Shown: piece after piece, positions 1-64,000 of the stretch | Numbering within the stretch: the stretch's first letter is position 1 | Layout of the letters: each line of letters starts with the position of its first letter | Made by a program: the position numbers and the translations under genes | Notes under the pieces: generated by a model | The model's database searches: none | Told to the model about the DNA's origin: nothing | The model's input: only the letters and a program-made list of their open reading frames with translations | NCBI GenBank assembly: GCA_002269645.1 | Contig: NIVC01003006.1 | Coordinates: 61,969 to 125,968, forward strand | Source: Macrostomum lignano | Lineage: Eukaryota | Direction of reading: 5' to 3' | DNA: 64,000 bases

Positions 1-481
1 ACTGAGGGAGCTGATGGGTAAACAACTACAATAAACTGAGGTTGCTGATGGGTAAACAACTGCAATAAACTGAGTGGGCTGATGGATAAACAACTGCAAT
101 AAACTGAGGGGGCTGATGGGTAAACAACTGCAATAAACTGAGGGGGCTGATGGGTAAACAACTACAATAAACTGAGGGGGCTGATGGGTAAACAACTGCA
201 ATAAACTGAGGGTGCTGATGGGTAAACAACTACAATAAACTGAGTGGGCTGATGGGTAAACAGCTACAATAAACTGAGTGGGCTGATGGGTAAAAAACTG
301 CAATAAGCTGAGGGTGTTGGTGGGTAAACAACTGCAATAAACTGAGGGAGCTGATGGGTAAACAACTGCAATAAACTGAGGGTGTTGGTGGGTAAACAAC
401 TGCAATAAACTGAGGGAGCTGATGGGTAAACAACTGCAATAAACTGAAGGTGTTGGTGGGTAAACAACTGCAATAAACTGA
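1..481. repeat. 34-bp minisatellite (ACTGAGGGRGCTGATGGGTAAACAACTRCAATAA), about 14 copies, continues off the left edge
   Basis: ACTGAG recurs at 1, 35, 69 and onward; ORFs here are repeat artefacts. Confidence 0.95.
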
Positions 482-849
482 AAAATTGTGTATAGGCAAA
501 AAGCGGGACAATTGGCTTTAGTTTTACTATTATTCCAAAAGTGTAAACCGGAATTAAATATAATCTTGTTTTATATTTCAAACTAGAGAAAAAAACTCAC
601 AGGGAATTTGTGAGGAACAGATTTTGTTTCTGCTGGTCGGTAGGCATAGTTTTAATTGAGCAAACAGATGGATGGCCACATATGCAATCGATGGTCATTG
701 GTTCCAGATTGGTCAAAGCGCACGTTCATGATCAGCTGAACTGCTTTGGAAAACTAGATAGATGTCAGTGATTGATTTCTACTACCATTGATGGATTGTT
801 GGAATTAAAAGAACAAGATGAACTTTGAAATCAATTTTCAAGTCGAAGT

Positions 850-2843
850 CTACTTTCCACTGCCGGGCATGTAGCGCAGGTACTGCTTGCCGGAGGGCAG
901 ATCCCTGACCTGGGTGCCAGCCGGCGGGGTCTTGATAGACGGCGGCACGATGCAATCGTCGCCGGAGCGCCAGTTCACCGGCGTGGCAAAGCCGTTCTTA
1001 GCAGTCAGCTGGATGCTGTCGATAGCGCGCAGAATCTCGTCGAAATTGCGCCCAGTGGTGGCCGGGTACAGGATGGACATCTTGAGCTTCTTGTCCGCCC
1101 GATGAGGAACACGGTGCGGGCTGGCAGCGGCAGGCCCTCCTTGCCGATCTCGTTGGGGTCGAGCATCTGCAGCTGGACGGCCAGCTCGCGGCTCTTGTCG
1201 GCGATGATTGGGTAGGGCAGCGGCCGGCTGCAGTCCGTGGCACCGGACACGTGCATCACGTCCTTGGACCAGGCCTTTTGGGTTTTGATGAAAAGGCGTT
1301 TATAGTGACCGTTTTTTGCCCAAAAATCAATTCAAATTGAAATGATTAATTTGTTCTTGAACCAACCGGAGAATTGCCTATCAACCGTCCATCGAAAATC
1401 GTTCTTTATCTACTGTTAGAATCGCCTAATCCCACCTCCAGAGAATCGCCTCTAAACCACCCAGAGAATCGCCTCTAAACCACCCAGAGAATCGCCCCTG
1501 AACCACCCGAAGAAAAGCCTCTAAACCACCTAGAGAATCTTCCTAAAGCACCCGGAGAATCGCCCCTAAACCACCCAGAGAATCGCCCCTAAACCACCCA
1601 GAGAATCGCCCCTAAACCACCCAGAGAATCGCCCCTAAACCACCCAGAGAATCGCCTTTTAAACTAACTACCCAGAGAATCGCCTTTTAAACTAACTACC
1701 CAGAGAATCGCCGCTAAACCACCCGAGAAAATGCTTTAAGACCTAAGATAATAGGAGTAAAAAGCATAAAAAATGTCGCTCTGAATCCGGTAACATAATA
1801 TTATTAAAGCTTGTTCAGAGTATTAATATACTCACTCTTATCGCGCCTAAACAAAAAGATGATCAAGCACCAGCACGCCTTGCCTATAGGCTTATCAATT
1901 GTTGGACCCGATAACAAGGCTTAAGAGTCAGAGTACCAAAGTTAAAGACTTACTTAAGTTAACGAAGTTGCTTTTTCTTATCAATAATATTTTATTGCGT
2001 AAAAGCGCTAGACTGGACCTAAAATCTATGTCGGTCACCGTTGTTTGATAAAAATTCGGTCAGATTAAACAAGGCAAAAATCCAAAGGTAAAATTACATT
2101 TACCTTTATTACGATTCTCGAATATGCTATTGCTATCTATTTCCTTATCTATAACCTTTTAGAGACCCTGGGACAAAGCCGGCTGGTCTTGATCTGGACT
2201 TTGGGCTTATTTTTTCAGACGAATCCAAATTATGGCATCCTATAAAATAGGATTTGATTCAAAGTACAATATGTCCTGAGCCAATATATATCCAATAAAC
2301 AAATACAGTTAAATATTTTAATATTATAATCTTTGTTTATAAGAATATACATCCAGAAGGTAAGATCCTGGCTTTGGAGTTCGTGAAGTTAAATTCCATT
2401 CAAATTCGTGTCAGAAAGGACATTGTTAAAAAATTGTTCACCCAATAAACTGTCTTTAAAGATCTCGAAAACGACTACTCATTTGTTCATTGACAATGAC
2501 ATTGTCATTACCATTAGCCTTGCTTTTAATGCCAATTGGCAATAGTGTCTGTTTAAAAAGGAGTTTGATTAAAAAAGAACGGAAGGGAATGTCTCTTTGA
2601 GCTTGTTATTACCTTGTGATCTTCAACGGAATCCAACGAGATTGCAATCAGCTTAACTCCGCGCTTATCAAACTCGGGCTTCAGATTGACAACCCGAGCC
2701 AGTTCGGTAGTGCAAACCGGCGTGAAATCGGCCGGATGAGAGAACAGAATGGCCCAGGAGTCGCCAATCCATTGGTGAAAGTTGATGCGACCCTCGGTTG
2801 TGTCCGCGTCAAAATTTGGGAAAACTTCGCCAAGTCGGGCCAT
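850..2843 (-). CDS. PRDX6: 1-Cys peroxiredoxin (Prx6 family), exons 2843-2613 and 1274-850, about 218 aa after restoring one missing base near 1097
   Basis: Motifs [14 protein letters not shown] and GDSW, and C-terminal [17 protein letters not shown] and PVNW. GT donor after DHK and AG acceptor before AWSKDV join in phase 0. One added C in GGG-C(C)G-GAC restores [13 protein letters not shown]. Confidence 0.93.
1432..1725. repeat. about 23-bp minisatellite (CCACCCAGAGAATCGCCCCTAAA) in the Prx6 intron
   Basis: Directly visible tandem units. Confidence 0.9.
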
Positions 2844-5800
2844 TGTTGTCGTGTTTCTGTTTACGAGAAGTCTTGTGAGAGTGGGGTAGGCAAGAGTGAG
2901 AAAGGCAAAAAGCCTGGGTAGAAGAGTTATCTCTTTAAAAAGGCAAGACTATAACTATCAGCGGGGACTGGGGAGGTTGAGGTTGTATTGTAGCTCGAGT
3001 GTACAGTGTGGACCTAGAGCGAGGGGCCCGGGCCGGGGGGGGGCAAGTAAAATCAATAAAAAGTCTCTCTGCTTTCTGCCCTCAAACGGAGGGGATGTAC
3101 ACCGTGAAGGAAAAAGAATGTACACTGGGACCGGACTGACTGTACGCAGAATGCGGCTTGTTATCGGTACAGAGCGTTTTACTGCTGCGCAGTGCGCCTG
3201 CTGTGTATGCGATAAAGGCATGCCAAGTGGTAAATATAACTTAGGTCTCCTCCATTATACACACGTAAATGAGGCCAAAATTTCTTTGACAAAGAATTTG
3301 TTCTACACAAATTCAGCTGCAGCCAAGCTCTCAACTTCTCAAGCAACTACTTAAATAGGGGTATAGGAAAAACCCTTTAAATTCTGGTTCACTTGAAGCT
3401 CGTATATTACAATGGGAGTGCTTTATTAGCTCAAAATATCAAAACCCTGAAAACATGCTATAACAAAAACCGCGCCGTAGTTTTCGACGTGAAACTTCGA
3501 GTTTTGAACCCCCCCCCGACTATGGGCACGGGGTAATAAAGTGCTTGCTTTCTTATATATTAAATGCAATTAATAAGTGAAGTTAGTGCTCATTCAGTGT
3601 AGAAGCATAAAGTTAAAAAAATGAGATGAATTTTAAATAAAACATAGATTTAAACTAGCTGAGGAATCATTTAAAGAACTGAAATAAATTCTCTTTCTCC
3701 GCAACCAGCAGAAACAAAAGAAACAAAACAAAAGAAACGAAGATGTTTCTTGCCAGCGTAGCTAGTTCATTTGAAACCATAAATTTCAAATTTAGGAATT
3801 TTTATGCACAGGTTTTTTGTTTTTCTATTTTCATTTCTTCTGCATAAACTTTCTCGGAATGAGAAACTGATTATTTTACACTAACACTGCTCCAAACTCC
3901 AATCCAACATGCACAAAAGGTTGCATGAAAAAAATGGTTTCCAGTCTTTGAAAATATAAACCTTACACAAAATTTTACAATTCTCCAGCGCAGCGAAAAA
4001 ATGATTGCCGCGAAAACGTGCCAACTATTTTCTGTTGTTTTTTGGCTAGAGAAAAAGAGCATAATGACAGGCAAGATTGCTTATCCAGGGCAGCAACGGT
4101 CTGTGGATGAATGAACTAAAGGCTTTAGTCTTTAGACTCAAACCCTAACCCCGAGACTAATTAATGTACCACTCTTAAGGAAATGTTCATTTCGTAAATA
4201 TACAATGGTGCGAATGTACAGGCACAGTCAAACTGAACATTCTACGCACACTGCACTCTCGTCCTCAAGTGTAAAATTAGCTAAAGCAAGTTCCCTTTTC
4301 TAGCAGTGTATTTGCACGGGTTATAAATACGATGTGTTGCCCCAGTCTAACTCCATTCCAACAAGCATACACATACTCAGCCCTATATGCCTTGCTTTAC
4401 CAGCATCGATTTGGTAAGTTTGGTGTCTAATTCTTGAATTTATTTGCTTCAGGTTGCTACACTTTAGGAAGTAAGGGGCGCAGCACAGAGGTGTCACTTT
4501 GCATATGGAGCGCCCTACTTGGGCGCAATGGCGAGGCACCATTGACGGATGCCATACCTGGTGGGGCAGCCTGATAGGTCTCTTGAGCTGATTACACTGT
4601 TGTGATAAGGGGACATTTTCTTTGCCTTCAAACCCTTGTCTTTGCCCCTGACGCTGTATTTGCAGAGGTGTTCTAAGGTCTACATGCATGGGTACTCTCA
4701 TGTCCTCGGGTAGAGGGGGGTGCGGCTACCCCTGGATTCGCCCTTGTATAGAAAATCGTATCAAGAATTTTTCTAATTCAAAGACTAATTTTTTGTAGTT
4801 GTACACATTCGAACGTTGTAACAAGTTATGCCATATGGTCTACTAGCAGTAGGCTACCAGCATTTTTTATCTCTTTTTTCCCATGATGTGAAAAAAATTA
4901 CTACGAGCGTACGTATAATAAATAGGTCAATATTTTTTTCTGTTATTGTTAAATCAATATTTACGCTCGTATTCTTCTTAGAGTTTGATTTTTAGCTGTT
5001 TTCTCGTCGTAAATCATTTCTTGACAGCGAATAGACAGCGTCTGAAGCCAACCATCAAATTTGTGGGATAATTACGTGTAAATAATAACAATTATCGGGT
5101 CGAAAAGATTGCACAAACTGCTTAAATGATATTTTACGTATAACTTATTTCTACACACAGGCGGTCAATAAGCTAAGCATTCTATTTGTTCTACGCATTT
5201 ACAGTTTTGGACAATTACAATCGAAAAGAGTGCATAAAGCCAACATCACCTCTAGCATCGATGAGGCTGCATGGTTAGCCTGACGCTGGTCTCCAGGCGG
5301 ACCTGAATTTATTGCTTTGTTCTACTGCTTCAGTCTCTGTGAGCATCATGTCATTTTATTTCCTCAATCCTGACTGTACTGTACTAGAAGAATACTGTAT
5401 TGTAATAATTACAGAGCTTAAAGGCATTCTACGAGTAAGACGTGATTGCACGTAATTAGGAGGATATCCTATATGCTAAAATTGGATAATATAACGCAAA
5501 AAGCACGTATATATGCGACTTAGAAACAGTTTTTGTAGAACGAGCTACTTTTTACGTACATTAATGATTTGATCGAAAAATTCGCCATTTCGCTACCACA
5601 AATTACAAGCTTATCATGAACGCGTTGTGCTACGAGTTACAAGTGCTAGTAAAGGGAAATTTGAACAAGTTAAGATTGGTATCATTCCCATCGTCCTATT
5701 AACGGGCCTCGTAAAAGTTAGCGTAGTCTAGCTGGAATCGGACGCGGCTAATTATCATAACGCAGATACTTTGTTATTGATCGATCGGAAATTCGATCTG

Positions 5801-7236
5801 TCAAAAATTCTAAGGCGGTGATGAGTTATCCTTAGCGAGCACTTTGGTTGCTGTCTCTTCTCAACTGTCTGAGAACGCTCAATCCTGTTAATGCTATCCA
5901 TAAAGAACTTTCAGCATTATATAGTTCAACAAAATTGTCGCCAAAGTTTTCGAATTACTCGTGTTTTGTCTTGACAAAATTCCACATTTATACAATTCCG
6001 TAACACAGAAGTAGTGTTCTGCCGCAGTCGTCTAGGCATCTCACAAGAACAGGCAGAGACTTACTAACTTATGTTGTAACGGGTTTCTGATTGTTTACTT
6101 CAATACTTTATCAATAAACAATAGCGATACGTTTTTTTCTCTCGTCAATCATGAGGTCGCGAACTCACGAAGTGAAATACAAGTAGTTACCGAGAAAACA
6201 AACTGGAACAAAAACAAAATTTTATGTTGCCAACGCGCTTTGTCGTCACCAAATACTTTATACTCGTAAAATATTTACTTTATAAAAAATACGGCTGGTA
6301 TAATAAATTCATAAAGAACAGCATGTACAAAAATCCAAAGTCGAGTCGATTCAGTACGGTAAAGATTCAAACCTATAATAGGGGAAAGATGAAGGTAGAG
6401 AGGGAGAGAGTTATACGCTATATAGGTACAGCTCACAGTACTCTGAGCTCAGGCTCCACCCAATTACCAGCTAGCTGCATATATTCAAGCTGGACATTAT
6501 GATATGGGATGCTTGAATTATCTTAAGCTAATAGCCTTGTTTGCAAACACTGTGTTTTTAATTTGTGTTTTAACACTTAAAACAGCTGAATCGGTTTACT
6601 GACACAACATGATTTACACCCAAGCAGATGATCGATCATTAATTGCAGAGTTTTTTTTAGCATTTAGGCCGCTAGCTCATTAATTGCTCTTGAGTGCAAG
6701 TGTCGCTTGGTTTGCCCTATATAAGAAACACTCTGATCATCAGACCAGCAAAATTGGTAAACAACACCAGCCTTAAGAGCAAGAGGTTGCTCATAACCGT
6801 ACTTGTTTTTAGGTTTTCTTATGCCGTATCCAAATATTATATTTTTGTCGTGAGGCAGCTCAGTCCTAGTTTATAGTCTAGACTTCAGAGCTTAATCAGC
6901 TTTATCAGGGCAATTAGCTAAAATACGATTTTTCAAGTTAGGATACATGTACATCAGAAATTGGATTTATTTCACCGTTACACATCCAATACAGTTGTTT
7001 CATTAAAAAAATTAGTGTTTGGCTGCTCAGCTACAAAGGCTGCAAAGCAAGTCGTGCGAGCTATAAATTGCGAGCTATAAATACAAGCATATACGCTCGT
7101 AGCTGTGTTTTTAGGCTTGAAGTTTCTTGTTAAAGTTTCTCTATGTTGAAATTCAATTTATTTTTGAAGATATTGTCTCCATTTTTATGTCTACATGTAT
7201 ACGATGTGCGTTGCAGATTCACTACAAGTCACCATC

Positions 7237-10200
7237 ATGGATGATTTTTTTCGGCTGCTTGCCTCTATGTCAGCTGATAGTTCAGAGCTATCGGAAAATA
7301 TTGTAAAACAGCACAGTAAAATGCTGGAAAAAATGAAATCAAAAATGGAGCGAATGGAAAACCGTCTGCTAAGGTCCAAAAGTCTTCCAAAAGAGGTTCG
7401 GAAGTTGATTGTAGCAGCGAGAATAGGGAATCATTCTAAGTGTTCAGGAATCTTAGTAAAAGGCACAGACGTCAATAGCAGAGGAGCCAGCAATGAAACG
7501 GCTCTTTGTGCAGCAGCCTCTGGTGGACACTCAAACCTGTTAAATTTGCTTTTGGAGTATGGCGCGGATGTCAATGCTTCAGATGATGATGGGGACACTC
7601 CTTTGATGTATGCCGTCATGGCTGACGAACTAGGTTTCATCAAGTCCTTGGTAACCATCTGTGCGGATAAAGTTGATATCAATGCAAAGAACAAGTCTGG
7701 TAAGACAGGAATTGAGATGGCTTTTAAATCAGGAAAAGAGAAGATAGTGAAATTTCTCTCGCAAAGGAACGCAAAATTTGATTGCAAAGAAAAACAAAAA
7801 AAGACGCTTTTTAAGTACGCGGAAGAAGGCAAAACGTATTTCATTAAGTTTTGGTTTGAACAACATTCTGCGCGTGAAACTGCAATAAACATGACTTGGA
7901 GGTCGCGTACCTTGGCCTTGGTTGCGGCTCTTAATGGCAAACTGAACGTTATAAAAGTCCTGTACGACAATGGTGCCAACTTGGATATCCCCGACGAGGA
8001 CGGCGACACGCCTTTATTTTGTGCCGCACAGAACGGATTCAGTGAAATTATTAGGTTCCTCGTGAGTAAAAATTGTGATGTGAATCACAGAAACAAGACG
8101 GGCAGAACTCCAATTTCGGCAGCCATAGGAAGTAGAAACTTTGAAATCGCTCGCTACTTCTACGATCACGGAGCCAGACTAACAGTTGTTGACATGGAAA
8201 AAATTTCCCTGTTGCTATTGTCAGTAGCCTCTGGTTCAACTGAGTTATTTAAATTTATGTGTGAGCATCTTCCAGAAGAAAGTCTGCAATTCGACGAAGT
8301 TACAACGGACGGCGAGACATGCCTTCTTGCGGCGTCCCAAACCAATAACGTTGAAATATTTAAGGCCATATTGGCGAAAAAAGTGGATTTCAACCATAGA
8401 AACAAACATGGCATGTCAGCAGCCTTGCGAGCAGCACATAATAATCAGCTTGAGATGGTGAAACTGCTGCAGGAGTTTGGAGCCAACCTAGATCTACCAA
8501 ACAATGGCAACCAGACGGCGATTCTTTCTGCCGCCCAACAAGATAACATGCCTCTATTAAAACTTTTGGTAGATACTAATCGGTGCAACATTCACGTTCA
8601 AGACTACAATGGAGAGACACTTGTTTACCATGCAGTGAAAAATCGTGACATAGAAATGCTTTGCTTTCTGATCGAGTCCGGAGCCCCGATAGATGAAGCT
8701 GACGTATGTGGCAACACTCCATTTATTGTTGCAGTTCATGATGACTGCATTGAAGCAGTACAAAGGTTGGTTGAAAAAGGCCGAGTAAATTTGAACAGGA
8801 GAAATGCCAAAGGACACACAGCAGTTCTTCTAGCAGTAAACAATGAGTCAGAAAATATGCTGAAATATCTCCTTGGCCTAGGTTGCGAAAGTGACATAAG
8901 TGACAGATCTGGCGATACGCCCCTTTTGCTTGCGGTGAAGAAAAAGAATTACAAACTGGCAAAGCTTCTTACAACACAAGAGAACAAGGAGTGCGATTCG
9001 AACACTGCCGAAACGAAGACACGAAGTTCCTGCTTGCATGCATCAGCAAAAGCCACGAATCCTGCTTTTATCAATCTTCTAAGCCGAATAGGTGCGAATC
9101 TGGACATGGTGGATAGTGAGAGGAACACACCATTCGCAAAATCTGCTAAGAAGGATTCTGCTTACCTAACTATACTTTCCGCGAAAGGTGCAGATGTCAA
9201 CAGACGAAATTCTAGAGGTCAAAATGCAGCGCATTTGTGTACATTCCAAAAGATGAGCAATCTTGTAGTTCTTGAGGCCTTAGGCTGCTGTATTGATGTC
9301 GAAGATTTTGAAGGCAATGCTCCAATTCACCTGGCTGTAAAAATAGAGAATTATCCAGCGTAGAATTCCTGATCGAACAGGGCGCTGAAATCGATTTTCC
9401 CAACCGAAAGGGCAATACGCCCATACATTTAGCCTGCAAAAAGGGTTCGAGCGTTATATGCGAAAGTCTTCTTGAGCAAAATGCCAAGTTGAAAACAATG
9501 AACAATCGCAAGCAGACCGAATTGATGTTGGCCTGCACGTCCAGAAATGAAAATATAGTTAAAATTCTTCTAATGCGTTACAGTAAGGAGGAAATTAATC
9601 TACAAGATATATTCAGAAGGACTGCATTGCATTATGCTGTGAAGTCGAAAAGCGAAAACGCCGCGAACCGCTTGATCGAAGCTGGTGCAGATGTAAACAT
9701 TCTGGATATTGATGGTCTCGCACCTATTCTACTTGCAGCTAAAACAAGCCAATGGAACGTTCTCAGTAGGGCTGTAGAAAATATCGATTCGAATTTATTG
9801 CTCAAATCAAAGAATGGAGAATCAATAGCACACTTTGCAGCCTCTAACTCAAGCATTGAGACTCTGAAAAAGCTCAAAGAGAAGCTAGTACCACTGACGG
9901 AACTAACTGAAGAAAGTGAGTCCTGTCTAACTCTGGCTGCCACTGGCGGATCAATAGAAGTTTGTGAGTTCCTCATTTCTGAAGGAAATCAAGTCAGTCA
10001 CTGTAACAGAAAAGGCGAGAATGCAATTTGCAAGGCTGCTAAAGCAAAAAATTCTGAGCTGTTTTTCCATCTGGCTACTTGCCACAGAGCGGATTTTCTG
10101 CTCAAGGATGAAAACGGCAACAGTAGCCTCTACTATTTTCTAGACGGCTCCGAGAGCCTTGATCATTCTGCCATATCAGAACTCCTTCTGGACGTTGATG

Positions 10201-13200
10201 AACAGAACCTAATCGATCTCAATTCACAGGGATTCGGACTCTGTCATATGGCAGCCAAGAAAGATAGCGTCAAGCTCCTTCGCGAGCTGCGGGACCGTGG
10301 ATGGGATCTGAGTAAAACTACAGCAAGTGGCGAAACTTGTATCACTCTTGCAGCGAAAACCAGCGGATCAAAGGCACTGAAGTTTCTACTTGAACTCTCT
10401 CGTAACAAGGACGCAATGGAACCAGAGCTTTCCAAAAGTAAACAAGAGCAAGAGAAGGCTTTTCGAATTTGTGCTGAACTAGGAAAGATAGAACTGACTG
10501 ACGAGTTATTCAGTCGTGGTGTTAATGTCAACGCCACCGACGAAGAGGGCAACACTGCTTTGATGATAGCTTGTCAGCACAAGCAGAATGACTTTGCCTT
10601 AAGCCTACTTTCCAGGGAATCGATACCTCGAGTTGATGTGGATGTAAAAAACCAAAACGGATTCTCTGCACTTCATTTTGCCAGCAAGAATCAGCTTACT
10701 GATTGCGTTGAAAAGCTGCTCAGCCTTGGAGCCAAAACTGACTCTGGTAATTCCGAAGGTTACACCTGTCTACATGAGGCCGTGAGGGGCCCTGACTCGA
10801 CTGACGTTGCCGAACTACTAATAGATTCTGGCTGTGATGTTAATCAGAAGACCTCTAGCGACGAGACAAGTTTATTGTTGGCACTTAAAAAAGGAAGTAA
10901 GAAATTGACTAAGTTTCTGATTAGTCGAGGAGCAAGAGTGGATGCAGAAAAAGTTCCAATATCTTTGGTGGTAAAAAAGTTCTTGTCGCAGGGCCGAAGA
11001 GAAATCATAACTTGGCTACTCAAGCTCGAACCAAAGCTGGATGTAAACAAAGTCGATGCTGATGGCCGTCATGTACTTTTTGACGTCATCGACCATGGAG
11101 CGGAAGAAATCCTGAGGCTTTTCATTTCTATTGGAGCCGATATTGACTGCGAAGACAAACGTAGTGTCACACCATTTCTTCACGCTTTAGCAGTTGGCAG
11201 AGAAGATTTAGCAAAGGTATTGCTTGAACGAGGTTGCAACACTGAGAAACGAGCGGCCAATGGATTTGATTGTGTTTTGGCTGCTGTCTCTACGAGGCGT
11301 CTCTTCACTCTAAAATGGTTGTTTAATCATGTATCCGGACTAAACAGTCGTCCACAAGCAGAGATCAGAGGTAAAAATGCGTTGCACTTTTGCTGCCAAA
11401 TTGGACACCCACAGATGTTTAAACTGCTGCTTGAGAATGGCTTCGATCTGAACAAACAGTGCGATATTGGCTGGACTCCCATAGACTACGCGATAGCCGA
11501 AGGGCATCTGGCGATTATAAAGGCAGCAGATGCAATACAGAACAGGACCTTCTTGAGTAGATACGAACATCATGCAAACACGGCAAGTGATGTACCGTCA
11601 CCTTTCGCTAAAGCTGCTGCTAACGGCTATGAAAGCATATTCAAGTTTCTCCATTCAATCGGTGTTAACTTTGAGGGCATAGCCGATACAACCATTCCGT
11701 TTGCGTGTGGAAATGGACAGCAGCACATCATTAAATTTCTTCTTTCCGTTGGAGTTGATATCGAAGCGTATAAGAATCCAAAAAATGGCCAAACGGCTCT
11801 TCTTACAGCCATGTATTCGGGTGATTTGCACTTGATTAGCTTCCTTGTTGACAAAATTAGGTGTGACATTCGAGCTGTCTGTCATAACAGAAACACTGCT
11901 ATTCAAGGAGCAGTCACTACGAACCAAGAAAGAATCCTGAATTATCTCATTAGCAAGGGTGCACTAATTGACGAACCGGATGCCGAAGGAGACACTCCTG
12001 TTCTTGAAGCAGCACTTCTTGGACACCAGCGTATGCTAGACATCTTATTAGACCACAACTGCAACATAAAGAGGCTGAATAATCAGGCTCGAGGTGCTAT
12101 TCATATGGCTGTTATAAAAAATGACAACCCAGAAATGCTCCAGTTCCTAATCGATAAAGAAATCCCGCGAACGGCAGGGATGAAAAAGGCAACACTGCCT
12201 GCATGATCGCCAGCTACCAAGGTCACCAAAAATCAGTAAAGCTCCTGCTTGAGCACGACCGAAGCCTCGGAAAAGAACGAAACGCAGACGGTTCAACGCC
12301 AGCACTGCTGGCCGCAATGAAAGGCAAGCATGAGGTTCTTCAAGTTCTGGCAGAAAATGATTGTTTGGAAGCTAATGACGTAGACAACGATGGCAGCACA
12401 ATCCTGATGATGGCCATTCAGTCCGGCTCTGTGCCAACAGTAAGAATGCTTCTGGAAACGGGTGACTGCAACACAACTGCTGTGAACAACAATGGGATTG
12501 GCGTTCAAACGCTGGCGACGCAGTGTCGCGATGAAGCGATGCTGGAGCTACTGAGGCAGTTCGGTATTGAAGGCCAACTGGCAGAGGCTGAGGCAACTGA
12601 GGCGCAGCAAACGTAAGATTTTTTATTTTTGCCAAACTGTACTATCAATTTCCCGCTGTTATTCTTATTCCGATAGTAATTTTACCTATCTTAATTTTAC
12701 CGGGGCCGTAGCCCAGCGGTAGCGCAGCTGCTCTGGTGTGCCAGCGACCCAGGCTCGATTCCAAGTGCAGTCACATTAATTTGGGGCTAAATTGGAATCT
12801 CGGCTTGGCTCTTCTCGTGCAATTAACGGCCTTGAGAGTCAACCCCCCAAGGCGCAGTGAAGTGTACATGCCTAACGATAAAATAAAGTTAGGGCCACTG
12901 TACACTCCTGTGTGAGTGTGTGCCTGCGCGTATGACTGCGTACGTATCCGCGCGCTTGTATGCCTGCTCAGGGGAGTCGGCGGAATGGGCAGAAATGCCT
13001 CTCACCGGTTGTGTGCCTATGTCGTTTAAAGTGCGTTAGGGTGCACACAACCCCCTGCCTGTAATAAAAAATTTTTTACCTAAGACTTAAGGGTCTTATT
13101 TTGTTAGTAAGTGTCGTTCATTTAAAAAGAATTAACTGTTGTCTCGGATCAAATGCTCGATATTCGTAGTTTGTAATTAAATAAATTCGCTGGATTTATA

Positions 13201-15030
13201 CAATAACCCAATTGCAGGAGTACCGTTGGGCGTCCGATAGAACTGCTGATTTTTACCCCGGACACGTAAGTTTAAACCACACGTAATGAGATGAATTTTA
13301 CTAGCAAACTTGAAATCTTTCTACAATAATAATAATATTCCAAATTGACCGAAATATTCTTCCCATCATAATTTAGACCCGAAGAACAGGAAAGCGAAGA
13401 AGACACAGATCAACAACAGGAAGAACTCGAAGTATCTGCAAGCGAAATTTTCAATGATGCAGCGTAAGCAATGTTACATTTTTATCAGTTTGATAGAAGA
13501 AAGGACATACTAAAGAACAGTACACCATTTAAGAACTTTAAATACAATTGTGAAATTTTTGCCGGCTATTAAAGCAGTTATTTTATGGTTCATAATTCCC
13601 TAAAACTTATTATAAGGCAATGTCTGATCAACGTAACTAAAAAACCACACAGATCGCAACGCAGCAGATCAACATACAGATCTACCATGCATGCCGTGCG
13701 TCACGCTCCGATCCTCGTCTCCGATGGGTTAGTACACGTTGCCATACTTCAGGGGTCGGCAAACTGCGGAAAACTCCCACATACGGCCCGCGAAGCCTCT
13801 CTATCCGGCCCTCAGGTCCTTGGAAACTTCACAACAACATTGGGGCCAGGGGCGTAGCCAGGAATTTCTCACGGGGGGGATGCAAGGATATAAATGAGTA
13901 AAGCTGCTGCTACTTGTACAGCTTGCTGGCCCAATGACAGTTCACAAGAAAAGTGCCGTAAATCAAATATGTAGGTGATAGGTAGCTATGAACGGCCAGT
14001 CAAGTTTCTAATTCGATGAAAATCGCACAATTTAGTGAAAAAATAGAAAAAATTCTTTCTACTGAATGCTTGAGTAAATGAAAATCGTTTTTTACTTGCT
14101 GCACTAGCATGCACTATGCTTTCCAATGTATCAATTTTGAATACAAACCTTAGAGATTTAGTAATTTCTTACACCCACCAACCAGGCCCACGGGGGGGGG
14201 GATACATCCCCAAATCCCCCACCTTGACTACGCCACTGATTGGGGCCCGGCCCGTTCAAGGCTTATGATTCTTATTAGCTCTCTATTCTTCTTTCTCTCC
14301 TCTCCTCTCCCCTCTCATCTCTCCTCTCTCTGGCTCGCAGTCATGCGCTAGATTGTAAAGCTGGCCCTTTAAAAAGTTTAAAAAGTTTGTCGAGCCCTGC
14401 CATGCTTCCAACAGTGTATAAGCAGAAACTTTATTTGGAATTACGGGCGCCCGTAACTCTTAGGGGCGCCAATATTTGACGGGCGCCCGTCTCTTGGTCG
14501 GTTATAGAGATTTATTATTAGAACTGGATTTTGAATTCATGAATGCATTTATATGCTCGATTTCTTTGCAGAAATTTTATGCAAGAACCAGAACACGCGA
14601 ACCAAACAGGATCGCTGATATCCAGCCATCATCCCGTGTCTGTAGCTGAAAGGTTTGTCATCATTTTAACTTCTTTTTCAATAAGATTGGGTTTTTTATT
14701 TTCTTGCCACAAGTCTGGAACCCAGGTAAAATGTGGGCCGGGGCTGTACCAAAGCTTCTATTTTAAATGAGCAGACACACATGTAGCCCGAACTTGGACT
14801 TCAATACAGCAGCAGCAAAACCCAAGTTTAACCTAGGATTTGGCAGCGAACCATGAATTGGTTCTATCCCTCTCAAGAAAGCACTGCTCCTGCTACAGAA
14901 ATTACTAGAACTATGCATAGACTATAGGTGTGCAAACTATGGCTATTTTATAATTATCTACAGGGCCTCGACTGTGGCGTCGGCAAACCTAAGCGACATA
15001 AGGCACGATTCGCAGTCGATCGCATCCTAA
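7237..15030 (+). CDS. Large ankyrin-repeat protein, about 1,910 aa: giant exon 7217-12612 (two 1-bp frameshifts near 9358 and 12163) plus exons 13218-13265, 13377-13463, 13653-13727, 14572-14652 and 14964-stop 15030
   Basis: Continuous G-x-T-P/A-L-H/x ankyrin motifs across ORFs 7195-9363, 9489-12206 and 12203-12616. A -1 shift restores VEFLIEQGAEIDFPNRKGNTPIHLA and ANGRDEKGNTACMIA. TTGCAG acceptor at 7216 precedes ATG 7237. The apparent stop lies in donor AC|GTAAGA, and downstream GT-AG exons splice in frame. Confidence 0.85.
12702..13073 (+). mobile_element. tRNA-derived SINE, family A, in an ankyrin-gene intron
   Basis: Head GGGGCCGTAGCCCAGCGG (A box) and GGCTCGATTCC (B box), A-rich tail TAATAAAAA, TTTTACC on both flanks; near-identical inverted copy at 15622-15981. 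Confidence 0.85.
13750..14399. mobile_element. Non-autonomous hAT-type MITE
   Basis: Termini CAGGGGTCGGCAAACT and AGTTTGTCGAGCCCTG; 8-bp flanks CCATACTT and CCATGCTT (7/8 match). Confidence 0.8.
13847..14238. mobile_element. Second hAT-type MITE nested in the first
   Basis: Termini CAGGGGCGTAGCCAGG and CCTTGACTACGCCACTG; perfect 8-bp TSD ATTGGGGC at 13839-13846 and 14239-14246. Confidence 0.85.
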
Positions 15031-15127
15031 AGGTAAGATTACTATCCCTAATGAATACAAAGTCAAACTCTTACGTTAGTATGAAAATGTAGACTTACAC
15101 TCGCATGCTTTTTTCACCATTTTTCAG

Positions 15128-15170
15128 GACACAACCACAAATGATCAGCTGACTGATGAAGAATAAACAT
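15128..15170 (+). other. Probable terminal (3' UTR) exon of the ankyrin gene with polyadenylation signal
   Basis: Donor AAG|GTAAGA at 15033, acceptor TTTTCAG at 15127, AATAAA at 15162-15167. Confidence 0.55.
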
Positions 15171-15621
15171 TTGGAAATGCTTTGACTAAACTTTTCAAGC
15201 AGGAAATTGTCAAAATTAGCTATAGAAGTGTTGTTTGATTATTGATATCCCAAATGAACTTACTCGAAAAAAACATTTTGTAATTAGGTAAATTTCTACA
15301 GATTTTAGTAGGACCTGACAAACTAATTAATTATTAATAATTATATGGAATAACGCAAGATTGTTAAACAGATTAAATTATTAGTAGACCAAACTATTTC
15401 GAAATTTCTAAGCAAAATTGAGACCCACTAAATTTTTACTACGAAAAAACCGGAAGATTCCTCGATAAAGATAAACTTTGCTGTAGAATTCGGTAGTATA
15501 CAGACTTTAAAAGATATAGAAATACTTGCAAGTTGTACCCTACCCTTTCTCTCTATATAGGACAACTCTACCTGTGTAGTCTCCATTTTTATACTTCATT
15601 AGTTAATACATTATTTACATT

Positions 15622-15981
15622 TTTTTTATTAGAGGCAGGGGGGTTGTGTGCACCCTGGCGCACTTTAAGCGACATTGGCACACAACCGGCGAGAGGCATT
15701 ACTGCCCATTCCGCCGACTCCCCTGAGCAGGCATACAAGCGCGCGGATACGTACGCAGGCACACACTCACACAGGAGTGTACAGCGGCCCTAACTTTATA
15801 TTATCGTTAGGCATGTACACTTCACTGCGCCTTGGGGGGTTGACTCTCAAGGCCGTTAATTGCACGAGCAGAGCCAAGTCGAGATTCCAATTCAGCCCCA
15901 AATTAATGTGACTGCACTTGGAATCGAGCCTGGGTCGCTGGCACACCAGAGCAGCTGCGCTACCGCTGGGCTACGGCCCCC
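15622..15981 (-). mobile_element. tRNA-derived SINE, family A, second copy
   Basis: Reverse complement of 12702-13073; 13-bp TSD CATTATTTACATT at 15609-15621 and 15982-15994. Confidence 0.88.
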
Positions 15982-16678
15982 CATTATTTACATTATTAAA
16001 TTAGTTACATTAATTAATACATTATTACAATATTTATACCAAATCTATAATGGTGGTTGTTGTTGTGTGTCTATGTACGCTTTTTACACTAAACTATTTA
16101 ATGCACTAATAACACATTATATATTTAATCACGTTTTAAACAACACTTTATATAAAAGCTGATTTTCTCAATAATACGGATATAAAATGCTGATGTTTTC
16201 TTAACCGTCATAATTTGTCTTTTTGCACCGTTTTATCATTTTTAATAAGGAATCATTATACCTTTTTATTACCTACCAACACCATTCATACGGCCCATTA
16301 TTCGTTTCCCGCTTAGTTGGCCTACAAAAACGATAAATTTTCTGTCTATGACATGACAACTCTACTCTCCGTATGTGAATTCTCTACGTTTATAATTCAT
16401 ACGTTGTAGTGCACTATTATGATATTAATATCAAATATATAATATGGTTGTTGTTTTGTGTGCTTTTCCACTAAACTATTTAATCTATTAATATAACACA
16501 TTTACATCCTATATTTACCTTAATATACTCAATCACGTTTTAACAACAAATATACAAAACGACATGTATTCAAAACTGATTTATTGTTTGATAATAGCAA
16601 AATTAGGGATTTTTTCTACTGTTAAACTGTTTTTTTCTTTTTCTTCTTCTATTTCGAGCTTGGCTTTCAATTTGGCAG

Positions 16679-16960
16679 AATGCCGAAATTTCGGCAGGAT
16701 GGAGAATGGCTGGCGAAGGACTTCGCCATATAGAGAACCACGGCCGAGACGATAATACACAGATTGGGCACTAAAGACCTTGTTGCGTGGAGGCAACGAG
16801 GAGCCGCTGGAGACAAAATTTTACACCAGCAATGTTGATTGTTGAAGAGGAGAGGGACATTAAGGAGTGCATGAAGAAGAAGATGGAAGACGAAATTCCA
16901 GGTGCACCTGGAGTGTCGGTGCATCACAGATCCTAGAATAACTGGATGGGCCACTCGGGC
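16679..16960 (+). pseudogene. Possible degenerate IS630-Tc1-mariner transposase N-terminal HTH fragment
   Basis: Stop-interrupted frames read LAKDFAI*RTTAETIIHR and EERDIKECMKKKMEDEIPGAPGVS, loosely like Tc1/IS630 HTH regions; no TIRs found. Confidence 0.3.
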
Positions 16961-18049
16961 ATATACTTAGCAAAATAGCTTTCTACTTTCAGTTCAGTAG
17001 CAAAGAAGAATACATAAGCTATTTTATAAAAATAAAGGCAGCTGAAATGACTTTGATAAGTTTAGATTTTAGAATCCCAAGCTTGCAGGCGTAAACAACT
17101 TGCTAATTGGTTCAGTAATATAAGTACGTATGTACATTAGCCAGTCCACTGAAATGTACATGGCAGCTTTAAGCTGGAATTCCAAGAAAGGCAATTAAAA
17201 TTGGTGCAAGGCGGGGGTAGTTTCGAAAGGCTCGATTGGGGGTTTAAGCTGGTGGGTAAGAGCCAATAAATGAGCCTTGGCTTTAAAAAGCATTAAAATG
17301 CTTCTGTTTAATTTACTACTGAACTGAAAGTAGCTTACACGCAAATGTGCGTTTGCATCTGTGATCTGTGATTTGCATCTAGTTATTCTAGCATCTGTGA
17401 TGCAGACAGACAAGCAGCCGTCACCTCCACAGTTGACCATATTAGATAAATACCAAAATTCAAGTCACTTAAATTTGCCAAAAGTCTTAGATTTAAAAAA
17501 GTTATATACTTATGGCGTTATGCCATTTTGAAGGAAAAGTTTAGAGAAAACCGATATGCATTTATTTATTTAGTCAGCACACCAAATCATGCGCAAACCA
17601 ATAAATGGATAGCCTAAAGCCCAGCATGATTAAGTCAAAAAGTCAAATTTATTATTAGTAATATATATTACTGGAGATAGGGGCGTACCCCTACACGCAG
17701 TGGCTAACAGTTGGATTCACTGGAAGCCGAGAATTGCAATACATCAACTAAAACACTGAAAGTGGTGAGATGATCAAGGCCAGCAAGAGTCAGTTCCAGG
17801 TGCCAAACAGTCTACAACATGCGCAATTGAATTATGAGTAAAAGACTGAATCTGAAATTGCTGATTGAAAAAAGACGCGGAATACAATAGTCAAAGCGAA
17901 ACCATCACGATACAGAATACGATACCAACTATGAATTATCTTGGCAGACAGGCAGAAATTAATTTTTCGTTAGGCATTAATAAAGATGAGAAAAAATGGG
18001 AGAAAATGCACTAAAACCGAGAGACGAATTAATGAGCTAGCTTAGTTAA

Positions 18050-21000
18050 TCAGTTGTTATCATCGTCTGAGCTGTCCAGACTGATAACTATTGGCTCTGA
18101 GGGTCTTGGGGCAGCAGGGGCAGGCGGAGGAGGTTGGGGCTGCTGCGGCTGCTGAGCATTCGAAGGCGAGGCCGCCGCGTTCGCTGCAGCCGCCGGCGTT
18201 GCCGCCGCTACCGCCGCCCCATCGCCGTCCGTCAACTCATCGTCGCTCTCCGTCAGATCAAAATGATTGACAGTGGCGGCTGCCGCCCTTCCATTCTGAG
18301 TCTCCGATCCAGCAGCAGCCGTGGCAGATGCCGAAGCAGCTGACGGATCCGACGCAGTCGACTTGGCCGCGGCGCCGCTGTCGGCCGCTGGATGGTCAGC
18401 CGAGTCGCGATCGACGGCTGCCGACCAGCTGCCGTCTGGCAGGAACTGCAGCCGCTCCAGCTCGGAGCTGGTCGGGCTGGACAGAACCTCCTGGCGAGCG
18501 AGTTGGGAAGTCGTGCAGAATTATCTGACTTCAACTCGCTTTCAATCGTTTCTTCTGATACTCTAATGCCATCTGGGGGATGCTTGCTATCTGGGGGATG
18601 CTTGCTATTTGGGGGATGCTTGCTGTCTGGGGGATGCTTACTATCTGGGGGATGCTTGCTATCTGGGGGATGCTTGCTATCTGGGGGATGCTTGCCATCT
18701 GGGGGATGCTTACTATCTGGGGGATGCTTGCTATCTGGGGGATGCTTGCTATCTGGGGGATGCTTGCCATCTGGGGGATGCTTGCCATCTGGGGGATGCT
18801 TGCCATCTGGGGGATGCTTGCTATTTGGGGGATGCTTGCCATCTGGGGGATGCTTGCCATCTGGGGGATGCTTGCTATCTGGGGGATGCTTGCTATTTGG
18901 GGGATGCTTGCCATCTGGGGGATGCTTGCCATCTGGGGGATGCTTGCCATCTGGGGGATGCTTGCCATCTGGGGGATGCTTGCTATCTGGGGGATGCTTG
19001 CTATTTGGGGGATGCTTGCCATCTGGGGGATGCTTGCCATCTGGGGGATGCTTGCCATCTGGGGGATGCTTGCCATCTGGGGGATGCTTGCTATCTGGGG
19101 GATGCTTGCTATTTGGGGATCGATGCTTGAATGCTGTCTGGGGATGCTTGCTGTCTTGGGATGTTTTGTTTTTAGAGGGAATGTCTTGTTTTTTATGAAG
19201 GCTTTATTTCGCTGTCTATTTGTTATTTGTAAAGAACAAAGATTCTATCCAGATGCGCCCCATCGGGGGGCGAAGATTGCTTGTCTGATACTCTAATTGA
19301 GACTAAATTGGATTCATAGATTGAGTCTTCATCAGATGACAAAGACCTCATTCGTCTACGTCTGCCAACTGAATTTTTTATTGTAGATTCCGTACCTTCA
19401 GCCTTCTTGTCAATGACGACTCGGACTTGAATTTATAGGACTACAGAAAGGAGCGATTACCTAGTTACATAGACCAAGAAGCCTCAATGCAGTCAGTGCA
19501 GGTAACAGAGGTAAAATAGGATAGAAGTGACTCTTAGACGACTCTAAAACAACCAGATGTCAAGGCACAAGTCGCCAGAGTCGCATAAGAGTCAATTTGA
19601 CTCTGAGGCGTTCTTTCTGAATATAGCTGTCGCTCTCTAGAATCACTGAGTTGGCTCTTGGAGTCGCTTTAGTCGTTAAAAAGCAACAAGAGTCGCCCCA
19701 AAGTCGCTAGTGAGTTGTTTGAAATGACTCTTTTATCGATTCTTGTCACGGTAACAAGTTCAACGGGGTGCCTTCAACTCTTTTCAGTGCTGTTCGTGTC
19801 TACTGAGAAACTCTTGAACTTTCTATCCAATGTAATAAGTGTTGCAACTATCGCTGATATAATTACCTGAAAATAAGCATCAATATAGAGCTGGCCATAG
19901 GGCGACGGCTGGTCACAGAACGGGCACTTCCACACGGGCTTCTTGGCATTCATAGCCAAGTAGGAGTAGGCATCGAAGCACTGCACATGAGAGCAGGCCT
20001 CCGACCGCATTGGCGTGCTCATGCGCATCTTGCCCAGCGGGCACTTCAACGAAGCCACCAGCTCAGTGACGGCCAGCTCGCAGTCGGACGGGCTCAGCTT
20101 CTCACGGATCATTGTTCGAGTGAAATCGGCCGCGCGAATGCCGCGATCCCGAATCCGATCGATCAGGTCAACCGGGGTCAGGGCGCGGACCAGACAGATC
20201 TTCCGGGGTTTTATTGTTTTGTATATGAAATATGAATGTAATAACTATTACACAATAAAATAATAATAATAATTGATGACACGGCCCAAATTGGACCAGA
20301 TGTGCAACCAACAACTCAGCCGCAGCTATTGGGCGGCGCATCTAAAGGCTGCGTACGGCTGTTCAGTCCAAGGACTGGGGGGGGGGGGGGGTCGCCACAC
20401 ACTCTCATTTACCCCAGCTAATGCTGGCACCCATTTTACAGCTGGGTGAACTGAAGCAATGCAGAGTTAAGTGTCTTGCTGAAGGACACAAATTGTTCCG
20501 AGTGGGATCGGGAATCGAACCCCCGACCTTCAAGTTGTGGGTCCGACGCTCTGACCACTAGGCTACAACCCCCGATAAAAGAAACATCAAGAAGAACATG
20601 GCCGGGTGAGGGGTCACTGCTCTCCTACAGACATTTGATGAGATTATACTATATATCTTAACTGCAATAGGGAAGCCTTCCAAGACAGGTCAATGGGAGG
20701 AGGGTCGTTGGCCCATCCCCACGACAAAACGATAGTTGCCTAGTGGGAACAAAAACGATTTCGCGTCAAAGATCCTGGGTTTGATTCCGCACACGCTCAC
20801 AATAATTAGGAGTTTGTAAATGCTAATTAGTCTATTATTTAGTAGGCAAGGCGGGTGGGCTATTTAGCTGCGTACTAACCACAGCCTACTGTGCTTAACT
20901 TGCAGCGCTAATGTCCAATGTGGAGGGTGGCTAGCGGACAATGACTAGCAAGAGTTTTATCGAAAGATTTGAAATTCGAAATAATGACTCACCTGTACAC

Positions 21001-24000
21001 AGTAACTAGCAGTAGAATCGTAATTATATCCCATCTGGAGTAGATTTGGCGTCTTAGGACTCAGCCGGCAGAGCGGTGTTAAATTAATTGGCCGGCCGGG
21101 CCGCTGCGGCTCAGCGTTGGGCTTGTTGGTGGGGATGACGGCAGGCAGGGTGACCGGCTGCTTGTTCACTCGGCAGGAGACGCCGGTTGGAAACACGTCC
21201 GACTGGGGACCGGGCTGGATCTTCAGGCAGCGCAACTGCACCTGCGGTATTGATTTTCTTCTATGGTAAATTAACGATTATTAATGATGCTCAGTCATAA
21301 AGATGAGTCACCCGAGGCCAAAACAATCAGACTATCATGTTGGTAATTCAGCCCTGTCAGTTCAACTCTTACCAATTCATGTTGGTAACTCAGCCCTGTC
21401 AGTTAAACTCTTACCAATTCATGTTGGTAATTCAGCCCTGTCAGTTAAACTCTTACCAATTCATGTTGGTAATTCAGCCCTGTCAGTTCAACTCTTACCA
21501 ATTCATGTTGGTAATTCAGCCCTGTCAATTCATCTCTTACCAATTCATGTTGGTAATTCAGCCCTGTCAGTTCAACTCTTACCAATTCATGTTGGTAATT
21601 CAGCCCTGTCAGTTCAACTCTTACCAATTCATGTTGGTAATTCAGCCCTGTCAGTTCAACTCTTACCAATTCATGTTGGTAATTCAGCCCTGTCAGTTCA
21701 ACTCTTACCAATTCATGTTGGTAATTCAGCCCTGTCAATTCATCTCTTACCAATACATGTTGGTAATTCAGCCCTGTCAGTTCAACTCTTACCAATTCAT
21801 GTTGGTAATTCAGCCCTGTCAGTTCAACTCTTACCAATTCATGTTGGTAATTCAGCCCTGTCAGTTCAACTCTTACCAATTCATGTTGGTAATTCAGCCC
21901 TGTCAGTTCAACTCTTACCAATTCATGTTGGTAATTCAGCCCTGTCAATTCATCTCTTACCAATTCATGTTGGTAATTCAGCCCTGTCAATTCATCTCTT
22001 ACCAATTCATGTTGGTAATTCAGCCCTGTCAGTTCAACTCTTACCAATTCATGTTGGTAATTCAGCCCTGTCAATTCATCTCTTACCAATTCATGTTGGT
22101 AATTCAGCCCTGTCAGTTCAACTCTTACCAATTCATGTTGGTAATTCAGCCCTGTCAATTCAACTCTTACCAATACATGTTGGTAATTCAGCCCTGTCAG
22201 TTCAACTCTTACCAATTCATGTTGGTAATTCAGCCCTGTCAGTTCAACTCTTACCAATTCATGTTGGTAATTCAGCCCTGTCAGTTCAACTCTTACCAAT
22301 TCATGTTGGTAATTCAGCCCTGTCAGTTCAACTCTTACCAATTCATGTTGGTAATTCAGCCCTGTCAATTCATCTCTTACCAATTCATGTTGGTAATTCA
22401 GCCCTGTCAGTTCAACTCTTACCAATTCATGTTGGTAATTCAGCCCTGTCAATTCAACTCTTACCAATACATGTTGGTAATTCAGCCCTGTCAGTTCAAC
22501 TCTTTACCAATTCATGTTGGTAATTCAGCCCTGTCAATTCATATCTTACCAATTTATGTTGGTAATTCAGCCCTGTCAATTCATCTATTACCAATTTATG
22601 TTGGTAATTCAGCCCTGTCAGTTCAACTCTTTACCAATTCATGTTGGTAATTCAGCCCTGTCAATTCATATCTTACCAATTCATGTTGGTAATTCAGCCC
22701 TGTCAGTTCAACTCTTACCAATTCATGTTGGTAATTCAGCCCTGTCAATTCATCTCTTACCAATTCATGTTGGTAATTCAGCCCTGTCAATTCATCTCTT
22801 ACCAATTCATGTTGGTAATTCAGCCCTGTCAGTTCAACTCTTACCAATTCATGTTGGTAATTCAGCCCTGTCAATTCATCTCTTACCAATTCATGTTGGT
22901 AATTCAGCCCTGTCAGTTCAACTCTTACCAATTCATGTTGGTAATTCAGCCCTGTCAATTCATATCTTACCAATTCATGATGGTAATCTGGGTGAATACA
23001 GCTGGGTGAACTGAAGCAATGCAGAGTTGTGTCTTGCTCAAGGACACAAATTGTTCCGAGTGAGTCAAGAATCGAACCCCTGACCTTCAAGTCGTGAGTT
23101 CGACGCTCTGACCACTAGGCTACAAACTAGGCTTTCAACTCTTACCAATTCATCTTATTAACATTCTTAATGAGCATTAACGCAACTTACCTGCACAGGA
23201 TACTCAATTCGATTAGTGCTGTCATTTATATACCGATTCATAGTGACCTGGTTGACCTGTTGCAGAGTTAAGTAGAATACGCAGTGCTGCTCTTGGGCTC
23301 GCTGGGTTAAGTTGGTTATCTGGGGGTATATTTGTATAGGGAGGGGTGCACTTTATTATTTAAAACCTAAAATTTCGAAATGCCTATGCTTTTAATAGAA
23401 AGCCTAGAAGGATTAGGTGTAAAACTATCCTCTCTCCTCTTCTCTTCTCTCCTCCCCCCCCCCTATCTCTCTCCTCTCTGCCCTCCTCTGACCTGCAGCT
23501 AGGTTCTCTGTCTGGTCCTTGAAGTAAAAAGTTACTCAACTGAGCTATGAACAAACTTACAGTAGAAGTAAAAGAATATTGCAAGTATATAACTAATTGT
23601 TTAGCCTGCCTAAATAGAGCCTAAAAGCTTGTCCCCAGCATGCTAAATTAAAGAAAAATATCTGCAGTACGCCCCAATCTTTACCTGCAGACTGGTTGGC
23701 GGCATTATTGTCTCCAAGACGTCGTAGAATGGCATCAAATTGGCATCGGCGTTGTCGGCCTGCACTGGTGGATGATGCGGCAGGTTGCTGGGCGCCGGCG
23801 GCAGCGGCAGGCCGTTGGCGGTCAGCTGGCCCAACATGGCGGCGGCTGGCGGCCGCTGCTGGACTGGAGCGGCAACTACAGAGGATTCGGGGTTGGGTGT
23901 GATTGCCAGGTATGAGATTATTTCAGCCTGGGACGTCCGGAGTAGGTATAGGGTGCTTAGTTCCATACAGGAACAGGTGAGGAAGGGGTATTCTATTCAG

Positions 24001-24788
24001 TAAAATGACAAGAACAGGTGTGGAAGGGGTATTCTATTCAGTAAAAGGACAAGAACAGGTGTGGAAGGGGTATTCTACTCAGTAAAAGGACAAGAACAGG
24101 TGTGGAAGGGGTATTTTATTCAGTAAAAGGACAAGAACAGGTGTGGAAGGGGTATTCTATTCAGTAAAAGGACAAGAACAGGTGTGGAAGGGGTATTTTA
24201 TTCAGTAAAAGGACAAGAACAGGTGTGGAAGGGGTATTCTATTCAGTAAAAGGACAAGAACAGGTGTGAAGGGGGTATTTTATTCAGTAAAAGGACAAGA
24301 ACAGGTGTGGAAGGGGTATTCTACTCAGTAAAATGACAAGAACAGGTGTGGAAGGGGTATTCTACTCAGTAAAAGGACAAGAAAAGGTGTGGAAGGGGGT
24401 ATTTTATTCAGTAAAAGGACAAGAACAGGTGTGGAAGGTGGTATTTTATTCAGTAAAAGGACAAGAACAGGTGTGGAAGGGGGTATTTTATTCAGTAAAA
24501 GGACAAGAACAGGTGTGGAAGGTGGTATTTTATTCAGTAAAAGGACAAGAACAGGTGTGGAAGGGGTATTTAATCAAAGGATAGACAGGTAGAATGCTAA
24601 ATTTGCTGCAGCATAGTAATGAATAGATGGCAAGTGGTTGTTAATTAGAATCAGAATAGTATTTGACATTAAAAGCAAACAACAAAGCTAGCTTACTTAC
24701 TAGGTTGAATGGTGGGAGGGTTAACAAGTCTAAGTGAATTGGTAGGTCTTGGCGCAATATTGCTAAAAGAAACACCAGAAGCTGCCAT
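18050..24788 (-). CDS. PIAS: PIAS-family SUMO E3 ligase: exons 24788-24701, 23875-23685, 23319-23191, 21241-20993, 20199-19867, 18490-18050 (476 aa from ATG 24788; further 5' exons possible)
   Basis: PFYDVLETIMPPTSL and RPINLT (PINIT domain); SP-RING SLKCPLGKMRM..CSHVQCFDA..WKCPFC; LQFLPDGSW; SIM-like HFDLTESDDE and IVISLDSSDDD. All junctions are GT-AG and phase-compatible. Confidence 0.92.
18568..19150. repeat. 18-bp minisatellite (GCYATCTGGGGGATGCTT), about 31 copies, in the last PIAS intron
   Basis: Direct tandem units; source of the MASIPQ and PSGGCL pseudo-ORFs. Confidence 0.95.
20262..20573 (-). mobile_element. tRNA-derived SINE, family B, with CORE-like central domain
   Basis: Minus strand reads GTAGCCTAGTGG (A box), GGTTCGATTCC (B box), then TGTGTCCTTCAGCAAGACACTTAACT..CAGCTGTAAAATGGG resembling the CORE domain; (ATT)n tail. 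Confidence 0.8.
21335..22980. repeat. 42-bp minisatellite (CATGTTGGTAATTCAGCCCTGTCAGTTCAACTCTTACCAATT), about 39 copies, in a PIAS intron
   Basis: Direct tandem units; 14-aa periodic pseudo-ORFs. Confidence 0.97.
22997..23124 (-). mobile_element. 3'-truncated copy of SINE family B
   Basis: Closely matches 20440-20570 (tRNA head plus CORE-like part). Confidence 0.8.
23975..24575. repeat. 41-42-bp minisatellite (GGAAGGGGTATTYTATTCAGTAAAAGGACAAGAACAGGTGT) in a PIAS intron
   Basis: Direct tandem units, about 14 copies. Confidence 0.95.
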
Positions 24789-26466
24789 TTGTGAGGCAGA
24801 ATTAGATGCTGAATCCAAAATAAGGCATGTTGCTGAAATGTTTCATTGGGAGGCTAACATATAAAGTTATTTCAAAGCTCAAAATCTGTAATATATAGAA
24901 TTCAAAATTATTAGCTTATGCCTATTAATGTCTATAATTTAGGTAAAATTCTTTTAATTTTATTATTTTAGTTTATTACAATTAATATTCTAGAATTATT
25001 CTAGAAGTGTGTAGTATCCTTATATAATAGTTATATGCCTTAATGATTAAATATAGCTTTTGTAGTTTATTTAGTCTTTAAATAAACATTGAATTTAAGC
25101 TAAGATATATTTGCTGAAGGGTTGCCAGTGATTTTGTCTACATGTACTGCCATTTTTTCTGCTAATATTCATAGAGAGTCATTTCATTTGCCAATTTGGC
25201 CATTGTCTCTGCAATAAAATTTTTCAGGCTTATAATTCAAGATATGGCAGTATTAAGCTGTAGCATTGAGAACTCTAAATAAAGATTTTTAGACTATATT
25301 TAATCCCTTCCAATGATGTATATATGTACTTATTGGGTGTTGCAAAAGTCTTTTCAGTAAATTAAAACCAACATGAAAAGTAGTATTATTCAAATATTTA
25401 AGTATTTTGGCAGCTAAAACTTTTCGCATGTGTTCATGACTTGCAATAGTTAATATTACTTAAAGTAGCTGCCTCCAGCTTTAATGGCTTTCTGAAGGTG
25501 TCCTTGGAAAGCTCTGCAAGTGTCATGGATGTAGGCTGGTAACATAGCATTCTACTCTTCTGTCACAACAGCCTTTAGCGACTCAATGTTGCTGTGGCAA
25601 ACAGCATAGGCCTTGCCCTCAATGTGCACCTACAGACTATAGTCAAACAGCAACATCTGGCAATGATGGTGGCCAGTATGACTTTGGCCCAAAGTTCATG
25701 TTCTGCTCCAGCCACTCCTGTGCAACCCTTGATATGTGTGCAGGTGCTCCATCCTGTTGAAACACATAATTTCCATCAGGAAAGTTGGCATCAACCCACA
25801 GCTTGATTTTGCTAGCAATAACATTTATGTACTCTGCTCCAGTCAGTTGGTATCCAACAGGAAACCACACCAATGGGCAGACACAGCCATTCGATGCAAT
25901 AACACCATGCATCATCACACTTAAGGGGTACTGATTGGTTGTTGAAATGAACCTAACTGACTCCAGAATGTCCTCCTCAAGCTTGATGAGTGTGTCATTG
26001 CAACAGTTTTGAGCAGGATCCATGTTGAAGTTCTTCTTGTCACTGAAGATGATGATGCATCCAGTAGGGGCTGACTTCAAATCGTTCAGGAGTAGGCTTG
26101 CTCTTTCCAGTCCAGATGGTTCTGCCATATTGTGTCACTTAGCAGAGGCCTCTCCTGCACTGTGAGGGACTTGCCACCAAGCTTTTCATGGTTCTTGAGA
26201 TGGTCAACTTGTGGACATTGAATTCTTGTCCTTGGCTTGCCATTGAATGCTTTGGATTCTCAAGAATGGCATTGTGAAGCTCAGAATTGCTCATTGCCAC
26301 TGGCCAGCCACTCTGGGGGTTTGTCTTTTAAAGTGTCTTCAACTTCTTCATTGGCCATTTGCTTCTTGATGTTGTATACTGTTCTTTTAGTGCAGTTTAT
26401 CATTGTAGCAACATCCTTAGGTTTAATACCTGGGCATAGCAAGGTAGCAATCTGGTACCTTTTCAC

Positions 26467-29400
26467 TAGGGGTGTTCGGGTCGGTCATTTTTTCGGGGTT
26501 CGGGGTTTACCCCGAACCCGGTACCCCTACCCTGAACCCCGAACCCCGTCCCGAACATTTCTTCCAACCCCGAACCCCGAACCCGGTACCAAAACCCGAC
26601 CCGACCCCGAACGTAACCCCGAACATTTTCACGCTTATTTTGGTCAATCATTTTAATAAATTAATACACTTTTTCCACCGATAAAAGTACAATATTAATT
26701 TGTATTTCACTTCAATTGTAAGCCTTTTGGGCGCGACGTTAGCTCATGAATGACTTGGGACAAACACAGTTTATATTTGTTGTATAAGTGTAAATTATAT
26801 TGCACAATTCTTATCCTTCAGCTTCAGGAAATTCAAACTGTGATTGTTAGTTACAATGTTAGTTAATTCGGTCCTTTGTCATTTATTTTCAGTAGATGCT
26901 AGATAGTAGACTACATACTGGGCTCATAGACAAAGTAAATGAATAATAATAGTAATATTACATCTATGAGTTTATTTAAGCTGCGAAAATAGAGTACAAT
27001 AAAATTAGATTTTACCCTGTAGTGTAGATATCAGTGGAGATAGAACTAGAGCGATAGAGAGATAGCACAGATAAAACAATGATACAATGAAACAGGAGAG
27101 TTAATCACAAATATATATTTATTTTTACTTTTGACTACAGTTAACAGTAAGTCAGTAGTGGTATAACAGAATTGCTATGTAAAAACTAAAGTGACGTCTT
27201 TACATAAAATTGTATGCTGATTTGAGTAGGTAATCATTGTGATAATTGATTATTGGCGACTGATGCGTGGAGAATAATAGTGTATTTATAAAGGGGATGT
27301 CAACTTAAGCACCAGAATGGAGCCCGAAGTTCAGCTCCGGACCAAACCGACTGCAATCGATAACTTGTCGGCCCAGACGACTAGAATCGCCGAGACATCC
27401 CATCCGGCTCCCTTCCTTGGGGTCCCAGGGGATAAAGGGGATAAAATGGGGATCTCATGTCAACTTAAGGCTCTGGAATGGAGCCCGAAGTTCAGCTCCG
27501 GACCAAACCGACTGCAATCGATAACTTGTCGGCCCAGACGACTAGAATCGCCGAGACATCCCATCCGGCTCCCTTCCTTGGGGTCCCAGGGGATAAAGGG
27601 GATAAAATGGGGATCTCATGTCAACTTAAGGCTCTGGAATGGAGCCCGAAGTTCAGCTCCGGACCAAACCGACTGCAATCGATAACTTGTCGGCCCAGAC
27701 GACTAGAATCGCCGAGACATCCCATCCGGCTCCCTTCCTTGGGCTGACTGAAACTCCTCTTGCTGGCCGCTAGACAGTTGCTCAGTAGGCTTTCGCTGCT
27801 GTGGTAAAGCATTTTCTCTGGCATAAAGTCTGGCAACAAGACGGCGTGGAAGAGCGGAATCAACAAAGCGAAGGCTAGCACCAGACCTTCGATAGCTATC
27901 TTGGTGGTAAGCGTAGCAGCCCAGGAGTCTGAGCACTGCCATTACATGACAATGACGGCCTGCAGTCCTACTTCCAGCTTTTGCTGATGAGTAGTAGCCA
28001 TGAAGAAGTTGCAATCCTGGATCTCTAAGACCAAAGCGATTGTCCGCTGCTGTCGCACACTCTAAGAATCACGCGGTAGGATTTCGAATTATGGCACGAG
28101 AAACGACAGCTAGAAAAATCAAGACGGATGCCACCGACCGAATAGGTTGCTCCAGTTTTCTAGCGGCGTCTCTTGCCGAAACTTCCAATACTCCCGGCGG
28201 CTCGGATGTGTAACTCAAAGTCTCTCCAGGAGTCACCTTCGTAGCTACCGAGAACCTCCTTGACACGAATGTTTTGAATGTAATAATCGGCTTGATCTAG
28301 TTGATACGGACCCACCGAAACCTCTGACAAATTCTCTGTGTGAATTCGGGGGAACCCCGAGCTTTTTGGATCCAGCGGGTTGACAGCTAATCCATGCCCT
28401 TGTGTTAGCAGGGGGGGGCACGCTTCAGATCACAGTTGAAGTGCAGCTGCTCAATTTCGTCCAGTTCGTTGGACAAGAGCACTCGGCGCATGAAATTCTG
28501 CCCGAATTCGAACAACGATAGCCCTGTCCATGACGGTGGCAGCTGTTTAAATGATTCAAAACCTGGATGCGCCCGGTTGTACTTTGCCATCGAGGTCTCG
28601 ATAACAACGTCTAATCGGCTGGGCTCACTGAAGCCGGCTGACGGCAGCCACTGATACGGTTTGTGCCTCTCGTTAACACATTTGTCCTGCTTAATGGCAG
28701 CAAAGCAGCACTCAATGACATAGCGGAACATAGTGGCACAGCGGATGTCTCGGCGATTCTAGTCGTCTGGGCCGACAAGTTATCGATTGCAGTCGGTTTG
28801 GTCCGGAGCTGAACTTCGGGCTCCATTCCAAAGCCTTAAGTTGTCATGAGATCCCCATTTTATCCCCTTTATCCCCTGGGACCCCAAGGAAGGGAGCCGG
28901 ATGGGATGTCTCGGCGATTCTAGTCGTCTGGGCCGACAAGTTATCGATTGCAGTCGGTTTGGTCCGGAGCTGAACTTCGGGCTCCATTCCAGAGCCTTAA
29001 GTTGACATGAGATCCCCATTTTATCCCCTTTATCCCCTGGGACCCCAAGGAAGGGAGCCGGATGGGATGTCTCGGCGATTCTAGTCGTCTGGGCCGACAA
29101 GTTATCGATTGCAGTCGGTTTGGTCCGGAGCTGAACTTCGGGCTCCATTCCAGAGCCTTAAGTTGACATGAGATCCCCATTTTATCCCCTTTATCCCCTG
29201 GGACCCCAAGGAAGGGAGCCGGATGGGATGTCTCGGCGATTCTAGTCGTCTGGGCCGACAAGTTATCGATTGCAGTCGGTTTGGTCCGAAGCTGAACTTC
29301 GGGCTCCATTCTGGTGCTTAAGTTGACATCCCCTTTTAAGCTTCCTCATCCAATCCAGAAGTTCAGACCATGTTACACGTAGCACATGTAAAATTATTAC

Positions 29401-29802
29401 TGAACGTAATTTTTTAAATCATCAACTGCAAGACTGAATGGGTCGAAAAACGACAATCGTTATTTACCAGAAAGTGTAAATGAATCTATGGTTCTATCTG
29501 CTATTTCCGTTTCAAATTGTATGTAAAATATAACTTAAGTTGTACCTGAAACTCAATGCATATCTTTCGCATTGTGGATTTTGCATAAAGAGTAAAAAGT
29601 GCTTGAAAATACTCTTGAGAATGATAATTGTTCAAAACCCCGAAAACCCCGAAAACCCGGTGGCCAAACCCGACCCGAACCCCGAACCCGGTACCCCTAC
29701 CCCGAACCCCGAACCCGACCCGGAACACCTACCCCGAACCCCGAACCCGGTACCAAAACCCGACCCGAAACCCGACCCGACCCCGAACCCCGAACACCCC
29801 TA
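26467..29802. mobile_element. Non-autonomous hAT element inserted in the 5' end of the mariner ORF
   Basis: TIR TAGGGGTGTTCGGG and CCCGAACACCCCTA; subterminal CCCGAAC arrays; perfect 8-bp TSD CTTTTCAC at 26459-26466 and 29803-29810. Confidence 0.9.
27293..29333 (-). mobile_element. TSD-less DNA transposon inserted at AAA|TTT (Spy/PHIS-like), with arms of 161-bp tandem units and a transposase C-terminal remnant
   Basis: Termini GGGGATGTCAACTTAAGCACC and GGTGCTTAAGTTGACATCCCC, flanked by AAA and TTT with no duplication. Minus-strand fragments RYVIECCFAAIKQ, FPRIHTENLSEVSVGPYQLDQA and GYYSSAKAGSRTAGRHCHVMAVL. Confidence 0.75.
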
Positions 29803-29838
29803 CTTTTCACCTCCATCTTTAACAAAGTGGTCAGATTG

Positions 29839-30552
29839 GGGGGGGGGGGTTTCACAAACTCGAAATTTCACAACATCGAAAGCACCTTCTTTCACAAGGT
29901 CGAAATTTCACAAGGTCGAAATTTCATAACATCGAAAACTCAAATAGCAGCCACTTTCACAAGGTCGAAACTTCACAAGGTCGAAATTTCACAACATCGA
30001 AAGCTTTAGCAAAGGACTTCATAAGGTCGAAATTTCACAAGGTCGAAATTTCACAACATAGAAAAGTTAACAGCAGCCACTTTCACAAGGTCGAAACTTC
30101 ACACGGTCAAAATTTCACAACATCGAAAATTTTAGCAAGAGACTTCATAAGGTCGAAATTTCATAAGGTCGAAATTTCACAATGTAGAAAACTACTGTAT
30201 GGTTCTTGATATATAAAATTTTCGACTTTGTGAAATTTTGAGCTTATGAAGTTTCAACCTTGTGAAAGTGGCTGCACTTGAGTTTTCGATGTTATGAAAT
30301 TTTGACCTTATGAAGTCTCTTGCTAAAATTTTCGATGTTGTGAAATTTCGACCTTATGAAGTTTCGACCTTGTGAAAGTGGCTGCTATTTGAGTTTTCGA
30401 TGTTGTGAAATTTCAACCTTATGAAATTCCGACCTTATGAAGTCTCTTGCTAAAGTTTTCGATGTTGTGAAATTTCGACCTTGTGAAGTTTCGACCTTGT
30501 GAAATAATTTACTTTTCGACGTTGTGAAATTTCGACCTTGTGAAAGCACCCC
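29839..30552. mobile_element. Foldback/Mutator-like MITE with about 16-bp subrepeats (AAGGTCGAAATTTCAC)
   Basis: Left half is inverted relative to right half; GGGG..CCCC termini; 9-bp TSD GTCAGATTG at 29830-29838 and 30553-30561. Confidence 0.82.
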
Positions 30553-31199
30553 GTCAGATTGATCTGAAATGCTAGCCAAAACCTTAGATTATATTGCTCT
30601 ATAGCTGGCTAAATGGGCTAGCTTGTAATGTGTATCCTTTTCTATTTATATGCATTTACAGATCACTAAAAAGACTTTTACAATACCCAGTATCTTTAGA
30701 TGTACTAAAATAAAATGCACAACATCTACATATATTATAACATATAGGGCTATTATAGTAAGCTAACTTAATGATCTTTCAGTTTATATTGGTGCTAAAA
30801 TTTGAAAGTACAGTATGCCAAATCATTTGATTTATGTACTTAGTTAAAAAAATATGACCTTTCTTCAAAGGTTCTACTATACATAATTTAGCATGCATAT
30901 TCTGAATTGTTATGATTTGCATTGCTCACCAAGATTTGATTTATATATTTGCATTGCTACTATTTGTTTTTGTAGATATATAACTAGCAATCTAGCGTGG
31001 CCCCCTTTGGAGCACCCAGTAAGAAAGGAGCAAAAATAGTTCATGGAAGTTCATGGAAAACAATTAAAAAAACACATTTTCTTAAAAATCAATTCCTTCT
31101 TCACTTTTAAAAATCACCTTATTCATGTAAAATTGTCACGGACAAAGATGTTTGCTATGAATATCTTTTTTTCTAAAATTAACAAACAGACAACAAAAT

Positions 31200-31470
31200 A
31201 TAGCTTTCACAAAGATAACAGACATTTCTCCTAAAAAAGAAAATATTCCCAAGACAGCAAGCATACCCCCAGATAGAAAGAACCCCCTTCAAAAAGTAAG
31301 CAACCAGATAGCAAGCATCCCTTAATACTTGTAGCAAGAATCCACTTAGATAGCAAGCATCACCCTAGATAGCAAGCATTCTGCAGATAGTAAGCATCCC
31401 CCGAGATAGAAGCATCTACCTAGATAGCAAGCATTCTGCAGATAGCAAGCATCCCCCAGATAGGAAGTAG
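31200..31470. repeat. Diverged inverted relative of the 18-bp PIAS-intron array plus its flank
   Basis: AGATAGCAAGCATCCCC units preceded by AAAATATTCCCAAGACAGCAAGCAT, matching the reverse complement of about 19130-19230. Confidence 0.7.
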
Positions 31471-31724
31471 CTAGTGCAAATGTTACCTCTGCTAATGCAA
31501 TAATCACTTTCTCAAGTTGTGAAACAATCCATGTCTCAGCTAGTGAAATAATTATTTTCTCATCTAGTGCAATATTCCTTTACTTATCAAGTCCAAAAAT
31601 TGATGTTTCAGCTAATACAATAGCCTTTTCTAATCTAGTGCAATACCCCTTGGCTTATCAAGTGCAATATTCCTTCATTTATCTAGTGCAATATTCCTTA
31701 TTATCAAAGTACAATAATCATTAG

Positions 31725-32085
31725 CTTATCAAGTGCAATATTCTTTATTAATTATCAAGTGCAATAATCAATGGCTTATCAAGTGCAGTAATCCTTGGTT
31801 TATCAAGTGCAATAATCCTTGGTTTATCAAGTGCAGTAATCATTGGCTTATCAAGTGTAATAATCCTTGGTTTATCAAGCACAGTAATCCTTGGTTTATC
31901 AAGTGCAGTAATCTTTGGTTTATCAAGCACAATAATTTCTGGTTTATCAAGTGCAAGCAATAATCCTTGGTTTATCAAATACAGTAATCCTTGGCTTATT
32001 AAGTGCAGTTATCTTTGGCTTATCAAGTGCAGTAATTCTTGGCTTATCAAGTGCAGTAATCCTTGGCTTATCAAGTGCAATAATC
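31725..32085. repeat. 24-bp minisatellite (TTATCAAGTGCAGTAATCCTTGGT)
   Basis: Direct tandem units with a degenerate left border. Confidence 0.9.
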
Positions 32086-32307
32086 CAGGTCTTTTTAATT
32101 AGCCCTTTAATAAAAGCTTTCAATAAAAATTTACACTGCTTTTACCCTACACAGATTTGAACCCAGGTTGCTATATTAACAGGCTGAGAAGCTGGGCTTG
32201 CATCCTATTTGTCTGCTAGAAAAAGCAGTTTTGTTTGCTAGCAGGCAAAAAGGTGGCAAACAAAAAAATAATTGCACACCTGCCAAAGTAGGCCTCTTAG
32301 AACTTTT

Positions 32308-32420
32308 ATCTCTACATATAAAAATCAAAACTCTGTCTATGTGTCTGTGGACAATTTTGTTTGCTATGGACTCCCAAACTGCTCAACAATTACACCAAAC
32401 TTTACACCCACCCTAAACTT
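32308..32420 (+). mobile_element. Possible 5' end of a non-autonomous Helitron-like element
   Basis: TC-TACATATAAAAATC..TGTCTATGTGTCTGT..ATGGACTCCCAAAC resembles invertebrate Helitron 5' ends; no matching 3' end established. Confidence 0.3.
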
Positions 32421-32782
32421 ACTATGGAGAATATCTTAGGCTACCTTAAAATTTCCTAAACTCAAGTCTTCTTACCTAAAAGTACAAAAAACTGCTCAAA
32501 ATTTGCGATTTTTTTTACTAAATCCTCCATAGCGCCGTTCCAGTTTTACCAATCCTCTTCAAATTTGACATGAACAATCTTCAACTATCTTGACACAATT
32601 GTGTAAAATTTCGAGTCTCAAAGTTAATCCTGAATAGCGCTATGCACTTTTAAAGTTAGGCTGCTTTTTTCAGCGAGATAGCCACTCCAACCTCTGCTGC
32701 CTGCCTCTCTTTCATGATCTGGGCCTAGATGTGTAAAAGGGTTTCAAAATTGACTAACTTTCAGCTGCCATAAGTTTTCTCC

Positions 32783-34435
32783 GGGTCTACGACGTTTGCC
32801 TGCGGGACGTTTGCCAGCCGACGTTTGCCTGCGGGACGTTTGCCAGCCGACATTTGCCAGCCGACGTTTGCCAGCCGACGTTTGCCAGCGGGACGTTTGC
32901 CAGCCGACGTTTGCCTGCCGGACGTTTGCCTGCGGGACGTTTGCCAGCCGACGGTTGCCAGCCGACATTTGCCAGCCGACGTTTGCCAGCGGGACGTTTG
33001 CCAGTCGGACGTTTGCCTGCCGGACGTTTGCCAGCCGACGTTTGCCAGCCGACGTTTGCCTGCCGGAAGTTTGCCAGCCAAAATTTGCTAGCCAATATAA
33101 AGCCAGTCAGTGAAAAATTTGATACTGAAATATTCGCAGTTTAGCGGTTTGACAAAAACCGTTTTTACTCCAACTTTTTGACGGTTATTCGCATATATAC
33201 AAGTTTGAAAGCAAAATCTATAAATTATGCAATTTATGCAAAATCTATATAAATTATGCAATTTATATAGATTTCCATCTAATATCCAGTTTAACAACGA
33301 TTTTCTTTGAATGTGAAAATATTGTTTACTTTTGACAATTGTGTATCGTTTTTCCCAGTTTGAGATGTTTGATTTTTGATGTGCGAAAGAAGACGCGCAG
33401 ATTACAACGGGAATCTCCAGCGATTAAGTTATGAGGCAAACAAAAAGAGCTGCTGAGCGGTAATTCTGACTCATATATTTCTCAGTTCATTGGGAGATCC
33501 AAAAGTAAGCAAATTGATTCCAATGCTGTTGTATTACTACTCAAGTAAGCCAGGAAACCGCGATCTCAACGTACATGTGTAGATGAGTCGAATGCGGTAC
33601 GTTTGTATAGTAAGCTATATAGCTGAATAGCCAGACAAGCCGCCAGTAGCAAGCTAGTAGGATAGCAAGCGCTAGACACTACGTATGCAAAGCTTAGTCA
33701 CGCCAAGGACTACTAAAGTAGTAGTACGCAGCACTCGAAATCTATGAAAAATGTTTTGAAGGCCATAGGGAGATAGGAAGTTTTCATCTTTTCAGCACAA
33801 CAATTGTTATTGCTTTCATACGAGGCAAACCCAATGTTCATCTTTTGATATGTTGTGCCAAAATCGTTGTTAAACTAGATTTATATATTTCTTAGATTTA
33901 GATTTTCTAGATTTATACTATATTTATATATTTTGCTTTCAAACTTGTATACATGCGAATAACCGTCTAAAAGTTGGAGTAAAAACGGTTTTTGTCAAAC
34001 CGCTAAACTGCGAATATTTCAGTATCAAATTTTTCACTGACTGGCTTTATATTGGCTAGCAAATTTTGGCTGGCAAACTTCCGGCAGGCAAACGTCGGCT
34101 GGCAAACGTCGGCTGGCAAACGTCCGGCAGGCAAACTTCGGCTGGCAAACGTCGGCTGGCAAACGTCCGGCAGGCAAACGTCCCGCTGGCAAACGTCGGC
34201 TGGCAAACGTCGGCTGGCAAATGTCGGCTGGCAAACGTCCCGCAGGCAAATGTCCGGCTGGCAAACGTCCGGCAGGCAAACGTCGGCTGGCAAACGTCCC
34301 ACTGGCAAACGTCGGCTGGCAAACGTCGGCTGGCAAACGTCGGCTGGCAAACGTCGGCTGGCAAATGTCGGCTGGCAAACGTCCGGCAGGCAAACGTCGG
34401 CTGGCAAACGTCCCGCAGGCAAACGTCGCTATCCC
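32783..34435. mobile_element. Foldback/Mutator-like element, about 540-bp TIRs with 14-15-bp subrepeats (GACGTTTGCCAGCC)
   Basis: GGG..CCC termini; inverted arms include unique sequence (33080-33300 vs 33860-34075); perfect 9-bp TSD GTTTTCTCC at 32774-32782 and 34436-34444. Confidence 0.9.
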
Positions 34436-35216
34436 GTTTTCTCCACGTAAAGCGATTGACTTTAAACTTGACACAATTCTTAATTGACTCATTCTCTGTC
34501 TAAATATAAAGTTTTAACTCTCTAACTCAATCAGAACAGAAACTGTAAGCACATGAAGTTTGTCTGCTTTTTCTGTTGTTTGTGCCACTCACTCACTCAT
34601 TCCCCCAGAGCCAGACAAAGGATCAGGCGATAGGACTGAATGTACATAGTAAATGTACAGTGTTTTGGAATAACTTTTTTATAGCCTTCTCGCACCCCGA
34701 GAGTGGAGAGGCTACATTTAGCCATAACAGTTTAGTGAGAAATTCTAACCATTGCCTGCCCTCCCCTCTGTATTGGCAAACTCTGCAGCAATTTAATAGT
34801 GGATGGCAATTGGCAAATTGAGGGAATCCAGCAAAAAAAGCGAAAGCGAAAAGCTGTTTGTAAAAGCAAAAGATTTATATAAAGGCGATGCGATGCAATG
34901 CACAATGCAATACAACCCTACTAAATTAGGCACACCATGGAAATTTTAGGTTTCTTTTAAAGGTAGTGTGTAAATTTTAAATGGCCTCCTAAGAAATGCG
35001 TATTTCCTTGGTTGATGTTAGACTGATGCAGACTGCAGTGGAGCTGAAGATACACAAATTCCTTTCAGGGCTGCAAATTGGCAAGAAAGATGACATGATC
35101 AAAGCATGAGAACAACAATGAGAGTAATACATCCTACAAACTGGCTTTCGAAGCAGGGATTGGCAGACTTTTACTTCGATAGCCAGATAAAGAATCCAGC
35201 TTATGTGTGGGCCAGA

Positions 35217-36036
35217 TGAGAGTGGAAAGGAGAAGGAATAGACTATTAGAAGAAGAGAGGAGAGGCGAGAGGGGGATAAGAGAAAACATGGAAGATAAGA
35301 GGAGAGACAAGTGGTGAGGAGAGAGCAGAGAAGAAGGGAGGAAGAAGCGAGAGGAGGGGAGAAAGGAGGGAGAGGAAAGAGTAAAGGTGAGAAGAGGGGA
35401 GAGATAGACAGAGGATCGATGAGAGGAGAGTAGAGAAGAGTGAGAAGATAGTAGAGATGAGAGAGCAAAAAGAATATGACAGAGGGTCAAGAGGAGAGGA
35501 GAGATTAAAGAGGAGAGAGTAGAAAGGATAGAGAAGAGAGGAGATAAGAGGGGCAGAGAGGAGTGAGAAGAGAAGAGATAGAGATAAGAGAGAGGTGTAA
35601 GAAGAGGGGAGAAAGGAGAGATAAGATTGTAGAGATGAGACAGATTAAAGGAAAGATGAGAAAGTAAAGATGAGAGATGAAAAAGGTGAGAGGAGAGTAC
35701 AGAGAGACGAGAGAAGATAATAGAGAGAGAGTATAGAAGAGGGAAGAGAAAAGAAGAGAGGAGTAAGGAAAGAGAGGAGTCAGAAGAGGTAAAAGAGAAG
35801 AGTACAGAGGAGATAAGTGAGAGAATGTATAAGAGAGTAAAGATGACAGATGAGAGAGCAGAGATGAGGGTGAACAGACAAGAGATGGGAGAGAAGAGAG
35901 AACAGAGGAGAGATAAGAGATGAGATAAGAGAGATGAAAGAGAAGAGAGATGAGGGAAGATACAAGAGAAGAGAGGAGAGAAGAGAGAGGAGAGACAAAG
36001 GGTGAGAGAGAAGAGAGGAAACAGAAGAGACAATAG
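35217..36036. repeat. Low-complexity polypurine (GA-rich) tract
   Basis: About 820 bp almost only G and A on the plus strand; the Leu/Ser-rich minus ORFs are artefacts. Confidence 0.95.
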
Positions 36037-37479
36037 AAATTTTAAAGGATCTAAGGGACATAGGGAGAGTCAGGGAGAGGCCAGAGTTTGCCAATACATG
36101 TTTTAGAGTCAGATAGACATTGCCTGACATTCTTCGGAGTACCCCAGCCAACAATATCAATGTTTGCCTCAAACCCTAATTTTACACGAATATGCTCCAT
36201 TTTATGTCTACCTCTATCCTACGAACTATAAACAAGTTTTTGTTTGTTTATGGCCTTAGATTTCAGAATACATGCAAAAGTATTCCAGGGATTAGAATTC
36301 CCTAGGTTCAAATTCTGCAGGTTTCAACAGCTTATGTATATTATATATTAAAGAAAGTGACATGCTTTATTAGCTTTGCTAGCTCATGCCAAAAGACCTA
36401 GTAAAGCATAGTATAAGTTGGTATAGGCCTAATATAAACAAATATAAACTAGTAGGCCTAAACCTATTCTAGTTATGCCTATTAATTTACAAAACTTACT
36501 TTTAACTCAATTTTTTTTTGCAACATTTGAGTAAATTTGAGTGAATAGAATGCAACTTTAGCCTAAGGCCTAACTTAAAAATTAGGTTTCACAAATTAAT
36601 AACTTTGCAATATAAATAAATACATAGAATGAAAACCAAATATAAACTAGAATAGAATCAAGAATTCTTTGTAATAGAAAACAAAAAACTGCAGTGGGAA
36701 CAATTTCCATCTTATATGTTTAGCACATTGACGAGATATAGGCCTAGCTAAAAATAATAGAACAAATATTCCAGCAAAGCTATGTTGTTATACTGTGATG
36801 AAATTGAATATACTAAACTATAAATTATTCTTTATACTTATAGTATGTGTAAGAAGATAGGATAGACTGTTTTGTCAGTGTGCCATGCAGATAGGACAGA
36901 AATTATTCCCATAGCATATTTAGACATCAATAATAAGATGGCTATCTTAATCTTGCTCATGTGCCATGCTGCTAAGCAGAAAATTATTCCCATAGTACTG
37001 TAGGAATAAGGCAGAAATTATTCCTACAGTACTGTGGGGATAAGCACTGTTGTGAAATATAGACCTAGCATTCTAGCAACTTAAAAGCCATACTTATTCT
37101 TACAATTATGCCTAACCTAGGTGCACTATAGAAAGACTCATTATAGCAAAACACTAATTTTTATTATTTGAGACTAGGCCTATCTGGCTATCTTGCTTCC
37201 AAATATATTGGCAACTAATTGGAATAGTTTTGGTTTTGTATCAATATCAACTATCTATATCCTAAAGGCTACAGATTACAGATACGCTACAGGGTACAAG
37301 AAAAAATACACCTAATAGTAATAATAATGTTTGTTATTCTTCTTTCATTAAAAATTGTAAAAAATGCAACAATTTACATAGTAAATACTATTATGCTGAG
37401 TACTATTACACTGCGATTCTCAGGGATGGAATCAGAACTTGTGTCTAAATAGCCGCACACATTAACTGCTCCTTAACGA

Positions 37480-37480
<1 letters not shown>

Positions 37481-37514
<34 letters not shown>

Positions 37515-40300
37515 AGTTGGCTCAGGCAAGAAGCCTGTTTGGCCAATATATTTCTATGTATTTAAGATTGCTTCAGGAATAGGAGACAATATTTTAGCAC
37601 TAGTTATTTAATTATGATTAGTACGAGTTTTGCAAAATGGTATTTGAAAGAACGCGGAAAAGTTATTAACGATACTTGGACGACTAACGAAGCGAAAGAA
37701 AAAGCAAGGAGTTAAAAAAGTATTGCAGTTAATAAAAGTAAAAACGAAAGAAAAATGAACAAAAACGAACTTCGAAGGGACTTTACGTTAAGCGAATGAC
37801 GACGATTTAAATAGGTATTAGATAGGAAACTAATTAAATACTAATTAAGTGCTAATTAAGTAGGAAATTAAAAATGGGAAAGGCGGATTTATTTCACTGC
37901 TGATATGTCTGTTTCAGTTTGCATAACTGTTTTAGCTATTCATGACTTCATATATTTTAGCTACACCAGTGAGCTCTTTTCTGACTCTTTTTTCATTTGT
38001 AGCATATCCTAACTTGTGTACTTGCTTGTCATTTAGGAGGTACTGACAGAAGTATTTTTTTCTGAACTTTTCGGTTTGTGGACATTCGGTCAAGTAGTGT
38101 AGGATATCGGAACCATTTCTCGCTCCACACAGTCTACATGGTTCATGAGAGAAAATGTTGGGTGTAATTTCGCATTTCAGTTTTAGGAGGGTTGTTAGGA
38201 ATTTTTTGTTTCTAAAAGTGCATGGAAAGTAATCTGAAAGGTCAGGCCTGCAGATTTTTTTGTAGAGATAGGCGTTTTTATAGAGTTTAATATGTTGCTG
38301 ATTCTCTAGCTTTTGGCTAAGTTCTCTTTCTCTGTGTATCTTGAGGTGCTTTTTCACTAGGTATTTCTCGTTATTAAAGCTTTGGGAAAGTTTATCTTCA
38401 GTTAGTGCTTTTAAGTCTATACTTTCCAGTTTCTTTAGTATATTTGTTTTCCATGGATTTTTTTGGCTGGTGTTTGAGTAGAAAATTTCTAGTGTCGTTT
38501 GGCAAAGTTTTTGATGTCTAATCTTCAGCCAGTAGGTAAGATAGGTTTTAGCAATTCGTTGGGAGATTGGAGTAAGCTCAAGTTCTGATGATATCACACT
38601 GTTGCTAGCAAATTTTGGTAGATTGAGGAGATATTTGTAGAATTTCAGCTGAATGTTATCAATAGCTTTTGTTTCAGAAATGGTAGCCAGAGGGCCCCAG
38701 AGCTCACAGCCGTACGTGATAACGGGGGTGACAAGCGCGTCGAATAGTCTGCGAATGAGTGTGATGTCCAGGGACGTATTTTTTACCTTGTGGAGTAGGG
38801 AAAACATAGCTGAATAACCCTGCTTAGTTTGATGTTCAATACATTTTTTAAAGCTGTTTTTTGGTTCAAAAATAATTCCCAGGTATTTAAATTCATTTAC
38901 TTCCTCTATTTCTTGGTTGTCGTAGATTATTTTTGTAGCAAAACTTTCTGTGTCATTTTTTTGTCTGGTACTGCCCTGCATAAACTTTGTTTTGCTTGCA
39001 TTAACTTTCAAGTAGTTTTGCTTGCAGTAATTTTCCATAGTTGTAAATGTGTCTTGAAGTTCATCTTTGTTTTTAGCTAGAATGGCTTGATCGTCCGCAA
39101 AGAGCAGGATGAGTGGGAAAGCAGATCTCGTAAGAGAGCGCCTAGCGCTAGAGAGTTCAAGATATTCAACAATGTCGTCAATATATAGTTCAAAAAGGAT
39201 GGTAGAGAGAGGGTTACCTTGAAGAACACCTTTAGATATTGGGATTGGCTGGGTTTCATCATCATCATCATCTTTCTTTAGAATGAAACAGGCATTTTTA
39301 TGCATGTTCTTGATAAGTTCTGTCATTTGACCTTTAATACCTTGGTTATCCGTTTTGTGCCAAAGGGTCGGTTGATTTAAGCTATCGAAGGCTTTTTCAT
39401 AGTCAACAAAACCGATAAAGAGTTCATTTTTGTTGTAGATGGACTGGTTTATAATGTTGTAAAGATTAAAACATTGGTCGATTGTGCTGTGATTGGGCTT
39501 GAAACCGTATTGGTATTTTGATATAAGATTGTTAGCGTATGCTAGGTTTTCAAGTCTGGATTTAATAATTTGGCAAAAGAGCTTGCCAAAAATTGGTTGA
39601 ATGCAGATTCCTCTGTAATTGTTGGGGTCGGCACTGCTGCCTTTGTTTTTATAAATCGGATGAAGAGTATTTGTAATCCAACTAGTTGGAAAGGTTCCTT
39701 GTTTGAGTGCTTCGTTGAAAAGTGAGCATAGGAGGTCAGTAAGTTCGTTTTCAAGGTATTTGAGTGTTTCTACATATACTTTATCATGCCCAGGTGCTTT
39801 GTCGGTTTTGAGCTTTTTAATATGTTTTATAACTTCTTCTTTGGTGAATGGGGCATTGAAATCCTCTAAATTAGTCAGAATAGGGTTGTCAAGGTGAAGA
39901 TTGTATGCTAGTCTAATGCTGCTGTCTTGTTCAGTTACAAGATTTTGAAAGTGTATGACAAATTTTTCGTCAATTGCTGCATTGTTATTGGGGCGGTTAT
40001 GTGGTTTCAGTAATTGCCAAAGCTGTCTTGTATCATTTTGAATATAAGCCTGGTTGATCATGTTTTCTGCACACAGTATTGATTCATGTTTCCAAGAAAT
40101 CAAGCTTTTTTCATATGTTTTTTCATAACGAAAATCACGAAAATCACAATTTAAATAAATTTCTTTCTGTGAAACAAAGAGTCAAACAAAATATTGTCTA
40201 ATAGGCCAAGCAAAGTGTCCATCAGTAGCGTTTTGCTCAAGAAGTCTAAATATTTTGCGTGAAATATTTCCTGCTTTATATTTTACAGCTCAGTTTGATT
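37481..40300 (-). mobile_element. 5'-truncated non-LTR retrotransposon (LINE) with an uninterrupted RT-to-C-terminus ORF 40103-37932; clade uncertain (RTEX/L2-like); 5' boundary approximate
   Basis: YRGIC, QYGF, FVDYEKAFDS, GVLQGNPLS, LLFADD, FKYLGI and C-terminal CRLC..HYLTEC motifs; (TAC)n tail at 37481-37513; no endonuclease domain seen. Confidence 0.92.
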
Positions 40301-40449
40301 ACTTAGTAGAATAGACCTTTCCTCTGTTTTAAGATTTTCTGGTAAACAGATCTTCGATGAGTAATTCTCTATCTTAATCGATGACCACCTCTGCTGATCT
40401 TTAATGATGAGCTGGATAACTGTTGACACCCCGCTGACGACAAGGACCA

Positions 40450-43227
40450 CTAGAAGTTACCGTTACTGTTCGTTGTGGCCCATTCGATTTCATTGATAGT
40501 GAAATCCATTTCCAAGTCATCTATCGTGAAGACTTGCTGTCCTTGCTGCTCACTTTTCGATGTAGATATGATGGAATTTGCATATCGTTGCATCGCTTGT
40601 GTCGGCTGTTTTGGTGTGTACTTAGCGTTGCGTAGCCTGTAGCTAGCTATCGTTTTCCGAGGCGCCTCATGGCTCATGCCTTGTTGCTGCCGATTTTTGA
40701 TATTGCTGCCATGGCTTTTGTGGTTTCCGATTGTTGAATGGCTGTCTCGGTTTGTAATACTTGTCGTCCGATGAGGACAATTAATTTGATAATGTCCTTC
40801 TTGTCCGCAGTAGTAGCATCTGGCTTGTGCTTGTTCGTTTCTTCTTTTTTGTTCGGCGATAGCAGCTGTTTGATGTTGCATCAGCTTGTTTAATTGCTGC
40901 GTCAACTTCTGCACGTCAGTGTTGCCTGTTGTCATTAATGGGGCACTGGCTTCCCCATTGCATTCCGCACCGCAGAAGTTCTTCTTCGGTCTCGATGTTT
41001 TCTCGCAAAAGTCTGTCCCGGAGTGACAGCTGTGCATTGTTTATTACATGCAGGATCAGATTTTGTTCACGATCCATCAATCGCTGTCGCTCTCTAGCGG
41101 CTAATTCTGCCGCACCCAAAGGTGGTTGGTTCGCAGCTGACAGTTGGCTGATGCAGTGCCTTAATTATCTGACAGACGTCGTCCACACAAAGGTTAGAAA
41201 GGATTCCGTTGCTTGCATTCTTCTGTTGTGCAGCTTGTGCAGTAGCACCGATCTGTTTGTGCCACAACGGTTGAAGTGCGCGCGCAGTTGAATGATTAAT
41301 GCCGGGTAATTTTGCTGTGTTGCCGCATCCAGTTTGCCGTAAATTTCTCGCGCAGTGCCTTGGAGGAGAGGTGGCAACAGTTGAGCCTTTTCTGGATTTT
41401 GTAGGTTGTATTCCCTACATACCAAGTCGAAATGATCCACGAAAGTGTTAAAATCTTTTTCCATAGAGAACGTGCCGACTTGGATTGGATTGCGCCGCGC
41501 AATGTTAAGTTGTTGATGAGATAGAACGGTAGGTCTATTTGTACAGTCTGGGTCTATTTGTAACGGATCTTCCAGTGTGGTGTTTTTCTCGGAATAAACT
41601 TCGACTGTAATGGATTGTCTTGCGGTGTTTCTGACACGTCAATTTGTTACTTGCTGGTCCGAGCGAAGTTGTTCTTTATGTTACTATTGGCTGACCGCAA
41701 ACGCACTTTTTTTTATTCGCTTGCCGATTTTGCACTTACGAGTATGCGGCGTCCCACAAAGTGTATCTTCAAGTGGTGTCGAAGGGTAGTTGTCTTCTTG
41801 TTTTGCAAATTCTTTTCTTTTTTTGTTTTTGTTTGCTTTTTGTTTTCCTTTATTAATTAATTTCTGTTTGTTTTAATTGCTTACCGATGAAGTTGTAACT
41901 GATTTTCGGTTTTGTTTTAGCTTGTGCCGACGAAGGTTTTAATTAATTTTCAGTTTGTTTTGAAATTACACTTGCTCGAGCTCGTTAAAAACAAAATTAA
42001 CACGCGTGCTCAAATTATTTTACTCAAAATTGACAGGTTCTAAAGCCTTGTACGCAAAAAATTACTCGAGTTTCACAGAAAACGAAAATCGAAAAGTGTT
42101 AACTCTAACACGTGCGCACAAAATTAATGAAGACGCTCTCTCGTTACGTATCAATAGCTTGATCAGGGCTATTGCTCAAAAAGCTTGAGTAGTGCCGAGA
42201 GGGCGAGATCACCAATTGATGTGTTCCTTACTACCAAGACTTTCTTAGTAATCAAGGAACAATCACTTCTAGCTACTGCTAGGCAACCCAGTAATCAAAT
42301 GAAGGTATCTCTTACCTTGAGTCCTGTCTTGGAGAGCTCTTCCTTGTTTTGCAGTTCTCGGATTTCTTGACTCGTTAGACGTCTATGTTTCGTAAACCAG
42401 GTCCGCGTTCCTTTACTTTCACTGAAGTCGTTTCCGGCCGGTATCTGTCGTTTGGACCAATCAGAAGCTTCGTATTATCAATGGGGATCCTTGCGCCTTA
42501 ATGTGGTTCAAATAAGCCTTCTCCCTCTAGCGGTGTCTTAAATGCACCCTAGGTATAGCTCCGGTATTCACTGATAGTCTTCTAAAAGCTATCAGGGTAG
42601 TCCTTCTGGAGACTGCAACCAATAGAGTCTTATAAGACTCAGGAGTCTCAATAGACTCAACAACAACAATAATAATGAGTCGACTTAAACACCTGGCGCA
42701 AATGAGTAAGGCTTACCGCAAGAACTCGACCAAGTCTTGATTGACTTGGTGACTAGGAAGTCTTCCTAAGGCTTCCTCTTCGGAGCTTCTTCCTTCTGAA
42801 AGGCAAAATCTGAGGCTCCGGTCCGCTCAGGACCACTTGTATTTATAGGCAAACGGATCTCTCTCGAGGTCGTCCATCACATTTTCGTAAATGTCAAAGA
42901 GTCACGCTTTGGTTGCTGTCAAGCATGACAGGGTAGAAAGTTAAGCAACTAGTCTAGTGTAAGCGCGGTTATTGGTTTTCGTGGTTGGGTTATTTTGGGC
43001 TTTCTTTGATTGGTTCACCCGGTGCAGGCCGGATGATGAATCGCAGGTAGGGTTTACACTTGACATTTGTAGGTCACACGTGATTGGTCGGTTACTGAAA
43101 ATAACATGTTCGACTTTACTCGATCTCTTGTGGTTGGTTGACTAAAATATACTTGTGATTCAGAACTTAATCTTATACATGCTACTTAGTATACTACTGA
43201 ATAAAATGTGTGAGTAGTACATTAACA
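40450..43227 (-). mobile_element. LTR-retrotransposon 5' remnant: putative LTR 43227-42217, PBS about 42214-42197, disrupted gag about 41800-40450
   Basis: Gag-like FNTFVDHF..KAQLLP.LLQG.A..IY..L and zinc knuckle CYYCGQEGHYQINC. TG..CA bounded region with TATAAATA, then AT spacer and TGGTGATCTCG resembling a tRNA-Trp PBS. No pol or second LTR seen. Confidence 0.65.
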
Positions 43228-43247
43228 CTTTTTATGTCTTTTCTTTT

Positions 43248-43417
43248 ACGGGAAGTAGAACACTCTACACGAGATCATTGAAAGCTTTCAGACGCATCAA
43301 AGAATTCGGCTAAGAGGATAGACTTTGAACTCACGGGAAGTAGAACACTCTACACGAGATCATTGAAAGCTTTCAGACGCATCAAAGAATTCGGCTAAGA
43401 GGATAGACTTTGAACTC
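43248..43417. repeat. 85-bp direct duplication (2 copies)
   Basis: ACGGGAAGTAGAACAC at 43248 and 43333. Confidence 0.9.
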
Positions 43418-44642
43418 ATAAATCTTTTATGGTCTGTTAAAATTACGAAAAAAAAATCTAAAGCACTTGACTTTGGCAGCCTGTCTGGCGCAAAAAAGGC
43501 TCCGCTGTCTAGAAATGATTTAAAACCCTAAAAAAGAGAGTAAAATTGGATTCTGAAGAAGTTCAAATCGACCTAGAAAATCATAACCAGCAATTATACT
43601 AAGAATAATTGTAATAGTCGCAATAATTCTGATATGGTACAGAAAATATGGTCTTGCAAAACCATGTGTCCCGCCTACTTACTTATGATACTTACTTGCG
43701 ATAGGTACATAAGTACTTATGATAGTGATGGTAAGCTTATGATAGACTTATCTGGCCCTGAATGGTGCGTTTAGGTTTTCATTGGGTTTTAACGGTTTTT
43801 GTAGTGGCTGGCGATGGATTGGGATGGAAAATCTTTACGTAAATTTAAATACTGTGCCAACCGACTGAACATCACAACCTTTATGTGATGCCGTGATCGT
43901 GCCTCACGCCCGCAACTCATTCTGACCGGTATGCACAAGCTTCTGATCCAGCATCGTTTTGATTGCTGGGGTAAGATGCAAAGAAGGCAAGTAGAGGAAG
44001 GCAAGATCGAAGCTTGGTGGTGCTACAGGCAGCAGTAGACTGCTACACTCGTATCTGATATGCTCAAGTAGAAGCTAAACTTTCAGCCCATTAACTCGTG
44101 TTGTTACGTGGCAAGGGAGGGGTTAACGGCGTTATCGTAGATTTAGCTGTCCCAAGAATAGGCTGGCAACATGGTTTATGTACGGCGCCCCTTGCAGTAA
44201 AGATTAGGCGCCCATGGTGCTGATGCCCCTCACGCTGACGCCCACTGTAAAATAACCTCTCAAACAAAATGACGCACGTAGAATAAAAAATTGACATAGA
44301 ATCCGAATTTTCTTAACGAAAAGCTTTATGAATATCAATAGAGCAATAAGAAAGGCACAATATATCAAAATATGAACACTGGGTCTGCCTCATTTCGAAA
44401 GCAATAACAATTTTAATATGAAAAAAGTGAAAAGTTCCGATTTCCGTAATGTTTCGGCGATAACCAGCCTCCCTAATTTTTAGTTTCCCGTCCTTCTATA
44501 GTTGAGTAGTCTTTGCTAAAGGATCGGGTAGTTTTTTGGAGGCCAATTTCCTGGAAAAAATACCCTGCGAAGATAGGAAAAAACTTTTTTTAATCACAAA
44601 ATCAATGATTTCATTTGATCTCTTGTAGTGAAGATTACCATT

Positions 44643-44966
44643 CCGTCAATAGCATCCGTATAATGTTACTTTGTTGTATCTTAGCTGTGTAGTGAAAGTT
44701 TGATTTTCATTTCATAAGCCCAACCGTCAATAGCATCCGTATAATGTTACTTTGTTGTATCTTAGCTGTGTAGTGAAAGTTTGATTTTCATTTCTTAAGC
44801 CCAACCGTCAATAGCATCCGTATAATGTTACTTTGTTGTATCTTAGCTGTGTAGTGAAAGTTTGATTTTCATTTCTTAAACCCAACCGTCAATAGCATCC
44901 GTATAATGTTACTTTGTTGTATCTTAGCTGTGTAGTGAAAGTTTGATTTTCATTTCATAAGCCCAA
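44643..44966. repeat. 81-bp tandem repeat (4 copies)
   Basis: CCGTCAATAGCATCC at 44643, 44724, 44805 and one further unit. Confidence 0.92.
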
Positions 44967-45734
44967 TCCAAAGTTGTAAATGCAAACTTACAAGTGAAAT
45001 TTTTGCTTTGTTCCTTCTTGAACCCAGTATAATTTGTAAAAAAACTGTTGCATGCAGTACTCTGATGTTTTAAGCTGGACCTTGGCTTAAAAATGACAGC
45101 TTTCCAAAGACTAGGTCAACAAAAATATGAAAAATGATATTTAAACATTGTCTACAATTAATAATCTAGACAGGTCTAAGAAGAACTACTAATATGCATT
45201 TAAAATGGAACTATACCAACAATATTGGCTTAAGAGTGCCTGAATGCACCAGTTTTTGCCCCCCCCCCACCCACATGCTCATACTTATACTTCCTAGCTA
45301 ACCAAGCATCTAAGCAAGCTAAGATCAAAGCAAGCTGTACTTTCCCACGGCTTCAAGAGTGCCTAATTAATTAATATTCGGTATGTTAATTTCTACTTGT
45401 TGGTGACTGGGAACTTTTGCATGCAGCTGGTACTGGGTGAATTTCAGTTCTTGCACTGCAGGTGCTTGCGATTTGTAATTCGGTTCGCGCTGTTTTTAAT
45501 AAGCAGTCTGGTTGGTGAGACAACAGGAGAACATTTCTCTAATACCAGTTTTTTATGACCTTGCGCTGATCGTTGAAAGTTATTTTGGATTTGGTTTTGG
45601 GGCAGCGAATTTAATGAGGTTTAAAGAATGCGTATTGAAAATGAATAATGGGAGAATTGAGCAAGAATTGTAGTATGTTGGGAATTTTAGAGATCAGATA
45701 ATCTTTTAGGTTTTTTGAATGAGAGAATGAGAAC

Positions 45735-46269
45735 CAGATGAGAATGTTGGCGAGATGTGAATGTCGGCGAGATGAGAATGTCGGCGAGATGAGAATGTCG
45801 GCGAGATGAGAATGTCGGCGAGATGAGAATGTCGGCGAGATGAGAATGTCGGCGAGATGAGAATGTCGGCGAGATGAGAATGTCGGCGAGATGAGAATGT
45901 CGGCGAGATGAGAATGTCGGCGAGATGAGAATGTCGGCGAGATGAGAATGTCGGCGAGATGAGAATGTCGGCGAGATGAGAATGTCGGCGAGATGAGAAT
46001 GTCGGCGAGATGAGAATGTCGGCGAGATGAGAATGTCGGCGAGATGAGAATGTCGGCGAGATGAGAATGTCGGCGAGATGAGAATGTCGGCGAGATGAGA
46101 ATGTCGGCGAGATGAGAATGTCGGCGAGATGAGAATGTCGGCGAGATGAGAATGTCGGCGAGATGAGAATGTCGGCGAGATAAGATTGTCAGCGAAATGA
46201 GTCGGCGAGATGAGGATCGGTGACATGAAAATGTCGGCGAGATGAGATTCCGCGAGCTGCGACGTGCCC
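45735..46269. mobile_element. 17-bp array (GAGATGAGAATGTCGGC) forming a probable lone arm of a foldback element
   Basis: About 28 near-perfect units ending in GCTGCGACGTGCCC, like the other foldback termini; partner arm and TSD not found. Confidence 0.55.
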
Positions 46270-47299
46270 AAGAATCTTGGCTTTTTCTAGTACTTTTGCA
46301 TGCTCGAGGTTCTTTCACGCGTTACTGAATATCCAACCAATTGTTTAATTAACTTCTTCTTGTGACAGCGTCAGGAAATAGCTGTTTGCTGAGCTCGTAA
46401 ATTCTGACAGGCTGATATGGTTTTCCGTTTCACTGGAATTAGTGGAAATGAATTGAATCACTTCCTTTTTAAAAGTACAGAAGTCTGGCACCTATCTCGT
46501 ATATGCATGGTTCGCGCTATGCCTTGCTATTCCTATTCGTACGGGTTCCATTGAACCCTACATACATGTATCTTTCTAATCGATTTCCTTATCGTTCTGG
46601 TTCTGGCAATATACGAATAGGTCGTAGATAGCTCTTATTTCAACTCCCCTGCCACGTTACTTGAGAGCTTGCGATATGTTTGTACATATAGAGCAAGTTG
46701 AACTTGTATGGTATACAGTTTTTACTCAATGAGCAACTGAAATCAGCTACTTTTGTATTTTCCATTAATTTCTATTTTTTCCAACTCTAGAACTTGGAAG
46801 CTTCTTCAGAACTAAGTAAAAGTTCCCCTTGTCAGTCTATTTCGCGAGCGTGTACTTGCTGTATATTGTGTTTGTGGCCCTTGGACGGCCGTATCGCGGG
46901 GTTTACAGTAAAAACCAGTTCACTCACTGGCTGGGGCAAGTCTAAAAATAGATGGCCTACTAAGTCCTCCAAGTGACCTCAGCACGCGTCTAGCAGGAGG
47001 GGAAGGCATGACAATATAAAAAAGCTGTGCAGCATTTGGGTAAAGCATAACACAGGTAGAGAAACTGGTTAGTTCTAGCCTCACTATACTCGTTTGCTTC
47101 TCTTAATTATTTTTCTAGCCTGCCTCAGTGGCTCTATAAAAGACAATACTAAACCGTGCGTGCGTCAGGGAGCAAGCAAAGCAGTCTGCAAAACAAGCCG
47201 TGACCCCAGCTAAGGGTTGAAACTCAACGCATACTTTGCAAAGGTAATAAGGCTTCTAAATTTTACTTTGATTTTGTATTAATTCCATACTCGCATCAT

Positions 47300-47733
47300 C
47301 TACGAAGTACTGGCGATTTTTGAATCCGGATTTTCTCCGGTTCTAGACGCGTTCTTTTTCCCACGATCGATGTCCCTCAGTCTCCTGCTCTTTCCTGTAT
47401 AGATGAACAGGAGACGAGAAACTGAGTACAGCGTACTGTACAGCACACTGTACACTCAGCTAATGTGTGATTGCGACAGGAAGTACCGCTCTCGGTCGAG
47501 AATTTTCATCCTCTTACCTCTTCCCTCTCTCCCTCTCTTCCCCCCAGTCTACCCCTAGGGCCTCCTGTATTCCCGATTCCCATCCCCTCGTCCTCTAACA
47601 GAGAATTATAAGACGCCGAACAGAGGCAGCCTTCCCCGACTTAACCAGCGACTCTCATAGAGATACCAAGTTTACTTATCCGCCAAGGAATAAGAATAAC
47701 TCTGTCGTAAAATATCTCTTTTTGGTTGAACGG
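47300..47733. promoter_or_regulatory. Candidate divergent promoter / 5' exon region for PIAS (minus) and pyruvate carboxylase (plus)
   Basis: Unique, more GC-rich island between repeats. Plus donor ACG|GTAAGT at 47734; minus donors GAG|GTAAGA (47517) and ATGATGCGA|GTATGG (47289). Inference only. Confidence 0.3.
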
Positions 47734-47756
47734 TAAGTGCGAGAATAGAAATTAAA

Positions 47757-50700
47757 CTAGCCAATTCCAACCCCCGTTGGGGCTTTCCGTCAGAACTCCT
47801 ACCAAAGTTTTCCCACGCAAAAGAAATTCACCCAACTGAACCCCCCCCATCCAAAGAATCTCTAATCCATAAAGTCCCTGATGCAAATAATCTCACGTGC
47901 AAAAAACCCTCATCCAAAGAATCCCATACAAAGAACCCCCCATCGACAGAATCCCCGATCCGAAGAATTCCCCATTCAAGGAATCCTCTATCTGTAGAAT
48001 TCCCTATTTAATGAGTCGCCCATCCATAGAATCTGACATGCAAAGAATACCAATCCTTCCCGTCCCATCCCATCCCATCCCATTGATAGAATCCCCGATC
48101 CGAAGAATGAATCCTCCCATCTGAAGAATTCCCCGTCCAATGAATCCCTTATTACAGAAATAAGTCCGTTGGGGCTTTCCGTCCAAACTCCAATCACAGT
48201 TTTCCCTATCCACAAAATCTCCGATGCAAAAAATCTCACATGCAAAGAATCCTTTATCCAAAGAACCCCCATCGATTGAATCACCGATCCGAAGAATTCC
48301 CCTTTCAAGGAATCCTCCCATCTGAAGAATTCCCCATCCAATGAATCCCCTACTCAATAAATCCTCATCCACAGAATTCCCATCCAAAGAATCCTCCATC
48401 CATCCATATCCAAAGAATCCACCCAAATAATTCATATCATAATCCCCATCCACAAAATCCCCATCCAAAGAATCCAAAGAATCTCCCATCCAAATAATCC
48501 TCCTATCAATAGAATTCTTGGCCAAAGAATTTCCTCATCTAAAGAACCCCGTCCAAATAATCCCCATACAAAGAATCCAAAGAATCTCCCATCCAAATAA
48601 TTCCCCTATCAATAGAATTCTTGGCCAAAGAATCCCCTCATCTAAAAAACCCCCGTCCAAATATCCCCCATCAAAAGAATCCTTTATCTAAAGAATCCCC
48701 CGATTCAAAAAATCCTCCATCGAAACAATGCCCCATCGAAGGAATTCCTCAATGAATCAAAGATATACATTAAAAGCATCCCTCATCCAAAGAATCATCA
48801 ATCCATAGAATTTCCCCCAAGGCTTAACATCTCAGCCGTTCCCCCAAGCCTCGACACCTCAGAAATTTCCCCCAAGCATTGACATCTCAGCAATTCCGGC
48901 GCAAGCCTTGACATCTTACCAATTTCTCCCCGTCCAAAGCCTTGACTTCTCAGTAATTCCCCTCCCCAAGCCTTGACATATCAGTAATTCCCCCAGTAAG
49001 CCTTCATATCTCAGTAATTCCTCCAGTAAGTCTTGACATCTTAGCAATTTCTCCCCGTCCAAAGCATTGGCATCTCAGCGATTTCCCTCCCAAAGTCTTG
49101 ACACCTCAGCAATTCCTTCTTAAGCCTTCACATCTCAGCAATCCCCCCAAGCCTTGACATCTCAGAAATTCCCCAAGCCTTGACATCTGAGTAATTCTCC
49201 TTCCCAAGACTTGACATCTCAGGAACTCCCTCTGAGCCTTGATTCCCTACAAGCTTTGACATCTGAGCAAGTCCCTCTTAAGCCTTGGCATCTCAGCAAT
49301 TCCCCGACGGCGACAAGATTAGACATCTCAGCAATTTACCCCTAAGACTTGACATCTCAGCAGTTTACCCCTAAGACTTGACATCTCAGCAGTTTACCCC
49401 TAAGACTTGACATCTCAGCAGTTTACCCCTAAGACTTGACATCTCAGCAGTTTACCCCTAAGACTTGACATCTCAGCAGTTTACCCCTAAGACTTGACAT
49501 CTCAGCAGTTTACCCCTTAGACTTGACATCTCAGCAGTTTACCCCTTAGACTTGACATCTCAGCAGTTTACCCCTAAGACTTGACATCTCAGCAGTTTAC
49601 CCCTAAGACTTGACATCTCAGCAGTTTACCCCTAAGACTTGACATCTCAGCAGTTTACCCCTTAGACTTGACATCTCAGCAGTTTACCCCTAAGACTTGA
49701 CATCTCAGCAGTTTACCCCTTAGACTTGACATCTCAGCAATTTACCCCTTAGACTTGACATCTCAGCAGTTTACCCCTAAGACTTGACATCTCAGCAGTT
49801 TACCCCTAAGACTTGACATCTCAGCAGTTTACCCCTTAGACTTGACATCTCAGCAGTTTACCCCTTAGACTTGACATCTCAGCAGTTTACCCCTTAGACT
49901 TGACATCTCAGCAGTTTACCCCTAAGACTTGAAATCTCAGCAATTCCCCTCACAAGCCTTGGCATCTCAGCAAGTCTCTCTTAAGGTAAGATTTTATACA
50001 TGTATCTCAATAATTCCCCTGTAAATCTTGACATCTTAGAATTTTATTCCGAGCAAGCATCCCCAAGAGAAAACGTCCTTCTGATAGCAATCATCCCTTG
50101 ATAGAAAGTACCCCCAGCAAGATTAGTGAAACAATTTCCTCAGCTAGCCAATTCCAACCCCCGTTTGGGCTTTTCGTCCAAACTCCAACCACAGTTTTCT
50201 TACACAATAAAATTTAACCCAACTGAATCTCCCATCCAAAGAATCCACGATACAAAGAATCTCACATGCAAAGAATACCCCATCCAAAAAACCTCCCATT
50301 TATAGAAACCCCTATCCGAAGACTCATCTAAAGAATCCCCGTCCAAACAATGCCATATCCAAAAGGATCCCTTTATCGAATGAATCATTCATCTAAAGAA
50401 CCCCCCATTCAAAGAACCCTCCATCGAAAGAATCCCCCATCGAAGGAATTTCCCAATGAATCACCTATCTAAAGATATCCATTAGAAGCAGCCCTTGTGG
50501 AAAGAATCTCCAATCCATAGAATCCCCCCCCAAGAATTGACATCTCAACAATTTCCCCAAGCTTGACACCTCAGTAATTCTCTCTTAAGCTTTGTTATCT
50601 CAGCAATTCGCTCTCAAGACTTGAAATTTCAGGAACCCCCAAGACTTGACGTCTCATAAATTTTCCCCAAGCCTTGACATCTCAGCAGTCCTCCAAGTAA

Positions 50701-51170
50701 GCCTTTATATCTCGGTGATTCCTCCAGTAAGTTTTGACATCTTAGCAATTTCTCCCCATCCAAAGCCTTGCTATCTCAGCGATACCTCCCCAAGCCTTCA
50801 CATCTCAGTAATTCCCTGCGTAAGCCTTTATATCTCAGTTATTCCCCCGGTAAGTCTTGAAATCTTAGCTATCAAGGCGTCCAAAGCCTTGACATCTCAG
50901 AGATTCCCCCACGCCTTGAAATCTCAGCAATTTCCTCTTAAGCCTTGGCATCTCAGCAAGTCCGTTTTAAGCCTTTGACATCTCAGTAATTCCCCCAGTA
51001 AGCCTGCATATTTGAATAATTCCCCAGTAAGTCTTGGCATCTCAGCAATCTCCCCTGAGCAAGCATCCCTAAGAGCAAGCGTCCTTCCGATAGCAAGCAT
51101 CCCCTGATATAAAGTACCCCAAGCAAGATAGTAAGAAAATTTCCTCAGCTAGTACTCGTACAATAATTAA
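47757..51170. repeat. Composite satellite block: two related modules (47757-50140 and 50141-51170), each with AAAGAATCCCC-type then CCTTGACATCTCAGCAATTCCCC-type degenerate repeats
   Basis: CTAGCCAATTCCAACCCCCGT at the start of both modules; shared linker GAGCAAGCATCC..GATAGCAA..ATTTCCTCAGCTAG at both ends. Confidence 0.85.
49330..49945. repeat. Homogeneous 29-bp array (GACTTGACATCTCAGCAGTTTACCCCTAA), about 21 copies
   Basis: Direct tandem units inside the first composite module. Confidence 0.95.
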
Positions 51171-53192
51171 TTTCTTATCTAGTGCAATAATCCTTTTCAA
51201 AAGTTAAAGTTTAATAAGAATTTTCGAATACACTACATGAACGCTCGTAGCTTCTTCTCTTTTATCTGATTTATTTGACGTTTTTTAAAGTTTCCTTCAA
51301 CTGTCTTGAAATTAAAATTTTTAAGAAAAAACTTTTACACTCTAAAAATTCGAACCCACGTCGCTGCATTAGCAGTTCAGTCTGTTCACTTCTAGGCTAG
51401 CTCTCTGAATTTAGCACTATGAATTTTAGCACTTATATATTTCAACACTGAAAACTCCAAGCATAGAGTAGAAATCGCTCGAAGCAAGTTATGACATAAT
51501 CAATTTCTCAGGCAGTCAATATCAGTTTCAATTATTAAAGTCAACAATTAAAGTCAACAATATGGTTACGCAATCTAAATTGAAATCCAATGGCGCTGGT
51601 TTGAATTGTGGAGTTGCGATAAAGTAGGGGTTTGCGTTATGGGAGAGTGTACAATGAGTATATATAGTAAAATGCATAGAAATCTTCTTTTTAATGCTGT
51701 GCTTTTCATTTTTCGAATCTCAGCAAACAAATTATATTCCCGAACTCAGCGTTTCTAGCTCTTTCCAGCAATACAAGGCTCTCTTCTGAAAGTGAAAAAC
51801 TCGAAGCAAAAATAACAATTGAACATTCCTGCTTTAAAGCATTCAAATTCATAAAGGTGTACATTCAGCGCCAGTTACAGTGAGAGGCCTGCAAGTTGAT
51901 CCATTAAAATTAACAACCAAGCCAATGCCCAGGACTAATTGAATAGCGACACCCGCCCCTCAATTTCAGTATCTAAAATGTGTTGCGCAACCTTTCAACG
52001 CTTGTAGCTCTCCACGCGAGTGTAGAGAACCAATGCTATAGTTGGCACTGAGTTATGATGCAATACAATTCCATCGGCAGTCAGACTGCTTCTCAATCGG
52101 AAAGAACTGTTTGAACTTTAAAAAACGGGGTAAAATCGAGTTTTTCGAATATTTAAGCCCGAAAAAATAAAGCAATTTCTTAGCAAAATTTTGTGTACCA
52201 GCGCACCATCAATACGCATCGAATGCAGAAAACCCCACGAAATTCCGACCATGTAGAGTGAAGTTAAGCGAAGGTTCCTATAGGTACATAGTTTTGATTT
52301 TTAGTATATTGGACTAGCTAATTAGAGCTGGCTGCCAGCAGCCAGAATAATTTTTTATTGCCCCCCTTTAAGTGGAGCGGAGTGAGTTTTCTTATCAGTT
52401 GGCTCTGGCGCAATCAATTAAAATTGGCAGTGAAGTTTCTGGCTGATAAAATTTGCATTGAAAAAGGCCATTTAAAACAGTTTTTCGAATATTTAATCCC
52501 TTTAGCATTGAAGCAGATACAAGAAATTTTAACCATACAATCCCAGGCTGTTCACAAATCTTTTGGCGAAAACGCGATCAAAATCGGTGAAGAATTGCAG
52601 TCTCTAGAGCGTTATGGACAAACATACAAACAAACCTTAGAGATTTAGTATATTTAGAAAGATTACATTGTGTGCTTGAAATGAATATACGGTAGCTTTT
52701 ACGTAGCTTTTACGGTAGCTTAGCTTCTTACATTTGTTATTAAAATGCACTCAGTATAGGAATTGAATTATTAGTCCAAACTTACTATATTTCTTTGCCC
52801 AACGCGAAAAACACATTGAGTGAGCAAATGCTTACCAAATGTGGGCCGAAAGTGTAGGCAAAGGTCCTAGAAAGGGTTGTGCATTGGAAAGAATAACAGA
52901 CACCTTCGCAAATTTAACAGCAGACATCTGATTCATCTACTTATACTAGAAATATGAACATTTTAGTACTATAAAATCAGTTTGCGGACTTACGAGCTAT
53001 TCAGTAAATGCTAGCCCGGCTAGTGAACTGGTATTCAATCCGAGATGTAATGAAATATTTTACCTGTCCCAATCAAGTTTTAGTGATTTTAAGTGAAATG
53101 CGAATAATCAAATATTATTATCAAATAGGCAGGATGATTTTTATTACTTTCTTACCAAATTTTACCGACCCAATCAAAGCCAGGAAGCCCAA

Positions 53193-56100
53193 ATGTCCGA
53201 CGACGAGTCCCAGCAGATTGACCACTCCTTCCACTCGCTTCTGGAGTCTAGCAATGAGAAACGCATCTTCAAACGCATCCTGGTGGCTAACCGGGGCGAA
53301 ATTGCCATGCGCATCTACCGGGCCTGCAGCGAGTTGGGCATCCGGTCCATCGGTGTCTACAGCGAGGTGGACACGATGCACATGCACCGCACCATGGCCG
53401 ATGAGAGCTACCTGATTGGCAAGGGCTTGCCGCCTGTGCAAGCCTATCTAAACATACCGACTATAGTGCAGGTGGCCAAGGAGACTGGCGCGGACGCCGT
53501 GCACCCAGGCTACGGATTCCTGTCGGAGAGTGCGGAGTTTGCGCAAGCCTGCAACGACGCTGGAATAGTGTTCATCGGGCCAAAGCCTGAGACTGTGGCT
53601 CTACTTGGAGACAAGGTTTGTGCGCTTTTTTGTTCGACTAACACTGGCTATTCCAAGTTAGTTTTTTATGAAAAGCATTAGGATTCGATCCGCCACTCTT
53701 CACTGAAAACTAACTCAGGTGAAAGCCCGTGCCGCTTCCGTCGCCGCCGGTGTCCCCGTGGTGCCCGGCTCGCCCGGGCCAATCCAAAGCGCTAAGGAGG
53801 TGACCGATTTCTGCGCCGAGCATGGCTTCCCGGTCATCCTTAAGGCGGCCTTCGGCGGTGGCGGCCGCGGCATGCGAATTGTACGCCGCGCCGAGGATCT
53901 CGTTGAATCGTTCGAGCGGGCCACTTCTGAGGCGAAGGCGGCGTTCGGAAACGGGTCCATGTTTGTGGAGCGCTACGTGGAGAATGCAAGGCACATTGAG
54001 GTGAGCATATGCCATATTAGCTGTATGAAGTTTTATACTACAGACGGAGGGTTGATTGGCTCTCCTTCAACGCATTATGAACTCTTTAGGGTTTAGCCGT
54101 TTTACTGACATGTGATTTGCTGGTTTGACAAGTGACATTCTAAATCTTCTCTACAGATACAAATCCTAGCTGACAGCAAGGGAAACGTTGTTCACCTGCA
54201 CGAGCGCGACTGTTCGGTTCAACGTCGCCACCAGAAGGTAGTGGAAATCGCCCCTGCTCCGTACTTGGACCCTGCGGTGGCAGCGGCCATTGCAGGCGAC
54301 GCTGTGAAGCTCATGCGCCACGTAGGCTATCAGAATGCCGGCACTGTGGAGTTCCTCTATGAGCAGCACACTGGACAGCACTTCTTCATGGAGGTTAACC
54401 CGCGAATCCAGGTCGAGCACACTGTCACTGAGGAGGTCACTGGAGTCGATATTGTGCGCAAGCAGGTGAGATTAACACAGTCGCAGAGCATCTGAATTTA
54501 AACCTAAAGCTGATATATTACCATTTTCTTCTTGGTTCAGTTTCTTTCTGGTCGCTTGATAATATCTACACATCGCGTTTGTTGTAATAAGCAGTCCAAA
54601 CCGTGTCAGCTTACATTGGCAAGCCGATTCCCTCTAGCACTAACCATTGCTTTTTATTTCACTCCAACCCCCTGTCCTTTCTAGATCCGCATAGCCGAGG
54701 GCTACACGCTGGCTCAGCAGGACATCAGTCAGGAATCAGTCAAAGTCAACGGCTTCGCTATGCAGTGCCGCATCACCACCGAGGATCCGCACCGGGGCTT
54801 CCAGCCTGACTCTGGCCGCCTGGAAGACTTCCGCCCCGGCCTGGGCATCGGCATCCGGCTGGACTCGGCCAGCGCCTACGCTGGCGCAATCATCTCGCCC
54901 TACTACGACAGCCTGCTCTGCAAGGTGATCGTCAAGGCAAGCAACTTCCACGACTGCGTGGTGAAAACGTACCGCTGCCTTGGAGAGTTTCGCATACGCG
55001 GCGTCAAGACCAACATACCGTTTTTGCGAAACCTGCTGAACTGCTCGGAGTTCCTTTCTGGCCCAGTCAGCACCGGCTTTCTGGACCGCAATCCGCAGCT
55101 GGTAAAGCAGAAGACATCTAAAAACAAGGCCCAGCGCCTGCTGTTCTTTATTGGTGAGTGCGGGGAATTAATGAGTCATGTAGAATGTGTCTATAGGCAG
55201 TGGGTATCACCACATAAAACGTGCTACTACTAAATTTCATCCACAGCCGAGACGCTGGTGAATGGACCAACAACTCCGATAAGTAACAAGGATATCCGCA
55301 TTCCCGAAGTGAATCCACCGGTGCCGGATATTGACTATTGTAAGTAATGTATTTTTCTATTTCCCTTACTTCTGAATTCAAAATGCAAAGATACGAGCCT
55401 AAATGTCGGGAAGCACAGGGGTGCAGTTTTTGGTCACTTGTACTCATCTTTTTGGCTTTTTGCCCTTCTGCCAAATAAAATTTTCAGTACTTAGTCGCCA
55501 GCTTAGTATGGGGATTTTAGTATATGGATTTTTATACGTAAGTTGTTTTAATTGAACAGAATTTTATGATATCCCGATAAAAAAGACTCGTATGTTTCCA
55601 ACTACTTCAGCCTCCAGCTGCCCCCCCGGTTGGCGGCAGATTCTGCTTAAAGAGGGACCTGAGGCCTTTGCCAAGGCCATCCTGCGTCATCCGACTGTTC
55701 TCCTCACGGACACCACGATGCGCGACGCCCACCAGTCGCTACTGGCTACTCGAGTTCGAACTCACGACCTCATCAAGATTGCTCCCTTTGTAGCCAGACG
55801 CATGGAGAATCTACTTTCACTCGAGTGCTGGGGCGGCGCCACCTTTGATGTGGCCATGCGCTTTCTGCACGAGTGCCCGTGGGATCGTCTTGAGGAGCTG
55901 CGGAAGAGGATCCCTAATATCCCGTTTCAGATGCTGCTACGCGGCGCGAACGCTGTTGGCTACACCAACTACCCGGACAACGTGGTGTACAAGTTCTGCG
56001 AGGAGGCTGTTAAGTCCGGCATGGACATATTTCGCGTTTTTGATTGTCTTAACTACATACCAAACATGGTTGTTGGTATGGACGCTGTGCGAAAAGCCGG

Positions 56101-57541
56101 CGGCGTGGTCGAAGCCGCGTTGTGCTACACGGGAGACGTCACCCGTTCTGAAAAGTACACCCTGCAGTACTATTTGGACACTGCGGAGCAGCTTGTGCGC
56201 GCCGGGACGCATATCTTAGCCATCAAAGACATGGCTGGCTTGCTGAAGCCAGATGGAGCGCGCCTGTTAGTGCGCGCTCTGAAGACAAAGTTCCCGGACT
56301 ACCCGCTGCACGTGCACACACACGACACAGCTGGAGCCGGAGTGGCCACGCTACTCGCCTGTGCCGAAGCTGGCGCCGACATAATTGACGCCGCCGTCGA
56401 CTCAATGAGCGGAATAACTTCGCAGCCGTCGATGGGTGCCCTGGTGGCCTGTCTGGGCGGCAACGGTGGGGGTCTCCGAATGCCGGACGTGACGCAGTAC
56501 AGCTCCTACTGGGAGTTGACCCGACGTCTTTACGCCAACTTTGAGTGCACGAGCACTATGCGTAGCGGAAATGCTGACGTCTACGAGAACCAGATCCCGG
56601 GTGGACAGTATACCAACCTGCAGTTTCAGTCCATGAGCCTTGGACTCGCTGATCAGTTTGAACTGGTCAAGAAAAGATTTTCCGAGGCCAACCAACTGCT
56701 TGGTGACATTATCAAGGTGACTCCGAGCTCGAAGATTGTGGGAGACCTGGCCCAGTTTATGGTGCAGAACGGCCTGTCTTATAATGATGTTCTTGAGAGG
56801 GCTTCTGACCTCTCTTTTCCAACGTCTGTTATCGAGTTTTTTGACGGTCACGTCGGACAGCCGTACGGCGGCTTCCCTCCCAAGCTGGCGGCCGCTGTTC
56901 TTAAGGGTCGCCCGCCGACCTACACTGACCGACCGGGCGCCAAGATGCCACCATTCGACTTCGATGCGCTTCGTGAGCGTTTAAATGAGAAGTTCAGCGA
57001 TCTTCACATCACGGAGAAGGATTTGATTAGCTCTGCACTGTATCCCCGCATGCACGAGCAGTTTATGATTAACCGTCGTCTATACGGTCCGGTATGGTTG
57101 CTAGATACGCGAGTGTTCTTCCAGGGCCCCAAGACGGCTGAGGAGCTGGAGATCCAGCTGCATCAAGGCAAGACGATGTATGTCAAGCCACTGGCCGTGG
57201 CTGGCGTGGACAAGCGTGGCCAGCGAGAGTGCTTCTTCGAGGTCAACGGTCAGCAGCGGGTCGTTTACGTGACCGACCGCGAGGCCTCTAAGGACATCAT
57301 CATTCGCCCGAAGGCCGACCAGAACAACAAGGGCTCCGTCGGTTCGCCGATGCCTGGCGAGATTCTCGCTATCAAGGTTAAACAGGGCGACGCTGTTGAG
57401 AAAGGCCAGGCTCTGATAGTGGTGTCCGCTATGAAAATGGAGCTGGTCGTTTCGGCTCCTATAACCGGCAAAGTGAAATCTGTGTACGTGACGGTCAAGG
57501 ACAAGGTGGAAGGCAACGACCTGGTGATGGACCTCGAGTGA
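53193..57541 (+). CDS. PC: Pyruvate carboxylase: exons 53193-53615, 53719-54000, 54157-54465, 54685-55153, 55247-55339, 55611-57541 (1,168 aa)
   Basis: Biotin carboxylase motifs [37 protein letters not shown]; carboxyltransferase motifs RDAHQS, WGGATFD, AIKDMAG, HVHTHDT; biotinylation motif AMKME. All introns are GT-AG and phase-compatible. Confidence 0.97.
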
Positions 57542-58373
57542 ATGACTATTCTAAGTAGATTGGGACCGACAGACGGTTTTGACTCTACTAGATTTGTAGT
57601 GTGTTAGCTGTTCATTTAGATTTTGCACAGTTATAACTCGACCGATCCAGTTTTCCATCGTCATGTAGCCTTCAAGACAACAATTTTTTTCAGTAGCAAG
57701 TTTTTTACAAAAAAAAATATTTGGCTCATCTACGAAGGCTCCTCGGTGAGCGTTAAATTAGATAGTTTTCATTTCCATCTGTTATTGCAAAATCTTGCCG
57801 TTCGTGAAGCATACTGTAGATTTTTGTTGGTATGATGGCATGCCATATTTTGACATTTTTATGATGGGTAGATGCTACATATTAGCTAGATGCTCTTTTT
57901 TAATTTAGTTTTAGTCTTTAGACTTAGCCAATTCCAGCAAAGCAATGCAGCTTTTTCGACTAACGTCTTGTTAACTAGCTTGGAATTAGTTACTTTCTAT
58001 TAACTCTTATATTCACACGTATTAGTAATCTCATTGCCGTTCTATCATTGTTTATCGAACAAAGTACCCCACGCCTGTTATAATAGCTTTTTTGAAGTAA
58101 CTATCCCATTGATAGTTATCCTTTTTGATTTAATCGCTACATTGAAGAGTAGACACAAGGTAGTTGCCGTGCGATCTAGCTTTTAGCAGTGCACCAACAA
58201 TTTCGCGTAGGAATTTTCCATAATCAATCAAATAGATCCGAAAAAAACTGCTTAGCCTTCGTTGTTTTAGTAAACCGATTTTTTAGTTTGTCTTAATATA
58301 TACACTACGTTATACGTTATTATACGTTACACTACGAAACTTTGAGAATGACAGCCCGGTAACCTGCTTGTTT

Positions 58374-61300
58374 GAGAACGATGACCTGCTTGTTTGAGAA
58401 CGATGACCTGCTTGTTTGAGAACGATGACCTGCTTGTTTGAGAACGATGACCTGCTTGTTTGAGAACGATGACCTGCTTGTTTGAGAACGATGACCTGCT
58501 TGTTTGAGAACGATGACCTGCTTGTTTGAGAACGATGACCTGCTTGTTTGAGAACGATGACCTGCTTGTTTGAGAATGATGACCTGTTTGTTTGAGAATG
58601 ATGACCCGCTTGTTTGAGAACGATGACCTGCTTGTTTGAGAATGATGACCTGTTTGTTTGAGAATGATGACCCGCTTGTTTGAGAACGATGACCTGCTTG
58701 TTTGAGAATGATGACCCGCTTGTTTGAGAACGATGACCTGCTTGTTTGAGAATGATGACCCGCTTGTTTGAGAACGATGACCTGCTTGTTTGAGAATGAT
58801 GACCTGTTTGTTTGAGAATGATGACCCGCTTGTTTGAGAACGATGACCTGCTTGTTTAAGAATGATGACCTGTTTGTTTGAGAATGGTGACCCGCTTGTT
58901 TGAGAACGATGACCTGCTTGTTTAAGAATGATGACCCGCTTGTTTAAGAACGATTACCTGCTTGTTAAGGAATGATGACCCGCTTGCTTGAGAATGATGA
59001 CCTGCTTCTTAAAGAATGATGACCCGCTTGTTTAAGAATGATGACCTGCTTGTTTGAGAACGATGGCCTGCTTGTTTGAGAACGATGACCTGCTTGTTTG
59101 AGAATGATGACCTGCTTGTTTGAGAACGATGACCCGCTTGTTTAAGAATGATGACCCGCTTGTTTGAGAACAATGACCTGCTTGTTAAAGAATGATGACC
59201 CGCTTGTTTAAGAATGATGACCCGCTTGTTTAAGAACAATGACCTGCTTGTTAAAGAATGATGACCCGCTTGCTTGAGAATGATGACCTGCTTGTTAAAG
59301 AATGATGACCCGCTTGTTTAAGAACGATGACCTGCTTGTTAAATAATGATGACCCGCTTATTTAAGAATGATGGCCTGCTTGTTTAAGAATGATGACCCG
59401 CTTGTTTAAGAATGATGAACGCTTGTTTAAGAATGATGACGTGTTCGTTTGAGAATGATGACCCGCTTGTTTAGGAATGATGACCCGCTTGCTTGAGAAT
59501 GATGACCCGCTTGTTTGAGAATGATGACCTGCTTGTTTGAGAATGATGACCCGCTTGTTTGAAAACGATGACCTGCTTGTTAAAGAATGATGACCCGCTT
59601 GCTTGAGAATGATGACCTGCTTCTTAAAGAATGATGACCCGCTTGTTTAAGAATGATGACCCGCTTGCTTGAGAATGATGGCCTGCTTGTTTGAGAATGA
59701 TGACCCGCTTGTTTAAGAATGATGACCCGCTTGCTTGAGAATGATGACCTGCTTGTTAAAGAATGATGACCCGCTTGTTTAAGAATGATGACCCGCTTGT
59801 TTAAGAACGATGACCTGCTTGTTAAAGAATGATGACCCGCTTGTTTAAGAATGATACCCGCTTGTTTAAAAATGATGACCCGCTTGTTTGAGAATGATGA
59901 CCTGCTTGTTTGAGAATGATGACCCGCTTGTTTAAGAATGATGGCCTGCTTGTTTGAGAATGATGGCCTGCTTGCTTGAGAATGATGACCTGCTTGTTTG
60001 AGAATGATGACCTGCTTCTTAAAGAATGATGACCCGCTTGTTTGAGAATGATGACCGCTTGTTTGAGAATGATGGCCTGCTTGTTTGAGAATGATGGCCT
60101 GCTTGTTTGAGAATGATGACCTGCTTTTTGAGAATGATGACCGCTTGTTTAAGAATGATGGCCTGCTTGTTTGAGAATGATGACCTGCTTGTTTAAGAAT
60201 GATGACCTGCTTGTTTGAGAATGATGACCTGCTTGTTTGAGAATGATGACCTGCTGCTTGTTTGAGAATGATGGCCTGCTTGTTTAAGAATGATGGCCTG
60301 CTTGTTTGAGAATGATGACCTGCTTGTTTGAGAATGATGACCTGCTTGTTTGAGAATGATGACCTGCTGCTTGTTTGAGAATGATGACCTGCTTGTTAAA
60401 GAATGATGACCCGCTTGTTTGAGAATGATGACCCGCTTGTTTGAGAACGATGACCTGCTTGTTTGAGAATGATGACCTGCTTGTTAAAGAATGATGACCC
60501 GCTTGTTTGAGAATGGTGACCCGCTTGTTTGAGAACGATGACCTGCTTGTTTAAGAATGATGACCCGCTTGTTTAAGAACGATGACCTGCTTGTTAAAGA
60601 ATGATGACCCGCTTGCTTGAGAATGATGACCTGCTTCTTAAAGAATGATGACCCGCTTGTTTAAGAACGATGGCCTGCTTGTTTGAGAACGATGGCCTGC
60701 TTGTTTGAGAACGATGACCTGCTTGTTTGAGAACGATGACCTGCTTGTTTGAGAATGATGACCTGCTTGTTTGAGAATGATGACCTGCTTGTTTGAGAAC
60801 GATGACCCGCTTGTTTAAGAATGATGACCCGCTTGTTTGAGAACAATGACCTGCTTGTTAAGAATGATGACCCGCTTGTTGAGAATGATGACCTGCTTGT
60901 TTGAGAATGATGACCCGCTTGTTAAGAATGATGACCCGCTTGTTTAAGAATGATGACCCGCTTGTTTAAGAATGATGACCGCTTGTTTAAGAATGATGAC
61001 CCGCTTGTTTAAGAATGATGACCGGTTGTTTAAGAATGATGACCCGCTTGTTTAAGAATGATGACCCGCTTGCTTGAGAATGATGACCCGCTTGTTTGAG
61101 AATGATGACCTGCTTGTTTGAGAACGATGACCTGCTTGTTAAAGAATGATGACCCGCTTGCTTGAGAATGATGACCTGCTTCTTAAAGAATGATGACCCG
61201 CTTGTTTGAGAATGATGACCCGCTTGTTTAAGAATGATGGCCTGCTTGTTTGAGAATGATGGCCTGCTTGCTTGAGAATGATGACCTGCTTGTTTGAGAA

Positions 61301-64000
61301 TGATGACCTGCTTCTTAAAGAATGATGACCCGCTTGTTTGAGAATGATGACCCGCTTGTTTGAGAATGATGGCCTGCTTGTTTGAGAATGATGGCCTGCT
61401 TGTTTGAGAATGATGACCTGCTTTTTTGAGAATGATGCCTGCTTGTTTGAGAATGATGACCCGCTTGTTTAAGAATGATGCCTGCTTGTTTGAGAATGAT
61501 GACCTGCTTGTTTGAGAATGATGACCGCTTGTTTAAGAATGATGGCCTGCTTGTTTGAGAATGATGACCTGCTTGTTTGAGAATGATGACCTGCTTGTTT
61601 GAGAATGATGACCTGCTTGTTTGAGAATGATGACCTGCTGCTTGTTTGAGAATGATGCCTGCTTGTTTAAGAATGATGCCTGCTTGTTTGAGAATGATGA
61701 CCTGCTTGTTTAAGAATGATGCCTGCTTGTTTGAGAATGATGACCCTGCTTGTTTGAGAATGATGACCGCTTGTTTGAGAATGATGACCCGCTTGTTTAA
61801 GAATGATGGCCTGCTTGTTTGAGAATGATGACCCGCTTGTTTAAGAATGATGACCTGCTTGTTGAGAATGATGACCCGCTTGTTTAGAATGATGACCCGC
61901 TTGTTTAAGAATGATGACCTGCTTGTTTAGAATGATGACCGCTTGTTTGAGAATGATGACCTGCTTGTTTGAGAATGATGACCTGCTTGTTTGAGAATGA
62001 TGACCTGCTTGTTTAAGAATGATGCCTGCTTGTTTGAGAATGATGACCTGCTTGTTTGAGAATGATGACCCGCTTGTTTAAGAATGATGCCTGCCTGCTT
62101 GTTTGAGAATGATGACCCGCTTGTTTAAGAATGATGACCCGCTTGTTTGAGAATGATGACCTGCTGCTTGTTTGAGAATGATGACCTGCTTGTTTGAGAA
62201 TGATGACCTGCTTGTTTGAGAATGATGACCCGCTTGTTTAAGAATGATGCCTGCTTGTTTGAGAATGATGACCTGCTTGTTTGAGAATGATGACCCGCTT
62301 GTTTGAGAATGATGACCTGCTTGTTTGAGAATGATGACCGCTTGTTTAAGAATGATGCCTGCTTGTTTGAGAATGATGACCTGCTTGTTTGAGAATGATG
62401 ACCCGCTTGTTTAAGAATGATGACCTGCTTGTTTGAGAATGATGACCTGCTGCTTGTTTGAGAATGATGACCTGCTTGTTAAAGAATGATGACCTGCTTG
62501 TTTGAGAATGATGACCCGCTTGTTTAGAATGATGACCTGCTTGTTTGAGAATGATGACCGCTTGTTTAAGAATGATGACCTGCTTGTTTGAGAATGATGA
62601 CCTGCTGCTTGCTTGAGAATGATGACCTGCTTGTTAAAGAATGATGACCTGCTTGTTAAAGAATGATGACCCGCTTGTTTGAGAATGATGACCCGCTTGT
62701 TTGAGAACGATGACCTGCTTGTTTGAGAATGATGACCTGCTTGTTTAAGAATGATGACCGCTTGTTTGAGAATGATGACCGCTTGTTTAAGAATGATGAC
62801 CTGCTTGTTTGAGAATGATGACCTGCTTGTTTAAAGAATGATGACCGCTTGCTTGAGAATGATGACCTGCTTTTTAAGAATGATGACCCGCTTGTTTAAG
62901 AATGATGCCTGCTTGTTTGAGAATGATGCCTGCTTGTTTAGAATGATGACCTGCTTGTTTGAGAATGATGACCTGCTTGTTTGAGAATGATGACCGCTTG
63001 TTTGAGAATGATGACCGCTTGTTTGAGAATGATGACCCGCTTGTTTAAGAATGATGACCGCTTGTTTGAGAGAATGATGACCTGCTTGTTAAGAATGATG
63101 ACCCGCTTGTTTGAGAATGATGACCTGCTTTGTTAAAGAATGATGACCCGCTTGTTTGAGAATGATGACCCGCTTGTTTGAGAATGATGACCTGCTTGTT
63201 AAATAATGATGACCTGCTTGTTTGAGAATGATGACCCGCTTGTTTGAGAATGATGACCGCTTGTTTAAGAATGATGACCGCTTGTTTGAGAATGATGACC
63301 GCTGCTTGTTTGAGAATGATGACCTGCTTGTTTGAGAATGATGACCCTGCTTGTTTGAGAATGATGACCGCTTGTTTGAGAAGATGACCTGCTTGTTGAG
63401 AATGATGACCTGCTTGTTTGAGAATGATGACCGCTTGTTTGAGAATGATGACCTGCTTTTGAGAATGATGACCGCTTGTTTGAGAATGATGACCTGCTTG
63501 TTTGAGAATGATGACCTGCTTGTTTGAGAATGATGACCTGCTTGTTTGAGAATGATGACCTGCTTGTTTGAGAATGATGACCTGCTTGTTTTGAGAATGA
63601 TGACCTGCTTGTTTGAGAATGATGACCCGCTTGTTTAAGAATGATGACCCGCTTGTTTAGAACAATGACCTGCTTGTTAAAGAATGATGACCCGCTTGCT
63701 TGAGAATGATGACCTGCTTGTTTAAGAATGATGACCCGCTTGTTTAAGAATGATGACCCGCTTGTTTAAGAATGATGACCTGCTTGTTTAAAGAATGATG
63801 ACCCGCTTTTTAAGAATGATGACCCGCTTGTTGAGAATGATGACCGCTTGTTTAAGAATGATGACCGCTTGTTTGAGAATGATGACCGCTTGTTTAAGAA
63901 TGATGACTGTTCGTTGAGAATGATGACCTTGTTTAAGAATGATGACCGCTTGTTGAGAATGATGACCCGCTTGTTTAAGAATGATGACCTGCTTGTTTGA
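58374..64000. repeat. 22-bp satellite (GAGAAYGATGACCYGCTTGTTT), >5.6 kb, runs off the right edge
   Basis: Direct tandem units with interleaved variants. Confidence 0.98.

What the first reader, a model, noticed from the sequence alone, without database searches (positions are those of the whole stretch)
27293..29333. TSD-less AAA|TTT transposon with 161-bp modular TIRs and a Harbinger-like transposase tail ending in a SWIM-like motif
Seen: termini GGGG..CCCC lie between AAA and TTT with no duplication in any register (empty site TATAAA|TTTTAAG). The arms are asymmetric arrays of a nearly identical 161-bp unit (about 2.8 left, 3.7 right). The 1-kb core carries broken frames RYVIECCFAAIKQ..YN, FPRIHTENL..VGPYQLDQA..Y, SCHNSKSYRV and GYYSSAKAGSRTAGRHCHVMAVL. 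Known: insertion at AAATTT without TSD defines Spy transposons, and R-x-x-I-E-x-x-F is the third-catalytic-residue motif of PIF/Harbinger-ISL2EU (DDE_Tnp_4-type) transposases. Inference: the last motif is a Cys-eroded SWIM-like finger. This mix of target rule, giant tandem TIR units and domain order may be an undescribed PHIS-group lineage; near-identical arms suggest recent mobility.
Basis: partly seen in the sequence, partly recalled or inferred. Interest (0 to 1): 0.75.

Follow-up and report, generated by a model that had tools for sequence, protein, structure and literature searches.

The report
Broken Spy-like transposon copy in flatworm
This is a decayed, non-autonomous copy of a cut-and-paste DNA transposon that sits between AAA and TTT without duplicating its target, as Spy transposons do. 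Its transposase belongs to a deep, apparently unnamed sister branch of Spy, so it is a new variant of a known kind rather than a new kind of element.

Summary
Window 27293-29333 is a 2,041-bp element with GGGG...CCCC ends, flanked by AAA and TTT. Its arms are tandem arrays of a 161-bp unit (2.8 copies left, 3.7 right), and 454 nt of the arms are 100% complementary.

The 999-bp core encodes, on the minus strand and with frameshifts and stops, only the C-terminal part of a transposase, from the R-x-x-x-E catalytic motif to a Cys/His tail.

Intact relatives exist only as unnamed metagenome or read-assembly proteins. They carry a C2H2 finger, HTH, a DDE domain spaced D93-D80-E, a C-terminal Cys/His finger and often a ubiquitin-hydrolase (UCH) domain.

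This group is homologous along its whole length to a second group (hhalign probability 100%, E 1.4e-43). I identified that second group as Spy at two insect loci with AAA|GGA...|TTT ends.

What differs is the protein clade, the DDE spacing, the terminal sequence, the tandem-unit arms and the flatworm host.

No empty site could be obtained, and Repbase could not be consulted. The "host hAT" is not supported.

The parts
27290..27292 (.). AAA, the left half of the presumed AAA|TTT target (host DNA)
   Evidence: Sequence. The inverted repeat extends over these 3 nt only because AAA/TTT is self-complementary. The related element L001 is also preceded by TTAAA.
27293..27743 (+). Left arm, 451 nt: a 22-nt tip, two full 161-bp units and a 107-nt partial unit
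27293..27309 (+). Terminal motif GGGGATGTCAACTTAAG, the likely transposase recognition and cleavage end
   Evidence: It occurs only at the two tips of the element in the window. The 13-nt core GGATGTCAACTTA is shared with the terminus of the 54%-identical relative L001.
27744..28742 (-). Core, 999 nt: remnant of the C-terminal part of the transposase gene. It is spread over three reading frames with stop codons, and it lacks the N-terminal finger, the HTH, both catalytic Asp residues and the UCH domain.
28405..28731 (-). 108-aa ORF that starts MFRYVIECCFAAIKQ. It holds the R-x-x-x-E motif; the catalytic Glu codon is at 28711-28713.
28160..28330 (-). Frame that holds FPRIH...VGPYQLDQADYY, the conserved FP-x-L / G-x-Y-Q block that opens the C-terminal domain
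27931..27999 (-). GYYSSAKAGSRTAGRHCHVMAVL, a degenerate SWIM-like finger
   Evidence: Alignment A5, sub-threshold Pfam SWIM hits in Spy-type homologues, nucleotide alignment.
28743..29333 (-). Right arm, 591 nt: an 86-nt partial unit, three full units and the 22-nt tip
29334..29336 (.). TTT, the right half of the presumed target

Best explanation
The element is a non-autonomous internal-deletion derivative of a cut-and-paste DNA transposon of the PHIS superfamily (PIF/Harbinger, ISL2EU, Spy). The host is a Macrostomum-type flatworm genome.

Its autonomous parents encode one long transposase of roughly 1,000 aa. The domain order is a C2H2 finger, an HTH, a DDE_Tnp_4-like catalytic domain, a C-terminal domain ending in a SWIM-like finger, and a UCH/USP domain. 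This transposase belongs to a clade that is sister to, but distinct from, the described Spy transposases.

The copy in the window has lost both the 5' part of the gene (up to just before the catalytic Glu) and the 3' part (the UCH domain). The inner ends of both repeat arrays went with them, and frameshifts and stops have accumulated since. It can therefore move only if a transposase is supplied in trans.

Inferred mechanism. The transposase binds the shared tip G[G/A]GGATGTCAACTTA and the GGGGAT-containing blocks repeated every 161 bp in both arms. It excises the element and joins both ends at the same phosphodiester position between AAA and TTT. Because the joining is not staggered, no target-site duplication forms, as shown experimentally for Spy.

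Shown here: the anatomy, the homologies, the flanks, and the existence of other copies with the same deletion junction.

Inferred, not shown: which sites the transposase binds, the blunt insertion chemistry, and the true empty site.
For: Structure and flanks
- Arms, termini and flanks.

Coding remnant and its relatives
- The core translation hits P0001 (560 aa, E 4.8e-57, 54% identity), P0003 (81%) and the Macrostomum lignano gene model P0002 (87%).
- P0001 has C2H2, HTH_Tnp_4 and DDE_Tnp_4 hits, all sub-threshold. Its relative P0007 passes the DDE_Tnp_4 threshold at 32.4 bits against 24.8.
- The contig of P0001 (L001) starts its element with TTAAA|GAGGATGTCAACTTAGG. That is the same tip as in the window, and it is also preceded by AAA.
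- L126 and L134 show that the protein continues past the finger into a UCH domain, which the window lacks.

Link to Spy
- A phmmer search over 1.84 billion representative proteins gave 105 hits.
- BLAST clustering separates group A, which includes the window lineage, from group B down to E 1e-25.
- hhalign of A against B gives probability 100%, E 1.4e-43, over 463 columns from the HTH to the finger.
- Group B is Spy. Aricia agestis locus L125 has AAA|GGAGAATGCCCA...TGGGCTTTCTCC|TTT. Planococcus citri locus L135 has AAA|GGAGGAGTATCG...CGATACTCCTCC|TTT with perfect TIRs longer than 1.1 kb.
- Spy inserts at AAA|TTT without a target duplication. This was shown by empty sites (PMC4122938) and by 8,810 integrations of cgSpy in human cells (PMC11304231).

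Amplification as a non-autonomous family
- P0002 and P0014 contain the same junction between repeat unit and core but different flanking sequence. At least three copies of this deletion derivative therefore exist.
Against: - No empty site, paralogous or orthologous, could be obtained. Formally, AAA and TTT could be the last bases of the inverted repeat.
- The target rule rests on one complete insertion plus one left end.
- The tip GGGGATGT does not fit the published Spy consensus GGANNNNG.
- The window copy retains neither catalytic Asp, so its assignment rests on homologues.
- The core translation alone has no Pfam hit.
- All close relatives come from metagenomes or read assemblies without taxonomy. 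The host assignment rests on two Macrostomum gene models.
- Transposase binding to the repeated GGGGAT blocks is inference only.
Confidence: 0.8

Rival explanations
1. It is an ordinary member of an already described group: Spy itself, or a family that Repbase files under ISL2EU. On this reading the 'separate lineage' only reflects the lack of annotated relatives in the databases available here.
For: - The target rule is the same, and the overall architecture (HTH, DDE, SWIM-like tail) matches verified Spy-type proteins.
- Repbase is known to file some Spy families under ISL2EU (PMC4122938).
- Spy TIRs range from 9 to 1,474 bp (PMC4122938).
- I could not query Repbase or Dfam.
Against: - Group A and group B stay separate down to BLASTP E 1e-25.
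- DDE spacing is D93-96 / D74-102 / E, against the published D79-80 / D44-62 / E (PMC4122938).
- DDE_Tnp_4 scores are 14-32 bits for group A against 53-71 bits for group B.
- The N-terminal finger is C2H2 rather than Cx2C...Cx2H.
- None of the 20 group A clusters I looked up carries a taxon name or an informative protein name.
- Surveys report Spy only in arthropods, molluscs, cnidarians and a rotifer (PMC4122938, PMC11304231).
Confidence: 0.3
2. It is a PIF/Harbinger-type insertion with a 3-bp TAA target-site duplication. The element would then be AGGGG...CCCCTTT, flanked by TAA on both sides.
For: - TAA is found on both sides at boundary shift -1/+3.
- In L001 the left end can also be read as TAA + A + GAGG.
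- The protein is DDE_Tnp_4-like.
Against: - This register makes the two tips unequal (A on the left, AAA on the right), although the inverted repeat is perfect.
- The flanks are AT-rich, and several other asymmetric short matches occur by chance.
- The nearest characterised relatives are Spy, not Harbinger.
- No second ORF of the Myb/SANT type was seen on related contigs.
Confidence: 0.06
3. It is not a mobile unit at all. It would be a local inverted duplication or foldback satellite that happens to enclose a dead gene fragment.
For: The arms are long, perfect and built from tandem units, as in foldback DNA.
Against: - The enclosed fragment is a transposase remnant.
- The same tip sequence ends a distant relative that carries the full gene.
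- The same junction between unit and core occurs in gene models with different flanks.
- The boundaries are sharp and sit exactly at AAA|TTT.
Confidence: 0.03

Closest known systems
Spy transposons (PHIS superfamily; Han et al. 2014, PMC4122938; active cgSpy, PMC11304231)
   Same: - Sits between AAA and TTT with no target-site duplication.
- TIRs can be long.
- Relatives encode a single long transposase ORF.
- The protein has an HTH, a DDE_Tnp_4-type core with R-x-x-x-E, an FP-x-L/G-x-Y-Q block and a C-terminal SWIM-like finger.
- Whole-length profile homology to verified Spy-type proteins.
   Different: - The proteins form a separate sequence cluster.
- About 13 extra residues lie between D1 and D2, and about 30-40 between D2 and E.
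- The N-terminal finger is C2H2.
- Full-length relatives carry a UCH/USP domain.
- The tip is GGGGATGT, not GGANNNNG.
- The arms are tandem 161-bp units, whereas long Spy TIRs were reported to have no sub-repeat structure (PMC4122938).
- The host is a flatworm.
- The first Cys pair of the finger is lost.
ISL2EU transposons
   Same: PHIS superfamily, reported as sister to Spy. TIRs start with GG. The transposase carries an N-terminal zinc finger.
   Different: ISL2EU makes a 2-bp AT/TA duplication, has a THAP finger and has a second ORF with a YqaJ domain (PMC4122938, PMC4482050). None of these is seen here.
PIF/Harbinger transposons
   Same: A DDE_Tnp_4/HTH_Tnp_4-type transposase and an AT-rich target.
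   Different: Harbinger makes a 3-bp TWA duplication and has a second Myb/SANT ORF. Here there is no symmetric duplication, no second ORF was seen on relatives, and Pfam scores are much weaker.
Foldback-like elements with modular long TIRs (Drosophila FB; Galileo of the P superfamily). This comparison is from my own knowledge and was not tested here.
   Same: Long inverted arms built from tandem sub-repeats, with unequal copy numbers in the two arms and little or no coding capacity in most copies.
   Different: There is no sequence or transposase relationship. Those elements make target-site duplications.

Membership tests
Spy (PHIS group) | Insertion exactly between AAA and TTT with no target-site duplication | tested here: met
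   The flanks are TATAAA|...|TTTTAAG, and no symmetric-register duplication exists outward of the GGGG ends. The left end of L001 is also preceded by AAA. Caveat: no empty site was available, so AAA/TTT as target rather than as element tip is inferred.
Spy (PHIS group) | Terminal consensus 5'-GGANNNNG-3' | tested here: not met
   The window tip is GGGGATGT and the L001 tip is GAGGATGT. For comparison, the verified Spy locus L125 has GGAGAATG, which fits, and L135 has GGAGGAGT, which fits GGA only.
Spy (PHIS group) | Transposase with D(79-80)D(44-62)E spacing | tested here: not met
   Nine group A proteins have D93-96 / D74-102 / E; P0001 has 93 and 80. The window copy itself lacks both Asp residues.
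Spy (PHIS group) | Transposase falls within the Spy clade | tested here: not met
   BLASTP single-linkage clustering keeps the window lineage (group A) apart from the Spy-type group B at E 1e-40 and 1e-25. They join only at 1e-15. Homology itself is certain (hhalign 100%). No true phylogeny with Repbase references was possible.
Spy (PHIS group) | Single transposase ORF with an N-terminal HTH and no accessory ORF | tested here: inconclusive
   L001 carries one long ORF with a sub-threshold HTH_Tnp_4 hit (E 2e-4). Some distant group A contigs have an upstream C2H2 ORF, which may be part of the same protein.
PHIS superfamily (DDE_Tnp_4-type transposases) | DDE_Tnp_4-type catalytic domain | tested here: met
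   P0007 scores 32.4 bits against a threshold of 24.8. Group A is homologous to group B, which scores 53-71 bits over the full model. The window fragment alone gives no Pfam hit.
PHIS superfamily (DDE_Tnp_4-type transposases) | R-x-x-x-E block holding the third catalytic residue | tested here: met
   RYVIE lies at window 28711-28725 on the minus strand, aligned with RFAVE, RYVVE and RWVVE of relatives.
PHIS superfamily (DDE_Tnp_4-type transposases) | Published spacing D(11-19)P(18-28)R(3)E between the second Asp and the Glu | tested here: not met
   Group A has 74-102 residues between D2 and E, an insertion relative to all four groups aligned in PMC4122938.
PIF/Harbinger | 3-bp TWA target-site duplication | tested here: not met
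   Only an asymmetric TAA match exists (shift -1/+3), and it breaks the symmetry of the tips.
ISL2EU | 2-bp AT/TA duplication, THAP finger and a YqaJ ORF | tested here: not met
   There is no flanking 2-bp duplication outside the arms. The fingers in relatives are C2H2. No YqaJ hit was found on related contigs.
SWIM zinc finger (Pfam PF04434) | C-x-C-x(n)-C-x-H ligand signature | tested here: not met
   The window reads Y-S-S-A...G-R-H-C-H. The first two Cys positions are Ser and Ala, as in L126 and L001, and the third is Arg. Spy-type homologues do have C-x-C-x9-C-x-H, and other group A proteins have C-x4-C-x8-C-C-x-H.
SWIM zinc finger (Pfam PF04434) | Score above Pfam's gathering threshold (19.6 bits) | tested here: not met
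   The best scores are 14.9, 14.3, 11.7 and 10.0 bits, in 4 of 8 Spy-type proteins, always at the C-terminal motif. None was found in group A. A Foldseek search of an AlphaFold2 model (pLDDT 74) against the PDB found nothing below E 0.3.

The most novel reading that the evidence does not exclude
The window lineage may represent an undescribed PHIS clade, sister to Spy, with these properties:
- it keeps TSD-less AAA|TTT insertion;
- its transposase has an enlarged catalytic core, a C2H2 finger and a fused ubiquitin-hydrolase (UCH/USP) domain;
- it occurs in flatworms and is abundant in marine eukaryote metagenomes;
- in the flatworm branch, the SWIM-like/UCH tail may be expressed through a conserved +1 frame change at a stop codon.
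Probability: 0.4. Interest if true: 0.6.

Novelty: new variant of a known kind. Interest (0 to 1): 0.45.

Why it matters
Spy is the only eukaryotic cut-and-paste group known to insert without a target-site duplication, and an active member is being developed as a scar-free gene-transfer tool.

- A deep sister clade with the same target behaviour but a differently built transposase would show that blunt AAA|TTT integration is older and more widespread than the arthropod, mollusc and cnidarian distribution suggests.
- It would give a second, divergent set of proteins for working out which residues set the zero-stagger chemistry.
- It would document recurrent fusion of deubiquitinase or deSUMOylase domains to PHIS transposases.
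- For genome annotation, this family will be missed by TSD-based and Pfam-based transposon finders.

The copy in the window is itself a dead, ordinary non-autonomous element.

Tried and rejected
- Pfam on the core translation, frame by frame and stitched: nothing.
- A scan of JGI metagenome contigs with the 15-nt tip GRGGATGTCAACTTA gave 120+ loci, none related to the element by BLASTN.
- A profile search with the untrimmed group A alignment was swamped by low-complexity acidic stretches and returned only P0001 and P0003.
- A tail/UCH profile search returned only P0020 and P0196.
- Exact-product look-ups of the 122-aa ORF in the arms and of the 161-aa ORF in the left flank found nothing on record. 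No paralogous empty site or further copy with DNA could be fetched.
- There is no second copy of the element, its flanks or an empty site inside the window.
- TIR and flank scans of distant group A contigs (L003, L004, L128-L133) gave no convincing termini. The six Tara/ENA contigs are 99.5% identical almost end to end, so they carry little flank information.
- An AlphaFold2 model of the Spy-type C-terminal domain (pLDDT 74) had no PDB neighbour below Foldseek E 0.3. The SWIM fold is neither confirmed nor excluded.
- The supplements of the two Spy papers hold no protein sequences. I therefore had to identify Spy proteins indirectly, through genomic termini.
- Literature searches for ISL2EU or Spy with SWIM, for transposase with UCH, and for Macrostomum TIR transposons found no prior description.
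- Rejected: 'host hAT' (no supporting hit), and TSD readings of TA, TAA or TTAA.
Full report
**1. What is there**

Window 27293-29333 is a sharply bounded 2,041-bp element.
- Its arms, 27290-27743 and 28883-29336, are 454 nt long and 100% complementary.
- The arms are tandem arrays of a 161-bp unit: 2.8 copies on the left and 3.7 on the right, with 98% matches.
- The 17-nt tip GGGGATGTCAACTTAAG occurs only at the two ends of the element in the 64-kb window. Chance expectation is 0.22 matches.
- The flanks read TATAAA|GGGG...CCCC|TTTTAAG.
- I scanned all boundary shifts of +-6 nt for duplications of 2-10 nt. No duplication appears in any register that keeps the two tips symmetric outward of the GGGG ends. 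The only symmetric hit is a self-complementary AT inside the arms. Short asymmetric matches such as TAA and TTA occur in the AT-rich flanks.
- Each unit carries a terminus-like block, GGGGATAAAGGGGATAAAATGGGGATCTCATGTCAACTTAAGG. As a result GGGGAT occurs 7 times in the left arm, 10 times in the right arm, always pointing inward, and never in the core.
- The innermost units are truncated at different points, after 107 nt on the left and 86 nt on the right. This fits internal deletions that removed the inner ends of the arrays together with coding sequence.

**2. The core is a transposase remnant**

On the minus strand the 999-bp core reads through several frame changes and stop codons:
- ...CATMFRYVIECCFAAIKQDKCVNERHKPYQW...
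- then ...PLDPKSSGFPRIHTENLSEVSVGPYQLDQADYYIQNIRVKEV...
- then ...WKFRQETPLENWSNLFGRWHPS...
- then ...SCHNSKSYRVILRV...
- and finally ...NRFGLRDPGLQLLHGYYSSAKAGSRTAGRHCHVMAVLRLLGCY...

Pfam sees nothing in these pieces. The stitched translation does find relatives:
- P0001: 560 aa, JGI metagenome, E 4.8e-57, 54% identity.
- P0003: from a Logan read assembly, 81% identity.
- P0002: a UniRef gene model from Macrostomum lignano, 87% identity.

P0001 supplies the missing N-terminal half. It has a C2H2 finger and an HTH_Tnp_4-like region. The first Asp is in LIGDHTYFY, the second in AIFDRGY, and the Glu in RFAVECTF.

The window copy begins just upstream of it and holds neither Asp.

**3. Related elements**

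- The contig of P0001 (L001) begins its element with ...GCGCTTAAA|GAGGATGTCAACTTAGG. The tip core GGATGTCAACTTA is the same as in the window, and it is again preceded by AAA.
- In L001 the ORF ends at a TGA where both the window and a sister contig (L134) have TGG.
- L126 (Logan) and L134/P0196 (JGI) show that the protein continues through the Cys/His tail and a Gln-rich linker into a UCH/USP domain, PF00443. The window copy stops in the linker, so it has lost the 3' part of the gene as well.
- Two Macrostomum-type gene models, P0002 and P0014, contain the translated 161-bp unit joined to the core at the same junction as in the window. Their flanking sequence is absent from the window.
- At least three copies of this deletion derivative therefore exist, so it spread as a non-autonomous family. 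Where BLAST aligns them, the window core matches those two gene models at about 85-91% amino-acid identity.

**4. Where the protein belongs**

A phmmer search of P0001 against 1.84 billion representative proteins gave 105 hits. BLASTP clustering splits the longer hits into two super-groups, which stay apart at E 1e-40 and 1e-25 and merge only at 1e-15.

Group A contains the window lineage.
- None of the 20 clusters I looked up carries a taxon name or an informative protein name. All come from ENA, Tara, Logan, JGI or MetaClust.
- Members are roughly 750-1,500 aa long.
- They have an N-terminal C2H2 finger.
- DDE spacing is D93-96 / D74-102 / E.
- The C-terminal motif is G-Y-x-C-x4-C-x2-G-x-R-x2-G-C-C-x-H.
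- Several members have a C-terminal UCH domain.
- Pfam DDE_Tnp_4 scores are weak, and only P0007 passes the threshold.

Group B has a different profile.
- DDE_Tnp_4 scores are strong over the full model (E 1e-14 to 1e-19), and HTH_Tnp_4 is present.
- The N-terminal finger has the pattern Cx2C...Cx2H.
- The C-terminus reads Y-C-x-C-K-x-G-x-R-T-V-G-C-C-S-H, which is the exact SWIM signature C-x-C-x9-C-x-H. It draws sub-threshold Pfam SWIM hits in 4 of 8 proteins.

I identified group B as Spy from genomic termini at two loci.
- Aricia agestis protein XP_041987907.1 lies in an element AAA|GGAGAATGCCCA...TGGGCTTTCTCC|TTT with shared subterminal motifs.
- Planococcus citri protein XP_065213296.1 lies in an element AAA|GGAGGAGTATCG...CGATACTCCTCC|TTT with perfect TIRs longer than 1.1 kb.

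These features match the published definition of Spy: an AAA|TTT target, no TSD, a GGANNNNG tip and TIRs of 9-1,474 bp (PMC4122938).

Profile-profile comparison of groups A and B gives probability 100% and E 1.4e-43 over 463 columns, from the HTH to the finger. Group A carries insertions between D2 and E and within the C-terminal domain.

**5. The SWIM-like tail**

Alignment A5 places the window's FPRIH...GPYQLDQADYY, SCHNSKSYRVILRV and GYYSSAKAGSRTAGRHCHVMAVL on three conserved blocks:
- FP-x-L...G-x-Y-Q-x-K-Q-A-x-S-Y
- S-R-H-x-S-x-K-x-Y-x-V-x-I
- Y-C-x-C-K-x-G-x-R-T-x-G-C-C-S-H-V...L-x-Y-L-G

Two corrections apply.
- This module is standard in Spy-type transposases, although the Spy literature I could read does not describe it.
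- The first Cys pair is Ser and Ala in the window, in L126 and in L001, which represent at least two subfamilies (53% tail identity between L126 and L001). The tail between L126 and L001 has dN/dS of 0.42/1.59. The loss is therefore a property of the lineage, not decay of this copy. Only the C to R change (GCDCH to GRHCH) is specific to this copy.

An AlphaFold2 model of the Spy-type C-terminal domain has pLDDT 74 and consists of two helices, a five-stranded sheet and a helix. It has no PDB neighbour below E 0.3, so the fold test is uninformative.

**6. Mechanism**

Established for Spy: excision and non-staggered integration between AAA and TTT. This is shown by empty sites in silkworm strains (PMC4122938). 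For cgSpy it is shown by 8,810 mapped integrations in human cells, about 60% at AAWTT and without TSDs (PMC11304231).

Inferred here: a group A transposase supplied in trans recognises the shared tip and the repeated terminus-like blocks in the arms, and moves this defective copy in the same way.

The unequal unit numbers and the truncated inner units point to unequal exchange or slippage within the arrays, and to deletion of the interior as in abortive gap repair. The perfect identity of the two arms may reflect recent copying or homogenisation within the element. It does not date the insertion.

**7. Classification**

The element works like Spy but fails several of Spy's published defining features: the tip consensus, the DDE spacing and clade membership by clustering. 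I therefore file it in the PHIS superfamily as a Spy-like sister lineage, not as Spy proper.

It does not fit PIF/Harbinger, because there is no symmetric TWA duplication and no Myb/SANT ORF on relatives. It does not fit ISL2EU, because there is no 2-bp duplication, no THAP finger and no YqaJ ORF.

Whether the lineage is truly undescribed could not be checked against Repbase or Dfam.

**8. Limits**

- No empty site was obtained.
- Only one complete insertion and one additional left end are available for the target rule.
- No real phylogeny with reference sets was possible.
- Host identity is inferred from two gene models.

**9. Verdict**

This is a dead non-autonomous copy of a Spy-like transposon from a divergent, probably unnamed PHIS clade. 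It is of moderate interest to transposon specialists, mostly because of the clade (TSD-less insertion, UCH fusion, tandem-unit TIRs, flatworm host) rather than because of this copy.

Noticed in passing
L126:760-775 and L001:2745-2760; window 27985-27995 (minus strand): In both relatives that cover this site, the main transposase frame ends in a stop followed by C (TAC TGA C in L126, GCA TAA C in L001). This falls exactly where the SWIM-like finger begins, and the finger and tail continue in the +1 frame. L126 and L001 have no indel relative to each other here, whereas the window has one base fewer and is fused in frame. The +1 tail shows dN/dS of about 0.26 between the two relatives. This could be a conserved programmed +1 frameshift, or two decayed copies that coincide.
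   Followed up: partly
Relatives P0009, P0030, P0032, P0196 (L134:104-1192), L126:1090-1344; P0091: Protease domains are fused to the C-terminus of PHIS transposases. Group A proteins, including the flatworm lineage, carry a UCH/USP domain (PF00443). One Spy-type protein carries a Ulp1/Peptidase_C48 domain. I found no description of this in the searchable literature.
   Followed up: partly
L128-L133 (Tara Oceans / ENA contigs): A 1,119-aa group A transposase-UCH gene, with an upstream 454-aa ORF that has a weak, sub-threshold C2H2 hit, recurs at 99.5% identity on 6-7 kb contigs from many marine samples. This suggests a young, abundant element in an unidentified marine eukaryote.
   Followed up: partly
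window 25640-26480 (minus strand): A decayed transposase-like reading frame lies 0.8 kb to the left of the element. It has an HTH_23 hit (E 9e-6) and a stretch ...FQQDGAPAHISR... that looks Tc1/mariner-like by eye.
   Followed up: partly
window 26508-26625 and 29634-29795: Two blocks of degenerate CCCGAAC/CCCCGAAC heptamer repeats, about 84% alike and in direct orientation, bracket the insertion region 3.1 kb apart. They may belong to the repeat into which the element inserted.
   Followed up: no
window 29850-30545: A large imperfect palindrome is built from a 16-bp repeat (TTTCACAAGGTCGAAA) organised in 62-bp and 126-bp higher-order units. The two arms are 80-92% complementary. It is foldback-like DNA unrelated to the element.
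   Followed up: no
window 18576-19145: A very regular 18-bp minisatellite of more than 30 copies, each containing GGGGAT, overlaps the ORFs at 18392-19296.
   Followed up: no
window 7195-12206; 37932-40103; 55592-57541: Context genes: two long ankyrin-repeat ORFs; a reverse-transcriptase ORF (RVT_1, E 2.8e-31) on the minus strand; and a pyruvate-carboxylase-like C-terminal ORF (PYC_OADA, biotin-lipoyl). This fits a repeat-rich animal genome.
   Followed up: no
window 31332-31999: Further tandem arrays with 18/55-bp and 24-bp periods lie to the right of the element.
   Followed up: no
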